From Candidatus Daviesbacteria bacterium (GTDB lineage Bacteria; Patescibacteriota; Microgenomatia; Daviesbacterales; UBA10151): a stretch of DNA of 57,937 nucleotides. The DNA is taken from positions 1 to 57,937 of the forward strand of contig JAKFWZ010000053.1 of assembly GCA_021731695.1 (NCBI GenBank), written 5' to 3'. The notes beneath the pieces are model-generated. The model worked only from the letters and a program-made list of their open reading frames with translations, was not told where the DNA came from and ran no database searches. The translations under genes were made by a program, and so were the position numbers. Positions 1-57,937 of this stretch are shown here, piece by piece (position 1 is the stretch's first letter; each line of letters begins with the position of its first letter).

Positions 1-204
1 ACTGCCAGACTTCATCAAAACCGACTCAATACGCCCAATTGCTGCGCAATTGCAAAGGTCGGGGTTTTCTATACGTATGTGATCTGCAAAACATCTCTTC
101 TAGTGCTCAATGTCAGACCTATCAAAGCTAGCTTTAAAAGTTGATGGTTATTAGTTTTAAGTAAGTTGTACAATAAAATTGTGGGGTTTTGTACAAAAAA
201 ATCA

Positions 205-1464
205 ATGAGAGGTTTTACATTAGTTGAGCTATTAGTAGTTATAGTGATACTTGCTGTTTTGGGGGTTGCCGGTGCAAGCCTTTTTACTAATGTGGTTCAA
301 AGGGCAGATGACTCTAAAAGAAAAGCAGACATAGATGCAATAGCCAGAGCGTATGAGCTTAAATATAATCCGGTATCAGGCACTTATGCTCCGCTTGCGG
401 CTGGGGATTTTATTGATGGGGCAATTCCGAAATTACCTAGCGGAGGATTTGATTATCCTGTTTATGTTAATACTAACAATTACGGTTTTAGAGCCTGTAT
501 CGGGGCAACAGGCGGTACCTGCAGCGCACCTGCATCTAATTGTTATTGCAAGCAATCAAATCAGGGGAGCTTTGATCCTAACCCTGCGAACCATACCCTA
601 AGGGTTTCTACCGTGCCCCCTCCTGAAGGTTCCTCTCCTTCCTCAACCCCAACTCCTACCCCAACCCCAACACCAACACCAACTCCAACTCCAACTCCAA
701 CTCCAACTCCTACGCCTACACCAACCCCAACCCCAACTCCTACCCCAACACCAACACCGGCACCCACTCCGTCTCCAACCCCTCCTTCATATCTGGCCGG
801 TGTGGTAGGTTACTGGAAGATGAACGAAACGTCATGGACTAACGATTGCACCAGTCTACCAGTTATTGACTCGTCGATATTTTCGAATACTGGAAAATCC
901 TGTCCCGCTTCTACGGGGCCTCTGGGGGGAGCTGCGGGTCGGGCAGGGTTTGGTAATGCCGGAAGTTTTGACGGTATTGATGATTATATTGATCTTGGTA
1001 ATAGCGCAACCCTAAATCCAACTAATGAACTAACTGTGTCTGCCTGGATCAATACAACTACTACTAGTCAATCCCAATATATAGTTGCCAAGGATAATGC
1101 GCCTGGACCAGGAGGTATGCAGTATATGCTTAGAGTACAGGGAACAAATATCAGAATGGGGGTAAAGCTAAATGGGGTAGATGCTTTTATGACTACCCCA
1201 GCAGGAACTATTGCAATCAATACCTGGTATCATGTGGTCGGGATATATAACGGATCCCAAATTCAGGTTTATATTAACGGAAATCCGTCAGGAACAGCCG
1301 TTTCAGCTTCAGGAACAATGACAGATAATGGTACCAATGTAAGAATTGGCAGAAGACAGGATGCGACACTTCCATTTAAGGGTCTAATTGATAATGTCAG
1401 AATCTTTAACAGGGCCTTGACTCCAACTGAAGTGAATCAGCTTTATCTAGGTGAACCAAATTAA
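205..1464 (+). CDS. Type IV pilin-like protein (prepilin N-methylation motif) with Pro-Thr linker and C-terminal LamG/concanavalin-like domain
   Basis: [19 protein letters not shown] class III signal (ATG at 205 more likely than 166); long (PT)n tract; 'GYWKMNE...FDGIDDYI...TVSAWI...WYHVVGIY...[15 protein letters not shown]' LamG signature. Confidence 0.85.
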
Positions 1465-1529
1465 AAGCTTGCAATACCTCACCTCGAAACGTTTCAGAAT
1501 CTTTTACAAAGGTGTATCAATCAATATCA

Positions 1530-1560
1530 GAGATTGCTTCGCTACGCTCGCAATGACGAA
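1530..1560. repeat. Short REP/RPE-like element (GAGATTGCTTCGC...CTCGCAATGACGAA)
   Basis: Same ends recur at 10044-10100 inside a CDS. Confidence 0.6.
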
Positions 1561-1631
1561 TTTGTGTCAAGAAGACTGAATTATTGTCTCGCCTTAACGC
1601 ATTTGACAACTATCCTATCTAACAGAAGGTC

Positions 1632-1660
1632 TTGACAATAGACCTATAATAATGTACAAT
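1632..1660 (+). promoter_or_regulatory. Sigma70-type promoter
   Basis: TTGACA-17 bp-TACAAT, 8 nt before ATG 1669. Confidence 0.65.
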
Positions 1661-1668
1661 ACGCATTC

Positions 1669-2565
1669 ATGTTTAATAAATCGATGTCCTATATTAATGA
1701 CACAAACACAGCTGCTAAACCAGTTGTTCTTTACAAAACACCTACAGAAAACACCAGAGCTCAAAGATTTGTAGCTGCTGCATTACTTGTTGTTGCAATT
1801 GGAACTTTAACTTTACAGGCTAATTGGGTTTACAATGCAAACGCAGAAGGCGCACCAGTAACATCACCTGTAACTAGCGAAGAAAGCCCTTCACCTTCAG
1901 CAACTGCTTCACCATCAGCAAGTCCATCAGTAAGTCCAAGCCCTTCAGATAGTCCCGTAACAGCACCTGAAGTTAGCCCGTCACCTACAAATCAACCTTC
2001 AAACGGTGGATCTAATGGAGGAAATGGTGGAAACAATAATAACTCAAATAGTAGCGGTCAGGTTAATGCACCAAGTTGTTCGAATGAAGCTCCTAAATCT
2101 GCACCTGTAATAATTTCAGCGGTTTCAACTGGTAAAAACGAAATAACTCTAAATTGGTCTAAAGCTGAAGGAAATGTTTCTGAATATGTAATTGCTTACG
2201 GACTGGTTAAAGGAAAGCCTTTATACGGAGCTCAATTCGGAAACATCAATACAACTTCAATTAAAGGTTTATCCGGAGGATCAACTTATTTCTTTAGAGT
2301 CAGAGCCGGAAACGGATGTATGCCAGGAGCGTATTCTCAGGAAATTGCTGTTAAAGTTGGCGGAAAATTCATTAATTCACCTGCTCAGGGTTTTAAACCA
2401 GGAGTTTTAGGAGCATCTAAAAATATAAAACCTGCAAATTCTGCAACACCAGCACCAAGTGCAAGCTCATTTGTTTCTATTAAAGTTGAACAGCCTCAAA
2501 CTGTTAACCATAACTCAGGTCTTTTTGGAAAAATAGCTAATTTCTTCAACGGATTCTTCCATTAA
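1669..2565 (+). CDS. Exported Ser/Pro-rich protein with fibronectin type III domain
   Basis: N-terminal hydrophobic segment, SPS repeats, 'ITLNWS...YVIAYG...IKGLSGGSTYFFRVRAGNGC' FN3 pattern. Confidence 0.75.
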   Translation: MFNKSMSYINDTNTAAKPVVLYKTPTENTRAQRFVAAALLVVAIGTLTLQANWVYNANAEGAPVTSPVTSEESPSPSATASPSASPSVSPSPSDSPVTAPEVSPSPTNQPSNGGSNGGNGGNNNNSNSSGQVNAPSCSNEAPKSAPVIISAVSTGKNEITLNWSKAEGNVSEYVIAYGLVKGKPLYGAQFGNINTTSIKGLSGGSTYFFRVRAGNGCMPGAYSQEIAVKVGGKFINSPAQGFKPGVLGASKNIKPANSATPAPSASSFVSIKVEQPQTVNHNSGLFGKIANFFNGFFH

Positions 2566-2571
2566 AACGTA

Positions 2572-2648
2572 AGTCGAAGGGGTCGAAAGATCGAAGGTAT
2601 CGAAGGTCAGACTTCCGACTCATACGACTCCTCAGTAACTTTCGACCC
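2572..2648. repeat. Inverted array of 9-bp TCGA-core repeats (intergenic hairpin)
   Basis: gtcgaaggg/gtcgaaaga/tcgaaggta arm facing tccgactca/tacgactcc/ttcgaccca arm; same family at 7566, 9645, 47931/48333, 53529. Confidence 0.7.
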
Positions 2649-2673
2649 ATTTGTTTATTTGCTAAACTAAATT

Positions 2674-3798
2674 GTGGCAGTATTTTTAATTTACCTGATT
2701 ATTTTCTTTGTTCCACTTTTGGTTTTGCCTGAAGTAAGCCTGAGATTTGAACCCCCCAAAGTATTACTCACGGAGTTTTTGATTGATGTTTTAATTGTTT
2801 ACTGTATCTTTAGCGGAAAATTTAGTGTAAAAAGAATCAATAAATTGTTTTTGAGCCTCATAGGTGGGCTTTTTTTATTGAGTTTAGGACATCTGTTGCT
2901 GGATCCGGACAAGCAAAATCTCTTTGGAAACATATTCAGGCTTCAGGGAACGATACTATTCTGGCATTTATTGGCTTTATCAATTATTGCTCAAAACATC
3001 TGGTTTAGCTTTAAGCATAAATATATTTATCTTGTAAGTTTTATTGCTATTTGCATTTTAGCGTTTATTTCCGGAACTAATAGTGCCGGAAGATTAATTG
3101 GATCTCTTGGTGAACCGAATTCTTTAGGTGCAGTAACCATTTTGATAGTGCCTTTTGTAATTTTGAGCTTCAAATCATTATGGATGAGATTGCCAACAAT
3201 CCTAATAGCTCTTGGTGTAATTAATTTTACTGAATCAAAATCCGCTTTAATTGCTCTTTTTCTGGAGCTTATTTTTATGCTCCTTATTAAAATTACGAGA
3301 GGGAAATATCTTCTAAGTTTTGGGATTTGTTTTGCGCTGATGATCTTATCTTTGGGTTTCCCGATCGCTGAAAGAAATTATTTTTTAAGTACAAACACCA
3401 ATCCTTTAAATTTCAGATTTGAAGACCGTGCTCAGATTTGGAATGCAGCCTTAGTTGCGGGATCTGAAAATCCTGTGTTGGGTTCGGGCATAGAGTCAGT
3501 TCAGGACCGGATTCATCAGACAGCGATGAAGCTTAATTTTGACGCTCAATACCAAGCTATTGACTCAAGTCATAACATCTTTTTGGACTACTGGGTTTGG
3601 GGTGGAATGATAGCTATATTTTTAATTTTTAGCCTCATTATTCTGGCTGTCACTAATATGTCAAAAGAGAAAATGTTAGTTGAATTGAGTGTCTTATTAG
3701 GCCTTCTGACAGTGCTATCTTTTAATCCTCTGACAGTTACAATCTTAGCGGCATTCTGGTTCGTACTAGGCAGGAGTTTTGTTAAAACAGAGGATTAA
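2674..3798 (+). CDS. O-antigen ligase / O-oligosaccharyltransferase-like membrane protein
   Basis: Polytopic; 'GSLGEPNSLG', 'TESKSALIA', 'R..IW..A...PVLGSG', 'SSHNIFLD' Wzy_C-type motifs. Confidence 0.8.
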   Translation: MAVFLIYLIIFFVPLLVLPEVSLRFEPPKVLLTEFLIDVLIVYCIFSGKFSVKRINKLFLSLIGGLFLLSLGHLLLDPDKQNLFGNIFRLQGTILFWHLLALSIIAQNIWFSFKHKYIYLVSFIAICILAFISGTNSAGRLIGSLGEPNSLGAVTILIVPFVILSFKSLWMRLPTILIALGVINFTESKSALIALFLELIFMLLIKITRGKYLLSFGICFALMILSLGFPIAERNYFLSTNTNPLNFRFEDRAQIWNAALVAGSENPVLGSGIESVQDRIHQTAMKLNFDAQYQAIDSSHNIFLDYWVWGGMIAIFLIFSLIILAVTNMSKEKMLVELSVLLGLLTVLSFNPLTVTILAAFWFVLGRSFVKTED

Positions 3799-4788
3799 TT
3801 AGGCGGCTTGCGGTGATTTAAATTTTTTGTTAAGACTAAAAGCGAAGAACCCAATCATCATAAGAGCCAGTCCCACTAAAACTAAAGAAAGAGGCCAGCC
3901 CAAGCTGTCTGTAAAATATTCGCCTGTAATCTTTAGAATATAGATCATTAAAAAGAGTGTTCCCCAAAGCATAAAGCTCCTGCTATTAAAGTAAAAAGTT
4001 GCAAAGATCGAAGCTAAAGCAAGCCCTGGGAAGAGGAGTTCCCATAAAACGTTTTGAGTTGGTGACCATCCTCCAAGAGCCAATGTAGAAGCTAAAACTC
4101 CAAAAACACCGATTCCATATAGTGATCCGCTTAACCCTTTTTTGTCAGTGCCGGCAAATGAATAGCCGAGCAGTATATATGAAGCTCCCAAAATTAACAC
4201 ACGGTATTCGTTAAAACTTAAATCGTTTAAAAGCGGACTGGATCCGATAATAAAGTTAATAAATGTAAAATACAAAGTGCTTCCAAAAATAATAGCAAAA
4301 ATTACAAAAATTAATTTCTTTAATAGAAGAAATGAAGCTAAATAGAGGAAGAAGAGAGTGCCGAAAATTATACTCATATAGCCTGATGTATTAGGTTCAA
4401 TGCCCGCTGCATCAAAGGCTATAAACATTCCTAAGGGTAAAACTAAAGCTGCTATAAGATGGAATGCATATCCGACAGGGTCTGTATCTTTATTTAATCC
4501 AAGCAAAATTCCGACAATATAAGCTATTATTCCTGAACCTAAAGTTACTAAAATTCTTGTAAAAGTATTTAACGTCTCCCAGTTTTGGAAAATTAAAACA
4601 GAAATTCCTATAAATACGATTAATCCACCGATAAAATAGAGGGATTCAGCAACTCCGATTTTTCGGTTTAGTACATCATGAGGCTTATTTTCCTGGCCTT
4701 CATCATATGCCTTAAGAAGCTCCTCTTTAGTAATCTGATTCTGTGAGACAAGAGCTCTTATATTGTTTAAGGTTTGAGTCTTATCCAT
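3799..4788 (-). CDS. Polytopic membrane protein (DUF2157-like)
   Basis: 'LYFIGGLIVFIGISVLIFQNW' followed by ~10 TM segments. Confidence 0.65.
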   Translation of the reverse strand: MDKTQTLNNIRALVSQNQITKEELLKAYDEGQENKPHDVLNRKIGVAESLYFIGGLIVFIGISVLIFQNWETLNTFTRILVTLGSGIIAYIVGILLGLNKDTDPVGYAFHLIAALVLPLGMFIAFDAAGIEPNTSGYMSIIFGTLFFLYLASFLLLKKLIFVIFAIIFGSTLYFTFINFIIGSSPLLNDLSFNEYRVLILGASYILLGYSFAGTDKKGLSGSLYGIGVFGVLASTLALGGWSPTQNVLWELLFPGLALASIFATFYFNSRSFMLWGTLFLMIYILKITGEYFTDSLGWPLSLVLVGLALMMIGFFAFSLNKKFKSPQAA

Positions 4789-4789
4789 G

Positions 4790-5293
4790 TTATTGAACCC
4801 ATCCTAAAAATTTATAGTCATAATAGTTGCCGGCTGTATTTATATTAAGCCTTTTACTAAAGCTGTCTTTTTTCAAATAATGGCTATATCGTGAACTGCC
4901 CGAATAAGAGAAGGGAAATAATCCATACGAACCTGAGCCCTGTACAATTTCAAAGCCCTCCTGAGAGATAGGATTAGGATCGAAATTTAAACCCTGAGCT
5001 TCTTCGAAACTTATTTGTCGGCTTTTATTTTCTTTGACGTCATGAATAAAAAGCGTCTGGCTGTCCGTTGGCTTGTAGTAACTGTTGGAGCCGTATGGGT
5101 AAGGACGTTTTTCCAATTTGCCATTTTGAATCACATATTCGTAAGGGGCAGAATAGCTATTAGTTGAATAAATAAAGTTTTGATCGGGATGAATAAATAG
5201 AGTTGGGAGATAAATGCTGGCTGCTATAAATAAAATCATAGCGATTGGCAGCAGTATTGCGACAACCAGGGGTATGTTTATCCTTTTCGTCAT
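4790..5293 (-). CDS. Hypothetical membrane-anchored protein
   Basis: ORF with one N-terminal TM; abuts downstream gene; ATG at 5293 likely. Confidence 0.6.
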   Translation of the reverse strand: MTKRINIPLVVAILLPIAMILFIAASIYLPTLFIHPDQNFIYSTNSYSAPYEYVIQNGKLEKRPYPYGSNSYYKPTDSQTLFIHDVKENKSRQISFEEAQGLNFDPNPISQEGFEIVQGSGSYGLFPFSYSGSSRYSHYLKKDSFSKRLNINTAGNYYDYKFLGWVQ

Positions 5294-5440
5294 CTGATGA
5301 GCTTTATATAATTGTAGCAAACCAGATATTTACTTGATACAGGTATTTTTGTAAATAGGAAGTTTAGTCACTTATCATTGCTCTTTACTGCTCTATTTGT
5401 TAATATTAGCCCATCTTAATGGAAAGTCAGGTATTAACAA

Positions 5441-6508
5441 GTGGCGCAAATGAGCATGGCCGATTTATTGGCCAAAACAGAAACAACAAATCTTAAACTT
5501 GAACGAAATCAGGAAATACAAGGCGTAGTTGTTTTTGTGGGCGATAAAGACGTTATTCTAGATTTAGGTTCAAAAGCAGAAGGCGTATTATCTGCAAAAG
5601 ACTTCACAGACGAAAAATTGGCTTCGCTTAAGGAAGGCGATAGAGTTTCAGCCTTCGTAATTCGTACAGAAAATGAATCAGGACAGGTGGTTTTAGGCTT
5701 AAATAAACCAGTTCCGGTAGGAAAATCCGGAGGACATACTAGAAATTGGGACAAATTTATAACAGCAAAAAACAAAGCCCAGGTCTTAAGAGGCAAGGCA
5801 ACTGAGCTTAATAAAGGCGGTTTGATCGTTGAAGTTGATGGAGTTAGAGGATTTATTCCTTCTTCTCAGGTTACTCTTTCACAGGCTGCAAAGATCGATG
5901 ACTTGGTAGGTCAGGAACTTCAGGTTACTGTAATAGAAATCGATCCTGGTCAGAATAGGCTGATCTTTTCTCAAAAAACAGTTGTTTCAGAAGAAACCAA
6001 AGCGAAGCTTGGAAAACTCAAGCATGGCGATAAAGTCAAAGGCAAGGCTGCAGCGATTTTGCCTTTTGGAGTCTTTGTGAATCTGGAGGATAGCTTAGAA
6101 GGATTGGTTCATGTCTCAGAGATTTCATGGGAAAAGGTTGAGGATCCGGCTTTAGTTGTAAAAATTGGTGAGGAAATTGAAGCTGTTGTGACAAATGTTG
6201 ACTTGGCTACAGGTAGAGTTAATTTATCCATTAAGCAGCTTTCGGATGACCCCTTCGCTAAAATCGCCGAAAAATTCCAGCCCGAGGATGTTATTTCAGG
6301 AACTGTAACTAAAGTATCATCTGCAGGCGTTTCTTTAGAACTTGAGAGCGGAGTAGAGGGATTAATTGCTTCAGGGAAAATTGAGGCCGGAACTGATTAT
6401 CCAATAGGTAAAAAAGTCACATGTCTGGTTGATTCGGTAGACGTGCCTAAAAGAAGAGTGAATCTTGTGCCTTTCGTTACCTCGACAAAAGATTTGATAT
6501 ACAAATAG
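5441..6508 (+). CDS. rpsA: 30S ribosomal protein S1 (short, four S1 domains)
   Basis: 'MSMADLL' N-terminus; S1 repeats 'GGLIVEVDGVRGFIPSSQ', 'FGVFVNL..LEGLVHVSEISW', 'RVNLSIKQL'. Confidence 0.9.
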   Translation: MAQMSMADLLAKTETTNLKLERNQEIQGVVVFVGDKDVILDLGSKAEGVLSAKDFTDEKLASLKEGDRVSAFVIRTENESGQVVLGLNKPVPVGKSGGHTRNWDKFITAKNKAQVLRGKATELNKGGLIVEVDGVRGFIPSSQVTLSQAAKIDDLVGQELQVTVIEIDPGQNRLIFSQKTVVSEETKAKLGKLKHGDKVKGKAAAILPFGVFVNLEDSLEGLVHVSEISWEKVEDPALVVKIGEEIEAVVTNVDLATGRVNLSIKQLSDDPFAKIAEKFQPEDVISGTVTKVSSAGVSLELESGVEGLIASGKIEAGTDYPIGKKVTCLVDSVDVPKRRVNLVPFVTSTKDLIYK

Positions 6509-7091
6509 CCTTCAGCTGCGGCTCTCTCTTCGCTCCTAAATCCAACTCTGTAAATTGTCTTGCGAAAGCTTCGCGTATAACTATCAAGATCGTTGTCTTG
6601 GGGTGGCAACCCTGTTCCTAGCCCTTATCCGTTGCGGGGAGAATAACTTTTTAACCAATAAAAAACTATCTGAAATGAAATAAATCAGGTTAAACTTAAT
6701 TACCCTGCTTTTGGAGAGAATCGAGAGATCAAAAAATCTATTCGCAATAAAGCGAAGCTTGTGACTTTGGTCTAGAAGCGGGGACAGGTAACTATTTATC
6801 AGCCGGCAGCTTTGCCATGAGGCTGAGAAGAGCCATGTTACGAATCAGGCAGCTTCATTAAATTGTGCGTGTTTAGATTTAAGTTTCGGGCATGTTAAAC
6901 CTCCTTGGCACTGATATGAGGGGAAAATCCGCAAAACTTCTGATCCAATGAAGATCTTTTAGAGTCCGTCTACCTGGATATCGGGAGCTATGGTCCAGTC
7001 GCCATAGGCGTAGACCAGAACCCTCGAGCAAAGCTCGTTGTGGTTCATCCTGCATTAATTTAAGGCTAAATCTTTTAAAAAGGGTTGTCAA

Positions 7092-7185
7092 CCCCGTTCG
7101 AAGTATGTTGATTTAACAGAATCTGAAATACGCTTTGATTACCTTTATCAATACTTTTAAAATCATGATTATACTTCTAACGGGG
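7092..7185. mobile_element. 94-bp MITE with CCCCGTTAGAAG-type terminal inverted repeats
   Basis: ccccgttcgaagtat ... atacttctaacgggg (14/15 IR) flanked by TCAA direct repeats (7088-7091, 7186-7189). Confidence 0.75.
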
Positions 7186-7197
7186 TCAATGCTCTTG

Positions 7198-7226
7198 TTG
7201 ACTGGGCTATTGATCAAAGGTACTAT
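7198..7226 (+). promoter_or_regulatory. radA promoter, probably leaderless
   Basis: TTGACT-17 bp-TACTAT, 6 nt before ATG 7233. Confidence 0.55.
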
Positions 7227-7232
7227 TGCCTC

Positions 7233-8603
7233 ATGCCGAAGCCTAAATCAGCCTTTATTTGCCAACAATGCGGCTACAGATCACCAAGTTTATTAGGAAA
7301 ATGTCCTGAATGTGGTAACTGGGGGACTCTTATTGAAGAGATTGAAAATAGTTCTGATTTTCCTAACAAACGAGGTATATCTAAACCAAAGATCGTCAAG
7401 CTCTCTGATATAGAAACGAACAGTTATGAGAGAATTAGTACTAAAATCGATGAGTTCGATAGAGTTTTAGGCGGTGGAGTAGTTTTGGGATCAGTGGTTT
7501 TGCTCGCCGGAGATCCTGGAATCGGGAAGAGTACGTTATTGAGTCATTTGGCGATTAATATAAACGAGTCGAAAGGGTTGAAAGAGACGAAGGATTCGAA
7601 GGTAAAAACATCCGACACATTCGACTCCTTGGCTGCCTCCGACTCCTCTGTTCTTTATGTTGCAGGTGAAGAATCGCCCCAGCAAATAAGGCTCCGGATC
7701 AGGAGGATGAATTCTAACGCTAATTTATCTTTTATCTCGGAAACAGATATTGACTCGATCATTATGGGAATTGAATCTGAAAAGCCAAAGCTGGTCATCG
7801 TGGACTCAATTCAAACTCTTGAAACATCCGATTTAACTGCTGCTGCAGGATCGGTTTCCCAGGTCCGCGAGTGTAGTCATAGACTGCAAAAAGTGGCAAA
7901 AAGACTGCATATTCCGATCTTTATAGTGGGGCACGTTACAAAGGAAGGGACAATTGCGGGGCCAAAAACACTTGAGCATTTGGTGGACGTGGTTTTATCA
8001 CTTGAAGGTGAATCAGGCAGCAACTTTAGGATCCTGCGCGCGAATAAGAATCGATTTGGTCCTGTTGATGAGGTGGGAATTTTTGAAATGGATGAATCAG
8101 GACTGAAAGAAATTAAGAATCCTTCAGAGGTGTTTTTGGAAGAACGGGTTGATGCTCCAGGCTCTACGATTACAGTTCTGTTGACTGGCCTGAGACCTCT
8201 CTTAGTAGAAATCCAGGCTCTGGTGACCAAAACAAACTCACCAATTCCAAGAAGAGTGGCAACCGGATTTGATAACAACAGGCTCCAGCTTCTGGTCGCT
8301 GTTTTGCAAAAGAGATTGAATCTTAAGCTTTGGGAGCAGGATGTGTTTGTAAATGTGGCTGGAGGCATAAAAATAACTGAACCTGCGGGAGATCTTGCAG
8401 TCTGCGCAGCTATAATCTCTTCTTATAAGGATAAAGCTTTAGCTAAGAAAGCTGTGTTTGTTGGGGAAGTTGGGCTGCTCGGGGAGGTTAGGTCTGTTAG
8501 AGGCATTGAAAAGAGAATTAAGGAAGCTAAGAAGTTGGGGTTTGAAAAAGTTTTTTCGTCACAAAATATAAAGAATTTGGCTGGGTTATTTAAGAAAAGC
8601 TAG
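7233..8603 (+). CDS. radA: DNA repair protein RadA/Sms with in-frame repeat insertion
   Basis: CxxC-CxxC zinc finger, Walker A GDPGIGKS, KNRFG motif, Lon-like C-terminus; extra ~27 aa after Walker A. Confidence 0.95.
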   Translation: MPKPKSAFICQQCGYRSPSLLGKCPECGNWGTLIEEIENSSDFPNKRGISKPKIVKLSDIETNSYERISTKIDEFDRVLGGGVVLGSVVLLAGDPGIGKSTLLSHLAININESKGLKETKDSKVKTSDTFDSLAASDSSVLYVAGEESPQQIRLRIRRMNSNANLSFISETDIDSIIMGIESEKPKLVIVDSIQTLETSDLTAAAGSVSQVRECSHRLQKVAKRLHIPIFIVGHVTKEGTIAGPKTLEHLVDVVLSLEGESGSNFRILRANKNRFGPVDEVGIFEMDESGLKEIKNPSEVFLEERVDAPGSTITVLLTGLRPLLVEIQALVTKTNSPIPRRVATGFDNNRLQLLVAVLQKRLNLKLWEQDVFVNVAGGIKITEPAGDLAVCAAIISSYKDKALAKKAVFVGEVGLLGEVRSVRGIEKRIKEAKKLGFEKVFSSQNIKNLAGLFKKS

Positions 8604-8739
8604 AGGGAAGGCAAGGGCTCCCTGTGATGCGGGTTTACAGGCGGGATTAGATTACGGGCTCATGATCCTGAAGACCGGATTGAATAGTTAATCTGAAATA
8701 ACTTGTTTTAAATATATAATTTGTATATACTCTGTGCAT

Positions 8740-9042
8740 ATGAATACCTCTGTTGTGAATGTCAAAGTAAATTCTGAAATCAAGAAAAAAGCCCAACAAG
8801 TTGCGGAAGAGCTTGGGTTTTCTCTTAGCGGATTAATTAACGGATACTTAAGACAGCTGATTAAAACGAAAACGGTTCATTTTAGCGTGAGCGAGGAACC
8901 GAGCGATTACTTTATAAAGTCTATGAAAGAAGCGAAAGAGGATATTAAAGCCGGTAGGATAATAAGTTTTGAGAACTGGGAGGAAGAAGAGAAGTATTTG
9001 AATCAGTTAATTGAGAATGACAAAAAACACAAATCGAGTTAG
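8740..9042 (+). CDS. RelB/DinJ-family antitoxin
   Basis: 'VVNVKVNSEIKKKAQQVAEELGFSLSGLINGYL' RHH pattern; overlaps toxin. Confidence 0.8.
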   Translation: MNTSVVNVKVNSEIKKKAQQVAEELGFSLSGLINGYLRQLIKTKTVHFSVSEEPSDYFIKSMKEAKEDIKAGRIISFENWEEEEKYLNQLIENDKKHKSS

Positions 9043-9304
9043 TTATTCAAAGAAATTTCAAAAGCAACTCGAAAAAGCGCCGGTTGAAATCAAAGAAGCT
9101 TTTTTGAAAAGACGAAAGATATTCCTGAAGGAGCCATTCCATACTATGCTTAATAACTACATGCTGATAGGTAACTATCTAGGTTCAAGGAGCATTAATA
9201 TTACAGGTGACTGGAGGGCAATTTATTCTGAATCAGCAGATAAAAACAGTGAAACAATGATTGTATTTGAATTTTTAGGAACCCACAGTGAACTCTATAA
9301 ATAG
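9017..9304 (+). CDS. RelE/YafQ-family toxin
   Basis: 'SKKFQKQL...RSINITGDWRAIY...GTHSELY'. Confidence 0.8.
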   Translation: MTKNTNRVSYSKKFQKQLEKAPVEIKEAFLKRRKIFLKEPFHTMLNNYMLIGNYLGSRSINITGDWRAIYSESADKNSETMIVFEFLGTHSELYK

Positions 9305-9359
9305 CTTAATTTGAAGCTAAACTTGCAAACTAAACAAATAGTTTTTACAATTGTTAGAT

Positions 9360-10886
9360 ATGCCAAATCCTAAGGACAACGAAGAAGAGGACAAAGTAGC
9401 AGCCGCCTACGAAAACATCTCCAAAAAGCTTGAAGACATAAGAAGCGGAAAAGGTTCCGATGATGAAGATTCTGAAGAAGATGAAAAACCCAAGCATGTT
9501 AATGAAGACGAACTCGAAGAGTGGAAAGGTCCGAAAGGAGTAAAGAGTGAAGAGGGAAGAGCAGAAATAGAGGATGAGGATATTGAGCTTCGAAAGGTGA
9601 AACTTGAGCACTCGGAAGGCGATGATGAAGATGAAGAAGATGATGAGTCGAAGGAGTCGGAGGATTCGGATGGGTCGAATGATGATAAAAACGAAAAAGT
9701 AGATGAAGAGACTGAAGAGAGAGAAGAAAAGAGTTCCAAAGGCGATGACGATAAAGAGGATGAAGACTCTGAGCCTGTAAAAAAATGGAAACCAGAAGAA
9801 AATGATCCTCTGGATGATGATGAAGATTCAGAATCTGACGAAAAAGAAGATGTGCAAAGCTTGCGATCTGACGATCTAAAGCAAAACTTGCGATCCAGCG
9901 ATCTAGAATCTGAGGAATCCGATGAAGATGAAAAACCAAAGAGAGATTTTGAGCCTGAAAAGTTTGAAGAAGAAGCTCCGATAAGACACTCGAGAGATGA
10001 TGAAGATGAATTCGAAGAAACAATACGCCCCTCCGACGGAGGTGAGATTGCTTCGCAGGACTCGGAAGTCGTTCAGACTTCTTCCCCTCGCAATGACGAA
10101 CAATCAAAACCAAAAAGTGAATATTTTGGTGAAGATGTAAAACCAGGACATGATTTTGAAAGAGATGAATCAGACGTAAGCTTCAGAAAACCGCAGTCTT
10201 CGCCGGATACGCTGGATGATTTAGCAAATAAGCCTGCAAGTGAAGATGATGATTATCATATTCCGAACCTGAAAGGGGCTAGACACGAGCAGGGGGATAT
10301 GGAGTACAATGCTGACCCCTCGAGACAAAGACACGAGAGAGCTTATAACAATATGGACAATATGTCTAAAGATAGCGATCCTAATAATTTCTTCTCACAG
10401 CATCAGCAAAGTCCAAAACGCGCGAACAAGTTCCATCTTCTTATTTTAGTTTTAATTGGAATTGCAGTTATTGGTTTTACCGTTTATATTCTTAAAGGGG
10501 GTTTTGGTGAGATAAATATCACACCTGAAGCAAGTCCAAGTCCCTCACCTGTAGAATCTGCAAGCCCAACTCCGACACCAACTCCAGAACCAACAGTCGA
10601 AAGAGGCGACTTTACTATCAGGGTCTTAAACGGAACTTCAACAACAGGTCTTGCGGGAACCGTATCAGATAAACTCGAAGAATTAGGTTATGAAACTGCG
10701 AATCCGGGAAATGCAACCAATTCTGCTTTCACTCAGACTCAGATCCGTATTAAAGAAGGCGAAAATGCGACTGCGCTTTTTGAGAGACTTAAGCTTGATT
10801 TGGCTCCTGATTATGATGCGCAACAATCAACAAATTTACCTGATAATTCCACAAACGATGCGGAAGTCATCCTCGGTGCAAACTGA
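9360..10886 (+). CDS. Membrane protein with very acidic disordered N-terminus and LytR C-terminal domain
   Basis: D/E-rich region, one TM, PT linker, 'IRVLNGTSTTGLAG...L...GY....GNA...VILG'. Confidence 0.8.
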   Translation: MPNPKDNEEEDKVAAAYENISKKLEDIRSGKGSDDEDSEEDEKPKHVNEDELEEWKGPKGVKSEEGRAEIEDEDIELRKVKLEHSEGDDEDEEDDESKESEDSDGSNDDKNEKVDEETEEREEKSSKGDDDKEDEDSEPVKKWKPEENDPLDDDEDSESDEKEDVQSLRSDDLKQNLRSSDLESEESDEDEKPKRDFEPEKFEEEAPIRHSRDDEDEFEETIRPSDGGEIASQDSEVVQTSSPRNDEQSKPKSEYFGEDVKPGHDFERDESDVSFRKPQSSPDTLDDLANKPASEDDDYHIPNLKGARHEQGDMEYNADPSRQRHERAYNNMDNMSKDSDPNNFFSQHQQSPKRANKFHLLILVLIGIAVIGFTVYILKGGFGEINITPEASPSPSPVESASPTPTPTPEPTVERGDFTIRVLNGTSTTGLAGTVSDKLEELGYETANPGNATNSAFTQTQIRIKEGENATALFERLKLDLAPDYDAQQSTNLPDNSTNDAEVILGAN

Positions 10887-11042
10887 GTTCACGACAGACA
10901 ATACGCCCAATTTCAAAGAAATTGTGAAGTCTGCGGCTTCTCTTCCTCGAGAAGAATCCAATTAATGATAGAATATCAAGTCTTCTCTCGTAATAACCTT
11001 TAAGAGTATTTTTTGGGCCTTCCGGAGCTAGTTTTCAAACCT

Positions 11043-11810
11043 TTAAGTAGTTGCAACTTTCTTCGTATTTCCTTTTTTTGACATAAGAAGATTCAAAATC
11101 AGAATAGCCTCAAACAAACCAATAATTGGTAGTGCGAGCAGGACATCGGCCAGAATTGAGTCTGCGGGAAGAAAAATTACGAAGAAAATAGCAGCTGTAT
11201 AAATCCACTTACGCTGTTTACTGAGCTGTCTGTTATTAATAATACCCAACCGCAAAAGTATCAGCAAAACTATCGGAAACTGAAAAGCAAAACCCATAAG
11301 AACTGATGTTAAAAGTACAGTACTTAAAAGACGGCTGATATCTAAAATGTTTCCTATACCTAAGGAAATGGATTTGGATAAAAATATTTCGATTTGCCAT
11401 TTCATAATAAAAAACCCGAATAAAAATCCTGCCAGAAAAAGGATAAGCGAAACCGGTATGGACCTTACAACCATACTGAATTCTTTTATTTTTAGAGCAG
11501 GCTTGAAGAAAGATAAGACCTGATAAAGGATAAGAGGTAAAGTTAAAATTAATCCGCTGGCGATTCCGCAGCTAATTGCCAGATTAATGAATTGGAATGG
11601 TGAAGTGAAAACGATGTTGATTCCTTTAAGGCTTAAAATCTCAATCAAAAACCTTATTATATTTTCATAAAAAAGAAATCCGACTATTGTTGAAGCTGCA
11701 AAAACACAGGAAGTTAAAATAATCCTTTTTCGTATTTCTTTTAGAAAAGGGGAATATTTTTCGATTATTGTATTGAATTCAGGAAACTGCGAAGGTTGAT
11801 TATTTTCCAT
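11043..11810 (-). CDS. tatC: Twin-arginine translocase subunit TatC
   Basis: 'LKEIRKRII', 'LPLILYQV..F.KPAL', 'GFAFQFPIV', six TM segments; next to tatA genes. Confidence 0.85.
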   Translation of the reverse strand: MENNQPSQFPEFNTIIEKYSPFLKEIRKRIILTSCVFAASTIVGFLFYENIIRFLIEILSLKGINIVFTSPFQFINLAISCGIASGLILTLPLILYQVLSFFKPALKIKEFSMVVRSIPVSLILFLAGFLFGFFIMKWQIEIFLSKSISLGIGNILDISRLLSTVLLTSVLMGFAFQFPIVLLILLRLGIINNRQLSKQRKWIYTAAIFFVIFLPADSILADVLLALPIIGLFEAILILNLLMSKKGNTKKVATT

Positions 11811-11891
11811 TCTCCTCTTGAATCTTTCCAGTTGACCGCAAGGCCTTAGTTAAACTCACTATAATCTTTGAAGCAGTTGCTAAACAAGTAG

Positions 11892-12308
11892 CTAGGCTAG
11901 ATCTACTGCGTTTTTAAAATGTTTATTAATTTCGGCTTTAGCTAAATATTTATCTCTTGAAGAGAGATTGGGAATATCAATAACTAAATGCCTGTCGGAA
12001 TCAAATTTAAAAGTAGGTTTGTGCCTTTCTTTAAATCTCTTGTATTTATTGCCGGATTCATCAGTAATTTCTTCAATCAAATGGGGGAATCTATCCATTA
12101 ATTTAGAGAGAGCCAGATTTTTCCTGGGGTTTTCTTCAGTTACAGCTGCGTAAATTTCTTTATCGTTTAAGTTTTTGTGTGCTTCGCATTTGTTAGTAAC
12201 TCTATGAACTGAATGTGTTCTCTGCTCTTCGGGAGCAGTATCTTCCCAGGAGTATTCAATGATGCAAGTGCAAGTATCTGGTCGCCATCGAGTTGTATGT
12301 AATGTCAT
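11892..12308 (-). CDS. Hypothetical protein (WRPDTCxC motif) inside the tat cluster
   Basis: 138-aa ORF with Cys/His cluster (DTCTC...KCEAH); no TM. Confidence 0.6.
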   Translation of the reverse strand: MTLHTTRWRPDTCTCIIEYSWEDTAPEEQRTHSVHRVTNKCEAHKNLNDKEIYAAVTEENPRKNLALSKLMDRFPHLIEEITDESGNKYKRFKERHKPTFKFDSDRHLVIDIPNLSSRDKYLAKAEINKHFKNAVDLA

Positions 12309-12336
12309 AACAATATTATATTAGAAGCAGGAATTA

Positions 12337-12492
12337 TTATGAACTAGAAGACTCGTCTTTAGATGCTTTTTTAAATTCTTTCATAGCTTCGCCCAAGCCT
12401 TTAAAAAGTTCCGGGATTTTTTTACCGCCAAAAAGAAGAACAATTATTAATCCGATTATCAGCCATTCAGTGACACCTATTGATTGAAGCAT
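12337..12492 (-). CDS. tatA: TatA/E subunit (canonical; not in ORF track)
   Basis: Hand translation [51 protein letters not shown] (51 aa). Confidence 0.9.
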
Positions 12493-12510
12493 AATTTATC
12501 TGAGACCCCT

Positions 12511-12702
12511 TTAATCTTTGCCGGATTTTGAATCGTCGCTTGCGGCTTTAGCAAATTCTTTTTTAACATTTTTAATTTCTTTAACCGTTTCTCCACTGGT
12601 TCGTGCGAAAGCGGTGATTATTTTGCTTCCAAACAAGAGTAGTAAGATTACAGCAATGATTATAAGTTCAGTAGGACCGATATTTTTTATAAAGTCTAAC
12701 AT
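12511..12702 (-). CDS. tatA: TatA/E-family subunit (divergent)
   Basis: 'IGPTELIIIAVILLLLFGSK' plus amphipathic helix. Confidence 0.8.
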   Translation of the reverse strand: MLDFIKNIGPTELIIIAVILLLLFGSKIITAFARTSGETVKEIKNVKKEFAKAASDDSKSGKD

Positions 12703-12793
12703 GGTGATTTGATAACTATATAACCTAAATTCTAAAAAGACAAGCAGTCAAAATATGATATATTTTCAAGCCAAAATGTATTTTAAACCTAAA

Positions 12794-12997
12794 TCAATAT
12801 CCGGCGCTCATTGCGGCTGAGTACCAATCCTCACCATCCCAAAATTCTAAATTATTTGTCTGAATATTGAATCCAAAAGTTCCTCTTCTGGGTTTTTTTG
12901 GCCTGGTTTCTGAATTCCATGCGGCTATCGTCGGTAGACCAATCATCATTGATAAACCCTGCCCGAGATTTACAAAATAGGGGTAATTGTTTGCCAT
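12794..12997 (-). CDS. Small protein homologous to the C-terminal domain of the giant repeat protein
   Basis: 'WNSETRPKKPRRGTFGFNIQTNNLEFWDG..W' vs 'WNVAGRPKNPKVGTVGFNIQTKSLEYWNG..W'. Confidence 0.7.
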   Translation of the reverse strand: MANNYPYFVNLGQGLSMMIGLPTIAAWNSETRPKKPRRGTFGFNIQTNNLEFWDGEDWYSAAMSAGY

Positions 12998-13045
12998 GCG
13001 TTTGAAGTTATTATATAGACCAGAATAACAGGCTTCAAGTAATTA

Positions 13046-16000
13046 CTATTTATACATTCTTAGAATCATCCAGACCACTCCATTCCAATACTCAAGACTC
13101 TTTGTCTGAATATTAAATCCGACTGTTCCCACTTTTGGATTTTTTGGTCGACCGGCCACATTCCACATCGGAATGGTTGGTGCGGAATTTGGCCCTTGCT
13201 GGAATCCGAGAGATTCATTAATTACAAAGTTATTTTTAAGAAAAATAGCAGGTTCCCGCGCAAGCACTTCAAGAGGAGGAAGCGATGGGCTGGGCGAAAT
13301 GGAAGATAAATCTGATGGTTGGGGTGCTGCAGCAGGTGCTGTTGCTGTTGAAGGTCCTGGTGGTCCAGGTGGTGTCGGACTTGGTGAAGGACTTGGTGAA
13401 GGACTTGGTGACGGTGAAACGCTTGTGCTTGGAGGTGGTGGGGCTGAAGGGCTAATAGAAGCAGAAGGTGATTCAGAGGAGCTTGCAGACGGACTTTGTG
13501 AAGCTGATGGGCTTACTGATACTGATGGAGAGACTGATTCGCTTGTTGAACCGGAGGGACTGGTAGATGGACTTTCTGAAACAGAAGGACTCGAGGATGG
13601 TGAAGCAGATGCTGAAGGTGATGTACTCGGGCTTTCGCTAATACTTGGCGAAGCAGACGGACTTTGTGAAGCAGACGGACTTGTTGAGACCGAAGGAGAT
13701 GCGCTAGGAGATGCACTTGGCGAAGCTGATGGAGAAATTGAAACTGATGGAGATGCTGAAGGCGACGCACTGACAGAAGGAGATGCACTTGGCGAAGCTG
13801 ATACAGAAGGTGAAGTCGACGGACTTGCTGACGGTGAAGCAGAAGGAGATGTGCTTGGAGACACAGATGGACTTACAGATGGGCTTAACGATACAGAAGG
13901 AGATGCACTTGGCGAAGCTGATACTGATGGACTGGTTGAAGGAGATGCGCTTACTGAAGGTGATGTTGAGGCTGATGGTGAGGTAGAAGGGCTTTCGCTA
14001 ACACTAGGCGAGGTCGAAGGCGATGCACTGACGGAAGGTGAAACTGAAACACTTGGGCTTGTAGATGGACTTTCTGAAACTGAAGGTGAAGTACTTGGAC
14101 TTGCACTAGCGCTGGGGCTAGTGGAGGCAGACGGGCTTACTGAAGGCGATGCGCTTACTGAAGGTGACGTACTAGGACTTAGTGATGCAGACGGGCTTGT
14201 GGATGGGCTTAATGATACTGAAGGTGATGTACTCGGGCTAGATGATGCAGAAGGTGAAGTTGATACAGAGGGACTAGTTGAAGGACTGGAAGATACCGAA
14301 GGACTTGTTGATACAGATGGGGATGTTGATGGTGAAGCAGATGCTGAAGGTGAAATAGAAACTGAAGGACTTGTTGATGGTGAAGCACTAACAGAAGGAG
14401 ATGTTGAAACTGAAGGTGAAGTTGATGGGCTAGATGAAACAGATGGACTTGTTGAAACTGATGGACTTGTACTTGGGCTTTCAGAGACAGAAGGTGAAAC
14501 AGAAACTGAAGGACTTGTTGATGGTGAAGCACTAACTGAAGGAGATGTTGAAACTGAAGGTGAAGTTGATGGGCTAGATGATACAGAAGGTGAAGTGGAA
14601 ACACTGGGTGAAGTAGATGGCGATGAGCTAACAGATGGTGATGTTGATACTGATGGACTGGTTGAAGGACTGGAACTTACCGAAGGTGAAACTGAAACAC
14701 TCGGACTGGTAGATGGACTTTCTGAAACAGATGGACTTAATGAAGGAGACAGCGAAGGAGACAATGATGGAGAAAGTGAAGGTGAAACCGATACACTAGG
14801 TGAAACTGATGGTGAGGAACTAACTGAAGGAGATGTACTTACAGAAGGACTTGTACTTGGACTTTCAGAGACTGAAGGTGATGTAGAAACTGAAGGACTA
14901 GTGCTTGGACTGGAACTTACTGAAGGTGAAGTTGAAACAGATGGTGACGTAGATGGTGAAGCACTAACAGATGGACTTGTTGAAACTGAAGGACTTGTTG
15001 ATGGTGACGCACTTACTGAAGGAGATGTACTTACAGAAGGACTAGTGCTCGGTGAAGATGATACAGATGGAGAGGTTGATACAGATGGGGATGTTGATGG
15101 TGAAGCACTTACTGAAGGAGATGTAGAAACTGAAGGTGATGTTGATGGGCTAGATGATACAGATGGTGAAGTTGATACAGAAGGTGATGTTGATGGTGAG
15201 GAACTAACTGAAGGAGATGTACTTACAGAAGGACTTGTTGATGGTGAGGAACTAACTGAAGGAGACGTAGAAACAGAAGGACTTGTACTTGGACTTTCAG
15301 AGACTGAAGGAGATGTTGATACTGAGGGACTAGTTGAAGGCGATGCGCTAACAGAGGGTGAGGTAGAAACGCTCGGACTTGTTGATGGTGAGGAACTTAC
15401 TGAAGGAGATGTAGATACTGAAGGTGAAGTACTTGGGCTAGAACTTACAGAAGGTGAAGTTGATACAGATGGGGATGTTGATGGTGAGGAACTAACTGAA
15501 GGAGATGTAGAAACTGAAGGTGAAGTACTTGGACTGGAACTTACCGAAGGTGAAGTGGATACTGAGGGGCTAGTTGAAGGACTGGATGAAACAGATGGAC
15601 TTGTTGAAACAGATGGACTTGTTGAAACAGAAGGACTTGTACTTGGACTTTCAGAGATTGAAGGTGAAGTTGATACTGATGGACTAGTTGAGGGACTGGA
15701 ACTTACTGAAGGTGAAGTTGATACTGATGGACTAGTTGAGGGACTGGAACTTACTGAAGGTGAAGTTGATACTGATGGGGATGTTGATGGTGAAGCACTA
15801 ACAGATGGACTTGTTGAAACAGAAGGACTAGTACTTGGACTGGAACTTACTGAGGGTGAAGTGGAAACACTAGGTGAAGTAGATGGCGATGAGCTAACAG
15901 ATGGTGATGTTGATACTGAAGGACTAGTGCTTGGACTGGAACTTACCGAAGGTGAAGTGGATACTGAGGGGCTAGTTGAAGGACTGGATGAAACAGATGG

Positions 16001-18241
16001 ACTTGTTGAAACAGAAGGACTTGTACTTGGACTTTCAGAGACTGAAGGTGAAGTGGATACTGATGGACTAGTTGAGGGACTGGAACTTACTGAAGGTGAA
16101 GTTGATACTGATGGACTAGTTGAGGGACTGGAACTTACTGAAGGTGAAACTGAAACACTCGGACTGGTAGATGGACTTTCTGAAACAGATGGACTTAATG
16201 AAGGAGAAAGACTTTGGCTAAGCGAAGGACTTAATGAAGGACTAATTGAAACAGAAGGGCTTACTGAAGGCGATTCACTAACTGAAGGTGAAACCGATAC
16301 ACTAGGTGAAACTGATGGTGAAGCACTAACTGAAGGAGATGTAGAAACTGAAGGTGAAGTTGATGGACTAGATGATACAGATGGACTTGTTGAAACTGAT
16401 GGACTTGTACTTGGGCTTTCAGAGACAGAAGGTGAAACAGAAACTGAAGGACTTGTTGAAGGAGATGAACTAACAGAGGGTGAGGTAGAAACGCTCGGAC
16501 TAGTAGAGGGGCTTTCAGAGACTGAAGGAGATGTAGATACTGAAGGTGAAGTACTTGGGCTAGAACTTACTGAGGGTGAAGTTGATACAGATGGTGATGT
16601 TGATGGTGATGCACTAACTGAAGGAGATGTAGAAACTGAAGGTGAAGTTGATGGGCTAGATGAAACAGATGGTGATGTTGATACTGAAGGACTGGTACTT
16701 GGGCTTTCAGAGACTGAAGGACTGACTGAAACCGATGGAGAAACTGAAGGTGAAGCAGATGGCCCTGATGCAACAGTAAAAAGGGCGCCAAAAGTATTCA
16801 TTGTCAAGGCCGTACCTGTTGCGCCTGTTATTAATACATAATTAATCTCGTCAGTTGCTGAAAATGAGTCTGAATTAGAAGAATCCTCAAACCAGCCTGT
16901 CGTATTAGCTGTTATAGAAACGCTTGAGTTAGCAGCCCCCTGATTCTTTCTTATGCTAAAAGTGCTGGCAGCTGAAACAGTATTTGCTGATATATAAATT
17001 TCTAAATTAGAGGCTGTGAAGGACATATTTGCCTCTGCAGATAAATCCGACTCAGTTACGACATTTGGGTTTGCATTTCCTCCAAGCGTTTGGTACCTTG
17101 TCAGGTTAGCGGTTATTGAGCGCCCGGTGCTTCTTCCATTAACTACGTGGAATTTATTCGCGGTCGAGATCATCTCGGTAGAAATAGTTTCAATAACCAG
17201 AGCATTGCTATCTGCCCCCATAACAATGGCGTAGTTAACTAAATCTCCTGAGACTAAAGAATCACTGTTTGAGGTGTCTTCGAAGATTCCTGTAGCTGAA
17301 GCAGTAATAGACACTGACAGGTTTCCGTTGGCAGTATTTACCCTGGATCTGACTGTAGATGTGGTGGTTCTTGCGTTAGAGCTGACATAAACAAAGAGAT
17401 TTTTCCAGGTGAATGAGGCTTTAACTTTAAATTGGTTGAGGGTTTCGTCAGTAGTATTAAGAGGCCCTAAGTAACTTCCTATTAGCGGATAGACAGTACC
17501 ATTGTTGGTAGTAATACTTAGGCCGTTACCAACCACGGCATGGTGGGTAACAGTTAAATCCGAAGAGCCGGTGTAAATTGAGGTTAAGGTGGTGTAAACG
17601 AAGCTACTTCCCCCAGACCCGACAGCTATAGAAGCGTTAACTTCATCACCTGCTAAAATTGAATCAGAGTTGGTGGTGTCCTCGAATTCTCCTGTTGTCG
17701 AGGCTGTTATGGAAACAGACTGATTTCCGTTTGCACCGTTAATACGGCTTCTGAGAGTTGAAGCACCCCTGTCGTTTGATGTTATCCGGATATAGAGCAT
17801 ACTCAGAGTTCCTGCGGTTCTGTAGGTAATCTGGGTATTAGCCTCAGTGGTAACATCGGCACTAATAAGGGTATTTGAGGCTAAAGGGGCATAATAAGTG
17901 GTGCTCGCACTTAAGCTAGTACCATTACCTGCTGAAGCTTGTAAAACTGATGTACCACCAGCTATGCTCGGAGAAACTGAAGGTGATGAGCTTACTGAAG
18001 GACTAGCTGAAGGTGAAATTGAAGGACTGGCTGAAGGTGAAATTGAAGGAGAAACTGAAGATGAAACAGAAGGACTTGCAGAGGCTCCTGCTATAATTGG
18101 ATAATTCTCACCTGGATATATCTGACCTGGATAGTCAGTTCCTATGCCTCCGGCATTATTTGTAGGATTTGTTGGAGCGCTTCCACCACTAGAATTAGCC
18201 TGGCCGGGGTATGCCCCGCCAAACGTGTTAGACCCATACAT
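13046..18241 (-). CDS. Giant Ser/Pro-rich repeat protein (1731 aa), putative surface glycoprotein
   Basis: Three tandem ~130-aa beta-rich repeats, ~1100 aa of SPSVSx-SPST-SPSVST repeats, short fibre-like C-terminal domain; co-oriented with the locus. Confidence 0.85.
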   Translation of the reverse strand: MYGSNTFGGAYPGQANSSGGSAPTNPTNNAGGIGTDYPGQIYPGENYPIIAGASASPSVSSSVSPSISPSASPSISPSASPSVSSSPSVSPSIAGGTSVLQASAGNGTSLSASTTYYAPLASNTLISADVTTEANTQITYRTAGTLSMLYIRITSNDRGASTLRSRINGANGNQSVSITASTTGEFEDTTNSDSILAGDEVNASIAVGSGGSSFVYTTLTSIYTGSSDLTVTHHAVVGNGLSITTNNGTVYPLIGSYLGPLNTTDETLNQFKVKASFTWKNLFVYVSSNARTTTSTVRSRVNTANGNLSVSITASATGIFEDTSNSDSLVSGDLVNYAIVMGADSNALVIETISTEMISTANKFHVVNGRSTGRSITANLTRYQTLGGNANPNVVTESDLSAEANMSFTASNLEIYISANTVSAASTFSIRKNQGAANSSVSITANTTGWFEDSSNSDSFSATDEINYVLITGATGTALTMNTFGALFTVASGPSASPSVSPSVSVSPSVSESPSTSPSVSTSPSVSSSPSTSPSVSTSPSVSASPSTSPSVSTSPSVSSSPSTSPSVSTSPSVSESPSTSPSVSTSPSVSSSPSTSPSVSVSPSVSESPSTSPSVSTSPSVSSSPSTSPSVSTSPSVSASPSVSPSVSVSPSVSESPSVSPSVSISPSLSPSLSQSLSPSLSPSVSESPSTSPSVSVSPSVSSSPSTSPSVSTSPSVSSSPSTSPSVSTSPSVSESPSTSPSVSTSPSVSSSPSTSPSVSTSPSVSSSPSTSPSVSTSPSVSSSPSTSPSVSTSPSVSSSPSTSPSVSTSPSVSASPSTSPSVSTSPSVSSSPSTSPSVSTSPSVSSSPSTSPSVSTSPSISESPSTSPSVSTSPSVSTSPSVSSSPSTSPSVSTSPSVSSSPSTSPSVSTSPSVSSSPSTSPSVSTSPSVSSSPSTSPSVSTSPSVSSSPSTSPSVSTSPSVSASPSTSPSVSTSPSVSESPSTSPSVSTSPSVSSSPSTSPSVSTSPSVSSSPSTSPSVSTSPSVSSSPSTSPSVSTSPSVSASPSTSPSVSTSPSVSSSPSTSPSVSTSPSVSASPSTSPSVSTSPSVSASPSTSPSVSTSPSVSSSPSTSPSVSTSPSVSESPSTSPSVSTSPSVSSSPSVSPSVSVSPSLSPSLSPSLSPSLSPSVSESPSTSPSVSVSPSVSSSPSTSPSVSTSPSVSSSPSTSPSVSTSPSVSSSPSTSPSVSTSPSVSASPSTSPSVSVSPSVSESPSTSPSVSTSPSVSSSPSTSPSVSTSPSVSASPSTSPSVSISPSASASPSTSPSVSTSPSVSSSPSTSPSVSTSPSASSSPSTSPSVSLSPSTSPSASLSPSTSPSVSASPSVSPSASTSPSASASPSTSPSVSESPSTSPSVSVSPSVSASPSTSPSVSESPSTSPSASTSPSVSASPSTSPSVSASPSASPSVSLSPSVSPSVSPSTSPSASPSASPSTSPSVSASPSASPSVSASPSASPSVSISPSASPSASPSASPSVSTSPSASQSPSASPSISESPSTSPSASASPSSSPSVSESPSTSPSGSTSESVSPSVSVSPSASQSPSASSSESPSASISPSAPPPPSTSVSPSPSPSPSPSPSPTPPGPPGPSTATAPAAAPQPSDLSSISPSPSLPPLEVLAREPAIFLKNNFVINESLGFQQGPNSAPTIPMWNVAGRPKNPKVGTVGFNIQTKSLEYWNGVVWMILRMYK

Positions 18242-18421
18242 ATTCTATTCAAGTCTAGCATTCAGAAGAGGTTTTCGCGATCCTTATGAAGGAGTTATTT
18301 CAAATAAAGAACTTTGTTCATTTTCGGGCGAAAAACTATGTCTCTGGAAGATTAATGTAGAACAAGAGAAACCGCGGACATTATAATTTCTTTTAGAAAT
18401 TGGGGTGTTTGATGTGGAGTC

Positions 18422-19000
18422 TCACTTTTTTAGAAGTACTGCCTGAATATCCATGACTACATTTGTATAATGTCTTACTGCAAAGGCTTTTGATTCTTCG
18501 CTTCGCATTGCCCAGTCAGGAGTGAAATCATAGCCATACGAATAGTCGAAATCGCATGTTATTGGATAATGATCGAGCTTGTTTGCCTCTCTCCAGCCTT
18601 TATTATAATAAAGAAAAGTAGCCTCGCTGATTGCTCTGGTATGAGTTGGATCCTGCCAGGCTCGCATTGAGTTGTAATAAGGAGCGCGGATTATGGCTGT
18701 AGCTCCGGGAGCCATAATTCTGTATAACTCATTCATGAAAGCAATTAAATCTTTTGTGTGTTCAATATAGTGATTACAGACTATCTCATCAACACTATTG
18801 TCCGGAAAAGGCCAGGGGAATTTTTCTAAATCCCAAACTATATCAGTATCTTTTGTGTCTGCGATATCAACCCCGAAAAAGCCCGGAGTTTTATTTGATC
18901 CGCAGGCAATATCAAGCCTGAAGGGGTGGAGAAGCTCGTGGGTTTTGCCGTTTGCTTTGACTTTAATTATATTTGGGTTTTCTTCTTTTTTCTTGGCCAT
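18422..19000 (-). CDS. Class I SAM-dependent methyltransferase (type 11-like)
   Basis: 'RLDIACGSNK..GFFGVD', 'PWPFPDNSVDEI...HYIEH', 'AWQDPTH'. Confidence 0.8.
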   Translation of the reverse strand: MAKKKEENPNIIKVKANGKTHELLHPFRLDIACGSNKTPGFFGVDIADTKDTDIVWDLEKFPWPFPDNSVDEIVCNHYIEHTKDLIAFMNELYRIMAPGATAIIRAPYYNSMRAWQDPTHTRAISEATFLYYNKGWREANKLDHYPITCDFDYSYGYDFTPDWAMRSEESKAFAVRHYTNVVMDIQAVLLKK

Positions 19001-19027
19001 GTTTATTTGGTTTTAGGTTAGTGGGTC

Positions 19028-19105
19028 AGGAAGCTGGTATGGTTTAGGGGTTAAGGTTGCTGGGCTTCTCTTTATTCTTAAACCCAACTTCCATACCAGC
19101 TTCCT
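19028..19105. repeat. Intergenic long hairpin
   Basis: Perfect 15-bp IR aggaagctggtatgg / ccataccagcttcct. Confidence 0.6.
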
Positions 19106-19124
19106 AACCATATACCTTTTTTGC

Positions 19125-19859
19125 TCACCAGACTATATCACTGTCTGCATCATAATGTCCAACTTTGACTCTGGTATCGCATGCTACCTTATAGCCTAGT
19201 TTATGTATATTTTCAAAAAAATAAAGATCCTGCGTATAGCCTCTGGCGCCGACTCCGGGTTTATATTCCTGTAAAGTCTTAAACCAGGGCTTTGGAACTT
19301 TTGGATCCTTAAAAATATCCAATTTAAATAATGTAAAACCCATGCCGAGTCCGTTGCATTCCTGAATTGTTTCCGGCTGGGGAATCTGGGGGATAAAGGT
19401 TAGGGGGATTTCGTGAGGATTGCCGTAAATCATAGGCTGGCCGAGTTCGCCCTTTGTCCAATATAGTCCGCCGATTGCATCAAACTTATCCATATTCTCG
19501 TATAGCTTTAAGAGTCCGTCCGGAGGAGGCATGTTGTCTTCTTCTAAAGTTAAAATATATTTCCACTGCGATAAGTTCGGATCGGCTAAAATTCCCTCGA
19601 TCATGTTTGTATAAGCGGCTCCAACTTCCATACCGATTGCAAACATTCTGATGAATTTTTGGTTCATCGGAGTGAAAAGCGCCCACCAATTTTGGATAAC
19701 CTTTGCGTGGACCATTCCCCGGGTAGGGATAATGCAGATAGTGGAGAGGTCCTGATATGTTTGAGATCTTGCAAGTCTCTCGCCCGCAGCTTTAAGATCG
19801 CTATTATGTCTGCCCTGATAATTATCAACAACAATCTGAGGTTTTACTGTACTATTCAT
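19125..19859 (-). CDS. GT-A fold glycosyltransferase-like protein
   Basis: 'ICIIPTRG', 'ILTLEEDNMPPPD', 'GLGMGFTLFK..F', 'QDLYF...G.KV.CDTRVKVGH'. Confidence 0.7.
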   Translation of the reverse strand: MNSTVKPQIVVDNYQGRHNSDLKAAGERLARSQTYQDLSTICIIPTRGMVHAKVIQNWWALFTPMNQKFIRMFAIGMEVGAAYTNMIEGILADPNLSQWKYILTLEEDNMPPPDGLLKLYENMDKFDAIGGLYWTKGELGQPMIYGNPHEIPLTFIPQIPQPETIQECNGLGMGFTLFKLDIFKDPKVPKPWFKTLQEYKPGVGARGYTQDLYFFENIHKLGYKVACDTRVKVGHYDADSDIVW

Positions 19860-19922
19860 ATTTACTTGATTACTGCGCAGGTACCGCTTCGCAGCTGATC
19901 ATTTTTCGGAGTATAGCAAATA

Positions 19923-21083
19923 CTATGTCGAAACGAAAGTGACTGCAGGCAGGATGGTTGCTGTTGAGCCCGCGCCTCCTGTTGTGCCTAGTTCGGATAA
20001 CGTAATGGCGCTCGGAATTGCATTACCTCCAAAGCCTGCCCTAGCTGTGTTTGTTAAGAATCCGACAATATGCCGTCCCCACCATGCGGTTTGGTTTGCG
20101 TTATTAGCACTCCAGGCTGTTGAAGCCGATCCGATAGGCATTAAGGATCCCGAGACCATATTTACCGGGTGGATTGGTTGACCTACAAGTCCAGCCAGAC
20201 TTAAACCATTAGTTGAGACTGTATTGGCAGTGCTCCTTAGGCGTAATAGGCCTAAATAATATTGTCCACCTGTTAAGGTGAAATTTCCACCAAATTGCAT
20301 TCCAATGATTCGTGAACCAGAGATATAGGACGATATATTGTTTGTGGATGAAAAGCTCGATGTTTGATAACCCCACGCAGATGTAGCTGTGGTCTGGGGA
20401 AAATTCCAGGTTATACTTCGGCTGCTTACTGATTCTCCAATAGAAAAAGAACTTGAGCTCATAAGGCTTAATGCAGTATCACCATTCATAGTATAAAGAC
20501 CATAATACGAGTAATACGTATTACTGCCCGAAGTATTAGATGTCAGTGTGATATAAGAGTAAGAATTACCGATAAGTATTTGATTAAATTGTAAGTTTGG
20601 GGGAACCGTAACCGGAAAAACAAATAGCGAATTGGTACCAATAAGCGATGTAGCGCCCAAGGTTTGAAATCCTGTTTGCGCAACTCCGGCAATAGCCAAA
20701 GGTTCCCAATAACTGATCGGATCGTTAACGTCATCGATTGTTTTATCAGTAATGCCGGCAGCTATCTGGTCGCCTACGACAATAGTCCGGTTAACGCTGG
20801 TATTGTTTGGTTCGCCTGTTGCTCCGTCTGCGCGGATAACAGTCAAGGTATCATCTTGGATATTGGTCACTCTGACAATCTCAGCAGTGGTTGCAGTACT
20901 GCCAGTCAGTGTTGGCTGTGCCCCGGTAGGCCAGATTGTGGCATTAAAAGGCGGAGAAGGGAATAAGATGCCCTGTCCATACTGAACGGTTATTGAAGTA
21001 CCGGAAGTTCCCGGATCGCTTCCGTTAGGGGAAGTCGTTCCGGTTACCGATGAATATGCAAAATTTTTATGTGCGTCAGCCAT
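19923..21083 (-). CDS. Fibre-like protein, paralog 1 (MADAHKNFAYS family)
   Basis: Shared N-terminal domain 'FP.PPFNATIWP...AEIVRVT...GDQI' and S/T/G-rich beta C-terminus. Confidence 0.7.
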   Translation of the reverse strand: MADAHKNFAYSSVTGTTSPNGSDPGTSGTSITVQYGQGILFPSPPFNATIWPTGAQPTLTGSTATTAEIVRVTNIQDDTLTVIRADGATGEPNNTSVNRTIVVGDQIAAGITDKTIDDVNDPISYWEPLAIAGVAQTGFQTLGATSLIGTNSLFVFPVTVPPNLQFNQILIGNSYSYITLTSNTSGSNTYYSYYGLYTMNGDTALSLMSSSSFSIGESVSSRSITWNFPQTTATSAWGYQTSSFSSTNNISSYISGSRIIGMQFGGNFTLTGGQYYLGLLRLRSTANTVSTNGLSLAGLVGQPIHPVNMVSGSLMPIGSASTAWSANNANQTAWWGRHIVGFLTNTARAGFGGNAIPSAITLSELGTTGGAGSTATILPAVTFVST

Positions 21084-21167
21084 ATTTAATTATAAAATCA
21101 AAGGTCAAAAGTCAAAAATCAAAAGTTCAAGTTAAAAATCAAAACTTTTAACTTTTAACTTCCTTTC

Positions 21168-22283
21168 TTATGTCATTACATTTGATTGTAAAGTTACAGC
21201 AGGTAAGACAGTGGCGATTGAGGCTGCAGCACTTGCGCCTAGGGCGCTGAGATGGATGCTTGCCGGAATCGTTGAACCTCCGAAATTAGCAAGGGAAGTA
21301 GCGGTTACAAAGGCAAGCATGTGACGCCCCCACCAGAGACTTGAATTACTTCGATTAGTTCCCCAAGAGGATGCTGCAAATCCGATAGGATTGTAACCGC
21401 TGATACTTCCTACGAGGTGATATGGATCAACCGGCTTGCCGATTACTCCGGCGACACTCATTCCGTTTGTGCTGTTATTTGCTGTGCTTCTAATTGACAT
21501 CACTCCCATATAATAAATCCCGTTTGTCAGATGCATTTCGCTGCCAAATTGTAAACCAAACCATCTGGTTCCTGAAATATAGTTGACTATTTGGGCAGTG
21601 TTTGACATGGCAAGCGTATCATACCCATAGCCACTGGTATTAGTGGTGGTTGCAAAGCTCCAGGTACGGCTTAGAGTGTTAAATGACTCGGCCATTGAAA
21701 AAGATCCGTTTGCCATCAGTGAAAGGGCAGTAGAAGCATTCATTGTATACAGCCCGAAATAAGAATAGTAAGAAGCACTCCCTTGTGCACTGCCTGTTAC
21801 ATAAGACACTGAAACAGGTAAAACCGCCTGATTAAACTGGACATTACCGTTGACTGTAACCGGAAATACGAGAAGGGATCCGCTGGAGGATTGTCCGGAA
21901 GCAGACGCAAGTGTTTGTAAGGCGGAACCTGCAGCTGAGGAAAAAATATAGGGCGACCAACTAGCAACGGGATTTTCAACCTCTTCCAAAGTTTTGGTAG
22001 TGATTGTTGCGGCAATTTGATCCCCAACTAAGATACCCCGTCTTGAACTCCCTTCCTGTGCTCTGGTAATAGTGAAAGTATCGGTTGATATTGCAGTTAC
22101 CCGAACAATCTCGGCATTGCCTGAAGTTGGTTGTGCGCTGGCAGGCCAGATGGTTGCATTAAAAGGAACAGCAGGGAATAAGGCTCCCTGTCCTGAACTT
22201 ACCACTAAACTTGTTCCCTTCGTTGTCGGTGAAGGAGCGGTCAAAACTGTTGAATATGCGAAATTTTTATGTGCGTCAGCCAT
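21168..22283 (-). CDS. Fibre-like protein, paralog 2; start codon supplied by inserted element
   Basis: Same domains as paralogs 1 and 3; ancestral ATG GCA GAC left at 22599. Confidence 0.7.
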   Translation of the reverse strand: MADAHKNFAYSTVLTAPSPTTKGTSLVVSSGQGALFPAVPFNATIWPASAQPTSGNAEIVRVTAISTDTFTITRAQEGSSRRGILVGDQIAATITTKTLEEVENPVASWSPYIFSSAAGSALQTLASASGQSSSGSLLVFPVTVNGNVQFNQAVLPVSVSYVTGSAQGSASYYSYFGLYTMNASTALSLMANGSFSMAESFNTLSRTWSFATTTNTSGYGYDTLAMSNTAQIVNYISGTRWFGLQFGSEMHLTNGIYYMGVMSIRSTANNSTNGMSVAGVIGKPVDPYHLVGSISGYNPIGFAASSWGTNRSNSSLWWGRHMLAFVTATSLANFGGSTIPASIHLSALGASAAASIATVLPAVTLQSNVMT

Positions 22284-22591
22284 GTAGTGAAATTATGACA
22301 AATTAAATTTTTCTACTTTCATATAAATAATCCTTAATCCTTCTTTTGATAAGCCGACCTCCTTGTGTTGTCTTCAGATATTTTTCTCTTCGCTCGGCAT
22401 CGCTTTTTTCAATGCATGCTTCATAGTATATAAGTTTCCAGGGCATATATCTTTTAGTAGAAAAATTTAATCCATTATTATGTTCTACTAGCCGTTTTTT
22501 TAAGTCCGCTGTATATCCAATATAATGTTCTTTATTAGTCTCGCTTTCTAAAATGTAGACGTAGAACATAAGTCATAATTCTACTACATGG
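22280..22591 (-). mobile_element. 312-bp GIY-YIG mini-element with terminal inverted repeats
   Basis: ccatgtagtgaaattatgac / gtcataattctactacatgg IR; flanks TCAG and TCTG. Confidence 0.75.
22303..22569 (-). CDS. Stand-alone GIY-YIG nuclease (YhbQ/UPF0213-like)
   Basis: 'FYVYIL.S....YIGYT.DL.KR..EHN...PWKLIYYEA.....A..RE.YLK'. Confidence 0.9.
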   Translation of the reverse strand: MFYVYILESETNKEHYIGYTADLKKRLVEHNNGLNFSTKRYMPWKLIYYEACIEKSDAERREKYLKTTQGGRLIKRRIKDYLYESRKI

Positions 22592-22613
22592 TCTGCCATT
22601 TTTTTATTAATTT

Positions 22614-22740
22614 ACCAAGTAACAAGATACAAGTTTTCCAAATAAATTCCAAATTCTAAATCTTAATATTCAAACTTTTTGGTACTTGTGATTTGATTCT
22701 TGGTTATTGTTTGTTCCTTGTTCCTTGTATCTTGGTTATT
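22614..22740. repeat. Long degenerate hairpin built from 7-mers
   Basis: A-rich arm (accaagt aacaaga tacaagt) facing T-rich arm; shares acaaacaataaccaa (inverted) with 57294-57421. Confidence 0.65.
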
Positions 22741-22745
22741 TCATT

Positions 22746-23876
22746 TTAGGTGCTTACCAAGCTTACTAAAGGTAAAACGGTTGCTATTGTGTTGGCGGTT
22801 TGGAAGTTTGCAAGTTCTATAGCACTCGGTAGTCTCGTGCCTCCATATCCCGCCTGCTGGGTATTGGTAACAAACCCCATGATAAATCTGCCATTCCAGC
22901 CGGAAATATCGACGTTACTTTGAGCAAATTCACCCGGACCAAAACCTAGAGGATTCAGCCCGCTCGCGCTCCCCGCCATATTAATTGGGTTGATCACCTG
23001 TCCGATTAATCCGGCATGGGAAAATCCGATAGAGGAAACTCCTCCGGCAGTACTTCTGTAGGTAAGCAGCGCCAGCCAATACATTCCGGCGCTTAAACTC
23101 ATCTCTCCACCAAATTGCAGTCCGACTTTGCGTGCACCTGCAACATAGCTTGAGCCTTGAGCTACAGCAGTTATAGCACCTAAGTTGCCGTTGCCATAAC
23201 CATATCCACTTGTTGCGGTCGAGGTTGGAAAATTAGACGTAAAACTTACGCCTGAATTTGAATCAAGAATACTAAAAGAGCTGGACGAAATAAGAGCCAT
23301 GGTGTTAGATGTCATACTATAAATTCCAAAATTGGAAAAATATGTATTGCTGGCCGCGGTATTAGAAGTCATATAGGATTGAGATTGCGCAATAATAACC
23401 TGATTGAATTTAATCGGGAAGGGGATGGTCATCGGGAAGGCATAAATACTTCCTGTGCCTGTAGTGCTCGAATTTGCTGCCAGAGTCTGGACTCCGGTTC
23501 CGGCTGAAACCGCAATAGCAGGTGACCAGCTGTTTATATAATTTGCCTCAAGATCAGTAAAAAGTTTGGCGGTAACAGTCGCAGCAACTTGATCGCCTAC
23601 AACAATACTGCGCACACTAGAACCTTCTTGCTGAGCGCGAGGATCAGATCCTGGGGATAAGGTAAATGTGTCAGTCGCAATGGATGTAACTCTAACAATT
23701 TCTGCATTAGCAGTTGTTGGTTGTGATCCACTTGGCCAGACTGTTGCATTAAAAGGTGGAGTAGGAAATTTTGCTCCGTCTCCTGATTGAACAACTAACG
23801 TAAATCCAGTAGTTGCTGGGGAAGGAGCGGTTGCTACTGTTGAATATGCGAAATTTTTATAATCGTCTAGAGCCAT
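22746..23876 (-). CDS. Fibre-like protein, paralog 3
   Basis: 'MALDDYKNFAYSTVATAPSPAT...FPTPPFNATVWP...AEIVRVT'. Confidence 0.7.
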   Translation of the reverse strand: MALDDYKNFAYSTVATAPSPATTGFTLVVQSGDGAKFPTPPFNATVWPSGSQPTTANAEIVRVTSIATDTFTLSPGSDPRAQQEGSSVRSIVVGDQVAATVTAKLFTDLEANYINSWSPAIAVSAGTGVQTLAANSSTTGTGSIYAFPMTIPFPIKFNQVIIAQSQSYMTSNTAASNTYFSNFGIYSMTSNTMALISSSSFSILDSNSGVSFTSNFPTSTATSGYGYGNGNLGAITAVAQGSSYVAGARKVGLQFGGEMSLSAGMYWLALLTYRSTAGGVSSIGFSHAGLIGQVINPINMAGSASGLNPLGFGPGEFAQSNVDISGWNGRFIMGFVTNTQQAGYGGTRLPSAIELANFQTANTIATVLPLVSLVST

Positions 23877-23941
23877 ACATTGATCATTATAAAGCCTTAG
23901 TTAAATTTTTCCAGAGTTAAGTCAGGCAATAATTCAGAAAT

Positions 23942-24127
23942 TTACGGGTTTGCAGGCTCATCTTTCGCAGCATCAATAATTTCCTTCTTTATTTTTTTAA
24001 CCTCTTTAAAAGTTTCTCCGCCTTTTTTCGCCATATCAGATATAGTGTTGGCACCAAAAAGAATAACTAGTACCAGCAGGATGATAATGAGTTCAGTTGA
24101 GCTGATGTTCTTTATGAAATCGAACAT
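23942..24127 (-). CDS. tatA: TatA/E-family subunit (third copy)
   Basis: 'ISSTELIIILLVLVILFGAN'; close paralog of 12511..12702. Confidence 0.75.
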   Translation of the reverse strand: MFDFIKNISSTELIIILLVLVILFGANTISDMAKKGGETFKEVKKIKKEIIDAAKDEPANP

Positions 24128-24188
24128 AGTTTGAAGCGTAGTAAGGCTTATTAAATACTATTTCGGCTAAATTCGCAAGCGATAGAAT

Positions 24189-24248
24189 TTCGTTATTCGT
24201 TATTCGTTATTCGTTATTCGTTATTCGTTATTCGTTATTCGTTATTCG
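24189..24248. repeat. (TTCGTTA)n heptamer array starting at a stop codon
   Basis: About 8.5 perfect units overlapping the TAA of 24242..26272. Confidence 0.9.
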
Positions 24249-26272
24249 CTATGAATCCACTTCTTGTTTTCTTCAAGTAAATTGCGGGTAAGCTCAGGGG
24301 AGTAGTTGAGACTTTCAGCCCAGGCACACCAGGCATAAATATCTTTAGGAATGCACTTTGAATTAAAGCCGCGTTTATCAGGAAAAACGAACGTCCACCA
24401 TAAATTAAATCGGGGATCGTCTCCATAAACTGCATCGCGAATGGTGTAGTAATCAATCCCGGCTTTTTCGCAGACATCATAAAGCTCCTGACATTGTGCA
24501 ACTTTAAAAGCGATAGCTCTATTTTCTGTGAGCTTAATTACTTCAGCCTCATAAGAAGTAACCTGTCTGATTTTAATATTGGCATTATAAACCGTTGCAT
24601 AAAGGTCGATTAACATTCTTCGGTCTTCTGGCGCGCCCCCAAGGATTAAAAATGGAACATTTTTTTCATCAAAAAGGGGGTGTTGTGCAGTTTCACCAAG
24701 ATATTCGGGCTGTATAACAATTCTTTTATTATATTTTTTGGATAAATAATCGCCAGTTCCGGGATTTACCGTCGATCTGATAACTATCAGCGGGGACTCG
24801 CTCCAGGCGACGCATTCTTCGACAATGCTTATATCTAAAGCTCCTTCGCCGATAGATGGAGTAGGCACGCAAATGAAAGCCACATCCGCCTGATTGGCTT
24901 TACTTTTGCTTCTTGATGCAGGCGGGTTATAAATATAGGCGTCAGGGAAGAGCCTGTGAACTGATTTTCCCACCCAGCCGTGTCCAATGATTGTTACTGT
25001 CATGGCCGGAGTTACCTTTCTTGGCCTGCCTCGTCCAGGTCTGGATTCTGTAGTACTTGTTAAGGGTTCAGATTCTTCAGGTTCTCCAGAGATAATATTT
25101 ATTTCTTCCTCAGCTTCTAAAGATTCGAGCTGTTTTTCATCATTAGCCACTAGTGGAGTAATTGTGATTTCGCTTTCGACTTGCTCTGCCGTTGTTTCGT
25201 TTGGAGTTGAAACTGTTGCCTGAATTTCATCTTTTGCGCCAACCACATTTTCTAAAGGCTCACTTTCTACCGGTTTAGGCTCCGCGTTTTCTTTAAATTC
25301 AAAAGTATTTGCTTTAAGTTTTGCTAAATCTTCATCAGTCCAGCCTCTAATCGGCCAGAATTTTTCAACCAGCCAGCTTAAGGGTCGAATTTGTTTATCC
25401 CAATTATTATCAAAAAACAGACTTCTAGCATATGCCTTGGCTTTTTCCTGATCTCTGTTTGAAATAGGATAGGGAAAACCAAAATCTCCGCCCTGAGTTC
25501 TGAACATATGAGCGTACCAGGTGTTTTGGTTAACTAAAACTTTGCCTCCCGAAAGCCAGGTTTTACATGCCACTTCAATTCCCTGAGAGCCCCAGCTGCC
25601 GAACTTTTCATCGCAGATATTAAGCTCGTTGTATTTTTCGCGGGTTAGCATCCAGCAGGAACCCTGAAGCGACATAGTTTCTGTTAATCCTTTTTCTTTT
25701 TTGTCAGTCTCATATTTTGGCCTGTGTTTCCAATCTTCAAAATATTGAAAGTGGGGGGTTGAGTCAAAACAATAAGAAGTGCTTCGCGGATTATTTTTTC
25801 CAACCCACATCATTTTTCTTCTTAAACGATCAGTTTTTCCGCACTGCTCGCATTTTTCTGGAGTTGGTCCCTGATATTTTTTCCATCCGCAGTGATAACA
25901 TTTCCAATCAAAAGCCCATAGATTCCTCATTACAGGCACCATGGTTGTATCGTCACCGGCGACTTTAAATGCCTCAATCATCTTACGGTCAAAGCCTTTA
26001 TCAAATGAGCAATGTGCATCGCATTTCATAACATATTTGGCTTTAGAGAGTTTGCAGGCTAGATTTGTGGCAGCTCTTTGGCCGATGCTCTTCGGCACAT
26101 AAATTACATTAACTCTGTCGTTTTGGGGGATAGATGGATCCGCCCATTTGCCGTCTAAGACTGCAATAACTTCTGTATCAGCTTCGATGTTGGAGAGAAT
26201 ATCTTCAATAGTTCGGCCTAAAAACATTTCATTGCGACTAGGAATTAATATGCTCAGGTCTCGTGCGGACAT
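24242..26272 (-). CDS. GT2 glycosyltransferase fused to a UDP-glucose/GDP-mannose dehydrogenase-like domain
   Basis: 'LSILIPSRNE..L..TI', 'MKCDAHC', CxxC/CxxC insert; acidic linker; 'IIGHGWVG', 'FICVPTP', 'RSTV.PGT', 'PEYL', 'GF..KCIPKD'. Confidence 0.8.
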   Translation of the reverse strand: MSARDLSILIPSRNEMFLGRTIEDILSNIEADTEVIAVLDGKWADPSIPQNDRVNVIYVPKSIGQRAATNLACKLSKAKYVMKCDAHCSFDKGFDRKMIEAFKVAGDDTTMVPVMRNLWAFDWKCYHCGWKKYQGPTPEKCEQCGKTDRLRRKMMWVGKNNPRSTSYCFDSTPHFQYFEDWKHRPKYETDKKEKGLTETMSLQGSCWMLTREKYNELNICDEKFGSWGSQGIEVACKTWLSGGKVLVNQNTWYAHMFRTQGGDFGFPYPISNRDQEKAKAYARSLFFDNNWDKQIRPLSWLVEKFWPIRGWTDEDLAKLKANTFEFKENAEPKPVESEPLENVVGAKDEIQATVSTPNETTAEQVESEITITPLVANDEKQLESLEAEEEINIISGEPEESEPLTSTTESRPGRGRPRKVTPAMTVTIIGHGWVGKSVHRLFPDAYIYNPPASRSKSKANQADVAFICVPTPSIGEGALDISIVEECVAWSESPLIVIRSTVNPGTGDYLSKKYNKRIVIQPEYLGETAQHPLFDEKNVPFLILGGAPEDRRMLIDLYATVYNANIKIRQVTSYEAEVIKLTENRAIAFKVAQCQELYDVCEKAGIDYYTIRDAVYGDDPRFNLWWTFVFPDKRGFNSKCIPKDIYAWCAWAESLNYSPELTRNLLEENKKWIHSE

Positions 26273-26320
26273 AATGCCTATATATTTAACTTAATTACGC
26301 ACAAAAAGCAACAAAGAGGA

Positions 26321-27187
26321 TTACTTTAAATTTTTGTATAGTTGGGCTATTTTGTCGATGTGATATTCCTCCGCCCTTTCAATACACAGTTCGGAAAATG
26401 CCTTGTAACGCTCGGGATACTTGATTAACAGGTCGAGTTCGCTGAACAGCTGATCGGTTTTGTTTACGCCTATATAACAGTTTCCCAGATCCTTAAAATG
26501 ACTTTCGTCAAGAGCAATTGTCGGAATTCCGAATGAGGCGGCATTAACAATTTTTAAGGGATTGGCGAGGTTTTTTTTATAAGGCCTCCAGACAACTTGA
26601 ATGTCTATTTTTTTATAGAAATCAATTATATCTTCCCGCGAAAAAAAATTCGAGAATTCAATCAATTTTATACCGCGTTCCCTCAATCGTAGTTTCAGAT
26701 CCGGGGGCAAAAAAGAAAAGGCCTTTGCATTTCCGATCACTCCTGCAACTGTGATCTTTTTTCGTGTTCTTTTTTCGCGATTGAAATTGCAATGATGCTG
26801 AGGGATGTGAACTATTTTGTTTTTAAGTCCCTGAGTGGACAAATTTATGTAGTCTCTTTGTGATAATACAATTGCTCCAACTTCAGGATATTTTTTTAAC
26901 TGTTCGATGTAGCCGATTTCGTCAATTATGTCCAGGTATGCACTTTTTCCTTCGAATCTATAATCGCCTGAGGAATTAGGATTTGGTTTGACATAGATAC
27001 AGACATCGTTTTTATAGCCCTTAGTTGGGTTCAATTTCGCGCCAATAGCTTCGGCTATTTGATCGGCGCGGATTATTGAGGAGACTCTTTTTAAGTAACC
27101 ATTAGCAGGTTTCTTGTTGCCAGAATCATACTCTTGTGAAGGTTGGGTACTTAAAAAAGCTCTTTTGGCAAATATTGAGATAGCCAT
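26321..27187 (-). CDS. Putative GT-B type glycosyltransferase-like protein
   Basis: 'DIQVVW...NPLKIVNAASFGIPTIA' resembles the GT-B C-terminal motif. Confidence 0.55.
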   Translation of the reverse strand: MAISIFAKRAFLSTQPSQEYDSGNKKPANGYLKRVSSIIRADQIAEAIGAKLNPTKGYKNDVCIYVKPNPNSSGDYRFEGKSAYLDIIDEIGYIEQLKKYPEVGAIVLSQRDYINLSTQGLKNKIVHIPQHHCNFNREKRTRKKITVAGVIGNAKAFSFLPPDLKLRLRERGIKLIEFSNFFSREDIIDFYKKIDIQVVWRPYKKNLANPLKIVNAASFGIPTIALDESHFKDLGNCYIGVNKTDQLFSELDLLIKYPERYKAFSELCIERAEEYHIDKIAQLYKNLK

Positions 27188-27897
27188 TAGAGATTGAAGA
27201 GCTCCTTTAGATTCCAGCCGGGTATTTTATCAAGAGTAGTTGTTTTGAGATTAACAGGTGGATGTTTAAAGCTATCCAGAGTAACCTTTGTCGGGGAGAA
27301 AGTTTTACCATGTCTGATGTCAATGATTGGTTCTTTTGATGCCCAGACTTCAAAATTATCATCAGTAAATCCGCCCCGTTTAATTTTCTTTGTGCCTGGT
27401 TCATACCCCCAGCGCCTTGCCCATAAAGGTTCGTGCCCTATAACTGACTCGAGATTTAACTCTTCTATTTTATTAAGTCGGGATTTATAATGATTAAGGG
27501 CAAGTTCCCGGTTGACGCAAAGACCAGAGAGGCAAATTAATCTATCGTAAGTGATTGCATAATCATCGGGATATTTCCATCTCCAAACATTATTGTTGTA
27601 ATAAAAAATATTATCTTTTGGCGGTTGATACTCAAAGTGGGAAGCAGGGTAGAGAACGTCGTGTTCACAGAAAAATACATAATCTTCTTTGGCGTTTTCA
27701 AGGGCTGTGGTAATTTGTTTTGTCATAGTTATAAAACTCGGGGTTAGATTTAAAACTATATTATTTCCAAAATTGATTGGTTTGAGGGACACACTCGTTA
27801 CGGGTAATCCGGAGGACTGAATTGTTTGCTGGACTATAGAGAAAATAGGCTCGTTTAACCTATTATCAGTATAATAAATTATTCCTTTGCTACTCAT
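27187..27897 (-). CDS. GT-A-like hypothetical protein
   Basis: 'IIYYTDN', 'VFFCEHDVLYP..HF'; paralog of 32433..33113. Confidence 0.55.
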   Translation of the reverse strand: MSSKGIIYYTDNRLNEPIFSIVQQTIQSSGLPVTSVSLKPINFGNNIVLNLTPSFITMTKQITTALENAKEDYVFFCEHDVLYPASHFEYQPPKDNIFYYNNNVWRWKYPDDYAITYDRLICLSGLCVNRELALNHYKSRLNKIEELNLESVIGHEPLWARRWGYEPGTKKIKRGGFTDDNFEVWASKEPIIDIRHGKTFSPTKVTLDSFKHPPVNLKTTTLDKIPGWNLKELFNL

Positions 27898-28429
27898 GTT
27901 TTTTTCTTACGACCACCAGCCAGTCGTCATACCTTTCTTTACGGCGGTTTAGTTTAGGGACTTCTATCTCGTAAGCGGTCAGGCTCTTTATGATATTTAA
28001 GTCTGCAACATCTTCGATAATATAAATGACATCGTCTTTGAGTAGAGGCATAAGAGTGAGGCAGGTTAGGATTTGATCCTCTGGTTTGTGGGAGCCGTCT
28101 TCAACTACAAAATCCAAATCTGCCCCGGTTTTTTTAATTAACTCTCGTAGATTCTTTTCGGAAGAGTGGTCGCATTTTATAACTTCTATCCGATTATCTT
28201 TAAAAATACGTTTATCATCTATTTCCGCTCCATATATCATTGCATTGGGGAAAAAATCTCTCCACATTCTAAGGCCTGGACCTTCACCGACTCCTATTTC
28301 AAGAACTTTTTTAATTGACTTACGCTCGTTACTGAACAAATCAGAGTAATAGGGGGTATAGCTGTGTTTTGAACCCGGATGCCTGTCGGTGCCGTATTTT
28401 TTTGCAAGTATGGTTAGGTCGTCGTTCAT
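27890..28429 (-). CDS. SAM-dependent (sugar O-)methyltransferase
   Basis: 'KKYGTD', 'KVLEIGV', 'MWRDFFPNA.IYG', 'EDGSH', 'YIIED'. Confidence 0.8.
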   Translation of the reverse strand: MNDDLTILAKKYGTDRHPGSKHSYTPYYSDLFSNERKSIKKVLEIGVGEGPGLRMWRDFFPNAMIYGAEIDDKRIFKDNRIEVIKCDHSSEKNLRELIKKTGADLDFVVEDGSHKPEDQILTCLTLMPLLKDDVIYIIEDVADLNIIKSLTAYEIEVPKLNRRKERYDDWLVVVRKKHE

Positions 28430-28430
28430 C

Positions 28431-29048
28431 TTAAGGTTTAATCCACATCCAGCTTCTGAATCTGTCTCTTATTTCATTATCTCTGCGTTCTCTTCTGCCT
28501 AAAAGATACCAGTTTTTTATGTCGTAAGCCTGAGTGAAAGCGTTGACTACATAAATTACATGAACCGTTCCAGCCTTGGTTTTTCCGCTGGTATAAATAT
28601 AGTCGTGCCCGCAAATCACTCCTCCTTTTTTTACTTTCCTGCTCCATTCAGCTAAGTCTTCAGCGATATATCTGAACTGGTGATTACCGTCAATATAAAC
28701 AAAATCCAGACTCTCATCTTCAAAGTCTACAACCGCTTCCATGGAAGTCTTTCTGATAATCTCGCAGTTGGGATATGGTGCTAGAACTCTTTTGGTGTGT
28801 TCGTATAAAAAATTCAGCCTGTCCTGAATCGGGGATTCATGATAATTTTTATCGTATTTCCATGGGTCGATTGCAAATAATTTAAGTCCGGCTTTAGCGA
28901 AATGTATTGAAAATTCACCTTTATCCACGCCTATTTCTGCACCAACCTTAAAACCCATATCAACGAAAAATTGAGGTAAATCATCGCGAGAGCAATCCGG
29001 GATTTCTGCCGGCGCGCCTGTGAGTTTTAATCCATCAATTAGTTTCAT
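28431..29048 (-). CDS. Class I methyltransferase (Methyltransf_24-like), tandem paralog 1
   Basis: 'GAEIGV..G', 'AIDPW', 'LDFVYIDGNH', 'GGVICGHDY'. Confidence 0.85.
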   Translation of the reverse strand: MKLIDGLKLTGAPAEIPDCSRDDLPQFFVDMGFKVGAEIGVDKGEFSIHFAKAGLKLFAIDPWKYDKNYHESPIQDRLNFLYEHTKRVLAPYPNCEIIRKTSMEAVVDFEDESLDFVYIDGNHQFRYIAEDLAEWSRKVKKGGVICGHDYIYTSGKTKAGTVHVIYVVNAFTQAYDIKNWYLLGRRERRDNEIRDRFRSWMWIKP

Positions 29049-29131
29049 TGTTAGTAGTTATGAGTTATGGATAATGAGTTATGAGTGGGGAGTTTGTAGA
29101 ATTTGTTTAACTCCTAACTCCTAACTCATAA

Positions 29132-29755
29132 CTATTTAATAATCATCCAGCTCAAAGTCTTATCATTTCTGGGGTCTTTGCTGCCCGATTCCGGATGACC
29201 GAAAGTGTAAAAGTTTTCAATCTTAAAGGTTTTAACAAAAGCATCAACAACATGACTGACATGACATAAAACATTGTTAGCCCCGGGATCAGTACAGAAG
29301 TAATCGTGTCCGGCAATAATTCCGCCCTTTCTGACTTTATTCCACCAGAAGAAAAGATCTTCAGCGATGTAGGGGAAGCGGTGATCCCCGTCAATATAAA
29401 CAAAGTCTAAACTTCCGTCCTTAAAATCCTTTAGAGCTTCCATGGAAGTCTTTCTGATAATTGTGCAGTCTTTATATGGAGCGAGAGTTCTTTGGGTATG
29501 TCCATATAAAAAATCCTGTCTTTCCTGCGCCTTCTGGCTTCTGCCTGCGCCTTCGTAAGCTTTCCAGGGATCAATAGCGTACATTTTTAACCCTGCTTTG
29601 CAGAATTTTTCAGTAAATGCTCCTTTATGAATGCCTATTTCTGCTCCTGTTTTGAATCCCATAGCAGCAAAAAACTCAGGAAGTTCTTCCCTTGAATTGT
29701 CAGGGATATGAGCCGGTGCACCTTTTAGTTGTTTTATACCGTCGATTAATTTCAT
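29132..29755 (-). CDS. Class I methyltransferase, tandem paralog 2
   Basis: Same motifs, MKLID start. Confidence 0.85.
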   Translation of the reverse strand: MKLIDGIKQLKGAPAHIPDNSREELPEFFAAMGFKTGAEIGIHKGAFTEKFCKAGLKMYAIDPWKAYEGAGRSQKAQERQDFLYGHTQRTLAPYKDCTIIRKTSMEALKDFKDGSLDFVYIDGDHRFPYIAEDLFFWWNKVRKGGIIAGHDYFCTDPGANNVLCHVSHVVDAFVKTFKIENFYTFGHPESGSKDPRNDKTLSWMIIK

Positions 29756-29811
29756 AGTTAGTTAGTTAGTTAGTTAGTTTTGCGATGAACGAATAACGAA
29801 TAACGAACTAA

Positions 29812-30426
29812 CTATTTAACAAACATCCAACTCCGCCATTTATCTCTTTTTTCGCCTTCTTTTTTATCTTTGCTTCCGAGTAAAAACCAATTAGTAATTC
29901 CAAAAGCTGCAACATAGGCTTTAAGAACATAGGCCACATGCCAGATCTGCGCACCAGTCCCGGTTTTAACAAAAAAGTAATCATGTCCCGCGACTATTCC
30001 GCCCTTTCTAACTTTTTTTGTCCATTCAGCCAGATCCTCGGCAATATAACGAAATTCATGGTTTGCGTCAATATAAACAAAGTCCAGGCTTTCATCTTCA
30101 AAATCCTCTACAGCTTCCATTGAGGTTTTTCTAATAATTTCTGCGTTTGGAAAGGGGGCTAAAACCCTCTGGGTATGCTCATACTGAAAGTCGAGTCTTG
30201 CCTGGCCCCTGGGGTTTTCAAATCCTTTATATATTTGCCAGGGATCAATTGCATAAAGCTTTAGTCCGGCTTTGGCTAATTTCTCTGAAAACTCACCTTT
30301 ATAAACTCCTATTTCAGCTCCGGTTTTAAATCCCATATCAACGAAAAATTGAGGTAAATCATCGCGCGAACAATCGGGAATTTCGAAAGGCCGGCCTTTT
30401 TCTTTTATGGCGTCAATTAGTTTCAT
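29812..30426 (-). CDS. Class I methyltransferase, tandem paralog 3
   Basis: Same motifs; start codon abuts a MITE. Confidence 0.85.
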   Translation of the reverse strand: MKLIDAIKEKGRPFEIPDCSRDDLPQFFVDMGFKTGAEIGVYKGEFSEKLAKAGLKLYAIDPWQIYKGFENPRGQARLDFQYEHTQRVLAPFPNAEIIRKTSMEAVEDFEDESLDFVYIDANHEFRYIAEDLAEWTKKVRKGGIVAGHDYFFVKTGTGAQIWHVAYVLKAYVAAFGITNWFLLGSKDKKEGEKRDKWRSWMFVK

Positions 30427-30542
30427 CCCGTTAGAAGCAGATCGCGATCAATCTATCGATGACCGGCTCCTTTCTTATTAATTCCATATAGTCTTTTATT
30501 ATCATAATCTAATGCGTCCTGCGATCGCGGCTTCTAACGGGA
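30426..30542. mobile_element. MITE of the CCCGTTAGAAG family
   Basis: tcccgttagaagc ... gcttctaacggga IR; TCA(T) duplicated on both sides. Confidence 0.75.
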
Positions 30543-30829
30543 TCATGGTTTCTTGCTTCGGGTAAGATTTTCCCCGTTAGATGTAGGAACTGTTTTAGCC
30601 TATTTTTTAAGTAGCGTTTACCCATCCCGGATTTTAAATATTTTTCCCTTGCTTGTGCATCTTCTTCATTAATACATGCTTCATAATATATTAGTTTCCA
30701 AGGACCTCGTGATTTTGTCCATGTTGATTTGCCTTCAGTATGTTCTTTGAAACGCTTCCGCAAGTCGACTGTATAACCAGTGTACATTTTTCCGTCCTTT
30801 TCACTTTTTAATATATACGTATAAAACAT
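30509..30829 (-). CDS. Stand-alone GIY-YIG nuclease; C-terminus reads into repeat ends
   Basis: 'FYTYILKS...YTGYT.DLRKR..EH...PWKLIYYEA...AREKYLKSGMG'; ccccgttaga at 30572. Confidence 0.9.
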   Translation of the reverse strand: MFYTYILKSEKDGKMYTGYTVDLRKRFKEHTEGKSTWTKSRGPWKLIYYEACINEEDAQAREKYLKSGMGKRYLKNRLKQFLHLTGKILPEARNHDPVRSRDRRTH

Positions 30830-30865
30830 AATTTAGTACGGGATCATAGTTTCTTAGGCAGGGTA

Positions 30866-32443
30866 CTAGGATTTAGTAACAAATATTCCATAATCATAAA
30901 AATATAAAAAATCAATATTTGTTTTGAGAAAGCATTTTAACGCGTCCTCAGGCGTTTCGACAATGGGTTCATCGTCGTTGAAACTAGTATTGAGAAGGAT
31001 CGGGACCCCAGAGATTGATTGCCACTTTTTTATGAGGTTATAAAACCAGTGATTTAATTCTTTTTTGACAGTTTGAAATCTGGCAGTTCCGTCAACATGT
31101 ATAACAGCCGGAACCTGATCTTTTTTATTTTCCTTAAACTTTACAGCAAATGACATATATGGACTGTCGTAATTTTCCTCAAACCAATCGTCGACACTTT
31201 CCTCAAGGATGGACGGTGCGAAGGGGCGAAACCATTGCCTGTGTTTAACCTTGTCATTGATATATTTCTTCATCTCCGGATTTCTCGGATCAGCTAAAAT
31301 GCTTCTGTTGCCCAAAGCCCGTCTGCCTGATTCAGAACCTCCGCCGAAAACAGCGACTATTTTTTGATCATTAATCTTATTTAAAACAAAATCATCTGTA
31401 GTTTTGCTAATTTTGATCCGGGTTTTATAAGACTTCAGAGCTGCATTTATATCTTTTTTCGAGTACACTTTTCCCAAATAGGGAGACTGATTCTGAGGTT
31501 TATTTTTGATTCGCGGATTGCCTAAAACGTGGTGCCATAAGTATCGGGCTGATCCTAAAGCCAGCCCCGCGTCATAAGGAACAGGGTCACAAAAAACATT
31601 TTTTATTTTTGGAATTCTGCGTTTAATTTTTCCCAGCATTACAGAATTTAAAGAGACCCCTCCTGAAAAGCAGATATTTTCATGACCTAATCCATTAACG
31701 AAATTTTTAAGATGAGCAAATAATAGATTCTCTGAGTATTCCTGAAGAGACGCAGCAACATTGAATTTTTCCTGTTCTGAAGATTGGGCGAGGCGTGCTA
31801 ATTGCGGTCGGTTTTTTTCAAACTCGTTAAACAATTCAGTATATTTAGGCTCACCAAGCGCTGCCATGGCCATAACCGTACCCTCCTGACCGCCTTTTGG
31901 AGGACCTACGGACAAACCAAATATCCATTTCGTTGACCGGTTCCAGATTCCTCCTATCGGGACTTGTTTTGAATCAAATATTTGGATTCTTTTGATTCTT
32001 TTGCCCAGCCCTTCGTCTATCGTGAATGATGTCGGGACACGGCCTTCCTCGTTTCCGTAACCGTCAATGGCTACTATAAGAGCTCTGTCGAAATTGCTGG
32101 TGTAATAGGCGTTTGCGCCATGACTTAAATGATGTCCAAACTCATAGTACTCGCCATGACTTTTTCTTAGTATTTCGTTCATTTTGTCGATACTGTTTTG
32201 CTCATGGCAGACTTCATGGTACCGGCGTCTTGCTTTGCCAACTACATTAGCAAAGGTGAAGTAATTAATGCCGCTTAGATTTTGCTGCCTGTCCAGAAAG
32301 AATTTCAACCCGTCTCCGTATTCCATTTTTTTTCTGCTAAATCTTTCCCATTCTTCATGAATAACCGGAATGCCATTTTCCAAAATACAATATGAGACAT
32401 CATGCCCTGAGTGAAAACCAACTATTTTTGTTTTACTTCTCAT
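30866..32443 (-). CDS. Carbamoyltransferase (NodU/CmcH family)
   Basis: 'HD.S', 'HHLSH', 'SGGVSLN', 'DAGLALG', 'RALGNRSILADPR', 'VKHRQWFRPFAPS', 'LNTSFN..EPIVE'. Confidence 0.92.
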   Translation of the reverse strand: MRSKTKIVGFHSGHDVSYCILENGIPVIHEEWERFSRKKMEYGDGLKFFLDRQQNLSGINYFTFANVVGKARRRYHEVCHEQNSIDKMNEILRKSHGEYYEFGHHLSHGANAYYTSNFDRALIVAIDGYGNEEGRVPTSFTIDEGLGKRIKRIQIFDSKQVPIGGIWNRSTKWIFGLSVGPPKGGQEGTVMAMAALGEPKYTELFNEFEKNRPQLARLAQSSEQEKFNVAASLQEYSENLLFAHLKNFVNGLGHENICFSGGVSLNSVMLGKIKRRIPKIKNVFCDPVPYDAGLALGSARYLWHHVLGNPRIKNKPQNQSPYLGKVYSKKDINAALKSYKTRIKISKTTDDFVLNKINDQKIVAVFGGGSESGRRALGNRSILADPRNPEMKKYINDKVKHRQWFRPFAPSILEESVDDWFEENYDSPYMSFAVKFKENKKDQVPAVIHVDGTARFQTVKKELNHWFYNLIKKWQSISGVPILLNTSFNDDEPIVETPEDALKCFLKTNIDFLYFYDYGIFVTKS

Positions 32444-33113
32444 CTCTTTTTACTCCGTGAAGGTAAAATGCCCGGGCCGTTTTGCCGGATCCCCAATAAG
32501 GAATGGAGGGGATTGGGGTTCTATCAGAGTGAGTGTAATATCGCATTCCTTTGTGGGTTTTAATCTGGAAAACCGGATTCTCGCTTTTCCAGTAATAAAT
32601 CTTATCAAACACATCAGGTTTACGCGTGCGTTCCTTAGGGAAATTTTTTTCTTCGGCTGACCATTTTGGTGCGCCCTCGAATAATTTGTTCAGGGTTTGC
32701 AAATAAAATTCGCGGCCAACGATTTGGGCATGAGTCGCGCCTTCTTCCTTATAAAAATAATAATCCCGCGCATCAGGCATAACGTATAAATTGCTGTCCC
32801 TATAGCATTTATCTAAGTTCGGAGGCACGAATTCAAAATAATCAGGAGGATAAAGGCAGTCTGCTTCAGCAGAAATTACAAATGGGGTAGCGGCAATTTC
32901 AAGCGCAATCTGAACCTGACGGAACATATTAAAGCCGGAAGTTCCAACATCGCCAACACAGATATTTTTACCTAAATCAATTGGTTTTTGGGAAACGCTG
33001 ATGATTGGTAAACCGCCTGAAACCTTTAACAAATTTTCAATAACCCGCGCTTCGAATCCCGGATCTTCACGATTGGAGGTGTAGTAAATAATGGTAGCGT
33101 CTGTTCTTTTCAT
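32433..33113 (-). CDS. GT-A-like hypothetical protein
   Basis: 'IIYYTSN', 'LPIISVSQKPID.G.NI', 'AEADCLYPPDYF'. Confidence 0.55.
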   Translation of the reverse strand: MKRTDATIIYYTSNREDPGFEARVIENLLKVSGGLPIISVSQKPIDLGKNICVGDVGTSGFNMFRQVQIALEIAATPFVISAEADCLYPPDYFEFVPPNLDKCYRDSNLYVMPDARDYYFYKEEGATHAQIVGREFYLQTLNKLFEGAPKWSAEEKNFPKERTRKPDVFDKIYYWKSENPVFQIKTHKGMRYYTHSDRTPIPSIPYWGSGKTARAFYLHGVKRDEK

Positions 33114-34339
33114 ATTCTTACTCTTAACCCAATTTTTTTATTTAATAAAGTGGGGAAGTTGGTTTGTTTAAGGTATTCATAAATTGGCGCTTTGTAATTT
33201 TTGTTTTTAAGATCTGGCGACAGCCATAGAAATTCCTGAACGACATCGCGGTCCAAAAAAGGGTAGCGGGTTTCAATAGAATGAGAACCTGCAACATATT
33301 CTTCTTTGCCTAAATATGAATATTGATAGCCTTCATAAAAATTTTCCCACAGTGTTAATTTATCAGGAAACTTTCCCTTAAAGGTACTTTGGTGGGGTTT
33401 TAGTGCGTAATCACCGATTATTTCATCAGCTCCCTGTCCGCTTAAATATACCTTTCTGCCTTCTGAATGCGCATCCCGGCAGATTTTGGAAAGCCCTAAA
33501 GAAGCACTATCGCTTTTTAGGGTCTGGGGGATTTTATATTTAAATTCCTCAATGTTATTTTTGATCCATTCGGGTTCATCTTGAAAATCCTGAGATTTGT
33601 CTAAATATTCATAATCAGGAACCAGTTTCATTCTATCCTCCAAAACGCCTTTATCTTCATTTCCGGCAATGATATAAGCTTTGAAATCTACTTCTTGTTT
33701 TAATAATTCAGCTGCAATTGCCCCGCTGTCATAACCGGAGGAGAGTCCAATAAAACAACCGTCAACAACCCGTTTTTTTATTGATGAGCGAAAGGCTGCA
33801 ATCCAATCTTCGTAGTGATTTTTGTGCTGATTTAGGTCAAATTCGTAAATTTTTTTGCTTTCAGCCGATCCGACCTGCCTGCCGGCAGGCAGGTTAAAAT
33901 TTACAATCTCGATTGTATTTGCCGGGATCTTTTTTCCGCCGACACCAGATTCATAACTTGCGCACTCCAAACCATTTCGCCAAAGGGGTTTTGTGGCAAA
34001 TAAATCCGTTGCGAAAACTGCCAATTTTTTATTGAAATCATATAAAGCGATTGCCCATTCACCGTCTAAGTGTTTTATAAAATCAGGTCCATATTTTTTG
34101 TATAGGGGAATTAAGTTTTCGCCATCGCTTTTGATAAATTTATGATTATATATTTCTCCGTTATAGAGACAAATTATTCCATCTTCTTCATAAGGCTGGG
34201 GAGTGAGCTCGCCGGTTATCGATAGAAGATTATGAATAAAAGTGAACCCATGCGATTCTATTTTATTTGTTAAATCCTGCCCGCGTTTTTGGATATAAAA
34301 ATTATTTCCCTCGTGTTTGAAAACTAGGATACCGCACAT
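33110..34339 (-). CDS. Asparagine synthetase B-like glutamine amidotransferase
   Basis: MCGI N-terminal Cys, 'NGEIYN', 'LSSGYDSG', 'LSGQGADEI', 'ETRYPFLD'. Confidence 0.88.
   Translation of the reverse strand: MCGILVFKHEGNNFYIQKRGQDLTNKIESHGFTFIHNLLSITGELTPQPYEEDGIICLYNGEIYNHKFIKSDGENLIPLYKKYGPDFIKHLDGEWAIALYDFNKKLAVFATDLFATKPLWRNGLECASYESGVGGKKIPANTIEIVNFNLPAGRQVGSAESKKIYEFDLNQHKNHYEDWIAAFRSSIKKRVVDGCFIGLSSGYDSGAIAAELLKQEVDFKAYIIAGNEDKGVLEDRMKLVPDYEYLDKSQDFQDEPEWIKNNIEEFKYKIPQTLKSDSASLGLSKICRDAHSEGRKVYLSGQGADEIIGDYALKPHQSTFKGKFPDKLTLWENFYEGYQYSYLGKEEYVAGSHSIETRYPFLDRDVVQEFLWLSPDLKNKNYKAPIYEYLKQTNFPTLLNKKIGLRVRI
33873..33894. repeat. Perfect 22-bp palindrome inside CDS (encodes LPAGRQV)
   Basis: acctgcctgccggcaggcaggt, GC-rich in an AT-rich gene. 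Confidence 0.8.
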
Positions 34340-34343
34340 GAAT

Positions 34344-34919
34344 TTAAAGTTTATTCGTTACAATAATTACATTATCATCTCTGAATCTGCGCCTCAGTTT
34401 TGGTATTTCACAATTATACATACTTAAAGCGGCGGCAACTTTTTCCGGCTCTGAAGCATCCTCGACTATGTAAATAACATTTTTATTAACGATTGGCATT
34501 AAGGTTAGGCAACTAAAAATTTGATCTTCAGTTTTATGAGAGCCGTCGTCTACGATTAGATCAACATCCGAAACAATTTTCTTAATGAGATTTTCTAAAT
34601 CCTCTTTTTTTGTTTGGTCGCAGAGGAAACTTTCGATCCGTTCATCATTATAAAGAGCATTAGGAAGTATATCGATTCCATATATTTGAGCATTTGGAAA
34701 AAACTCCCGCCACATCAGTAAGCTTGCACCAGTTTGATAATCTCGCCACTTAAGTGCCATTTCGCGATACCCTATTCCTATTTCTAAAACCTTTTTTGTA
34801 GTGTCTATCTTATCTTTCAGAAGTTCATAGTAGGTGGGGGTAAAAGGGTGTTTAATTTGAGGGCATTTATCTGATAAATATTTAAATGCGAGCTCGCTTA
34901 AAAGATCTATCTTATCCAT
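34344..34919 (-). CDS. SAM-dependent methyltransferase, paralog of 27890..28429
   Basis: 'KVLEIGIG', 'MWREFFPNAQIYGID', 'DDGSH'. Confidence 0.8.
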   Translation of the reverse strand: MDKIDLLSELAFKYLSDKCPQIKHPFTPTYYELLKDKIDTTKKVLEIGIGYREMALKWRDYQTGASLLMWREFFPNAQIYGIDILPNALYNDERIESFLCDQTKKEDLENLIKKIVSDVDLIVDDGSHKTEDQIFSCLTLMPIVNKNVIYIVEDASEPEKVAAALSMYNCEIPKLRRRFRDDNVIIVTNKL

Positions 34920-34983
34920 GGAAGCTATACTAGTATAAAAAAATATTCATGTCATCAGGTAAAAGGTTGGAAATAAAGTGTGA

Positions 34984-36291
34984 CTACTGACAAGCGGTGG
35001 GTGGAGTGGAAGAAACTGTTAACACCCCGCTATCTAAAGTTACATAACCAACTCCGCCGGCAGTATCACCCATAACAATACAGCCAGGAACGCTAGAGGA
35101 ACCTGAATATATCTTCTTAGCATGAGTATTGGCGTTCCCATTAGCAGATCCAAAATAGACATCTGTTAAGGATGAGTTTCCAAGGACTGCTTTATTAGCC
35201 CCAGCACCGATCGCAGCTTGTCCGATAACTATGCTGTTATTGTCATTATTATCGTAACCCTGAACATTGGCACCTATGTATACGCTGTTATTAGCAGTAG
35301 TTAAGGGAGTATTTCCATCTGATTGATAAAATGCTGTATTTGTTCCGATTAAAACATTACTGATTCCTGTTGTTATCCGTGAGCCGGAACTGTCGCCGAT
35401 TGCAACGTTCGAACCATCTGTTGTGATGGAGCCTAATGAACTGAAGCCTATCCCAATATTGTTGCCTGCGGTGGTGTTGCTTTCTAGTGCTCCCATACCC
35501 AACGCTACATTTTTGTCGCCTGTTGTATTTACTTCGAGCGCGCGGAACCCTAGTGCTGTGTTGTAGCTGCCTGTTGTAGTGCTATCTAAGGCGTGTGAGC
35601 CGATTGCAGTATTATCCTCTCCGTTGAAAGAGCCTGATGACAAGGCGCTGTTTCCAATAGCTGTATTGTGGTTGGAGCTTGAGATAGAGTTAAGGACATT
35701 GTGTCCAAATGCTGTATTCGTAAGTAGTGAACGCCCGCCACGGCCGACAGTCATTGAGTTCACGATTGCATCATTAGTAGAGGTGAGAGCGTCTGCTGTC
35801 AGGTTGTGTAAACCTAAGTTAACATCTGAAGTTGCTCCGGTGTATGGGACTAGATTGGAGACATCTACATTTACATTGCCGGTGATGGTTCCGGTGACAT
35901 CAAGATTTCCGGTTATTTTAGTATTTCCAGTTACATCAAGTGTGGAAGCAGGTGAGGAGATGCCGATACCAAGTCTTTTGTTTGTATCATCCCAAAATAA
36001 ATTAGAGTTGTCTTGTGTGATGGAAGTACCATTAGAAAATAGTAGAGAGCCTGCAGAAAATGAATCGGCTCCTGTTCCTCCTCTGGAAACAGGTAACAGT
36101 CCCAGCCAGCCAATAGAATGGACACGATTTGCTGAAGAAATTGTAATATTCGAGTCATTCTGAAATGTTTGATTCTGACCTGATAGTCCGTTTAAGGTTC
36201 TTATGTCAGCGAATGCCTCTGAAGGCGAAAGGAAAGAAGGTAAAAGAAGTAGTGATGTGGCTATTGAGCCTAATAGCTTAAAACCTCTCAT
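34984..36291 (-). CDS. Secreted fibre/adhesin-like protein with beta-helix repeats
   Basis: Signal peptide; 'LPVSRGGTG', 'WDDTNKRLGIG...P...LDV.G', ~14-aa 'NTA(I/L)G..AL...TTG' repeats. Confidence 0.75.
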   Translation of the reverse strand: MRGFKLLGSIATSLLLLPSFLSPSEAFADIRTLNGLSGQNQTFQNDSNITISSANRVHSIGWLGLLPVSRGGTGADSFSAGSLLFSNGTSITQDNSNLFWDDTNKRLGIGISSPASTLDVTGNTKITGNLDVTGTITGNVNVDVSNLVPYTGATSDVNLGLHNLTADALTSTNDAIVNSMTVGRGGRSLLTNTAFGHNVLNSISSSNHNTAIGNSALSSGSFNGEDNTAIGSHALDSTTTGSYNTALGFRALEVNTTGDKNVALGMGALESNTTAGNNIGIGFSSLGSITTDGSNVAIGDSSGSRITTGISNVLIGTNTAFYQSDGNTPLTTANNSVYIGANVQGYDNNDNNSIVIGQAAIGAGANKAVLGNSSLTDVYFGSANGNANTHAKKIYSGSSSVPGCIVMGDTAGGVGYVTLDSGVLTVSSTPPTACQ

Positions 36292-36517
36292 ACCTTACTC
36301 TAATCTTTATTATTTATGTTATGCAAGGGATCGTTTTGAGAGAAAATATTATTTAAGTCCATAACTATTAAAAATTTTGAGCAATCTCTCGGGCAGTATC
36401 TCCCATGACGATACAAGCAGGAACAGTAGAGGTCTACTGAGGCCTTTGTAGGTTAGAAGTCTTAGGGAATGTATTTCTTGAAAATTGGGGCAAACAAGGA
36501 TTATATTAAGGTCAAAT

Positions 36518-37006
36518 ATGAATGATGATTGGGGGATAGTCTATTATCAAGGCCCAACTCAGAGCAACTCTCCGATTCAGGAATTTATTGAAAGCTTAGA
36601 GAAAAGAGCTCAAAATAAGATAGTAAGAACTTTAGAACTTCTTGAGAGCTATGGACTCAAATTGGGGATGCCATACACTAAGAAAATGGCAGGTACAGAT
36701 TTATGGGAATTAAGAATATTGGGGCAAGATAACTTAAGAATTTTTTATGTAGCTATAACCGGTAAATCATTCTTACTCTTGCATGGTTTCAATGAAGCTC
36801 CACGGGCTTACGCCCGTGGTTTTTCTAGCTTCAAGCGACAAAGGTCGCTTGTCCTCACACTTCGTGCTCGGAAAAATCTTCATCCACGAGCTAATGCTCG
36901 AGGTTTTAAGATTTGTCGCTATAAAAAGAAGCAAAAAACTGATAAAAAAGAAATAGAAACTGCTCTTGCTAGGTTAAGGGATTTCCATTTCCGTAAGTCA
37001 AGCTAA
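36518..37006 (+). CDS. RelE/HigB-like toxin carrying an in-frame insertion
   Basis: 'P.TKKM...LWELRI....RIFY....F.LLHGF' [44-aa insert] 'KKKQKT.KKEIE.A'. Confidence 0.8.
   Translation: MNDDWGIVYYQGPTQSNSPIQEFIESLEKRAQNKIVRTLELLESYGLKLGMPYTKKMAGTDLWELRILGQDNLRIFYVAITGKSFLLLHGFNEAPRAYARGFSSFKRQRSLVLTLRARKNLHPRANARGFKICRYKKKQKTDKKEIETALARLRDFHFRKSS
36791..36922. mobile_element. Non-autonomous palindromic element, IS200/IS605-end-like
   Basis: Two subterminal hairpins (ccacgggc-ttac-gcccgtgg; cgagc-taat-gctcg) interrupting the conserved HGF-KK motif. Confidence 0.65.
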
Positions 37007-37015
37007 TATGTTGTA

Positions 37016-37035
37016 ATATCACAAAATTGTGATAT
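37016..37035. promoter_or_regulatory. Palindromic operator overlapping the antitoxin promoter
   Basis: ATATCACAA-aa-TTGTGATAT overlapping TATAAT upstream of ATG 37048. Confidence 0.6.
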
Positions 37036-37047
37036 AATGAATTTAAT

Positions 37048-37320
37048 ATGGATTTCAAAACACACAAAAAACAATTATTAAAGGATCCTGAGTTCAGAAA
37101 AATCTATGAAGAAACTGAGCTTGAGTTTCAAATTGCCAAAGCTGTTATTGAGGCCAGGATAAATAGGGGACTTTCCCAAAAAGACTTAGCAGAAAAGTTA
37201 CATACCAAACAATCTGTTATCTCAAGGGTAGAAAATGCTAAAACTACTCCTTCGTTATCCTTCCTGAAGAGATTAGCCGAAGCTCTTAATGTTTCACTCC
37301 AGGTACAACTTAGAGCCTAA
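37048..37320 (+). CDS. XRE/HigA-like HTH antitoxin
   Basis: 'AR...GLSQKDLAEKL.TKQSVISRVEN...PSL.FL.RLA.AL'. Confidence 0.85.
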   Translation: MDFKTHKKQLLKDPEFRKIYEETELEFQIAKAVIEARINRGLSQKDLAEKLHTKQSVISRVENAKTTPSLSFLKRLAEALNVSLQVQLRA

Positions 37321-37343
37321 GCAAAGCTTACGATTCGACGATG

Positions 37344-38033
37344 TTACTTAATTCCATATTTGTTAAATATGATGGTTAATCTTTCCGGCAGTATATTGCG
37401 ATAAAGAGCAAGATGCTTTCTTTTATGGGGATGGAAGTGGGCGACGTTGGCTTTTGTTCCGGCGATTTTTAAGTTTTCCTCAATTTTATATATCCCTAAA
37501 TTGTAGGCGGGACTTAATAGAGTGTATCTGCTGTTAATGTTATTGATATTGTTCTGCCACATATAGGTCAATGCATTTTGTTCATTAGTTCCTCTGAGGG
37601 TCATATATTTCCAAATATCTTCAAAAATATCTTGCGCGGTTTCTTTAAAGAAGAAGCTGCCGGCATTCCAGACATGGGAGTATGCGCCATGGGTTGTAAA
37701 GGCAGAATCTGTTTTTAGAGCGAGATCGAATAGCTCGAGCTGAAAAGCATCGTGATCGTGGAACCAATAAATAATGCCATCTTCGAAGAAGCCTTTTTTG
37801 AAAAGTTCATTAATTGCCGGGATTTTGGTTGAGCGGTTTTGGTCAAAGACCTCATAGTCATCGACAATTACAGATTTAACGCCGCGGTATTCATAAGGAA
37901 AATTGGTAACCAGAATTATATCTTTAGGATCCCATCCTAACTCAAGGCTATTATCGACCTGAATTTTAGTAAGGTCATCGTGTTCTTTGGAAAATTGCTT
38001 TGAGGGATTGATGTAGATCAGCAGGTTTTTCAT
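37344..38033 (-). CDS. Putative nucleotide-diphospho-sugar transferase
   Basis: DxD 'WFHDHDAF', 'WNAGSFFF', 'EQNAL'. Confidence 0.55.
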   Translation of the reverse strand: MKNLLIYINPSKQFSKEHDDLTKIQVDNSLELGWDPKDIILVTNFPYEYRGVKSVIVDDYEVFDQNRSTKIPAINELFKKGFFEDGIIYWFHDHDAFQLELFDLALKTDSAFTTHGAYSHVWNAGSFFFKETAQDIFEDIWKYMTLRGTNEQNALTYMWQNNINNINSRYTLLSPAYNLGIYKIEENLKIAGTKANVAHFHPHKRKHLALYRNILPERLTIIFNKYGIK

Positions 38034-38557
38034 ACAGAGAAGTCTTTGAGGTCAACGAAGTTGCTTAAGACAGTGGTTCCAGGCTCAACTTCTCTAAAAT
38101 CATAGCGGTATTTGAACAGGGGATAAATTTGGGAATAGTGATAATTTCTTTCTTTAAAGTCATCAGCATCATGAATGATGATATATTGGGCAAGATTTGC
38201 CAGTTTTCGGATTTCTTCGACGCGTCTTGCCGAGGGGGAATGGTCAACTAAAACAACATCCCACTTTTTGTTTATCAATTTTTCAGCATCTTCCCAGTCT
38301 TTCATAAAAACAAACCTGTGCCGGAAAGGTTTGTCTTTACCGGTTTGATAATATTTTCTGACAAAGTTAAACCACATCTCGTGGTTTTCAAGTGTTAGAA
38401 GATATCTTTGCTGCTTTCTGCAGATCCAATGAAGATAAGGGGTGCTGAAAACACCGGGTCCGAGCTCGAGAACGTCACCGGTTGTTCGATTCATCACTTC
38501 CATTAAAACCGGAAGGAAGGTGCTATATCTTATTGAGACGTTCATGTTTGTAGCCAT
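38030..38557 (-). CDS. Methyltransferase-like protein
   Basis: 'GDVLELGPGVFST', 'WDVVLVDH', 'IIIHD'. Confidence 0.6.
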   Translation of the reverse strand: MATNMNVSIRYSTFLPVLMEVMNRTTGDVLELGPGVFSTPYLHWICRKQQRYLLTLENHEMWFNFVRKYYQTGKDKPFRHRFVFMKDWEDAEKLINKKWDVVLVDHSPSARRVEEIRKLANLAQYIIIHDADDFKERNYHYSQIYPLFKYRYDFREVEPGTTVLSNFVDLKDFSV

Positions 38558-38593
38558 AATTTCGTTAATCGTTGCCTCCGAAGGAGGGGTGTA

Positions 38594-38656
38594 TAATCGT
38601 TAATCGTTAATCGTTAATCGTTAATCGTTAATCGTTAATCGTTAATCGTTAATCGT
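38594..38656. repeat. (TAATCGT)n heptamer array starting at a stop codon
   Basis: About 9 units overlapping the TAA of 38649..39533. Confidence 0.9.
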
Positions 38657-39533
38657 AAGTCCAAAGTTTTTTATCTTCGGGCCAGGTGGGAACGGGCATA
38701 AATTTTTCAATTAGCCACGAAAATGGATGAATCATGCCTGGTTCTTCATTATTCATCCAGTGATTCGTTGCCCATTGCCAGCCGCCTTTGGATTGAATTC
38801 CCAGCTTGTGTCTCCTTAATGCATTGCCTGCAACCTCCTTGTAGTAGCGGGCATTTTTAAACAAATGAGCGTACCAGGTGTTTTTATTAACCTTGACTTC
38901 GCCTCCACCTAACCAATATTTTAATCCAACCTCCATTTGCTCCGCACCAAAAGGGCTGTAGGCTGTTACTCTGTCATCCAAAAATCCCACTTTCTTCATA
39001 AAATACTTTCTGTTGGCAATATAACAGCTTCCCTGCATGATCATAGTATCGTCTATTAAATGATCCTTTCTTTCAACTGCCCGCGCTTTCCACTCAATAG
39101 GGAACATCGCTTTGCCAAAGATTCCGCTGGCGACGGGATATGTTAAATAGTGATAATCCTTGGGCGGGAAGCGCATATCCCTTTTCCAGCCGTCAGCATA
39201 TAAGGAATATCTCCTCGGAACAACCAGCCAGTTTTCTTCCATATTGCCGGTGATAATTTTGTCAAAACCCGGACCAAAAACGCAGTGCGCGTCACACTTC
39301 ATAATATATTTACCGCGTGCCACCTTGAGTCCTTTATTAATTCCGCCCCGCATGCCTAATGGAGATTTCGGGTAATTAAACTTAACCCGCGGATCATTTC
39401 TCGGGAACTCAACCGGAATTCCGTCATCGACATTTACAAAGATTTCTATTTTACCTTTCGCGTTATCTAAAATACTGTCGATTGTTTGGAGTAGATAAGG
39501 TTCTTTGTACGAGGGGATAATTATCGAAAGCAT
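38649..39533 (-). CDS. GT2 glycosyltransferase
   Basis: 'MLSIIIPSYKE..L..TI', 'MKCDAHC', 'MQGSC', 'TWYAHLF'. Confidence 0.85.
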   Translation of the reverse strand: MLSIIIPSYKEPYLLQTIDSILDNAKGKIEIFVNVDDGIPVEFPRNDPRVKFNYPKSPLGMRGGINKGLKVARGKYIMKCDAHCVFGPGFDKIITGNMEENWLVVPRRYSLYADGWKRDMRFPPKDYHYLTYPVASGIFGKAMFPIEWKARAVERKDHLIDDTMIMQGSCYIANRKYFMKKVGFLDDRVTAYSPFGAEQMEVGLKYWLGGGEVKVNKNTWYAHLFKNARYYKEVAGNALRRHKLGIQSKGGWQWATNHWMNNEEPGMIHPFSWLIEKFMPVPTWPEDKKLWTYD

Positions 39534-39579
39534 AGAGTTTTTTTATCAGACTCTTTTTTCCCACATCAGGCTAGAACTG

Positions 39580-40710
39580 TCAAGGCTGAGCTGTGTTTTT
39601 CGTCGATTTTAAAACACCGAGTTTTGACATTTTTAACTGGGTTTTTTTAAGAATGGTGGCATTCATATCCTGAGATTTAAACCATTTTATAAACTGCGCG
39701 ATATTTTCTTTTTCAGAATATTCAGGTTTCCAGCCGAGTGATTTGAGCTTTTTTATATCAGAAAATGCATGCCTGATATCGCCTGCGCGGTAGCTGCTGT
39801 TAGGTTTAATCTCAGGCTTGATTCCTAATTGATTTGAAATCTGTTTTGCTAAATCCGAGACTGAATATCCTTTTCCGCTGCCGACATTAAAAACTTCATA
39901 ATCAGCTTTTGAAGATTCCATAGCGAGAACATTCGCCGAAGCTACATCTAAAACTGAAACATAATCTCTAATCTGTGCTCCATCTTCGAAGATCGTAGGG
40001 TTTTCGCCTGATGCTAATTGAAGCGTAAAAATTCTTAAAGCGCCCGAATAGACATTTTTAAATGATTGTCTCGCGCCGTGAACAATTGAATATCTCAAAG
40101 CTGTTGAAGGAATATCATGTAATCTGCCGAAATTGATTGCCATTAATTCCTGAGTATATTTAGAAATAGCATAGGCGTTCGGCGGATCATTATGATCTTC
40201 GGTATTCGGCAGTGAAGCAATCTTCCCTTTGCACTTTGGGCATTTAGGATCCCAAATGCCTTTTTCTAAATCTGATTCGGGCCTGTCTTTTGGATAAACG
40301 ATTCCGTCTTTAGAGCATTTCCATTTGCCCTGACCGTAAACGAATTGAGATGAAGCTACGACAATTTTTTTGACGGGCAACTGCTGCGAGACTATAACTT
40401 CATAAAGATTCGCAGTGCCTGTAATATTGATTGAAGTGAATTTTGAAAATTCAGGCATTAAATCCATCCAGGCTGCGAGATGAATTACATATGAAATGCC
40501 ATCCAGAGCTTTTTTCCAGTCGTTCTTATTCCAAACATCGCCTTTGATTTTTTCAATTCTTTTATCTAAATATTCCGGCCATTTTCCGTTGTGGGTTTTA
40601 GGTGAGAGGTTGTCAAGAATTCTGACAGAGTAGCCTTTTTTAAGAAGAAGATCTGCGGTGTGTGACCCGATGAATCCCGCTCCGCCGGATACTAAAACCC
40701 TGGTTTTCAT
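39580..40710 (-). CDS. NAD-dependent sugar epimerase/dehydratase
   Basis: 'VSGGAGFIGSH', YxxxK 'YAISK', 'DG.QIRDYV'. Confidence 0.9.
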   Translation of the reverse strand: MKTRVLVSGGAGFIGSHTADLLLKKGYSVRILDNLSPKTHNGKWPEYLDKRIEKIKGDVWNKNDWKKALDGISYVIHLAAWMDLMPEFSKFTSINITGTANLYEVIVSQQLPVKKIVVASSQFVYGQGKWKCSKDGIVYPKDRPESDLEKGIWDPKCPKCKGKIASLPNTEDHNDPPNAYAISKYTQELMAINFGRLHDIPSTALRYSIVHGARQSFKNVYSGALRIFTLQLASGENPTIFEDGAQIRDYVSVLDVASANVLAMESSKADYEVFNVGSGKGYSVSDLAKQISNQLGIKPEIKPNSSYRAGDIRHAFSDIKKLKSLGWKPEYSEKENIAQFIKWFKSQDMNATILKKTQLKMSKLGVLKSTKNTAQP

Positions 40711-40743
40711 TGTGCTATTATACCCGCGCTTACCCTAATTACT

Positions 40744-41436
40744 ATGCAGGCTGTTATTTTATGTGCCGGTAAAGGCACGAGATTGAATCCACTAACTGAA
40801 ACGTTACCTAAAGTTATGCTTCCTGTTGGCGGACAACCGCTTCTGGGCAGGCACATAAAACATCTTAAAAAATATGGAATCAACGAGATCTTCATTAATC
40901 TGCATTATCTGCCTGATTCTATAACAGATTATCTTGGGACAGGGGAAAAGTTCAATGTCAAAATAACTTATTCAAACGAAAAAGAACTTTTGGGGACCGG
41001 AGGAGCATTAAATTCATTTAAAAAAACACTAAAAAAGACATTCTTTTTACTATTCGGAGATATTCTTACCCAGTTAGATATAGATAAATTATTGAAGTTT
41101 CATAAAGAAAAAAACGCAGATATTACAGCAGTTGTTGCTGAAACAGATCATCCTTTAGATAGTGACCTGGTAAGTTTTTCGCCTGATTTTAAAATAGGGA
41201 AGATTTACTTTAAGCCGCACAAGAATAAGCCTGAAACCGGTTACGGACTGGCAGCTGTTTATATGATTGAGGCTGAAGCTTTGGGGTCTTTGCCGGAGGG
41301 AACTTTTGAATTTGAAAAAGGGTTTTTACAAAAACTGGTAGAGGAGGGGAAGTCAGTATATGCTTATATGACTAATGAATTGGTTAAGGATATTGGAACG
41401 CCTGAGAGATATGCCAAAGTTAAGAACCAGGTTTAA
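40744..41436 (+). CDS. Sugar-phosphate nucleotidyltransferase
   Basis: 'AVILCAGKGTRL.PLT..LPK', 'LLGTGGA', 'DIGTPERY'. Confidence 0.9.
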   Translation: MQAVILCAGKGTRLNPLTETLPKVMLPVGGQPLLGRHIKHLKKYGINEIFINLHYLPDSITDYLGTGEKFNVKITYSNEKELLGTGGALNSFKKTLKKTFFLLFGDILTQLDIDKLLKFHKEKNADITAVVAETDHPLDSDLVSFSPDFKIGKIYFKPHKNKPETGYGLAAVYMIEAEALGSLPEGTFEFEKGFLQKLVEEGKSVYAYMTNELVKDIGTPERYAKVKNQV

Positions 41437-42212
41437 ATACCCCATTTAGGTCTAATTTCTTTTTCATAATAGTCCCGCCAGACCTTCAAAGAATAATCCC
41501 AGCTTTGTTCATTGTTTGATGGATTTTCTTTTGTGCCGTTATTATGCGTCCTTGGAAAATCTCTGTGCTTGTGTGCATGCCATGTATTTTTATTGACCAT
41601 TAATTTGCCTCCGGCCTGCCAGGCTTTAAAGACCATTTCATGACTATCCTGATAGTGTGGTCCATAGCCTTCAGTCTGAAGCTCTCCGACAACTTTATCC
41701 CACCAATCTCTCTTCATAACCCAACAGCTTCCCTGCATTGCCATCGACTCCTGAATTGGCTCATTATCATTTCCCGGGGCTTCAACACCTGAGAATTTTT
41801 GACCTGCACCCGCGCCAACAATCTTAAGTTTCATAAAATCAACTGGCGGAATATTCATAACCTCCCATTTAACCGGATCAAGGAAATATCTTCGTGGAGT
41901 AACTATCCAGTTTGGTTCCAGATCGCGGGTTAAGATAACGTCATAGCCTTTGCCGAACGAACAATGTTCATCAGTTCTCATAATAAATTCGCCTTGCGCA
42001 ACAGCAACTCCGGCATTAATTGCGCCTCTCATTCCGCGGTTCCGCCCTAAATGTACAACTTTAACTCTTTCGTCAGAATTAAGAGGGGTTTCAGGCCAAT
42101 AACCATCTAAAACTGCAATGATTTCTATTTCCCCTTCGGCATTATCTAAAAGCGACTGAATTGTTTTGTGAAGCAGGGGATCTTTGTATGAGGGAATAAT
42201 GATAGATAACAT
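41433..42212 (-). CDS. GT2 glycosyltransferase
   Basis: 'MLSIIIPSYKD', 'GMRGAIN', 'MRTDEHC', 'MQGSCW'. Confidence 0.85.
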   Translation of the reverse strand: MLSIIIPSYKDPLLHKTIQSLLDNAEGEIEIIAVLDGYWPETPLNSDERVKVVHLGRNRGMRGAINAGVAVAQGEFIMRTDEHCSFGKGYDVILTRDLEPNWIVTPRRYFLDPVKWEVMNIPPVDFMKLKIVGAGAGQKFSGVEAPGNDNEPIQESMAMQGSCWVMKRDWWDKVVGELQTEGYGPHYQDSHEMVFKAWQAGGKLMVNKNTWHAHKHRDFPRTHNNGTKENPSNNEQSWDYSLKVWRDYYEKEIRPKWGI

Positions 42213-42257
42213 AGCGCGATTATATGAAGGGAGCCTCTATTTTACAAGCTGTGGGGT

Positions 42258-42917
42258 TTAGAAGACGTTATTGTAGTAGTCATAACTGAGTTTTTTCCTT
42301 GAGCCCCAGCCTGAAGGGAAGTTTACTTCGCCTTTCGCATAGCGGAACGAGCCAGTATCTGTATCTACTTTCATAATGAACCAGTTGCCGGTTTTATTTG
42401 TATAACCATAAAAGGCAATCTCTTCATCGTCAATTTCACTGATGGTATATCCGTCTGTCGGTTGATTTTCCGCCGGATTAATTTTATTTCCGGTTGTATC
42501 TTCAAGAAAGACCTTGCTCTGGGGACCGCTGTTATTGCCAAGGAAAAGATTCTCAGCCTTTTTATTGAAAAGAGAGAATAAGAATAAGGTTACACCTGCA
42601 CCACCGATTAACTTCAAAAACGCTCTCTTATCGATATCAGCTATGCCAAAACCTTTTTTGCCTTCTGTTTCTTCCTCAGCTTTTTCAGTCTGTTTTTCTG
42701 GTTTAGCGTCTAAAACTGTTTCGAAGGCAAAATTATCAGATTCATCAAACTGCTTTCTGGCCCGCAGAGGAAGCATTCTGTAGGCAAAATAAATTAATAC
42801 AGGATAGAGGACGATAGCCAGAGTTAATTGAGCGTAATTCGTTGCAGTCATAAAAGCTGCAATAACAGCCAGACATGCGATGACGAAACTTGAATAGGCC
42901 AGTAAAATTCTTTGCAT
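42258..42917 (-). CDS. Membrane protein with internal twin-arginine-like motif
   Basis: Two N-terminal TMs, then 'DIDKRAFLKLIGGAGVTLFLFSLF' and a soluble C-terminal domain. Confidence 0.65.
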   Translation of the reverse strand: MQRILLAYSSFVIACLAVIAAFMTATNYAQLTLAIVLYPVLIYFAYRMLPLRARKQFDESDNFAFETVLDAKPEKQTEKAEEETEGKKGFGIADIDKRAFLKLIGGAGVTLFLFSLFNKKAENLFLGNNSGPQSKVFLEDTTGNKINPAENQPTDGYTISEIDDEEIAFYGYTNKTGNWFIMKVDTDTGSFRYAKGEVNFPSGWGSRKKLSYDYYNNVF

Positions 42918-42919
42918 AC

Positions 42920-43987
42920 TTATTGAATCTCCTTAATCTCGGCAAATTTTTCTGATATAAAACCTTCTGCTTCATAAAACCTGATTCGATACCATGAAGA
43001 ATCGGCAGAGATCATTTGAAAAATCTGGCCATCCAAGGCTTTGCCGATTGTTGCTGATTCAGTTGAAGGCTTTTCTCTGATACTTATGGAATCAGCGCCT
43101 AAAGTGTTAATAGAAAGAAAAGCTGATGTCGATGCCGGTGTTATGAAATCCGGTCCGGCGGCACCTTCCTCTCTTTTTACCTGAGCTGCTTTTGTTGATT
43201 CTGTGGCCTCTTTGTAATCTAAAGCTCCTTCTATAAGGGTTTGCATATATTCCAACGTTCCGGCATCAGGTGCTTTCTCTTTTTCCTGAGTTTTTTCCAG
43301 ATCCTCTAATTCCTTTGGTGTCAGTATCGACGGGTTATCATCTATAAGAGTTATTCCGGAAAGTAGGGCTTTTGTCTGAGCAGTATGTGCTTTTATTTTT
43401 TCTGTAGAGGCAAGAGTGATATTTGTTACGCCTATTGCAATAAGTAATCCAAAAATAACAGTTAAAGCAAGCATTTCAGGTGCTTTATGTAATACTCCTT
43501 GCAGGAACTGGTTTTGCAAAAAAGGGGAGGAATAAGATTCATTTTTTTGTGATGAAGGCTTGGTTACCTCAGTTTTAACAGGTTTTTCAATAATATACTC
43601 ATCAGAGCTGTACTTCTCTTTTGATTTAAGAGCTTTCTTGCCGGCAAAATAACCACTTTTTAGAAAAGCATCTAAAGAGGTCTTCGTATAAACTCTCTCT
43701 TTTGCATGATTCCTCTTTGGTACGAGAAGACCTCTTTTTTCCAGCCTTCTAAGAGTAGTAGGAGAGATGCCCAGCTTGCGTGATGCTTCTGATATAGATA
43801 GAGGTTTACCGGATTTGTGGTTTGCGAGCTCTTCGAGTGTGAAATAGCGATTTTTACCATCAAGCCTTACTGAATGTAAGACTCCAGAGTTATCCCATCT
43901 TCTGATTGTGTCAATTGAAACACCCAGAAGCTTGGCAGCTTGAGATATTGAAACTAATTTTTTTTGCTTAGGCAGAACGGCGCTCAT
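42920..43987 (-). CDS. Double MerR-type HTH + TM + SH3-like domain protein
   Basis: 'SISQAAKLLGVSIDTIRRWD', 'SISEASRKLGISPTTLRRLE', TM, 'IREKPS..S..IG....WYRI....GFIS'. Confidence 0.75.
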   Translation of the reverse strand: MSAVLPKQKKLVSISQAAKLLGVSIDTIRRWDNSGVLHSVRLDGKNRYFTLEELANHKSGKPLSISEASRKLGISPTTLRRLEKRGLLVPKRNHAKERVYTKTSLDAFLKSGYFAGKKALKSKEKYSSDEYIIEKPVKTEVTKPSSQKNESYSSPFLQNQFLQGVLHKAPEMLALTVIFGLLIAIGVTNITLASTEKIKAHTAQTKALLSGITLIDDNPSILTPKELEDLEKTQEKEKAPDAGTLEYMQTLIEGALDYKEATESTKAAQVKREEGAAGPDFITPASTSAFLSINTLGADSISIREKPSTESATIGKALDGQIFQMISADSSWYRIRFYEAEGFISEKFAEIKEIQ

Positions 43988-44076
43988 ATTTTTCTATGTA
44001 TTGGTTATCCTCTGCTTAGGTAACCCTTACTCCGCATTTCCGTCTGCTTAGCTAGTTTCTCTGTTAGGCTAGATAG

Positions 44077-44137
44077 TTGTCAACAATTGACAAAGTTTGT
44101 TTATAAATGTTTATAATTGTTTACTATTGTTTAATTC
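44077..44137. promoter_or_regulatory. Divergent promoter region with 10-bp phased direct repeats
   Basis: TTGACA(44087)-19 bp-TATAAT(44112); TGTTTA x4 at 44098, 44108, 44118, 44128; opposite-strand TTGACA at 44078-44083. Confidence 0.65.
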
Positions 44138-44151
44138 GTTAGCTTTAAAAT

Positions 44152-44427
44152 ATGGAAGAACTTTTCACAGTTGAACAGGTGGCCAAACTCTTAAAAGTCC
44201 ACCAAATTACAGTTAGAAGGTATGTAAAAGAGGGCAAATTAAAAGCTTTTCGTGCTGGAGGTAATGTCAGGATCTCAGCAGAAGCACTAAAATCATTTAC
44301 TCAGAGTTTTGTTCCTAAAATTAAAAACCCCAAAGCCGCCTCAGCTGAGGCTAATTTCTCCTTTGATGACCCTCTTTTCAGGCTTAAGGCGAGAGGACTT
44401 GGTATGAGCAGATTGGATCAAAAATGA
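44152..44427 (+). CDS. Excisionase/BldC-like HTH protein
   Basis: 'LFTVEQVAKLLKVH..TVRRYVKEGKLKAFRAGG.VRIS'. Confidence 0.85.
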   Translation: MEELFTVEQVAKLLKVHQITVRRYVKEGKLKAFRAGGNVRISAEALKSFTQSFVPKIKNPKAASAEANFSFDDPLFRLKARGLGMSRLDQK

Positions 44428-44534
44428 GATTCCGCAAGCTGACGCATGCGGCATCTCCTGTTCGTTGGAACAATAAATATGCCTACAACAAGTAAAAAGA
44501 GATTTAAGATCAAAGATCGCAAAAATTTATTCTT

Positions 44535-44963
44535 ATGACTGTAATACGGCGCAAAATTTTTATTGATTCTTCTATATTGATTGCCTTTATAGACAGAGGT
44601 GATCCAAACCATCTTAAGGCTACAAAGGCGATAGAGGACATGGCAGGCATTGGTTGCCGTCTTTATACGAGTTCTGAGGTCGTTTCAACTTCATATGGCC
44701 TTTTAGCCCGGACTGTGGGTATCACAGTTGCTCTGGAGTTTCTTCAGGCAATGACCCAGTCAGGAATAGAGATATTATATCCGCAAAAGGCAGACTTAAT
44801 AACTTCATATAGGATTCTTAAGGTTCACCGGGATGAAAAGATTTCACTTAGAGAAGCGATTAGTGCTACTTTGATGCAGAAAAAGGGAATTAACCAAATA
44901 TTAACCTTAGCTCACTGGAATAATTTATTTGGTACAACTGTCAGCAACATTACTTCTGTCTAG
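44535..44963 (+). CDS. PIN-domain (VapC-like) protein
   Basis: 'IFIDSSILIA..D..D.NH..A'; several later catalytic acids appear substituted. Confidence 0.75.
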   Translation: MTVIRRKIFIDSSILIAFIDRGDPNHLKATKAIEDMAGIGCRLYTSSEVVSTSYGLLARTVGITVALEFLQAMTQSGIEILYPQKADLITSYRILKVHRDEKISLREAISATLMQKKGINQILTLAHWNNLFGTTVSNITSV

Positions 44964-45486
44964 CAGGATCAAAAATGGTCAACTTATGCATAGGTGGTCA
45001 ACTTTGGCATAGGTCTGTGAAAAAATATTCTATCCTATAAAATAATTTTTTCAAAAAAAATGCGATTTTAAGGACTTTTTACGATTATAGGTTATTCAAG
45101 AAATGCATAACGGCCAAGAATTCTTAAATGTCACAAAAGACTTTAAATCCGAGTGATCAATAAAAGTACTCTTTAATAGGCTGTTACAACAGGCTGATTA
45201 AAGTGGAGCCCGAATAGTTAGAGTCTATGAAATAGAGATTTAAAGAGGATATTTTCTCAATAGCGAAAAATTCCTTTAAATATAAGCCTTTTTCAATATA
45301 CATTTTTTTATATCAAAATAATATTTATTTTAATAACATTTATATGTTAATAGAAAACAATTAAAATTGTATATTGTGCTGCAAGCAAATTGAAGCAGAA
45401 GCGGGAAGTTTTATACATTTTTTGAGGAATAAAAAAAACGACTATAATGAACTCCTTAAACCCTTAGTCCGGGCTCTAATAAATAC

Positions 45487-45515
45487 TTGACATCATTGAT
45501 ATAAGCTTTTATTAT
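45487..45515 (+). promoter_or_regulatory. Sigma70-type promoter
   Basis: TTGACA-17 bp-TATTAT. Confidence 0.55.
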
Positions 45516-45544
45516 TATTTTAGTACACTTAATCTATCATAGGC

Positions 45545-45844
45545 ATGAATGAACCAATTTTAACAATTTCTATCGCAGCAAAACTTTTAAATATCCACCC
45601 GAGGACAATAATGTTGTATGAAAGAACAAAACTATTCAAACCGCATAGAACTGATACACAGAGACGAATGTTCTCGGATAGGGATTTGGAAGATCTGCAG
45701 TTCATTAAGTTCTTAACTCAGAAAAAAGGCATAAATCTTCAGGGTGTAAAAATTCTTTTGGAGGCTATAGAGAGGGCTGCAAAAGGTGGAGTTAATCTTA
45801 AGAGCTCGCTTTTTCCTGAATTTAAGGCCGAGAAATTGTTTTAA
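45545..45844 (+). CDS. MerR-family regulator (HspR-like)
   Basis: 'ISIAAKLL.IHPRTI.LYE....P.RT....R.FS..DL..L..I..LTQ.KGINLQGVK'. Confidence 0.8.
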   Translation: MNEPILTISIAAKLLNIHPRTIMLYERTKLFKPHRTDTQRRMFSDRDLEDLQFIKFLTQKKGINLQGVKILLEAIERAAKGGVNLKSSLFPEFKAEKLF

Positions 45845-45970
45845 GGCGGCTTTGGGTTCTGATGATATGAATAACTACATTATTGCGAAGCAAAAGAAAA
45901 TGCAGACGATAGTCTGCGATATCTTATTATATAGTGGTTATATATTAAGACATAGTATTGAGCCTGAATC

Positions 45971-46765
45971 CTAATTTTCTTTCTGAAGAATGCTTGATAA
46001 ATCCCAGATGATATAAACGATACCAACGCCCAAAAAATAAGCTGTTAAGGTATACATCAGGTCTGATATGTCTCCGTTAAAATAAGTTCCTGCTGAAGTG
46101 TTGATCGAAAATAAATAGTCACCTATAGTCTGACCGATCATAGCAATAATAAGTAGAATCAGCCCGATATGAGTTTTTCCGCTAGAGGCCTTGGCTGCAA
46201 TATAAATTAGTGAAATAAGGAAAATATCAGCCAGAGGGTAAGCTAAGTTAAAAATTCTCTCCAGTAGATCTGCATTTGGAGTTAAGTTTGGAGGATTTGT
46301 GAGTAAAATGAAAAATCCTGCAATAATACCTGCGACAATCCCTTCGATAACCATTCTTCTGGTTAAAACCAGCTTAAAAATATCTAAAGTGACAAAAATG
46401 CCTGCAGCTAAAAGGGGGTAAAACAAAATAAAGAATAAGTCGGCAATAGAAGGATATGGCACTTCAACCTGCAACGCTAAATTAAAATATGCCCAAATTA
46501 AAAGCCCGATTCCATAAGAAACTGTGGCTAAACCTAAAAATAATAAGCCTCTGCTGGTTTTTGAAACTCCGGCTAAGCTCTTGCTGCCGTAAAGAGCAAT
46601 TGAGCCACTGGCAATATACAGGAATGCGTAAGCAACGTTGTACCAGTAGTTATAGAGCGTGGTTTTATATTGAAGAGCAAGTAGGAGAATATCCCACATC
46701 AACAAAATGACTATGGCTACTGATAATCCGATTAGCAGCAAATTCTTCGGAAAAGAGAAGTGCAT
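45971..46765 (-). CDS. Polytopic membrane protein resembling a stand-alone membrane sensor domain
   Basis: 'VPYPSIADLFF', 'LAYPLAD' motifs, about 8 TMs, no output domain. Confidence 0.6.
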   Translation of the reverse strand: MHFSFPKNLLLIGLSVAIVILLMWDILLLALQYKTTLYNYWYNVAYAFLYIASGSIALYGSKSLAGVSKTSRGLLFLGLATVSYGIGLLIWAYFNLALQVEVPYPSIADLFFILFYPLLAAGIFVTLDIFKLVLTRRMVIEGIVAGIIAGFFILLTNPPNLTPNADLLERIFNLAYPLADIFLISLIYIAAKASSGKTHIGLILLIIAMIGQTIGDYLFSINTSAGTYFNGDISDLMYTLTAYFLGVGIVYIIWDLSSILQKEN

Positions 46766-46920
46766 ATAAGAATAAATGTAGCTTATATTGTGGGTTGATA
46801 CAACCGGCTTTCTGTGCAAGAATAAATTGGTAAAGCTGCTTTAATGGATTTATCCTGAAGCTAAAAGCTTATAGACTCAGCTTTAGGGAATTGAGACCAG
46901 TTTTGGCTATGTCAAATCTG

Positions 46921-47023
46921 TCGCAATTCCGAAGGAAATTTAGATACTCGGCGAAGTCGAATGTATCGCAATTCCTTCGAAGAAGGAATTTAGAAACTTA
47001 AGTTTCGCAATTCCGAAGGAATT
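46921..47023. repeat. Three small hairpin repeats
   Basis: tcgcaattcc-(ga/ttcgaaga)-agga(a)att at 46921, 46966, 47005. Confidence 0.7.
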
Positions 47024-47028
47024 ATCTC

Positions 47029-47955
47029 ATGCGTATAAATATTGTTTTACGGCTGGTACTGGCCGTTGTCTTTGCGTTGACCGCTTTTATTTTTTCGGAA
47101 GTAGTTCCGGACGTCCCTCCTTTTAACAGGATTTTTTTAAGAATTATCATTACCATTTGGTTTGGACTGATGGGTTATGGATTATTTCCTGATCTGGCAA
47201 AGTTGATCTCAACTGTCACTATAAAATTTATAAACAACTTCACTAGCAGATTATCAGCCGAGATTACAACCCAGATTATGAGAATTCAACGTGCGCAGGC
47301 CGGATTTAATATTGGTCAGCCTGTTTCGCAAATCGGCGGAGTTTCAGTTAATCATCCGCTAATTCTGGATACTTCGGCGATTATCGACGGAAGGATTTTG
47401 GATATTGCTAAAACTTCTTTTCTGTCAGGCACAGTTTTGGTCCCAAGCTTTATTTTAATTGAGCTTCAACAGGTTGCTGATTCAGCAGATTATCTAAAAC
47501 GTCAGAGAGGAAGACGGGGATTTGAAATTGTTGATGAGCTCAAAAAGGTAAAAGGCCTCAGGATTGAAATCTGGGACAAGGATACCGCAGGTAAGAATCC
47601 TGATGAAAAGTTAGTTAAAATGGCCAAAAACCTTCATGGAAAGATTATTACAACTGATTACAATCTGAATCGTCTGGCCACTGTTTCCAATATTACTGTC
47701 TTAAATATTAATGAACTGGCCAATTCTGTGCGTTCAATTGCTATCCCGGGTGAGATGCTAAAAATAAAAGTAATTCATCTGGGTAAAGATCCGAAGCAGG
47801 GCATAGGTTATTTGCCTGACGGAACAATGATCGTTGTTGAAGACGGTGCTGAGCTTGTTGGCAGAGAAGTTGAAACTGAAGTGTCCCGTCTTATTCAGGT
47901 TGCAGCCGGCCGAATGATCTTTGTTAAATTGTCGAAGGATTCGAAAGGGTCGTAA
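47029..47955 (+). CDS. PIN/TRAM-domain membrane protein (YacL-like)
   Basis: 'ILDTSAIIDGRI', 'RGRRG', 'TTDYNLN', 'QGIGYL.DGTMIVVE', 'GRMIF'. Confidence 0.9.
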   Translation: MRINIVLRLVLAVVFALTAFIFSEVVPDVPPFNRIFLRIIITIWFGLMGYGLFPDLAKLISTVTIKFINNFTSRLSAEITTQIMRIQRAQAGFNIGQPVSQIGGVSVNHPLILDTSAIIDGRILDIAKTSFLSGTVLVPSFILIELQQVADSADYLKRQRGRRGFEIVDELKKVKGLRIEIWDKDTAGKNPDEKLVKMAKNLHGKIITTDYNLNRLATVSNITVLNINELANSVRSIAIPGEMLKIKVIHLGKDPKQGIGYLPDGTMIVVEDGAELVGREVETEVSRLIQVAAGRMIFVKLSKDSKGS

Positions 47956-47957
47956 GT

Positions 47958-48329
47958 ATGAGAGACAAGAAGGATAAAGGTTACCACAAGCTATTAATTT
48001 GGAAAAAATCCTTCGAATTGGTCCTCGAAATATACAGAGTTACAAAATATTTCCCAAAATCTGAAGAATTTGGCTTGGTAAGTCAATTAAAGCGAGCAGC
48101 AGTTTCTGTAGTTCTGAATATCGTTGAAGGAAATAGGCGAGCGACTAAAAAGGATTTTCTACATTTTCTCAATATAGCGCAAGGATCATTATCAGAGATA
48201 GAAGCTGCCCTCGAATTAAGCTTAGGGTTAAACTTTTTGAATGAAGGAGAATACGAAAATATTGACAACAAGGTCTCTGAGCTTGCTTATCTAGTGGGAG
48301 CATTCGTTAAATCTCTGAATAAACATTAG
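47958..48329 (+). CDS. Four helix bundle protein (23S IVP / bAvd-like)
   Basis: 'L.IWKKS...IY.VT..FPKSE.FGL.SQL.RAAVSV..NI.EG..R...F..FLNIA.GSL.E'. Confidence 0.9.
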   Translation: MRDKKDKGYHKLLIWKKSFELVLEIYRVTKYFPKSEEFGLVSQLKRAAVSVVLNIVEGNRRATKKDFLHFLNIAQGSLSEIEAALELSLGLNFLNEGEYENIDNKVSELAYLVGAFVKSLNKH

Positions 48330-48507
48330 TAACCTTCGAACCTTTCGACACATTCGACTCAAGCCTACTTATCCCCATTTAATATTGTGGATAACTTTCA
48401 TGATTTGTTTTGCCTATTATGACGACCCAAACTATGTATTTATCCTCTTTATAATACTCTAGGCCATAGGTATTTTCTCTGATATTTTCCTATGGGGTGC
48501 GAATGTA

Positions 48508-48536
48508 TTGACAAATAGTTTTCCCTATGCTACTCT
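48508..48536 (+). promoter_or_regulatory. Promoter without an obvious downstream gene
   Basis: TTGACA-17 bp-TACTCT with TG extension. Confidence 0.5.
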
Positions 48537-48772
48537 CGATGAGAATACGTTAACGAAATGTTCAATATTAACCTGAAAAGAGATTTAAGAAGAAAAAGAA
48601 GTTTTGATAATAAAGATCAGATGTCTTCTCAGGTCAAAAAGATACTTGAACAAAAAGGACAGGGATTAATAGTAATGGTTAGGGGTTGATACGTTTTAAA
48701 AAGGATTTTGGGGGTTTGGTTGACTTTTAAATGAAGGTGCTGAGAAGCCTTCTTCGCGATATGATTGGCAAT

Positions 48773-48904
48773 AAGCAGACGGATTGCCAATCTTGCAAGG
48801 TCATAAAGCATAGCTTGCGATCTAACGATCTAAAGCAGACGGATTGCCAATCTTGCAAGGTCATAAAGCATAGCTTGCGATCTAACGATCTAAAGCAGAC
48901 GGAT
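48773..48904. repeat. Exact 60-bp tandem duplication (2.2 copies)
   Basis: 48781-48840 and 48841-48900 are identical; bracketed by the tcttcgcgat/atcgcgaaga IR. Confidence 0.85.
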
Positions 48905-49353
48905 CGCGAAGAACCAAAAAAGTTTTTTGGTAACTTCAATTGACAGTTAACCGGGAAGGGAAGAGTTATTTGAGAGAGGTAGGCACTTTAGAAGCGAAGA
49001 TTAAAATCAGAGCAAAAAAAAGAGCATTTAAATAGTTATAAGCGTAGCTTGCAGAGTCATAACGCTAAGCGGAACTATCGCAAGGATCTTTTTAGAAGCG
49101 AAGAAGGAGCAAAAAAAAGAGCATTACTACCGCAGACGGACTCGAATAGCAATGCCCTTTTTGATTATTACAATGATAACTTCAAGAGCAGTTAGAAGTT
49201 ATCATCATTTACTTAGAATTTCATATTCTGGGGTTTCTGTCAAGGGGTGAATTTGAGGCTAAATTGCATAGATTGCAATTTTTCACTCAAAATATTGAGT
49301 AAATAAGTGATACGAAATTTTGGGGTTAGGATCAGGGGGTAATTATTAGCATT

Positions 49354-49670
49354 GGGGACTAAACAGCACACCCTTTTGGCTTCGCCAAAAGCAGGACAGG
49401 GATTAATTGGTGAGTGCATTAAGGTGAGGTAGTACTTTGAGCTGGGGACTAATCTAGGGCAGGGATTAGTTCCCAGTCCACAGCATTACTTCATCTTTTT
49501 TTGTTGGTTGGGGACTAAGCAGTACACCCTTTTGGCTTTGCCAAAAGCAGGGCAGGGATTAGTTCCCAGTTGAGACCACAACCCTTTTTCGTGGAGACTA
49601 ATCAGCACACCCTCCGCCTTCGGCGGAGCAGGGCAGGGATTTAGATTCGAAGAATCGCCTTGTTCCCAGT
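49354..49670. repeat. Cluster of four REP-like elements
   Basis: G(G/A)GACTAA...CAGGGATT(AGTTCCCAGT) x4 with inner hairpins (ttttggc-ttc-gccaaaa; ctccgccttcggcggag). Confidence 0.75.
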
Positions 49671-49675
49671 ATAAT

Positions 49676-49760
49676 TTCGTTATTCGTTATTCGTTATTCG
49701 TTATTCGTTATTCGTTATTCGTTATTCGTTATTCGTTATTCGTTATTCGTTATTCGTTAT
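49676..49760. repeat. (TTCGTTA)n heptamer array at the stop of a four helix bundle gene
   Basis: About 12 perfect units. Confidence 0.9.
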
Positions 49761-50124
49761 CCGTTTTGATACTTTTCACTTTCTTTATTAACAGGGTAAG
49801 CATTTTTCCGACATGATCAAATTTATCATCTAAAGCTAAAAATTCCTCTTTTGTACAGTAATCTCTATTAAAAGCGGTTTTTAAATGTTCTCTTGACTCG
49901 TGGCATGATGCCTGTGCAAAGATTAAGAATCTGGAGTATTCCCGGGGATAAGACCTCCGGCCATAGCCCTCAGCAATATTAGATACTATGGAGTGTACAG
50001 ATCTTAAGAATTGATCTATTAGGCTATAAATTTCAGATTTTGGAAATTTCCTCGTCAGCTGAAATATTGATCTATCTAATTCTTCAGCCAAAATATATAC
50101 CCTTAAGTTTCTATATCCAAGCAT
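49750..50124 (-). CDS. Four helix bundle protein (23S IVP / bAvd-like)
   Basis: 'GYRNLRVY..A......FPKSEIYSL.DQ..RS..SI.SNIAEGYGR......FL..A..S..E'; ATG at 50124. Confidence 0.9.
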   Translation of the reverse strand: MLGYRNLRVYILAEELDRSIFQLTRKFPKSEIYSLIDQFLRSVHSIVSNIAEGYGRRSYPREYSRFLIFAQASCHESREHLKTAFNRDYCTKEEFLALDDKFDHVGKMLTLLIKKVKSIKTDNE

Positions 50125-50297
50125 TAAATTGAGCATAGCACAGAGTAAAAAGCGAACAACGACGAACGAAAAACGACTTATCCACCACTTATCCACAAAA
50201 TTTACTCAATGACTATCTTGTAGTAAATTTATGAAAATTATTAATCGCGCAATGAAGACCTATATATAATGTATGTTAGTAAGAATTAATGGCTGAC

Positions 50298-50326
50298 TTG
50301 ACATTGTAAAATGCCTATAGTATAAT
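50298..50326 (+). promoter_or_regulatory. Consensus sigma70 promoter
   Basis: TTGACA-17 bp-TATAAT. Confidence 0.75.
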
Positions 50327-50376
50327 TCTTAATTCATAAATAACTTTACGCAGAAATTGCAAAAAGTTTTAATTAA

Positions 50377-51192
50377 ATGTCAATTCACGAAACACCGCAA
50401 AGAATAGAAAGAAAAGTAAACACAAATACAGGAACAGTGCTTGCTTTTCGCGTTTTATCTGCGGTAGCCTCCTTAACATCCCTAGGTGCTGATGCTGTTA
50501 ATTTTTTAACCAGTTCACGAGTTGCTGAAGCTGCCGGCTGTAAAGAAAGAGTCAGTGCGATTGATGTATGTCCGCCAGAGGGTCAAACACCAAGAGCGGG
50601 AATATTTTTAAAGGCTATATCTTATGACAACGTTAATGGTAGACCTGGATTTCAAGCAGGACAAGATAGCGATGCAGAATGGATGATTGGATGGAGATAT
50701 AGAGTTGTAAATACAGCTGATCCTAGGCAATTTATTGAGGCTATTGTTGACGCGGATGGCGACCTTATTGATCAGAGGTCAGGATCTAATTTATTTATAT
50801 TCGATGGTCAGCCCAATACAACTGAACCAATCCATGGAAAACCTGCTATAAATATAGAAATCCGAAGAAGAGATGCTTTCGATAGAACCTTAAATGAGGT
50901 TGTGCCATTAGGAGATCCAGTTATTCTTCCTTCAGCAGTTAACTGTACTCCTTTAGAAGCAACGCTGAGAACAAATAAGGAATATTTAACTCAACCAACA
51001 AAACCAACTCCTACTAAATCGGAATTTGTTCCGCCAACACCAGCAGCAACTCCAACGCCAAGAGTGCCAGTTGTAAAAGTTCCTGTACAGCTTCCAAGAA
51101 CTGGAGATGGGAGTGCGCAAAGACCACTAGAGGAACTTTCTGAAGCTGAAAGACGATTAATTGAAGAATATCCAGCAGTTCCAAGACAATAA
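50377..51192 (+). CDS. Exported protein with PT linker and LPRTG motif
   Basis: N-terminal hydrophobic stretch; 'VQLPRTGDG' with no following TM. Confidence 0.6.
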   Translation: MSIHETPQRIERKVNTNTGTVLAFRVLSAVASLTSLGADAVNFLTSSRVAEAAGCKERVSAIDVCPPEGQTPRAGIFLKAISYDNVNGRPGFQAGQDSDAEWMIGWRYRVVNTADPRQFIEAIVDADGDLIDQRSGSNLFIFDGQPNTTEPIHGKPAINIEIRRRDAFDRTLNEVVPLGDPVILPSAVNCTPLEATLRTNKEYLTQPTKPTPTKSEFVPPTPAATPTPRVPVVKVPVQLPRTGDGSAQRPLEELSEAERRLIEEYPAVPRQ

Positions 51193-51194
51193 AT

Positions 51195-51223
51195 TTGACA
51201 AAGAACTTATAGTAGTGTATATT
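51195..51223 (+). promoter_or_regulatory. Sigma70-type promoter
   Basis: TTGACA-17 bp-TATATT. Confidence 0.6.
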
Positions 51224-51234
51224 ACGCAAACAAA

Positions 51235-52152
51235 ATGAATAACCCAAATCTTATAACAAAACTTCTTTCTCAGTCAGGCAGATTTTTTATGCTTGGTCTT
51301 ACTTTGTTAGTTTTAACACTAGGAACTTTCTCATTAGTTAAAGGTGAACTTTTGCAAAAAGGTCCTGCAGTGGCAGTTGCAGATACTGGTGATGAAGGTA
51401 GCCAAGATGGAGGTAATGATTGTGGCTGTGATGGTGGAGATAATGGTGGAGGAGACAATGGTGGTAATGAAGGCAATTCTGGTGGTGGGAATAATGAAGA
51501 TAATAATCCTACACCCACACCTGAGCCAACCCCTCAGCAAACCCCTACACCAACTCCAACACCAACTCCAACTCCAACTCCAACTCCAACTCCAACACAT
51601 AGACCAACCCCAACTCCAACTCCAACTCCAACTCCAACACATAGACCAACTCCAACACCAACTCCTACTCCAACACCTACTCCTGTGCCTTCCGTACAAT
51701 GTCCTGTAGGGAAAATTGCTAAAGTTGTAAATTCAACTATTGTTTGTGTTTCCCAAAACCAGAATCAGAACCAAACTCAGACACAAAACAATAACCAAAA
51801 CCAAAACGTTAATACAAATGCTAATGCAACAGGCGGAACAAGCTCAAGCACATCATCTTCCTCGAGTTCGAGCAACGTTAACTTAACTATTAATAACCCA
51901 ACTAAAGAAAAAGAAATAATAAGAGAAGTAGTAAAAACAGCAGTTGTAACCCAAACAACCCCACAGGTTGTTATGCAGACAAAAGGTGATGTTAAAGGTG
52001 AGATTAAGGAATTACCAAAAACTGGTTTGCCTTTAGCTGGTTTAGCCTTAGCTTCCTTATTACCGGCTGGCGCAGGGCTTAGAAAATTCGGTAAAAAGGC
52101 AGACGAGACTTCGGCTAATTCTATCTGGACTGAAAGACAGATGGGAAAATAA
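51235..52152 (+). CDS. Surface protein with PT repeats, Q/N-rich module and LPXTG-like sorting signal
   Basis: Signal/TM; (PT)n; '[30 protein letters not shown]'. Confidence 0.7.
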
Positions 52153-52199
52153 GTTAACTAAGGTAACTAAGGTAACTAAGGTAACTAAGGTAACTTAAG
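52150..52199. repeat. 9-bp tandem array (TAAGGTAAC)n starting at a stop codon
   Basis: About 5 units; related short array at 56164-56192. Confidence 0.75.
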
Positions 52200-52260
52200 T
52201 AGCTTGAGGTTCGAAGATAAAAAGTTCTGCCCCCAATGAAAGATATTTCAATATAAACTT

Positions 52261-53298
52261 ATGAGATTTAATTTAGCTATATTCGTTAAATATTTAAAAA
52301 GAGCAAATTTCCTTTTAGCCTCATTATTTTTAATACTGTTTAGTGTTTTTTTAGCAGGTGAAACTCCAACTGGAGCCAAAGCTGCTTTTCTGAATAATAT
52401 CGTAGGAAATTTTGGTGCATCAGAAATTACATCACAGGGGCAGAGCATAAACGAAACTTTAGTCTTAACCGGATTTGCGGAGTGCTATATGAATCAGCCC
52501 TCCATAACTATTGATTTTAATGATATTCACCCTGAAGATCCGATGTTCCTTTATTCAATCGAGTCTTCGCCTGTCATATTCACAAACGGTCAGATTCCGG
52601 GAAAATTAAGTTTAAGACCTTTAAGGATTACTAATTTCGGGAACGTTGTCGTTTCACCAAACACAATCTATTCAATTTATTTACAATCAACTCAGGGCCA
52701 CAGATCAAATACAATTACTGTAACAACACCTGCAACTTGTGCAACTCCTACACCTACCCCAACACCAACACCTACCCCAACACCTGATTATGCTTGTACA
52801 CCTATGCATCAGAACGCTATGGTAAATCAGGCCGTGAACTTTTCAATAGGTTCAATCAATCCTGGTAATATATGGACAGCTAACGGAGGCTCACCTTCAG
52901 CCGGAACAGGAAGCACCTTTCAGACATCATATGCCAATCCCGGAATATATGAAGTCCGCGCAAGTGATGCAATAACTGCATGTCATGTCACTGTAGTTGC
53001 TCCAACTCCAACTCCAACACCAACCCCTACACCAACACCTACCCCAACACCTAGTTACACTCCTAAGCCAACATCTACGCCGATGCCTGGCGTAATGTGC
53101 CCTATAAATCATATTCACAAGATCATTGACTCAACTCTGGTTTGTGTTTCACAAAACCAAAACCAGGAACAGAATCAAGAACAGAACAATAATCAAAACC
53201 AGAATGTTAATACAAATGCAAATGCGACTGGCGGAAAAAGTTCAAGCTCATCATCTAATTCAAGTTCAAGCTCGGTTAACGTTACTTTGAATTATTAA
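52261..53298 (+). CDS. Exported PT-repeat protein with PKD/Ig-like segment and the same Q/N-rich module
   Basis: 'F.TSYANPG.YEV' PKD-like; '[35 protein letters not shown]' shared with 51235..52152. Confidence 0.65.
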   Translation: MRFNLAIFVKYLKRANFLLASLFLILFSVFLAGETPTGAKAAFLNNIVGNFGASEITSQGQSINETLVLTGFAECYMNQPSITIDFNDIHPEDPMFLYSIESSPVIFTNGQIPGKLSLRPLRITNFGNVVVSPNTIYSIYLQSTQGHRSNTITVTTPATCATPTPTPTPTPTPTPDYACTPMHQNAMVNQAVNFSIGSINPGNIWTANGGSPSAGTGSTFQTSYANPGIYEVRASDAITACHVTVVAPTPTPTPTPTPTPTPTPSYTPKPTSTPMPGVMCPINHIHKIIDSTLVCVSQNQNQEQNQEQNNNQNQNVNTNANATGGKSSSSSSNSSSSSVNVTLNY

Positions 53299-53330
53299 GT
53301 TTGAAGCAAGCATATCAGGCATTTTCCCAG

Positions 53331-53359
53331 TTGACGAAGAAAGACATAAAGGATAAAAT
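53331..53359 (+). promoter_or_regulatory. rho promoter
   Basis: TTGACG-17 bp-TAAAAT. Confidence 0.5.
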
Positions 53360-53447
53360 ATACATAATCTAACATTAATATTCTTCTTTCGTTTCTGAAA
53401 TTAATGATTTCCAAAAATAAATAATCCACTAACAATTCATTCCATCT

Positions 53448-54935
53448 ATGGCTAATACACGTTCATTTAAACCAAAACCTACAACTGAAAAAGCTCCTGA
53501 AACAGAGGAGACAGTTGAAAGTGCCGGTGAGTCGAAAGTGACGAATGCGTCGAATGAGTCGGAGGTCAAAACATCCGGCAGTAACGAAGCTTCACAGGAA
53601 AGCCAGACTGCAAATTCAGAACATGCAAGATTTGAATCCCAGGGATATTCTGACCAGGGATCAGAGTCCTATAGACCAAGATATTCAAGATACGAAGGCA
53701 ATGGCGGTGGGGGATATTCGAATGGTGGAGGAGATTATAATCGCGGAGGATATAGAAGTAGAAGTAATACCGAGGATAATACCCGGGATGTTCCGACCGA
53801 AGACGTAGCAGGATATCTGGATATTATGCCTGAAGGTCATGGATTCTTAAGACCTAAATATATACCTTCTGATATGGATGTATATATTTCAGCCAGCCAA
53901 ATCCGCAGATTTAATTTAAGAGGCGGAGACTTCGTTGAAGGCGGAGCAAGACAGCCTAAGGAAAATGAAAGATATTTCGGATTGCTTCAGGTAAGTAAAG
54001 TAAACTCAAAGCCCTCAGAAGAATTTGTATCTGAAGTTGGTGCTAACGGGAGACCGGCTAAATCAAAGAGAACTAAATTTGAAGATCTGACTGCAATTTA
54101 TCCAAATAAACAGTTAAGGCTAGAAACAGGAAAATTCCCGGCTTCTCAAAGAGTGATTGATTTGATTTCACCGATTGGTTTCGGTCAAAGGGGAATGATT
54201 GTTTCGCCTCCAAAAGCTGGTAAAACCACAATTTTAAAAGATTTGGCTGCAGGAATTTCCAAAAACCATCCAGATGCAGTATTAATGGCAGTGCTTGTCG
54301 GTGAGCGTCCTGAAGAGGTGACTGATTTATCCCGGAGCATTAAAGGCGATGTTATTGCCTCAAATTTTGATGAGCCAGCTGAGAATCAAACCAGAGCAGC
54401 TGAAGTGGCTTTAGAGCGTGCGAAACGTTTAGTTGAAGAAGGTAAAGATGTTGTAATCCTTCTGGACTCTATTACAAGATTAGGCCGTGCATATAACTTA
54501 TCAGTTCCACCTTCAGGAAGAACTTTATCAGGAGGATTTGATCCTGTAGCTTTATATCCACCAAAGAAATTCTTTGGAGCGGCGAGAAATTGCGAAGAGG
54601 GCGGATCGCTCACGATTATCGGAACTGCTTTAGTTGATACAGGTTCCAGAATGGATGATTTGATTTATGAAGAGTTTAAAGGTACGGGAAACATGGAGCT
54701 TCATCTTGATAGAAAACTTGCGGAAAGAAGAATCTTCCCGGCAATTGATATCTCTGCTTCAGGCACAAGACAGGAACAGCTTATGTTTGTTAAGGAAGTT
54801 TATGACAAGATGGTTGTGATGCATAGAATGTTAAGGCTTCTAAATGATAGCGAACAGACTGATTTGTTTTTGCAACAACTGGCGAAGACTGATACTAATG
54901 AAGAATTCCTTTCCTCCTTAAAAGACTTCAAATAA
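53448..54935 (+). CDS. rho: Transcription termination factor Rho with disordered N-terminal extension
   Basis: 'G.GFLR', 'DVYISASQIRRFNLR', 'PIGFGQRGMIVSPPKAGKT', 'LDSITRL', 'EEFKGTGNME'. Confidence 0.97.
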   Translation: MANTRSFKPKPTTEKAPETEETVESAGESKVTNASNESEVKTSGSNEASQESQTANSEHARFESQGYSDQGSESYRPRYSRYEGNGGGGYSNGGGDYNRGGYRSRSNTEDNTRDVPTEDVAGYLDIMPEGHGFLRPKYIPSDMDVYISASQIRRFNLRGGDFVEGGARQPKENERYFGLLQVSKVNSKPSEEFVSEVGANGRPAKSKRTKFEDLTAIYPNKQLRLETGKFPASQRVIDLISPIGFGQRGMIVSPPKAGKTTILKDLAAGISKNHPDAVLMAVLVGERPEEVTDLSRSIKGDVIASNFDEPAENQTRAAEVALERAKRLVEEGKDVVILLDSITRLGRAYNLSVPPSGRTLSGGFDPVALYPPKKFFGAARNCEEGGSLTIIGTALVDTGSRMDDLIYEEFKGTGNMELHLDRKLAERRIFPAIDISASGTRQEQLMFVKEVYDKMVVMHRMLRLLNDSEQTDLFLQQLAKTDTNEEFLSSLKDFK

Positions 54936-55047
54936 TTGATTAGTGATTACAGATTAACGATTAAAGAATAAATCGCAATCCAAAAAATCATTAATCATTA
55001 ATCATTAATCCTCATTCTTTTTTCTGTGGTAGAATATTTCGGACTTC

Positions 55048-56166
55048 ATGAATTCTTTTCTGTCGGATCTTAAATCCCTATTCAAATATCTTATCGTTTA
55101 TCAGACTGCGAAGACAGCCAGAATTGCCAAAGGACTGGAAGGCTTTAAAAACAAGACCGCCGAAATTCTTATGCATAGGCGGGGGAGGATGCAAAAATAT
55201 TTTTTCCATGCCTCAATGCTTGGGCTTGTAACTATTGGATTGGTTTCCTCCGGGATTTTTGGTTCAGATGCGATTGTGGTTAAGTCTTTCCCTGGAGTAG
55301 GCGAACCTGATCCTACAGTGATTGAAACATTTGATCCAAATGCTTCGGGTTTAAGTCTTAAAGCTTTGATTGATTTTAAAACCTCAGTTTCAGAAAAACC
55401 CCGCTCTGAAATTATTGAATATGAAGTCCAAAATGGAGATACACTTTCTACGATCGCTGAGAAATTCGGCATTTCCCAAGACACGATTAAATGGGCGAAT
55501 GATATGGAATCAAAAGACAGCATTAAGCCCGGTCAGAAGTTAAAAATTTTACCGGTTACAGGCGTAGCTTACACTGTAAAATCAGGTGATAATCTTGAAT
55601 CCATTGCTAAAAAATTTGATACAGGTTCGCAGGGAGTTTTAGATTTTCCGTTTAATGACGTGCCTGATGATCAAAAACTCGCAGTGGGTCAACTCCTGAT
55701 TATTCCCGATGGAGTTCCGCCTGAAGCTCGTGCGACTCCAAGACCTCAATCACGTATAGCATTTTCAACTGGTCCAAAAACTACATTCAGTGCTCCCGGC
55801 GGAGGAAACTTTATGTGGCCGACAAGCTTCCAGATGATCTCAACTAATTTTGCCTGGTGGCATCCCGGAATTGATATGGCCAATCGGGCGTCTCCTGGAG
55901 TTGCAGCCTCGGATGGCGGAACGATCGTTGTCGCCGGATGGCCTGATAATTATGGATATGGAAACAGGGTTGTGGTTGATCACGGCAATGGTTACCAGAC
56001 ACTGTACGCTCATTTATCAAATATTTATGTTTCGGTCGGGCAGAAAGTCTCAAGAGGACAAATTGTGGGACAGATGGGATCAACCGGAAGGTCAACCGGG
56101 ACTCATTTGCATTTTGAAATCCGCTATAAGGGAGTTGCTCTAAACCCCTTAGCGATTCTAAGATAA
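55048..56166 (+). CDS. LysM + M23 peptidase
   Basis: Two LysM repeats; 'HPGID', 'YGNRVVVDH..GY.TLYAHL', 'STG.STGTHLHFEI'. Confidence 0.92.
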   Translation: MNSFLSDLKSLFKYLIVYQTAKTARIAKGLEGFKNKTAEILMHRRGRMQKYFFHASMLGLVTIGLVSSGIFGSDAIVVKSFPGVGEPDPTVIETFDPNASGLSLKALIDFKTSVSEKPRSEIIEYEVQNGDTLSTIAEKFGISQDTIKWANDMESKDSIKPGQKLKILPVTGVAYTVKSGDNLESIAKKFDTGSQGVLDFPFNDVPDDQKLAVGQLLIIPDGVPPEARATPRPQSRIAFSTGPKTTFSAPGGGNFMWPTSFQMISTNFAWWHPGIDMANRASPGVAASDGGTIVVAGWPDNYGYGNRVVVDHGNGYQTLYAHLSNIYVSVGQKVSRGQIVGQMGSTGRSTGTHLHFEIRYKGVALNPLAILR

Positions 56167-56209
56167 GCCTCTTAAGATACTTAAGTAACTTAGGTATAAT
56201 CAAAAATAA

Positions 56210-57145
56210 ATGTTTAGCTCTTTTCTCTTTAAACTCATTTTAACCGTTATTATCTCTATTTTTATCGGTTTTCAGATTGCAAAATTTGATATACAACCTG
56301 CGGATCTTACGATACAGGAAACTACTTATAGTTTTAGAAAAATAGTGGAGCCTGAGCCTCCAAAAATAGAACAGGATCCGGCATTACAATCTCAAATTGA
56401 GCAATACCTGTCTGACAAAACAGGGGAATATGCAGTTTATGTTAAAGACTTAAAGCCTGAAGGTAAAAGAAATGCTTGTATCAGATGCGAAGAAGGATTT
56501 GAGGCAGCATCGCTCTACAAGGTCTTTTTAATGGTTGCGGTTTACCAGGCAGTTAACGACGGGAACTTTACTTTGGATACGGAAATTTCGGCAAAAATGA
56601 GTCATTTAAACGAAGTTTATGGCGGGGTTGATTTCGGTTATGAGAACTTTTCTGATGAGGAAGTTATCGGGTATACAGTTAGGGAAGCTTTAGACAGGAT
56701 TGCCCGGGTTTCTGATAATTACTCCGCAATAATGTTAGCGGAAAAAGTTGGATGGAATAGTGTTCAGGCTGTTGCTGATGAAATTGATGCTAAAAACACT
56801 TCTATTAAAAGCCCGATCACGACTTCAGCAGAGGATGTTGGTGTCTTAATGGAGAAACTCTATAACGGTCAGATGGTTTCGCTTGAATCTTCAGAGCAGA
56901 TTTTAGATACGCTGACACTTGCCCAAATAAATAATCGTATTCCTGAGAAGCTTCCGAAAGAAACAAAAATCGCCCATAAAACCGGAGAGCTTGCGGGAGT
57001 CAGAAATGATGCCGGTGTTGTTTTTTTAAACGGCAATCCGTATGTGATTGTTGAGATGAGTAAGAATTTGAAAGGTGAAGACGCGGGGGTTGAAAATCTG
57101 GCAGAGATATCAAAAATTGTTTATGACTATTACAATGCCAATTAA
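56210..57145 (+). CDS. Class A beta-lactamase-like serine hydrolase
   Basis: SxxK 'AASLYK', 'SDN', 'HKTG'. Confidence 0.88.
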   Translation: MFSSFLFKLILTVIISIFIGFQIAKFDIQPADLTIQETTYSFRKIVEPEPPKIEQDPALQSQIEQYLSDKTGEYAVYVKDLKPEGKRNACIRCEEGFEAASLYKVFLMVAVYQAVNDGNFTLDTEISAKMSHLNEVYGGVDFGYENFSDEEVIGYTVREALDRIARVSDNYSAIMLAEKVGWNSVQAVADEIDAKNTSIKSPITTSAEDVGVLMEKLYNGQMVSLESSEQILDTLTLAQINNRIPEKLPKETKIAHKTGELAGVRNDAGVVFLNGNPYVIVEMSKNLKGEDAGVENLAEISKIVYDYYNAN

Positions 57146-57207
57146 CAATGATCAATTAACAATTGTTGTATTTGATTTCATCAAAATTTATAATTTGCAA
57201 GCACGAT

Positions 57208-57279
57208 GGGCCTGTGGTCTACCGGTATGATGTCTCCATGGCATGGAGAAGGTAAGGGGTTCGATTCCCCTCAGGTCCA
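57208..57279 (+). tRNA. tRNA-Ala(GGC), CCA not encoded
   Basis: GGGCCTG/CAGGTCC acceptor stem with G3:U70; TCTCC-AT-GGC-AT-GGAGA anticodon arm (A32/U38); GGTTCGATTCC T-loop. Confidence 0.93.
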
Positions 57280-57293
57280 CAATTAAAATTAAT

Positions 57294-57421
57294 GACCAAG
57301 AAACAAGTTACAAGATACAAACAATAACCAATATCTAATATTCAAAATTCAAAATAATTTGGTTATTAAGATTTTTGTATGTGATTTGTTTGTTTCTTGT
57401 AGCTTGTATCTTGTTTCTTGG
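57294..57421. repeat. Long degenerate 7-mer hairpin
   Basis: ccaagaaacaag... / ...cttgtttcttgg; same family as 22614-22740. Confidence 0.7.
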
Positions 57422-57425
57422 AAAC

Positions 57426-57937
57426 TTATCTCTTTACAGCAGGTGGAGTAGCTACATTAGGCTGGTTTTGCAGCTGATCTAAAGGAACCTGAGGCAGGCT
57501 GTCATTTTGCAAAGCTCCCTGCTGCTGTCCGGCTGGTGCCTGAATTTCGGAATTTTGTGCACTTCCTGTGGCAATTCTGGCTTTCAGATCTTTTAAGTAA
57601 TCAGCTGCGACTTGATAATCAGGATTGCTGGTGTCTGTTTGTAATAATTGAACTGTTTTTTCTGCAATTGTTTCAGCTTCTTTTAAATTGCCGCGATCTC
57701 TCAAAGCGATCGAAAGATTGTAATATGCATTTGCATAATCAGGCTTTAAATTAACAGCATCATCAAAGAAGCGGATTGCCATATCATAATTTTTAATCGA
57801 ATAATAAAGCCCGCCAACGTTAAGTCTGAGTAACGGATTATATGGGTCAAGGGCTATTGCTCTTCCGTAACCATCAAGAGAGAACTGTAAAGCACTTTCT
57901 GCAACTCCGGTGATTTGTCTATAAATTGAAGCTAATA
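57426..57937 (-). CDS. TPR-containing protein, C-terminal part (runs off window)
   Basis: 'YGRAIALDPYNPLLRLNVGG', 'AVNLKPDYANAYYNL' TPRs. Confidence 0.75.
   Translation of the reverse strand, partial: LASIYRQITGVAESALQFSLDGYGRAIALDPYNPLLRLNVGGLYYSIKNYDMAIRFFDDAVNLKPDYANAYYNLSIALRDRGNLKEAETIAEKTVQLLQTDTSNPDYQVAADYLKDLKARIATGSAQNSEIQAPAGQQQGALQNDSLPQVPLDQLQNQPNVATPPAVKR

What the first reader, a model, noticed from the sequence alone, without database searches (positions are those of the whole stretch)
22276..22599. GIY-YIG mini-transposon that inserted in a start codon region and rebuilt the gene start
Seen on the minus strand: ATG G-CAGA-[ccatgtagtagaattatgac...GIY-YIG...gtcataatttcactacatgg]-CTGA-C GCA CAT. 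The 312-bp unit has 20-bp IRs (2 mismatches) and a near-perfect 4-bp duplication (CAGA/CTGA). Removing it restores M-A-D-A-H, and its terminal ATGG supplies a new ATG so the gene stays intact. Its only ORF is an 88-aa GIY-YIG nuclease, not a recognised transposase. Inference: a minimal mobile element mobilised by or dependent on GIY-YIG.
Basis: partly seen in the sequence, partly recalled or inferred. Interest (0 to 1): 0.85.

Follow-up and report, generated by a model that had tools for sequence, protein, structure and literature searches.

The report
Start-codon-targeting GIY-YIG mini mobile element
A 312-base mobile DNA unit that carries only a tiny nuclease gene has landed exactly on the start of a bacterial gene and rebuilt that start, and it belongs to a large family, apparently undescribed, that does the same thing in many ultra-small bacteria.

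Summary
On the minus strand, 22591..22280 is a 312-bp unit. It has 20-nt inverted repeats with 2 mismatches, unique in the window and the genome. It holds one 88-aa GIY-YIG ORF and is flanked by CAGA/CTGA. The host gene starts with an ATG inside the right repeat and still reads MADAH.

The unit is one member of a conserved family. 52 relatives from other genomes share the end motif, the mismatch position and a size of about 296-356 bp. 35 of 53 have a perfect direct repeat of 4 bp or more, against a mean of 7 in re-paired controls. In 36-37 of 53, a same-strand host gene starts within a few bases of the right end (mirrored control 1 of 53).

Orthologous empty sites exist. dnaB-like and recR genes are adjacent in 6 of 6 relatives fetched. 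All 7 typA starts and all 17 host-family starts examined are uninterrupted.

The nuclease is under purifying selection (dN/dS 0.05-0.08), is Slx1/UPF0213-like and is modelled as a homodimer. A short leader ORF from the old start suggests a translational relay.

The family profile hits 203 of 401 sampled genomes of the phylum. Nine literature searches found no description.

That the nuclease itself moves the element is inferred, not shown.

The parts
22280..22591 (-). Whole element, 312 bp, ends CCATG...CATGG
   Evidence: Same architecture in 52 relatives, spans 296-356 bp.
22572..22591 (-). Left (upstream) inverted repeat CCATGTAGTAGAATTATGAC
   Evidence: Family consensus (T)CCCGTAGTAGAATTTTGA.
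22280..22299 (-). Right inverted repeat. Its last bases CATGG carry the host gene's present ATG (22283-22281).
22303..22569 (-). 88-aa GIY-YIG (Slx1/UPF0213-like) nuclease ORF, stop included
22573..22599 (-). Leader mini-ORF MADHVVEL-stop. It starts at the relic of the original host ATG and ends 3 nt before the nuclease ATG.
   Evidence: A short leader of this kind is present in 30 of 53 family loci.
22592..22595 (-). Left copy of the 4-bp target duplication (CAGA), preceded by the relic ATGG at 22596-22599
   Evidence: Family duplication statistics.
22276..22279 (-). Right copy of the duplication (CTGA, one mismatch)
21168..22283 (-). Host gene, 371 aa. It is the middle of three tandem paralogues, and its N-terminal part resembles phage tail-fibre families.
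19923..21083 (-). Paralogue with an uninterrupted identical start (paralogous empty site)

Best explanation
The 312-bp unit is an insertion of a small IS-like mobile element. It consists of two roughly 20-nt terminal inverted repeats and one gene, a minimal Slx1/UPF0213-type GIY-YIG nuclease.

Shown by sequence and comparison:
- It inserted 8 bases into the host ORF and duplicated 4 bp (CAGA).
- The element ends in ...CATGG, so the gene regained an in-frame ATG and the same N-terminus.
- Family members sit in the same orientation directly in front of, or on, the start codon of unrelated host genes. They carry a 3-6 bp duplication (typically 4 bp) that usually contains part of the ATG.

Inferred:
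1. The nuclease, probably as a dimer, recognises its own ends. The two arms always differ at the same position 9-10 nt from the tip, so the ends may be read as a mismatched stem rather than as two identical duplex sites.
2. It makes a staggered cut of about 4 nt at the target.
3. The element has no expression signals of its own and lives on the host gene's signals. Ribosomes start at the old host ATG, read a 7-8 codon leader that stops just before the nuclease ATG, translate the nuclease, terminate 0-25 nt before the rebuilt host ATG and re-initiate there.
For: - Conserved architecture: of 80 loci fetched by the protein, 7 were too near a contig end. 56 of the remaining 73 have an inverted repeat flush with the ORF. 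52 of these plus the window copy were analysed.
- Conserved asymmetry: the same arm asymmetry (AG against GA) is seen across loci with 47-81% protein identity to the window copy. It folds as an outer helix of 9-12 bp, a 1x1 mismatch and an inner helix of 10-13 bp.
- Co-variation: repeat sequence types change together with protein subgroups.
- Target duplication: a perfect repeat of 4 bp or more in 35 of 53 loci, against a mean of 7.0 and maximum of 12 in 200 re-pairings.
- Start-codon position: a host ATG within -6..+3 of the right end in 36 of 53 loci. The mirrored control gives 1 of 53, and random flank positions give 815 of 17237.
- Diverse hosts: typA, recR, dnaG, ligA, gap, smpB, def, purQ-like and others, named by me from their N-terminal sequences.
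- Empty sites.
- ORF-less miniature copies with the same ends occur in this genome: C45 3-93 and 523-614, and window 30427-30541.
- Protein integrity: 50 of 52 ORFs are intact. The catalytic Y5, Y16, R26 and E62 are invariant. dN/dS is 0.05-0.08 in the 5 pairs where dS was computable.
- Fold: AF2 pLDDT 93.9. Nearest structures are UPF0213 BH0048, At-HIGLE and Slx1.
- Homodimer model: score 0.68, best of 3 controls 0.00. That mark was reached by 20 of 30 proteins solved as pairs of one chain and 1 of 23 solved as single chains. The runs agree in 100% of contacts and the partner pLDDT is 86.
- Leader ORF: present in 30 of 53 loci; the window copy reads MADHVVEL-stop.
Against: - No direct sign of recent movement. 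This repeat type is single-copy in the genome.
- Copies within four multi-copy genomes are divergent, and only 10 of 30 have a repeat above the 95th percentile of shuffled controls.
- The best between-genome DNA identity is 89.6%, at an orthologous position.
- No empty-site contig was seen in 4 runs.
- Some insertions are shared by related species: L022/L025, and four dnaG loci. Together with strong purifying selection, this could mean a host-useful gene rather than an active parasite.
- GIY-YIG enzymes are hydrolytic nucleases and none is known (recalled) to carry out strand transfer. The element encodes nothing else.
- The window copy's duplication has a mismatch. Its rebuilt ATG needs the element's last four bases to equal the gene's first four.
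- This genome does hold DDE transposase genes.
- Y1_Tnp presence is weakly associated with the family (odds ratio 2.2, not corrected for kinship).
- Solved Slx1 entries, including a stand-alone Slx1 (4xm5), rank among the nearest folds. I recall a solved Slx1 homodimer, so the dimer pass may reflect likeness to solved structures.
Confidence: 0.58

Rival explanations
1. The element is real and mobile, but another enzyme moves it in trans. Candidates are a Y1/RAYT-like or DDE transposase, or host recombination. The GIY-YIG gene would then be cargo or a helper, for example making the target break.
For: - Y1_Tnp genes are present in 4 of 4 other element-bearing genomes tested and in 110 of 203 family-positive genomes (odds ratio 2.2).
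- The arms contain GTAG, which I recall as the conserved tetranucleotide of REP sequences handled by RAYTs.
- DDE transposase genes exist in this genome.
- No GIY-YIG transposase is known (recalled).
Against: - This genome is 97% complete and has 0 Y1_Tnp hits, yet it holds the element, related elements and ORF-less copies with matching ends.
- 93 of 203 family-positive genomes have no Y1_Tnp hit. These include a one-contig genome with 10 copies and one with 11.
- Families with many Y1_Tnp genomes have no element: f41 15 of 19 against 0 of 19, and f31 10 of 23 against 0 of 23.
- Contigs with DDE genes lack the end motif.
- Repeat type co-varies with nuclease subgroup.
- The arms are not themselves palindromes.
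Confidence: 0.15
2. It is a free-standing homing endonuclease gene. The nuclease cuts element-free alleles, and the gene is copied in by recombinational repair. The repeats and duplications would be secondary.
For: - GIY-YIG is a classic homing endonuclease fold. There are weak matches to phage homing endonuclease families (phrog_5123, 3.4e-4) and to TIGR01453 (23.5 bits).
- Some positions are shared across species, for example dnaG in four genomes.
- The copy number per lineage is low.
Against: - Homing needs no terminal repeats or target duplication, yet both are family-wide.
- Host genes are unrelated to each other.
- The protein has no DNA-binding domain beyond the 88-aa core.
- The TIGR01453 score is far below its cut-off of 56.
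- ORF-less copies with the same ends exist.
Confidence: 0.1
3. It is no longer, or never was, a parasite. It would be a domesticated upstream cistron: a small repair or structure-specific nuclease kept in front of certain genes and co-translated with them. The repeat stem would then serve mRNA folding or processing, for example RNase III cleavage.
For: - dN/dS is 0.05-0.08.
- There are orthologous insertions in related species.
- The single strand folds with paired ends, z = -6.2.
- Earlier work treats prokaryotic Slx1-like proteins as vertically inherited repair enzymes (PMC1564403, passages read).
- GIY-YIG ORFs lie in non-intron insertions of CPR rRNA genes.
Against: - Empty orthologous sites in close relatives.
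- Target duplications.
- Dozens of unrelated host genes.
- ORF-less copies.
- 2 of 52 copies are decayed.
- Patchy distribution: 203 of 401 genomes, with 0 to 13 copies.

These are marks of insertion, whatever the present role.
Confidence: 0.12
4. The element is removed at the RNA level, or is skipped by ribosomes, so the gene is expressed from the old start.
For: - Matching sequences flank the element and its ends pair.
- One relative (L034) sits 10 codons inside an ORF.
Against: - No ribozyme: only about 45 non-coding bases, and no Rfam match better than E = 0.88.
- The host ATG is rebuilt at the right end in most loci.
- In L034 an in-frame ATG inside the element keeps the frame open.
- A 312-nt bypass has no precedent that I know of (recalled).
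Confidence: 0.03

Closest known systems
Bacterial insertion sequences and MITEs (terminal inverted repeats plus target-site duplication)
   Same: Short terminal inverted repeats, a 3-6 bp direct duplication, empty orthologous sites and ORF-less miniature derivatives.
   Different: - The only protein is an 88-aa GIY-YIG nuclease, not a DDE, HUH, serine or tyrosine transposase.
- The element is about 310 bp, smaller than any autonomous IS that I recall.
- Its orientation and position are tied to start codons.
- It has no expression signals of its own.
IS200/IS605 and REP/RAYT systems (recalled)
   Same: A minimal element whose ends may act as imperfect hairpins, a gene flanked by inverted structured ends, and ORF-less hairpin copies. 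A GTAG motif is present.
   Different: - No Y1 (HUH) protein: 0 hits in this genome.
- Target duplications are present, whereas IS200/IS605 makes none (recalled).
- The arms are not self-palindromic.
Free-standing GIY-YIG homing endonucleases of phages (Seg/Mob type; only the search listing of PMC2988022 was seen)
   Same: A GIY-YIG nuclease gene placed between or next to host genes with little harm to them.
   Different: - No DNA-binding domain.
- Terminal repeats and duplications are present.
- Many unrelated targets.
- Almost absent from viral contigs: 8 loci, only one at 50% identity.
Slx1, At-HIGLE and UPF0213 (BH0048, EF2693) structure-selective or stand-alone GIY-YIG nucleases
   Same: Closest by sequence and fold. 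Entry titles name branched-DNA processing by Slx1-Slx4.
   Different: Those are described as repair or recombination enzymes inherited vertically (PMC1564403, passages). No repeats or mobility are reported for them.
GIY-YIG ORFs in non-intron insertions of CPR rRNA genes (PMC11270868, passages read)
   Same: Same phylum and same protein superfamily. The insertions are not introns and were judged not to spread by homing.
   Different: In the passages read, that paper does not describe terminal repeats, duplications, start-codon targeting or protein-gene hosts. Its supplements were not seen.
Rickettsia palindromic elements and other in-gene palindromic repeats (recalled)
   Same: Palindromic mobile DNA tolerated inside or at coding regions.
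   Different: Those elements have no ORF and are read through in frame. This one rebuilds the start codon and carries a nuclease.

Membership tests
GIY-YIG nuclease superfamily (Pfam PF01541) | GIY and YIG motifs with catalytic Arg and Glu, and the three-stranded sheet plus helices fold | tested here: met
   - Pfam 9.7e-19, above its cut-off.
- Y5, Y16, G18, R26 and E62 are invariant in 51 sequences.
- AF2 model has pLDDT 93.9 with strands 2-9, 15-20 and 44-52.
- Foldseek hits to Slx1, I-TevI and UvrC domains.
Bacterial Slx1-like / UPF0213 stand-alone nucleases | About 90-100 aa with no accessory domain, closest to BH0048 and EF2693 | tested here: met
   - phmmer: 1zg2 at 5.9e-4 and 1ywl at 2.1e-3.
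- Foldseek rank 1 is 1zg2, followed by At-HIGLE and Slx1.
- The E-values are modest, so this is a subfamily-level assignment only.
Homing endonuclease (I-TevI/Seg type) | Nuclease domain joined to a DNA-binding domain, with one long specific target | tested here: not met
   - 88 aa with a single domain.
- TIGR01453 scores 23.5 bits against a cut-off of 56.
- Hosts are unrelated genes.
Insertion sequence | Terminal inverted repeats and target-site duplication | tested here: met
Insertion sequence | Encodes a transposase of a recognised class | tested here: not met
   The only ORF is GIY-YIG.
Insertion sequence | Presence/absence polymorphism at orthologous sites | tested here: met
   - dnaB-like/recR: 6 of 6 relatives are empty.
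- typA: 7 of 7 relatives fetched are uninterrupted.
- For the window's own locus there is only family-level and paralogue evidence.
Insertion sequence | Near-identical copies at several sites of one genome | tested here: not met
   - Single copy of this repeat type in G000.
- Copies within four other genomes are divergent.
REP/RAYT or IS200/IS605 | Y1 HUH transposase and self-palindromic ends | tested here: not met
   - PF01797 has 0 hits in G000.
- 93 of 203 family-positive genomes lack it.
Group I/II intron or IStron | Ribozyme structure | tested here: not met
   The best Rfam match has E = 0.88. Only about 45 bases are non-coding.
GIY-YIG-driven transposition (proposed here) | The protein binds and cuts its own ends and the target with a stagger of about 4 nt | not testable with these tools
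   Only indirect evidence: co-variation of ends with protein, and a dimer model scoring 0.68 against a best control of 0.00.

The most novel reading that the evidence does not exclude
This would be a new class of prokaryotic DNA transposon whose sole protein, and transposase, is a minimal Slx1-like GIY-YIG structure-specific nuclease.

- It would read its own ends as a mismatched stem.
- It would integrate with a 4-nt stagger at translation start sites and rebuild the start codon from its duplication or its own terminal bases.
- It would be expressed only by a translational relay: host start, then a 7-codon leader, then the nuclease, then the host gene.

The family occurs in about half of the sampled Patescibacteria genomes and has ORF-less derivatives. 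The near-constant duplications within subgroups (TGGA/TGAA, TATG) leave open a cut-and-ligate mode, in which sticky ends carried from the donor must match the target.
Probability: 0.45. Interest if true: 0.92.

Novelty: categorically new. Interest (0 to 1): 0.86.

Why it matters
If the nuclease moves the element, GIY-YIG joins DDE, HUH, serine and tyrosine enzymes as a chemistry used by autonomous DNA transposons. It would be the smallest such element known to me.

It would also give a function to the widespread small Slx1/UPF0213-like GIY-YIG genes. These are usually annotated as repair nucleases, and 203 of 401 sampled genomes of this phylum carry this family, with up to 13 copies in genomes of about 1 Mb.

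The start-codon strategy shows how a parasite can live in genomes with almost no intergenic space, by borrowing and then restoring the host's translation start.

For annotation, it explains duplicated start fragments and odd upstream ORFs in CPR genomes. It also offers a compact start-site-seeking nuclease for study.

Tried and rejected
- Empty site in the source population: contigs of 4 coded runs were laid on 21300-23500. The apparent joints and loose ends were the starts of the two paralogues. No element-free junction was seen. Contigs drop rare variants, so this says little.
- Orthologues of the host gene: none in 40 relatives, so no orthologous empty site exists for this exact locus.
- Second element of the window (30573-30842) against same-genus genomes: the G005 counterpart is a fused longer gene, so it is not a clean empty site.
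- Near-identical copies as proof of recent movement: none at 95% or more among 53 elements or within four multi-copy genomes.
- Known RNA family: none found.
- Promoter and terminator scan: nothing above shuffle expectation.
- Phage vector: the family is nearly absent from viral contigs. The pattern-based scan gave 8 loci, one at 50% identity.
- TnpB-type domain PF07282: 0 hits in G000.
- Literature: nine full-text searches found no paper describing inverted-repeat-flanked small GIY-YIG elements. I read passages only of PMC12455944, PMC8565304, PMC1564403 and PMC11270868. Supplements are closed, and those of PMC11270868 could list related insertions.

Rows dropped before counts:
- 7 of 80 loci were too near a contig end.
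- 17 of 73 had no clear repeat by my threshold. Among these, L057 is masked with N, and L069, L071 and L078 have only a short repeat.
- 4 more were set aside. For L019 and L037 my script chose a wrong register, although the motif is visible. L086 and L088 carry other repeat types.
- L063 and L081 (broken ORFs) were left out of the protein alignment.
Full report
**1. The observation**

Read on the minus strand, the sequence is ...AAAAAATGG-CAGA-[CCATGTAGTAGAATTATGAC-TT-ATG...(88 codons)...TAA-TTT-GTCATAATTTCACTACATGG]-CTGA-CGCACATAAAAATTTC....

- The repeat finder gives arms 22280-22299 and 22572-22591, 20 nt, 90% complementary.
- The arm pattern occurs only at these two places in the window. 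0.01 matches are expected, and 0 of 100 shuffles gave two.
- Allowing up to 4 mismatches, it occurs nowhere else in the 1.45-Mb genome, apart from two 4-mismatch singletons.
- The enclosed ORF (22569..22303, 88 aa) matches Pfam GIY-YIG at 9.7e-19.
- The host ORF (22283..21168, 371 aa) begins at the ATG formed by the last bases of the right arm and reads MADAHKNFAYS.
- The next paralogue (start 21083) has the same first 23 bases with no insertion.
- Contigs from independent coded runs cross both junctions.

**2. Setting**

- The window is a whole contig (C4) of a 102-contig genome: 1.45 Mb, 37.7% G+C, 97% complete.
- Genomes of the same phylum in the held collection are 0.5-2 Mb.
- The named records with the closest element relatives are MAGs labelled Nomurabacteria, Paceibacterota, Saccharibacteria and Patescibacteria group. 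I infer that the organism is a Patescibacterium (CPR).
- The host gene is the middle of three tandem paralogues (19923-23876). They have no Pfam match, and the N-terminal part resembles phage tail-fibre families (phrog_8469, 9.4e-14).
- Around them lie a GT2/UDP-glucose dehydrogenase fusion and a row of methyltransferase paralogues.

**3. A family, not a one-off**

A scan of one genome per species with the 88-aa protein returned 138 relatives, of which the best 80 were kept. Seven of the 80 lay too near a contig end. Of the other 73, 56 have an inverted repeat flush with the ORF. I analysed 52 of these plus the window copy; the dropped rows are listed under Tried and rejected.

- Spans are 296-356 bp.
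- The arms share a motif, (T)CCCGTAGTAGAATTTTGA on the left and the same with GTGAAA on the right.
- The two 'mismatches' of the window copy (AG against GA) are therefore a conserved asymmetry. They are present, in either orientation, across loci with 47-81% protein identity.
- When the two arms are folded together, the pattern in 17 loci examined is an outer helix of 9-12 bp, a 1x1 mismatch (or a small internal loop in two subgroups), then an inner helix of 10-13 bp.
- The inner-helix sequence differs between protein subgroups and both arms change together.

**4. Target duplication**

I allowed the ambiguous palindromic tip bases to belong to either the repeat or the flank. On that basis, a perfect direct repeat of 4 bp or more abuts the arms in 35 of 53 loci, and one of 3 bp or more in 39 of 53. 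When left and right flanks of different loci are paired (200 permutations), the mean is 7.0 and the maximum 12.

Typical duplications are TGGA, TGAA, TATG, TGTT and AGAA. The window's CAGA/CTGA with ends CC...GG fits this register exactly.

**5. Position at start codons**

- In 37 of 53 loci, a same-strand ORF of 60 aa or more begins within -6..+3 of the right end. In 6 more it begins at +6..+13.
- Counting ATG starts only, the figure is 36 of 53. The mirrored test (an opposite-strand gene at the left end) gives 1 of 53. Random flank positions give 815 of 17237, or 4.7%.
- The hosts are unrelated: typA, recR, dnaG, ligA, gap, smpB, def, purQ-like, transporters and others. I named these from their N-terminal sequences.
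- The start codon is usually regenerated because the duplication contains TG or ATG and the element's last base supplies the rest, for example ATGGA[TCCC...GGGA]TGGA.
- In L044 the last G of the element plus TG gives GTG.
- In the window copy the element's own CATGG gives the whole ATG.
- In several relatives the nuclease stop overlaps the host ATG, as ATGA or TGATG.

**6. Empty sites**

- L020 (recR). In relatives G071, G072, G048 and G084, the dnaB-like gene upstream and recR are 97-139 nt apart in matched coordinates. In L020 the distance is 564-596 nt. The six regions fetched (those four plus G080 and G081) all show recR's ATG a few bases after the upstream gene, with no element. Three of them begin ATGGA, the predicted target.
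- L018 (typA). All 7 relatives fetched lack the element. Five begin with the same ATGGAAAT... as the L018 right flank. One relative, G059, carries two copies of the element elsewhere.
- The window's own gene. No orthologue exists in 40 relatives. However, 17 of 19 metagenomic homologue loci start ATGGCNGAYGCNCA..., that is MADAH, uninterrupted. The other two were partial matches.

The one mismatch in the window's duplication lies at a synonymous site, and the downstream copy equals the neighbouring paralogue. Later mutation or gene conversion is therefore a sufficient explanation (inference).

**7. ORF-less derivatives**

This genome has pairs of the related end motif CCCCGTTAGAGA that enclose 91-92 bp (C45 3-93 and 523-614). 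They lie next to a 277-bp GIY-YIG copy with the same ends (C45 786-1062).

A 115-bp pair sits at window 30427-30541, exactly on the ATG of a methyltransferase gene. It lies just downstream of a second, more decayed GIY-YIG copy at 30573-30842.

Similar mini-hairpins flank several fetched loci: L037, L046, L054, L077 and L093.

**8. The protein**

- 50 of 52 ORFs are intact. L063 has a stop and L081 a frameshift.
- In the 51-sequence alignment, Y5, Y16, G18, R26, E50, D57, R61, E62 and K66 are invariant.
- dN/dS is 0.05-0.08 in the five pairs where dS was not saturated. Five further pairs were saturated.
- The AF2 model is confident, with pLDDT 93.9.
- The nearest solved chains are UPF0213 BH0048, At-HIGLE and Slx1 from several entries, ahead of I-TevI and UvrC.
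- A two-copy model passed the controls: score 0.68 against a best control of 0.00. The mark was reached by 20 of 30 proteins solved as pairs of one chain and by 1 of 23 solved as single chains. Contacts agree 100% between runs and the pLDDT is 86. The interface is strand 47-54 plus residues 77-81.
- Solved Slx1 entries, including a stand-alone Slx1 (4xm5), rank among the nearest folds, and I recall a solved Slx1 homodimer. The pass may therefore reflect likeness to known structures.

**9. Expression**

- The relic of the old host start opens a mini-ORF, MADHVVEL-stop, that ends 3 nt before the nuclease ATG.
- A short leader of 12 codons or fewer, ending 0-20 nt before the nuclease ATG, is present in 30 of 53 loci. 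Most are 7 codons, M-x-P/H-V-V-x-x, with a 7-nt gap.
- In 1 locus the junction ATG is in frame with the nuclease, and 12 have no start codon at the junction.
- The nuclease stop lies from 2 nt inside the right end to about 25 nt before it in most loci; three lie further away, at 33-64 nt.
- No promoter-like or terminator-like site above shuffle expectation lies in the element.

I infer a termination-reinitiation relay that uses the host's signals. This is not shown.

**10. Is another transposase responsible?**

- PF01797 (Y1_Tnp) has 0 hits in this genome, but hits in four other element-bearing genomes.
- In an even sample of 401 genomes of the phylum, the family profile hits 203 (E <= 1e-15) and Y1_Tnp hits 180.
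- The cross-table is 110 with both, 93 with the element only, 70 with Y1_Tnp only and 128 with neither. The odds ratio is 2.2, uncorrected for kinship.
- The 93 element-only genomes include a one-contig genome with 10 copies and one with 11.
- Taxonomic families rich in Y1_Tnp can have no element (f41, f31), and the reverse also occurs (f33).
- This genome has rve and DDE_Tnp_1 hits on C62, C63, C70 and C88. None of these contigs carries the end motifs.

A second enzyme is therefore not excluded, but nothing points to one.

**11. Evidence against an active parasite**

- Copies within a genome are divergent, and only 10 of 30 copies in four multi-copy genomes have a repeat above the 95th percentile of shuffled controls.
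- Some insertions are shared by related species.
- Selection on the protein is strong.
- No element-free contig was seen in the runs holding this genome.

These facts fit rare movement with long residence, or partial domestication.

**12. Mechanism and odds**

That this is an insertion of a conserved mobile-element family, which rebuilt the start codon, I hold at about 0.9. For how it moves:

| Reading | Probability |
|---|---|
| The GIY-YIG protein itself mobilises it | about 0.58 |
| Trans-mobilisation by another enzyme | 0.15 |
| Domesticated upstream cistron | 0.12 |
| Homing | 0.10 |
| RNA-level removal or ribosomal bypass | 0.03 |

Within subgroups the duplications are nearly constant (TGGA/TGAA, and TATG in five loci). 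This could mean sequence preference, or a cut-and-ligate mode in which donor and target overhangs must match. That is inference only.

**13. Comparison with what is known**

It works most like an insertion sequence, with repeats, duplication, empty sites and miniature derivatives. It fails the defining feature of a recognised transposase, and it is tied to start codons.

It shares the nuclease fold with homing endonucleases. It lacks their DNA-binding domain and single target, and it has features that homing does not produce.

Nine full-text searches found no description. The nearest hints in print are these:
- A 2006 survey asked whether further GIY-YIG members might be molecular parasites, while treating prokaryotic Slx1-like proteins as vertically inherited (PMC1564403, passages).

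The search covers only the held library, and supplements were closed.

**14. Verdict**

The finding generalises to a widespread family that, as far as my searches reach, is undescribed. Interest is 0.86.

Noticed in passing
window 30427-30842 (minus strand): A second, more decayed GIY-YIG copy (30573-30842, 54% identical protein) is followed by a 115-bp ORF-less inverted-repeat unit (30427-30541). That unit sits exactly on the ATG of a methyltransferase gene (29812-30426). In a same-genus genome the counterpart is fused to the upstream gene.
   Followed up: partly
G000 contigs C34:7802-7999, C79:315-467, C14:25180-25383: Other, more distant small GIY-YIG ORFs of this genome are flanked by their own, different inverted repeats. 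In C34 and C79 these are nested arms of about 13+13 nt; in C14 the arm is 11 nt. Flanking repeats may therefore be general for small GIY-YIG genes.
   Followed up: no
L089, L093, L095, L097; L166, L169, L184: Several distant family members without the tight repeat lie directly beside sequences that look like tRNA genes, judged by T-arm and D-arm-like strings. I did not run the tRNA finder on them.
   Followed up: no
L046, right flank of the element: An ORF-less unit of about 150 bp lies 18 bases inside a pilin-like gene. An ATG inside the unit keeps the frame open through the right arm, so the G/FTLLE prepilin-type motif is preserved.
   Followed up: no
L034: The element lies 10 codons inside a purQ-like ORF. 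An in-frame ATG within the element gives the host protein a 15-residue N-terminal extension instead of a rebuilt start.
   Followed up: partly
L020 positions about 1328-1474 (genome G042): The 145 nt just upstream of that element is itself a repeat, with at least 10 copies in G042 and copies in G049 and G055. It is another small repeat family of unknown nature.
   Followed up: no
window 19923-23876: Three tandem paralogues (49-54% identical) have a strictly conserved N-terminus MADAHKNF or MALDDYKNF and a tail-fibre-like N-terminal part. Metagenomic homologues are also preceded by similar C-terminal ends, which suggests tandem arrays elsewhere.
   Followed up: partly
window 13046-18241: A 1731-aa ORF without a Pfam match is overlapped on the opposite strand by a 1222-aa open frame (13173-16841).
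   Followed up: no
window 27890-30426: A row of four Methyltransf_24 paralogues sits next to a GT2/UDP-glucose dehydrogenase fusion (24242-26272). This looks like a variable surface-modification island.
   Followed up: no
L086 (Cyclobacterium salsum, a cultured Bacteroidota isolate): A relative with 51% protein identity has a perfect 14-nt inverted repeat, a 317-bp span and a TGTTA direct repeat. The architecture is therefore not confined to Patescibacteria and exists in a cultivable strain.
   Followed up: partly

Follow-up and report, generated by a model that had tools for sequence, protein, structure and literature searches.

RESULTS

Two short elements are stacked in front of a methyltransferase gene

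The window (the whole stretch of DNA analyzed here, 57,937 nt) carries on its minus strand a carbamoyltransferase gene, an ATGA, a 272-bp element filled by a GIY-YIG nuclease open reading frame (ORF), a 25-nt spacer, a second ATGA, a gene-less element (MITE) of 117 bp, and the ATG of a methyltransferase gene. A sequence-only reading of this DNA had described a GIY-YIG element and a MITE stacked on this start codon, each preceded by ATGA. That layout was confirmed on the minus strand, with ATGA at 30847-30844 before the nuclease element and at 30546-30543 before the MITE. The features, in window coordinates, are as follows.

32443..30866, minus: carbamoyltransferase ORF, terminating with TAG
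30838..30865, minus: 28-bp direct repeat, copy A (TACCCTGCCTAAGAAACTATGATCCCGT), 22/28 identical to copy B
Between the carbamoyltransferase stop and the GIY-YIG element, minus: "taccctgcctaagaaact ATGA", with ATGA at 30847-30844
30844..30847, minus: ATGA 5' of the GIY-YIG element; its ATG starts a 4-codon uORF (MIPY)
30572-30843, minus: GIY-YIG element, whole, 272 bp
30831..30843, minus: left terminal repeat of the GIY-YIG element (TCCCGTACTAAAT), decayed; family register
30572..30829, minus: GIY-YIG ORF core, 86 codons, ATG at 30829
30572..30584, minus: right terminal repeat of the GIY-YIG element (ACATCTAACGGGG), doubling as the coding sequence of the C terminus (..HLTG)
30509..30571, minus: read-through tail of the GIY-YIG ORF, 20 codons plus TAG, crossing the spacer and entering the MITE
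30537..30564, minus: 28-bp direct repeat, copy B, 22/28 identical to copy A
30543..30546, minus: ATGA 5' of the MITE; ATG at 30546-30544, left TGA copy of the target duplication at 30545-30543
30426..30542, no strand: gene-less 117-bp element (MITE), TCCCGTTAGAAGC ... GCTTCTAACGGGA, ends at 30530-30542 and 30426-30438
30423..30426, minus: rebuilt start ATGA; the MITE contributes its final base as the A at 30426, and the right TGA copy of the duplication is at 30425-30423
29812..30426, minus: methyltransferase (host gene; PF13578), ATG at 30426-30424, first of three tandem paralogues
22280..22591, minus: GIY-YIG element of another subfamily, 20-nt ends CCATGTAGTAGAATTATGAC, ORF 22569..22303
7092..7185, no strand: C...G-ended 94-bp MITE of the same family, TCAA at 7088-7091 and 7186-7189, upstream of radA

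The downstream gene was said to keep its start, and it does so exactly: the methyltransferase ATG (30426-30424) takes its A from the last base of the MITE. The inverted repeat of the MITE is perfect (14 nt by repeat search; 13/13 in the family register, TCCCGTTAGAAGC), and as RNA the element is predicted to fold into one long hairpin (-42.9 kcal/mol, z -2.46). Because its ends are perfect, a TGA duplication flanks it, and the ATG is rebuilt, the MITE looks like a recent insertion on the methyltransferase start.

The nuclease copy upstream is in a different state. Codons 83 to 86 form its right end (...CAT CTA ACG GGG, to 30572), and its final base is G, not A. At this right junction there is neither a target duplication nor an adjacent stop codon; since the stop is missing, the ORF continues into the MITE for another 20 codons, giving 106 aa in total. 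The spacer after it consists of AAAATCT followed by "tacccgaagcaagaaacc ATGA." On the other side, the MIPY uORF ends at a TAA within the left end of the element, 3 nt 5' of the nuclease ATG. The ORF is intact, but the two ends agree at just 7 of 13 positions and the right junction has neither duplication nor stop, from which this copy is judged to be older than the MITE. That the window's own nuclease copy has no defining junction features was counted against the main reading given below.

The sequence-only reading had also pointed to a 28-bp duplication (30838-30865 versus 30537-30564), which is indeed 22/28 identical. Family features account for ten of the 28 bases (ATGATCCCGT); of the remaining 18, 12 match (binomial p about 0.001 to 0.005), and 3 of 1,000 shuffles gave a local match as good as the best one seen between the two flanks. 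Long flank repeats are not a general rule of the family: among the other loci, few exceed shuffles. Most likely, the repeat marks two related 5' leaders. As a guess, a lost fourth methyltransferase paralogue, whose start was once occupied by the nuclease copy, could explain it. A search of Rfam with positions 30300 to 31000 gave no family match and one chance-level hit (E 0.28).

The nuclease ORF and the MITEs share a pair of inverted ends

To survey the family, we scanned with the 86-aa protein and obtained at least 602 matching stretches, of which 432 were confirmed and the best 80 retained. These 80 loci are 65 to 76% identical to the window protein over residues 1 to 86. Among the matches listed, the loci belong to metagenome-assembled genomes (MAGs) of Patescibacteria, Omnitrophota, Nitrospirota, Thermodesulfobacteriota, Planctomycetota, and Elusimicrobiota. 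In the best 80, the 86-codon ORF takes up an element about 275 bp long (approximately 272 to 285 bp). The claim that CCCGTTAGA ends belong to a GIY-YIG gene was borne out here, in that 71 of the 80 loci have the ORF enclosed by inverted repeats of 13 nt, N-CCCGTTAGAGAY ... RTCTCTAACGGG-N'. At each of positions 1 to 13 the left and right ends agree in 69 to 71 of these 71 loci, falling to at most 36 of 71 from position 14 on. Positions 1, 7, 8, 11, 12, and 13 vary between loci and co-vary between left and right (position 13: C in 25, T in 43, A in 2, and one mismatch).

The right end of the element is also the last codons of the ORF, which has no stop codon of its own. This end hardly varies at the DNA level: CTA serves as codon 84 in 62 of 63 loci and ACG as codon 85 in 68 of 68, whereas 4 to 6 codons are in use at other conserved Leu, Thr, Gly, and Arg positions. 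By eye, we saw no Shine-Dalgarno-like motif 8 to 14 nt before the nuclease ATG.

Gene-less copies (MITEs) of 90 to 125 bp have the same ends as the full element. The source genome holds five C...G-ended short copies (91 to 94 bp including the end bases), with TCAA/TTGA-type duplications at both flanks, in addition to the T...A-ended 117-bp copy of the window. The association of CCCGTTAGA with a GIY-YIG gene recurs on another of its contigs (C45, 786-1062), where a second full copy with perfect ends is adjoined by two gene-less copies. Stacks of a nuclease element and a MITE occur at six further loci (L018, L024, L040, L041, L075, and a degenerate one, L062). On other contigs from the same metagenomes, the ends of the window MITE surround a different interior, with flanks ATGAG/element/ATGAG and cTGAA/element/ATGAAAAAAACC. 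Genomes hold several copies of the family, and copies within a genome are old, with identities of 78% in one genome (G042) and 85% between two MITEs of the source genome (7092-7185 of the window and 60762-60864 of contig C1).

Motif counts alone are not above chance, and the signal is the paired, inverted arrangement together with conservation across genomes. With up to one mismatch, CCCGTTAGA occurs 7 times in the window against 7.8 expected, which is not above chance; exact copies in the 1.45-Mb genome number 13 against about 6.5 expected. Of 151 genomes in the class, 64 contain the 10-mer TCTAACGGGA, in counts (not summed) of the same order as its reversed control. From this match we take the family to be low-copy in the class, and bare counting of the 10-mer was dropped as an uninformative measure of the family. 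A 12-mer that includes the TG hit 10 genomes versus 3 control hits. Its nine loci outside the source genome comprise one clear 123-nt MITE at an ORF start, three right ends before a long ORF, and five that are chance-like. Among viral contigs there were eight distant relatives, all at most 54% identical and none of the window nuclease's subfamily.

T...A-ended copies sit on start codons

For start-codon statistics we used the 46 T...A-ended copies among the best 80 loci. The right junction is an ATG, made of the element's last A and a flanking TG, in 42 of the 46. Of these junction ATGs, 37 open an ORF that is at least 80 aa long or runs to the end of the locus, compared with 1,143 of 6,335 ATGs (18%) in the same loci as a control. 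The repeated occupation of start codons proposed by the sequence-only reading thus holds for the T...A-ended copies. Pfam domains were hit at E ≤ 1e-5 in 34 of the 37 junction ORFs, and in 17 the first domain begins at residues 1 to 9 and profile positions 1 to 5. The host genes include pyrG, topA, smc, rpmE, pgk, and greA.

A direct duplication of 3 to 4 bp flanks 38 of the 46 copies (4 bp in 29, 3 bp in 9); single copies have 6 bp and 2 bp, and 6 have none. In eight loci a rarer tetranucleotide is matched on both sides (TGAC once, TGAG three times, TGGA twice, and TGTA twice). Judged from these flanks, insertion duplicates 3 to 4 bp of target. An ATG lies in the left flank of 35 of the 46 copies. 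Directly after the last nuclease codon comes TGA in 36 of the 46 copies and TAA in 2, with the TGA overlapping the host ATG. As read from these junctions, the T...A lineage duplicates TGNN of a host ATGNN, leaving the host's own ATG upstream while the A of the element plus TG rebuilds the start, and the nuclease ORF usually ends at a TGA that overlaps the rebuilt ATG (ATGA).

The nuclease ORF and the host gene are always co-oriented, and none of the left flanks of the T...A copies is of the TTCA type expected for the opposite orientation. These left flanks also hold no conserved motif 5' of the ATG. Of the 34 copies having a left ATG, 15 have the host ATG in frame with the nuclease ORF. This share does not clearly exceed one third, and fusion in frame with the host start was therefore rejected as a rule.

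C...G-ended copies lie off start codons, and their duplications are less regular; among 23 copies with a non-T left end, 9 have no duplication. Within the source genome, the two window copies are the only ones of the T...A type that is tied to start codons; the five C...G short copies are intergenic. At least two other GIY-YIG subfamilies with different ends follow the same logic (L157, ATGA/element/ATGAGTGAC; L177, GATG/element/GATGAAAA), as does the element at 22280-22591 of the window. This element has ATGGCAGAC on its left, and the next gene starts with ATGGCTGAC (from 22283); its product begins MADAHKNFAYS like that of the uninterrupted paralogue at 21083.

Orthologous starts occur without the element

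Alignments of topA from relatives begin exactly at the junction ATG. Of seven relatives, four have a plain ATGAAA start without the repeat, and two have a family right end directly 5' of topA. Among metagenomic homologues of the methyltransferase, we examined 25 of 33; 21 have ATG and 2 have GTG at the aligned position, and none of the 25 has the family repeat beside the start. A filled and empty pair of one same site was not found among the related genomes compared, because these are too distant and their intergenic DNA does not align. The exact pre-insertion state of the window locus is likewise not visible, since 40 relatives contain no close orthologue of the carbamoyltransferase (best, 43% identity; none of the same genus). 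For the MITE upstream of radA, the motif is absent within 330 nt of radA in four genomes of the same genus, whose intergenic DNA is unalignable. One candidate empty site, L007 versus G079, was discarded: both flanks align, but G079 has a different 435-nt gene there. Short, shallow Logan contigs from four runs of one study contained further MITE copies and none that bridges an empty form.

The nuclease is a bare GIY-YIG domain

The ORF matches Pfam PF01541 over residues 1 to 68 with 65.4 bits (cut-off, 22.6). The window protein retains 21 of 21 residues that are invariant in an alignment of 29 sequences, including Y5, Y16, G18, R26, H30, and E62. Among these are the conserved motif residues (the Tyr of GIY and of YIG, Arg, and Glu), which we take to be catalytic. 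The nearest sequences with solved structures are UPF0213 protein BH0048 (1zg2; E 2.9e-10), EF2693 (1ywl; 0.002), and an SLX1 homologue (0.021). An AF2 model (pLDDT 89.7) predicts three strands plus helices in an alpha/beta GIY-YIG fold. Its Foldseek matches include 1zg2, 7wme, Slx1, I-TevI, and UvrC N-terminal domains, the best being 1zg2, At-HIGLE, and Slx1-Slx4. By sequence and predicted fold, the nuclease is thus closest to the stand-alone Slx1/UPF0213 branch rather than to the UvrC or homing type. A model for group I intron endonucleases, TIGR01453, gave 26 bits, below its cut-off of 56.05, and a PHROG homing endonuclease gave a weak, sub-threshold hit (E 0.0075). The core is a bare 86-aa catalytic domain with no DNA-binding module.

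DISCUSSION

We favor, at a probability of about 70%, the reading that an Slx1/UPF0213-type nuclease drives a minimal transposon-like family, MITEs included, that lives on start codons, and that the window contains two of its members. The nuclease would be translated using the promoter, ribosome site, and ATG of the host gene, either with a short N-terminal fusion or through reinitiation downstream of a short uORF, and the host gene would then be translated through coupling at the ATGA. The nuclease may recognize or cut the paired ends and so mobilize both full and gene-less copies; its substrate may be a stem formed from the two ends, in keeping with the cleavage of branched DNA by Slx1-type enzymes. 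We infer the role of the nuclease in movement, as well as the parts played by targeting and by selection. With 86 residues there is no room for a separate DNA-binding domain, which counts against the main reading. So do the age of copies within genomes, the in-frame share of 15 of 34, the position of C...G-ended copies off start codons, the DDE_Tnp_1 genes of the source genome, and the low copy number in the class.

The rival that weighs most heavily, at slightly under even odds in our estimate, concerns how the start-codon pattern arose. Insertion might be weakly site specific (TNNA-like 4-bp targets), with the pattern arising later through purging of intragenic copies, decay of copies left unexpressed for want of a host start, and persistence of T...A copies at a rebuilt ATG. 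Such later selection fits the C...G copies, which lie at TTTA, TAAA, TCAA, TTGA, and TGAA in intergenic DNA, and the left flanks, where no motif is conserved 5' of the ATG. It would also account easily, through selection for expression, for the strict co-orientation of nuclease and host gene, which is hard to derive from symmetric 13-bp ends. What speaks for targeting is that TG directly follows the end in 42 of 46 T...A copies, although by our estimate non-start ATGAA-like words should far outnumber start codons; moreover, stacked insertions use the same site again, and three subfamilies with unrelated ends converge on ATG. The data fit both biochemical targeting of ATG and survival of host-sparing, expressed insertions, and cannot separate them. 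This rival opposes only the word "targeting" and is compatible with our main explanation. A different challenge is that another enzyme, an unrecognized or DDE-type transposase, moves the ends and MITEs in trans, leaving the GIY-YIG gene as cargo or as an addiction or repair module. To our knowledge, no GIY-YIG enzyme joins DNA strands and no case of strand transfer by such a nuclease has been described, and the window protein is a bare 86-aa catalytic domain; some DDE families also make 3- to 4-bp duplications, and the source genome has DDE_Tnp_1 genes on three small contigs (C63, C70, and C88). These contigs lack the family motif, however, and the candidate inverted repeats on them bear no relation to it; searches of this 97% complete genome for PF13358 and PF01797 found neither, and known transposases were rejected as its drivers on these grounds. 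The GIY-YIG ORF is, in addition, the sole gene between the ends in the 71 of the best 80 loci, it shares its DNA with the right end, and the family is present across many phyla with tiny genomes. We consider mobilization in trans unlikely.

Two further explanations would dispense with transposition. In one, a free-standing homing endonuclease gene spreads only between alleles via double-strand-break repair, like the seg/mob genes of phage T4. The GIY-YIG domain and the weak sub-threshold hits to TIGR01453 (26 bits versus 56) and PHROG (E 0.0075) are what such a gene would share, but the window protein has no DNA-binding domain, the element is found at dozens of unrelated genes, viral contigs gave distant relatives only (at most 54% identity), and terminal inverted repeats, target duplications, and MITEs are not known as features of homing genes. 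We regard this as improbable. Still less credible is an immobile element, that is, a conserved small nuclease gene heading operons, with inverted repeats whose hairpin serves regulation or termination. Adjacent operon genes commonly overlap by ATGA, and the MITE folds stably (-42.9 kcal/mol, z -2.46). Yet the direct 3- to 4-bp duplications vary between sites while matching across each element, which contradicts immobility. The neighbors also differ in nearly all loci, gene-less copies have the same ends, genomes hold multiple copies, identity across phyla is 65 to 76% (best 80 loci), and orthologous genes exist without the element.

Like pairs of insertion sequences (IS) and MITEs, the proposed start-codon family has terminal inverted repeats, short target duplications, and full and gene-less copies at several unrelated sites. 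Unlike them, its sole gene encodes an 86-aa GIY-YIG nuclease, with no DDE, HUH, serine, or tyrosine transposase. The smallest IS that we know of is roughly 700 bp, whereas the GIY-YIG element is about 275 bp, its ORF runs end to end with the stop and often the start supplied by the host, and its ends rebuild the host ATG. REPIN-RAYT systems combine REP doublets with an HUH Y1 transposase. They resemble the present family in having a small enzyme gene flanked by repeats that also form hairpin-like gene-less units of about 100 nt and in being low-copy and long-lived. They differ in enzyme class (no Y1_Tnp [PF01797] was found in the 97% complete source genome), and the GIY-YIG family has direct target duplications, start-codon placement, and wide horizontal spread. 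T4 Seg/Mob enzymes and I-TevI likewise have a GIY-YIG catalytic domain, are selfish, and are encoded between or before host genes, but homing enzymes have DNA-binding modules and spread by repair of the cut allele, with no inverted ends, target duplication, or MITEs. The nearest relatives by sequence and fold, the Slx1/UPF0213 proteins (BH0048, EF2693), have the same minimal single-domain form. Stand-alone prokaryotic forms have been described as an ancestral, vertically inherited Slx1 family (PMC1564403); the passages of that paper that concern them say nothing on mobility, ends, or start-codon placement. In the openly accessible full-text literature, we found no paper on GIY-YIG elements bounded by terminal inverted repeats or on start-codon insertion.

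A bolder claim, which we hold tentatively and at somewhat less than an even chance, is that these would be the smallest autonomous DNA transposons yet seen (~275 bp) and a new class of them. Their sole protein, an 86-residue Slx1-like GIY-YIG nuclease, would span the element end to end; they would insert at start codons, be expressed by the host, and return the ATG with an overlapping stop, and they would have spread horizontally over many phyla, with subfamilies converging on this lifestyle. If the nuclease does move the elements, GIY-YIG would be a further catalytic class of prokaryotic transposase, and the lower size limit for an autonomous mobile element would be a new one. The design is economical: one ORF is also the right end, the host gives start, stop, and expression signals, and the terminal base repairs the host start. 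It would show how, in bacteria with the smallest genomes known, a parasite can occupy essential genes (topA, pyrG, smc, pgk, and rpmE, for example) while the host survives. In annotation, many genes labeled "GIY-YIG nuclease family protein" in MAGs of the CPR and beyond would then have to be read as mobile elements, and start codons beside them would call for caution. With ends of 13 bp, a target of 4 bp, and a protein of 86 aa, the system lends itself to biochemistry. The palindromic elements of Rickettsia are likewise small palindromic selfish DNA tolerated in expressed regions since the host gene stays functional; unlike the start-codon elements with their enzyme gene, they lie in frame within coding sequences and have no known enzyme gene.

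Window locus

The sequence-only reading had placed a GIY-YIG element and a gene-less copy (MITE) one behind the other on the start of a methyltransferase gene, with ATGA before each element and the downstream start kept. Read on the minus strand, this description is correct in all details.

Features of the window locus
32443..30866, minus: carbamoyltransferase (PF16861 plus PF02543), terminating in TAG
30847-30844, minus: ATGA before the GIY-YIG element, 18 nt past the carbamoyltransferase TAG
30843-30831, minus: left end TCCCGTACTAAAT of the GIY-YIG copy, directly after that ATGA
30829, minus: ATG of the GIY-YIG ORF (PF01541, 65.4 bits), one T after the left end; codons 83-86 are CAT CTA ACG GGG, to 30572
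30542-30426: 117-bp MITE with perfectly complementary ends TCCCGTTAGAAGC / GCTTCTAACGGGA
30426..29812, minus: class I methyltransferase (PF13578), first of three tandem paralogues

The MITE ends are complementary at 13/13 positions in the family register (14 nt by repeat search), TGA is duplicated on either side (30545-30543 and 30425-30423), and the A of the methyltransferase ATG is the final A of the element. These perfect ends, the duplication and the rebuilt ATG make the insertion look recent. As RNA, the MITE is predicted to fold into one long hairpin (-42.9 kcal/mol, z -2.46) whose closing pairs take in the A and U of the rebuilt AUG. The GIY-YIG copy looks old as an element, since its ends agree at 7/13 positions, it terminates in G, and both duplication and stop are missing. 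With the stop absent after the right end, the ORF runs for 20 more codons to a TAG at 30509 (106 amino acids in total), and it is still intact despite the decayed ends. The ATG upstream of this copy opens a 4-codon uORF that ends 3 nt before the GIY-YIG ATG.

A 28-bp duplication of about 22/28 had also been reported, and the 28-nt stretches preceding the GIY-YIG copy and the MITE indeed measure 22/28 identical; without the ten family bases, 12/18 positions match (p about 0.001-0.005). Long flank repeats of this kind are not a feature of the family loci compared, and the leaders of the two other methyltransferase paralogues differ from the repeated ones. Our guess is that the repeat represents two paralogous leaders remaining after an intervening gene was lost.

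A cross-phylum family with co-varying ends

Scanning one genome per species with the 86-residue protein as query matched at least 602 stretches. At least 432 of them passed confirmation, and the best 80 were retained; the finding grows from a single locus to a cross-phylum family. These best 80 relatives share 65-76% identity across residues 1-86, and their MAG labels include many lineages of Patescibacteria, Omnitrophota, Nitrospirota, Thermodesulfobacteriota, Planctomycetota, Elusimicrobiota, and others. One Woesearchaeota-labelled locus was not counted as archaeal because its printed element and flanks are identical to those of a Saccharibacteria-labelled locus.

A simple pattern located both ends around the ORF in 71/80 loci, which bears out the proposed link between the repeat family and a GIY-YIG gene. 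Nine loci fall outside the end and junction counts: L036, L045, and L046 have variant ends, L016, L024, L056, and L072 have no recognisable left end, and the remainder are L037 and L051. In the latter two, and in L147/L168, a right-type family end (..TTCTAACGGG) directly precedes the ATG of a GIY-YIG gene, so other GIY-YIG genes, too, apparently receive family insertions on their start codons.

Each end measures exactly 13 nt. At each of positions 1-13, the left end matches the complement of the right end in 69-71 of 71 loci, and agreement drops to at most 36/71 from position 14 onward; positions 2-8 were partly set by the search pattern, and positions 1 and 9-13 were free. Six positions are variable and co-vary between the two ends (for example, GAGAC/GTCTC, GAGAT/ATCTC, ACGAAAT/ATTTCGT, and ACATCCA/TGGATGT). 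The outermost base co-varies as well (n = 71), as T...A in 46 loci, C...G in 22, G...C in 1, and T...G in 2. The right end doubles as coding sequence for the last residues of the ORF, where codon 84 is CTA in 62/63 loci and codon 85 is ACG in 68/68, whereas conserved Leu, Thr, Gly, and Arg residues at other places in the ORF are encoded by four to six different codons. The constraint therefore acts on the DNA or on end pairing, beyond the protein alone.

Insertion at start codons

Start codons were counted in the 46 T...A copies among the 71 loci with both ends. Their flank repeats are 4 nt long in 29 copies, 3 nt in 9, 6 nt in 1, 2 nt in 1, and absent in 6. The commonest duplicated word is TGAA; eight loci carry a rarer word on both sides (TGAC once, TGAG three times, TGGA twice, and TGTA twice), which indicates that these are true target duplications rather than a constant portion of the element. 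The base preceding the left duplication is A in 34/46 copies and the left flank contains an ATG in 35/46, so the original target was ATGNN.

At the right junction, the last A of the element and the duplicated TG form an ATG in 42/46 copies, which supports the earlier interpretation that translation starts are repeatedly occupied. Of these junction ATGs, 37/42 open an ORF that is 80 codons or longer or that reaches the locus end, compared with 1143/6335 (18%) of all ATGs in the same loci. Pfam domains (E <= 1e-5) are found in 34/37 of these ORFs; in 17, the first domain begins at residues 1-9 and profile positions 1-5. The 17 include CTP synthase, topoisomerase I Toprim, SMC_N, ribosomal protein L31, phosphoglycerate kinase, GreA, a MurG-type glycosyltransferase, an NTP transferase, an epimerase, and a GTPase. 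Judged by these domain boundaries, the junction ATG is the native N-terminus of genuine, often essential genes. The codon following the last GIY-YIG codon is TGA in 36/46 copies and TAA in 2/46, so that the usual junction reads ...ACG GGA TGA in the GIY-YIG frame and ATG A.. in the host frame.

The GIY-YIG ORF and the host gene always have the same orientation, and the TTCA-type left flank expected for the opposite orientation is absent from all 46 T...A copies. Among the 25 non-T...A copies, a co-oriented ORF starts within 200 nt downstream in 17 and within 30 nt in 14; their duplications are TTTA, TAAA, TGAA, or shorter, and the stop is often a flanking TAA or TGA. In three C...G copies from Nitrospirota and Schekmanbacteria MAGs (L035, L064, and L077), the stop is absent after the right end and the GIY-YIG frame enters, in frame, the ATG of one shared downstream gene family (M.PPE..KKK.IGF); these junctions may encode a fusion protein.

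Sites without the element

For the topA gene of locus L010, DNA matches in about 25 relatives start at the junction A (query position 859). Of seven relatives inspected, four show a plain ATGAAA... start preceded by unrelated DNA; in two, a family right end (TCTAACGG...) directly precedes topA, and the seventh was ambiguous. The window methyltransferase has 33 metagenomic homologues (46-86% identity), of which 25 match at the N-terminus and were used for the start check (L136 and seven without an N-terminus were left out). The aligned start is ATG in 21/25 and GTG in 2/25, and the other 2 match from residue 3, which identifies the rebuilt ATG at 30426 as the native start. A family end lies next to the start in 0/25; four carry single unpaired 6-mers 113-571 nt away.

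The empty-site comparison proposed earlier thus yielded homologous genes without the element. The species-level representatives compared, which are too diverged for intergenic DNA to be aligned, yielded no strict filled/empty pair of a single site, and Logan contigs from four runs of one study held no bridging empty form. At locus L007, both flanks align with L106 (genome G079, contig C6), which has a 435-nt cytidylyltransferase-like gene at the GIY-YIG position. Only about 14 nt from the 5' end of that gene survive in L007, where TTG replaces the ATG; this pattern suggests gene loss or replacement at this site.

Short copies and stacks

Motif counts are not above chance (7 vs 7.8 expected in the window; 13 exact copies vs about 6.5 expected in the source genome, which has 102 contigs, 1.45 Mb, and 37.7% GC). 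The non-random feature is the paired inverted arrangement, and copies in this genome were located by searching for inverted motif pairs.

Family copies in the source genome (contig C4 is the window)
C1 60195: short C...G element
C1 60766: short C...G element
C4 7092-7185: short C...G element
C45 3: short C...G element
C45 523: short C...G element
C4 30542-30426: the 117-bp T...A copy
C45 786-1062: second full copy, with perfect ends CCCCGTTAGAGAC / GTCTCTAACGGGG

The five short elements are 91-94 bp long including end bases, with direct repeats TCAA|...|TCAA at C4 7092 and TTGA|...|TTGA at C1 60195; C4 7092-7185 and C1 60762-60864 are 85% identical. In the full C45 copy, the 86-codon ORF ends ...LSLTG exactly on the last base, and the flank supplies the TGA stop. 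C...G MITEs (window 7088-7189; C1 60195-60286 and 60766-60857) adjoin -35-like TTGACA/TTGACT boxes upstream of genes, such as radA at 7233, and in both C1 copies the duplicated TTGA forms part of the box. The window MITE of this type lies in a 724-nt intergenic region (6509-7232) between an S1-like gene and radA, a spacer that is much shorter in two same-genus genomes. Three short contigs (C63, C70, and C88) carry DDE_Tnp_1 transposase genes, one with an internal TGA and one with two TAA.

Logan contigs from the same runs contain more copies with the window MITE ends around a different 71-nt interior, flanked as ATGAG|...|ATGAG TTTAGTAG... and cTGAA|...|ATGAAAAAAACC..., and both types sit at apparent gene starts. 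In L040, L041, L018, L075, and L024, and in degenerate form in L062, a GIY-YIG copy is directly followed by a MITE that shares its ends and duplicated word. L040 and L041 share the printed sequence ATGAA|GIY|TGAA|MITE|TGAATATT..., and the words are TTTA, three times, in L018 and TAAA in L075. Because insertion recreates the target on either side, reuse of one site is expected. The window stack is unlike all of these: between the GGGG of the GIY-YIG copy and the MITE lie, on the minus strand, AAAATCT (7 nt), an 18-nt stretch resembling the leader before the GIY-YIG copy, and ATGA.

The GIY-YIG protein and a proposed model for element movement

In a profile search, the family protein consists of the GIY-YIG domain alone. 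The window protein keeps 21/21 columns invariant in a 29-sequence alignment, including Y5, Y16, G18, R26, H30, and E62. The nearest solved sequences are UPF0213 BH0048 (1zg2, E 2.9e-10) and EF2693 (1ywl), both structural-genomics proteins, and an SLX1 homologue. A confidently predicted structure (pLDDT 89.7) best matches the folds of 1zg2, At-HIGLE, and Slx1-Slx4, with the I-TevI and UvrC N-terminal domains ranked lower. Passages of PMC1564403 assign 1ywl and 1zg2, stand-alone forms from prokaryotes, to the Slx1 family and describe such forms as minimal, probably ancestral, and chiefly vertically inherited, with no mention there of mobility. The NCBIfam group I intron endonuclease model matched below threshold only.

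Comparison among copies shows the element anatomy, co-varying 13-bp ends, a 3-4 bp target duplication, a rebuilt ATG, a borrowed stop, host co-orientation, MITEs, many unrelated host genes, and cross-phylum spread; our confidence in this family-level description is high. We have moderate confidence in the GIY-YIG protein as the mobilising enzyme and in the following expression model. The nuclease would move the elements, since it is the sole gene seen between the ends and the 3' end of its ORF is itself one end. Slx1-type enzymes cleave branched DNA and the ends co-vary, so its substrate could be the stem formed by the paired ends. The GIY-YIG ORF would be translated via host signals, and the host gene by coupling at ATGA. 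The host ATG is in frame with the ORF in 15 T...A copies (among them L013, L025, L038, and L061, without their own ATG at the usual place) and out of frame in 19, where it opens a uORF of 6-94 codons, mostly 6-22; the left-flank ATG is absent in 12.

Start codons may be chosen by the enzyme, as the earlier word "targeting" implied, or may be the sole sites at which an insertion is both harmless and expressed. Near absence of T...A copies elsewhere fits the former and strict orientation the latter. Recurrent placement on starts stands under either; the sequence data fit both and do not separate enzyme choice from selection.

The elements resemble insertion sequences (IS) and MITEs in their ends, duplications, and gene-less copies but differ from IS in having no known transposase class. 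Their arrangement is similar to that of REPIN-RAYT systems, except that an HUH enzyme was not found in the source genome. Homing endonucleases and Slx1 belong to the same enzyme family; homing enzymes differ in that the family protein is without a DNA-binding module. The elements thus lack the defining trait of IS, REPIN-RAYT, and homing endonucleases. They are of the transposon-plus-MITE kind, and there is a substantial chance that they form a new class. Full-text literature searches, in which most subscription journals were not covered, gave no description of TIR-bounded GIY-YIG elements, and an earlier description may exist.

Other GIY-YIG subfamilies

Small GIY-YIG genes occur in 107/201 sampled genomes of the class (E <= 1e-15) and at 13 loci in the source genome (tblastn with the window protein, E <= 1e-3), most of the latter being other subfamilies with different flanking repeats. 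Of 26 loci inspected, several show the same placement with long inverted ends of their own.

Elements of other subfamilies
L157: ATGA|CCAGGTACT...AGTACCTGG|ATGAGTGAC
L159: TATG on either side
L177: GATG|...|GATGAAAA
Window 22280-22591, minus: second window GIY-YIG element, 20-nt ends CCATGTAGTAGAATTATGAC, with ATGGCAGAC on the left

The right end of the second window element supplies the ATG of ATGGCTGAC..., the start (22283) of a 371-residue gene, and an uninterrupted paralogue at 21083 has the same ATGGCTGACGCACAT start without the element. Its border is ambiguous, with either a 4-bp CWGA or a 9-bp duplication. The window holds two sets of three tandem paralogues, the methyltransferases MKLID.. 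(28431-30426) and proteins of roughly 370-390 residues, MADAHKNFAYS / MALDDYKNFAYS (19923-23876); in both sets, a GIY-YIG element lies at, or close to, the start of one of the three paralogues.

Elsewhere in the source genome, small GIY-YIG genes lie directly upstream of tRNA genes (C20 about 6520-6900, C3 11727, and C13 5119); on C20, the DNA upstream of the GIY-YIG gene contains an imperfect copy of roughly the first 26 tRNA nt, which a 16-nt palindrome interrupts. Subfamilies with the N-terminus YYVYIL... (C3 23918, C11, C13, C14, C31, C34, and C68) have GC-rich hairpin repeats of the GTCATTGCGAG / TCATCCCGAAC type on their flanks, which looks like another repeat-enzyme association.

Follow-up and report, generated by a model that had tools for sequence, protein, structure and literature searches.

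The IVP/S23p protein family is very large, and heptamer arrays, such as STRR, the heptamer tandem repeats of heterocystous cyanobacteria, are a separate and unexplained feature of many bacterial genomes. In Coxiella, according to the passages of PMC4990558 that deal with it, the intervening sequence (IVS) forms a 28-bp stem that encloses the S23p ORF and is cut within the stem by RNase III; two or three tandem heptamers precede the ATG in a copy number that varies between strains, and S23p is apparently not produced in vivo. The function of the family is still called unknown in the relevant passages of PMC4990558, PMC11270868 and PMC10053308. For the heptamer repeats, 70-75 convergent pairs able to form stem-loops are described for the Xanthomonas GGGAATC family (passages of PMC4692102), and the Beggiatoaceae TAACTGA family is presented mainly as direct repeats before start codons (passages of PMC4679880). 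Free-standing IVP genes in inverted tandem-repeat arms are undescribed outside rRNA in the literature searched, a point on which supplementary tables, e.g. Table S4 of PMC11270868, may bear.

The window analyzed here, the whole stretch of 57,937 nucleotides, belongs to a 1.45-Mb Daviesbacteria-like (CPR) genome that is 97.05% complete. It contains two IVP genes, each placed between inverted arrays of short repeats:

47029-47955, + strand: upstream host gene, an ORF for a PIN/TRAM-like membrane protein of 308 aa
47931-47957, + strand: upstream arm of cassette 1, three imperfect 9-mers, ending at the ATG
47958-48329, + strand: IVP gene 1, a 123-aa four-helix-bundle protein (PF05635 / TIGR02436)
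48332-48358, + strand: downstream arm of cassette 1, inverse to the upstream one, beginning 3 nt past the stop codon
49676-49765, - strand: downstream arm of cassette 2, (AACGAAT)12.9 on the gene strand (TRF period 7, 98% matches)
49750-50124, - strand: IVP gene 2, a 124-aa four-helix-bundle protein (PF05635 / TIGR02436)
50148-50176, - strand: upstream arm of cassette 2, degenerate heptamers (TRF 4.1 copies, 72%)

The explanation that we prefer, and to which we give about an even chance of being right, is that each of these genes is an IVS-type cassette, in which an IVP/S23p ORF of ~120 aa lies in a messenger-level stem that could be cut by RNase III.

Both proteins belong to the family by profile search, with scores of 125.9 (gene 1) and 103.6 bits (gene 2) for PF05635 (cut-off 33.8), and of 118.6 and 97.1 bits for TIGR02436 (cut-off 24). 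By sequence comparison they are related to solved pentameric four-helix-bundle members with 5 chains each, namely PDB 2gsc_A (E 1.7e-20 with gene 1) and 2rld_A (8.5e-10). Orthologues of gene 1 at the same site in three related genomes (G005, G003 and G012) are 60.5-72.1% identical, and gene 2 has no relative above 42% identity in the 25 related genomes searched. In this genome there are 14 cassettes, along with 2 long variants and 1 cassette with a nuclease-family gene. The label PIN-TRAM, initially given to the host gene of cassette 1, needs some caution, as both matches are slightly below the Pfam cut-offs (PIN 23.3 vs 23.6 bits, TRAM 19.7 vs 21); orthologues of this gene were found in 24 of the 40 relatives searched, and its final residues are encoded by the upstream arm of the cassette. 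Both cassettes are situated between protein-coding ORFs, and the IVP gene is the sole ORF within the arms of each.

The earlier note had described gene 47958 as bracketed by 9-bp repeats and their inverse, and gene 50124(-) as having an AACGAAT array downstream and degenerate repeats upstream; both descriptions were borne out. The arms of cassette 1 comprise 27 nt that are 78% complementary at a spacing of 374 nt, with a core of 16 nt at 88% and 18 of 22 positions complementary in the best local alignment. Each arm consists of three imperfect 9-mers, which read GTCGAAGGA, TTCGAAAGG and GTCGTAAGT in the upstream arm, and both arms are absent from the array list produced by TRF at score 30. In cassette 2, 24 nt are 79% complementary at a spacing of 449 nt (20/24 paired in the local alignment). 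Its downstream array, (TTCGTTA)12.9 in forward-strand form, overlaps the last codons and the stop of gene 2, while the upstream arm, complementary to the AACGAAT array, ends 28 nt before the ATG, and the two arms are strongly unequal (12.9 vs 4.1 copies).

Tandem arrays of period 5-12 are very common in this genome, where 519 of them in 1.45 Mb amount to ~1 per 2.8 kb; 429 of 512 are without any inverted partner and 270 of 512, about half, lie inside ORFs. With such a background, arrays beside IVP genes might mean nothing, a view whose probability we put close to nil in the light of the following comparisons. The controls' 95th percentile for flank complementarity is exceeded by 10 of the 12 IVP ORFs and by 39 of the 1232 control ORFs, all ≥100 aa long (Fisher 2e-13, Mann-Whitney 1.6e-8), the IVP ORFs on C100 (contig end) and C28 (TTG start) being left out. 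Arrays are commoner beside IVP genes than beside other genes, as the earlier note supposed: within 120 nt of IVP genes, where area predicts 3.07 arrays, there are 19. The spacing of inverted-array pairs is bimodal, and its 360-450-nt class corresponds to IVP genes, since all 11 rows of strong pairs in this class that hold a gene, representing 7 cassettes, hold an IVP gene. RNAduplex places 10 of 13 IVP genes within the lowest 7.1% of 1003 controls and finds 3 cassettes unremarkable; arms are weak at C7:32863 (score 17) and borderline at C18 (22). In a sample from many phyla, collected with a 5-sequence alignment as query, the 95th percentile obtained from a cross-locus null is surpassed at 61 of the 72 usable loci and not at the other 11. 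The link between IVP genes and arms exceeds chance, both in this genome and across phyla. Many free-standing copies of the gene are also carried by the cultivable, non-pathogenic Bacteroides thetaiotaomicron, which gave a signal as a control. Strong flank complementarity was also seen for other small genes, namely three GIY-YIG genes, PaaX-like genes and one DUF559-like gene, which have GC-rich palindromes and no periodic arrays and are regarded as a different phenomenon. A comparison with integron attC cassettes was dropped, as the arms here stand on both sides of the ORF.

At the PIN/TRAM-like site, gene and arms are both absent in 20 of 25 loci of relatives (another 1 is truncated where its contig stops), and the gene is present with arms in 4. 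Gene plus arms form one insertion/deletion unit at this site, as had been proposed, and they are inherited, gained and lost as a single piece. One of the four filled relatives, G007, carries a non-orthologous IVP member there. Orthologous IVPs with 52-72% identity fill the site in G000, G005, G003 and G012, and their arm units, which are TCGAAGG-type, CTTTGAA, CTRAGGTRA and a mixture, differ and still pair in every case, i.e. arm pairing persists in orthologues whose unit sequences have changed. The additional proposal of a mobile unit holds as far as gain and loss are concerned. The window cassettes lack the transposase, target-site duplication and near-identical copies of MITE or IS-type elements: neither a transposase nor a recombinase is found inside or next to them; no target-site duplication was recognized between filled and empty sites, a weak check because it was done by eye on diverged sequences; and the IVP paralogues of the genome, the closest of which are 28-71% identical, include no recent copies. 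In the contigs assembled for one study's 4 DNA runs, which are fragmented and of low depth, both cassettes are unchanged and present in the filled form only, and no contig joins across a missing cassette.

The repeat types of both cassettes also occur without an IVP gene elsewhere in the window, in agreement with the earlier note (TRF arrays at five sites), and gene-less inverted arrays of other units are present as well:

2574-2607, 9645-9679 and 53528-53561: orphan TCGAAGG-type 9-mers without an IVP gene
24189-24252, unstranded: orphan (TTCGTTA)9.1 array (TRF), the cassette 2 unit without an IVP gene
29788-29812: orphan AACGAAT array of 3.4 copies (TRF) without an IVP gene
29056-29133, unstranded: gene-less hairpin, inverted heptamer arrays AGTTATG / TAACTCC, 21-nt loop
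54945-55010, unstranded: gene-less hairpin, inverted heptamer arrays GATTAAA / AATCATT, 15-nt loop
57297-57420, unstranded: gene-less inverted heptamer arrays CAAGATA / TTGTATC, spacing 76 nt

AACGAAT is the commonest heptamer unit of the genome (11 arrays). Across loci, 2066 near-identical unit pairs are seen, far more than random 7-mers give (null: mean 759, maximum 812). Gene-less members are far more numerous than gene-carrying hairpins. The AATAAACC-type hairpin family comprises 26 loci with a conserved order of unit variants in the arms, and its members enclose nothing, a ~150-nt non-coding element (C13:9352, C2:38655) or, in one of the 26, an IVP gene (C7:23536). IVP-like arms are also present around a GxxExxY (TIGR04256) nuclease-family gene and around a TIGR04258 long four-helix-bundle gene, and a gene-less hairpin occupies the orthologous PIN/TRAM-like site in G011. 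The idea that orphan arrays are derivatives of the gene-carrying unit can be retained for a minority, illustrated by the 26-locus family and the G011 hairpin, and finds no such support in the majority of arrays, which have no inverted partner. The genes next to gene-less hairpins are tandem in 36 cases, convergent in 5 and divergent in 2 (baseline 872, 194 and 172); with this orientation near the baseline, gene-less hairpins are not specific to operon ends, and their role as operon-end terminators was rejected.

A DNA-level hairpin cassette is a serious rival, although we consider it rather unlikely. It would have the inverted periodic arms act as MITE-like carrier ends, or as a hairpin or cruciform target, that are moved or deleted as DNA, with the IVP gene as one of several cargoes and RNA pairing as incidental. 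Arms of the same kind surround other cargo or nothing, which also fits such a carrier. It also agrees with the behavior of gene plus arms as an insertion/deletion unit, with the non-orthologous IVP gene at the G007 site, with the recurrence of units across loci and with the PF05635 copy number, which ranges from 0 to 15 among 26 related genomes. It is less easily reconciled with the missing transposase, recombinase and recognizable target-site duplication, the divergence of the paralogues and the filled form in all the contigs of the DNA runs.

The units themselves suggest another possibility, namely autoregulation by an IVP pentamer that recognizes the repeats of its own arms, in DNA or RNA; orphan arrays built of the same unit would then offer additional sites to that paralogue. 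The 14 paralogues each carry their own repeat unit; in the most similar pair, C15 and C2 (70.6% identity), the units are related and share a GATTA core. Orphan arrays with the units of the two window cassettes occur as well. Among 12 IVP paralogues, six positions with polar or charged residues do not vary, and the family appears related, through sub-threshold matches, to the nucleic-acid-associated DGR protein Avd. We nevertheless regard such a cognate system as improbable. The orthologues with different units at one site argue against fixed sequence recognition, 121 distinct heptamer units face ~16 family genes, the two arms are often very unequal, as in cassette 2, and no binding by the IVP family is reported in the literature searched. 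The related units of C15 and C2 also speak for gene plus arms as a unit.

The arms are polar. The upstream arm is purine-rich and C-poor, with G exceeding C in 59 of 60 informative loci, and among 30 gene-less hairpins, 28 have a purine-rich 5' arm as oriented by the flanking genes. Of the upstream neighbors, 64 of 71 are co-oriented, vs only 27 of 66 downstream neighbors and a baseline of 70.6% in this genome. The cassettes stand directly behind a co-oriented upstream gene, and the unit is found, besides rRNA, at the 3' ends of ordinary transcription units. Strict polarity combined with this placement is not expected of a strand-symmetric DNA hairpin and weighs against the DNA-level cassette; the polarity of the arms relative to genes could also reflect replication direction instead of transcription direction. 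Perfect TTATCCACA boxes occur just twice in the window, on either side of a 1.8-kb spacer, and since the GC skew shows no clear switch, no replication origin is claimed there.

Folding predictions and the presence of RNase III make the RNA-hairpin unit of the earlier note plausible, with some results against it. MFE folds pair the arms in both cassettes, and for cassette 2 the centroid fold does so as well; taken whole, the cassettes do not fold more stably than shuffled sequences (z -0.47; cassette 2, -1.95). Among sequencing runs recorded as RNA, none contained 47000-50400. The genome encodes RNase III (rnc; 234.3 bits, cut-off 166.25). A stem selected as RNA would be expected to tolerate G·U pairs, so the absence of a sense-strand wobble bias over 61 loci counts against the RNA reading and in favor of the DNA-level one: G·U-type mismatches number 59 and A·C-type 69 (p 0.43), transversions dominate with 180, and within the genome the counts are 5 and 2. 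The power of this test is limited, because the mismatches mostly look like unit-variant or register differences and not point changes. The Rfam scan of 47800-50500 gave nothing credible, its only match being STnc180 at 20.3 bits vs a gathering score of 50; promoter and terminator scans gave sites no commoner than in shuffles, with none immediately before either IVP gene.

Under the preferred IVS-type explanation, the cassette would be transcribed by read-through from the upstream gene, and its arms would pair in the RNA as a stem of ~20-30 bp that covers both the start and the stop codon. The RNase III of the host would then cleave this stem, by analogy with the ORF-bearing 23S rRNA intervening sequences, a cut that may free the cassette from the host transcript and regulate translation of the IVP. 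As S23p is apparently not made in Coxiella in vivo, translation control need not be the purpose. The tandem-unit build would offer many pairing registers and may have arisen through slippage, out of a stock of 7-9-nt units common to the whole genome.

More speculatively, and in our estimate with little likelihood, IVP cassettes with periodic inverted arms may represent a widespread class of selfish 'gene-in-a-stem' elements, of which the rRNA IVS would be merely the best-known landing site, with an Avd-like pentamer acting on hairpin-forming tandem units and assisting a polymerase or nuclease of the host in copying, expanding or moving them. If so, the pentamer would be the long-missing source of the unexplained 7-9-nt tandem-repeat families of many bacterial genomes, including STRR-like arrays and gene-less hairpins. 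A polar, heritable gene-in-a-stem unit joins the IVP family and the heptamer arrays and provides a testable handle on both, and this genome offers a dense natural test set for IVP cassettes.

Several known systems share some of these features. REP/BIME and MITE-type repeats are likewise dispersed intergenic hairpins oriented relative to transcription; in contrast to them, the arms here are periodic tandem units of many sequences, without a linked RAYT or transposase, and the cargo, if any, is an IVP-family gene. The bacterial heptamer repeat families (STRR, Xanthomonas GGGAATC, Beggiatoaceae TAACTGA) resemble the present arrays as abundant intergenic tandem 7-mers of limited vocabulary. The Xanthomonas and Beggiatoaceae repeats are not tied to a gene family insofar as 'four helix', 'S23' and '23S' do not occur in the passages of PMC4692102 and PMC4679880 that describe them. 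The kinship with bAvd of diversity-generating retroelements, asserted at the outset, holds as that of a related four-helix-bundle family whose matches fall below the curated cut-offs: PF22296 gives 29.8 (gene 1) and 27.9 bits (gene 2) vs 40, NF033474 gives 39.2 bits vs 80 for gene 1 and no match for gene 2, and the reverse transcriptase partner (PF00078) has 0 matches in the 97.05%-complete genome. The closest system is the ORF-bearing 23S rRNA IVS of Coxiella burnetii (helix 45) and Leptospira. Like the window cassettes, it carries a PF05635 protein in the loop, has short tandem units, there heptamers, shortly before the ATG and is sporadic in distribution, and its stem of ~25-28 bp is formed by terminal inverted repeats round the ORF, as are the stems round both IVP ORFs here. 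The differences are mostly the following: i) the cassettes here stand between protein-coding genes and not in rRNA, and the 23S gene of this genome (C1:87331-91191, on another contig) has other insertions with no PF05635/IVP match; ii) both arms here are built of tandem 7-9-nt units, and excision by RNase III is predicted; and iii) the cassette ORFs here are intact and conserved in 14 copies.

Two IVP genes, members of the four-helix-bundle family PF05635/TIGR02436 ('23S rRNA-intervening sequence protein'), lie in the window, and each forms a cassette with two complementary arms, short tandem-unit repeats in mirror image on either side of the gene. The host genome, G000, comprises 1.45 Mb in 102 contigs (numbered with the prefix C) with 37.7% G+C; the window is its contig C4.

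The two cassettes of the window
47931-47957 and 48332-48358, + strand: arms of cassette 1, 27 nt, 78% complementary, each built from three imperfect 9-mers around a TCGA core
47958-48329, + strand: IVP gene 1, 123 aa; PF05635 125.9 bits (cut-off 33.8), TIGR02436 'four helix bundle protein'
49676-49765, - strand: downstream array of cassette 2, (AACGAAT)12.9, extending across the last codons of the gene
49750-50124, - strand: IVP gene 2, 124 aa; PF05635 103.6 bits (cut-off 33.8), TIGR02436 'four helix bundle protein'
50148-50176, - strand: upstream array of cassette 2, degenerate heptamers complementary to the AACGAAT array

In sequence both proteins match two of known structure, 2gsc (E 1.7e-20) and 2rld, whose depositions have five chains each, and they score below the curated cut-offs of profiles for the DGR protein Avd. 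The upstream arm of cassette 1 ends at the ATG and doubles as coding sequence for the last residues of the preceding PIN/TRAM-like ORF (47029-47955, + strand); the best arms of cassette 2 span 24 nt with 79% complementarity. The inverted bracketing of both genes described in the earlier note is thus borne out, as is the recurrence of both unit types elsewhere in the window without an IVP gene. In predicted minimum-free-energy RNA folds the arms pair around the ORF in both cassettes; the fold energies of the whole cassettes are ordinary (z -0.47 and -1.95).

The gene-plus-arms unit is real, and it extends beyond the window. G000 has 15 PF05635 matches, 14 of them above the cut-off, and 519 short-unit tandem arrays (period 5-12, among them 245 heptamers, 70 octamers and 82 nonamers). 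No more than 120 nt from an IVP gene there are 19 arrays, versus 3.07 expected by area. In a flank test, the 130 nt before the start were aligned with a wobble-blind scorer to the reverse complement of positions -45 to +130 around the stop, for 12 IVP ORFs and 1232 control ORFs of 100 aa or more; the C100 copy, at a contig end, and the C28 copy, with a TTG start, were excluded. The 95th percentile of the controls was exceeded by 10 of the 12 IVP ORFs versus 39 of the 1232 controls (Fisher 2e-13, Mann-Whitney 1.6e-8). Individually, 11 of 14 IVP genes score above 22, the C18 copy reaches 22 exactly, C7:32863 is weak at 17 and the C100 copy is incomplete. When RNAduplex was applied with an upstream window of 70 nt, 10 of 13 IVP genes fell within the lowest 7.1% of 1003 controls and the other three were unremarkable. 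Of 512 arrays, 83 have an inverted partner no more than 800 nt away with a match exceeding the 99% null, and the spacing of 65 inverted-array pairs is bimodal: 46 lie at most 150 nt apart and are gene-less hairpins, and all 11 rows at 360-450 nt, representing seven cassettes, enclose an IVP gene. Array excess, flank test, RNAduplex ranks and pair spacing agree that arrays are commoner beside IVP genes than elsewhere, the point on which the earlier note had made its proposal depend.

The site behind the PIN/TRAM-like gene, which we found in 24 of 40 related genomes and inspected past its stop codon, shows how the unit is inherited. Three relatives (G005, G003, G012) carry there an orthologue of the cassette 1 gene, their proteins being 52-72% identical among themselves; the window protein shares no more than 43% identity with any other G000 paralogue. 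The arms of these orthologues are of CTTTGAA type in G005, (CTRAGGTRA)6 in G003 and a mixture of TAAGGTNAC and GAGTCGAAG units in G012, and the downstream flank remains the inverse of the upstream one despite the differing units. A fourth relative, G007, has a non-orthologous IVP gene, nearest to the G000 copy on C81 (59.5%). Gene and arms are both absent at 20 loci, including the genus mates G001, G002 and G004; gene plus arms behaves as one unit of gain and loss. Empty loci show a TTATCCACA-like box 0-90 nt past the stop codon; at occupied sites this box comes after the cassette. In G011 an inverted-array pair without a gene occupies the site; one relative's locus is interrupted by a contig end. 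For the cassette 2 protein, no relative above 42% identity was found in 25 genomes searched. Copy number of PF05635 ranges from 0 to 15, G000 having the most and its genus mates 2-6 copies; the G000 paralogues are 28-71% identical, so no recent burst has taken place. In the closest G000 pair (C15/C2, 70.6%) the units are related and share a GATTA core.

The 1.8-kb spacer between the cassettes (48360-50200) has no long ORF. Its edges are marked by two TTATCCACA boxes (48386-48394, - strand; 50189-50197, + strand), the only perfect ones in the window and each adjoined by a one-mismatch box; neither a clear GC-skew switch nor an Rfam match was found in the spacer. It contains a palindrome and promoter-like block at 48440-48560 (CTCTAGGCCATAGG ... 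CCTATGGGG ... TTGACAAATAGTTTT), single-copy in G000 and conserved in many family relatives downstream of the PIN/TRAM-like gene, a 60-nt perfect tandem duplication of 2.2 copies (48773-48904), and three to four copies of a nested-hairpin unit of ~80 nt at 49340-49660 (GGGGACTAA ... CTTTTGGC/GCCAAAAG ... TTAGTTCCC). The last two are local, with no further copy in G000. Beyond the spacer, a perfect sigma-70 consensus (TTGACA, 17 nt, TATAAT; 50298-50326) stands 50 nt ahead of ORF 50377-51192, which has no Pfam match.

The design is also widespread. A cross-phyla pattern scan built on an alignment of five sequences yielded 80 loci, 72 of them usable, from Patescibacteria, Acidobacteriota, Bacteroidota, Proteobacteria, Fibrobacter, Elusimicrobia, Omnitrophota, Cloacimonadota, one Woesearchaeota record and others. 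Periodic arms are visible in most sampled loci, and 61 of 72 pass the 95th and 25 the 99th percentile of a cross-locus null that is inflated by loci sharing units. Among the 61 loci that pass the 95th percentile, G outnumbers C in the upstream arm at 59 and C outnumbers G at one; the matched arm positions comprise 578 A, 498 G, 482 T and 133 C. In G000 the upstream neighbour shares the orientation of the IVP gene at 11 of 14 loci and the downstream one at only 5 of 12; in the multi-phylum sample the figures are 64 of 71 and only 27 of 66. Of 1158 adjacent ORF pairs in G000, 70.6% are co-oriented, a baseline that is a rough guide only for other phyla. The spacer to a co-oriented upstream gene is 2-85 nt. 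Of 30 gene-less hairpins flanked by co-oriented genes, 28 are purine-rich in the 5' arm; with the AATAAACC family of arms set aside, the figure is 15 of 17. These polarities of arm and placement argue for a feature read on one strand, whether by transcription or by replication direction.

The most likely mechanism, to which we would give about an even chance on homology of design, polarity and placement, is that an IVS-like stem, resembling those of rRNA intervening sequences (IVS), forms in read-through RNA and would be processed by RNase III. An RNase III gene is present in G000; an RVT_1 reverse transcriptase was not found there. Against a reading confined to RNA, sense-strand wobble preference is absent at the sampled loci (59 G·U-type versus 69 A·C-type mismatches, p 0.43; 5 versus 2 in G000 arms), and the majority of arm mismatches are transversions (180). 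The arms therefore look unlike a helix polished by selection on RNA and more like similar unit variants in inverse orientation. The repertoire of units is limited: 242 heptamer arrays reduce to 121 canonical units, with 2066 near-identical unit pairs versus a null mean of 759.

Other cargo occurs between arms of the same kind.

Other cargo and related genes in G000
C10:17185-17577, - strand: GxxExxY gene (TIGR04256, PD-(D/E)XK-like), sole copy
C15:5013-5639, - strand: long variant with 'four helix bundle suffix' (TIGR04258), inside a pair at 560 nt of inverted 9-mer arrays, TTAAGATAC / CTTAGGTAA type
C25:2085-2576, - strand: second long four-helix-bundle gene with the TIGR04258 suffix domain, no obvious arms seen
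C13:9352-9605 and C2:38655-38868, opposite orientations: GC-richer non-coding element of ~150 nt in the loop of AATAAACC-type arms

The GxxExxY gene lies between inverted tandem units of ~11 nt in the design of the IVP cassettes; it accounts for one of the three pairs without an IVP gene in the 301-500-nt class, the other two being weak matches within long ORFs. One arm type, AATAAACC AATAACCC AATATACA AATAAACC AATTCCCAAT and its inverse, recurs at 26 loci and encloses nothing, the non-coding element or the IVP gene at C7:23536. The earlier idea that orphan arrays are derivatives of the unit is accordingly supported in part, for some orphan hairpins. This varied cargo, the unit vocabulary and the absent wobble preference keep viable a hairpin cassette acting at the DNA level, which we regard as rather unlikely and which is compatible with the RNA-stem reading. 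Binding of the protein to its cognate repeats, equally compatible with that stem, seems improbable to us.

Three GIY-YIG-like genes of ~100 aa, named by sequence motif (C14:25159-25476, C79:2773-3090, C11:29779-30081), are flanked by GC-rich CGTCATTGCGAGG-type palindromes and no periodic arrays. The 23S rRNA gene of G000 (C1:87331-91191) measures 3861 nt against a 2925-position model, i.e. ~930 extra bases; hairpins of inverted heptamer arrays (AATGTA-type, GTTATGA-type) lie within one insertion of ~540 nt, near C1:90270-90808, and no IVP ORF was found in the gene or its insertions.

Related elements are on record. For the Coxiella IVS, PMC4990558 describes two or three tandem GACAGAT heptamers, strain-variable in number, ahead of the ATG, and a protein seemingly not produced in vivo. 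Xanthomonas is reported to have convergent heptamer pairs (PMC4692102), and a survey of CPR rRNA insertions (PMC11270868) gives 23S_rRNA_IVP ORFs as dispersed among 16S and 23S insertions. Neither these passages nor full-text literature searches gave a description of free-standing IVP genes within inverted tandem-unit arms. The window contributes a very dense natural set of cassettes, an orthologous site seen filled, empty and re-filled, rules for arm polarity and placement, a negative wobble test and arms common to other cargo.
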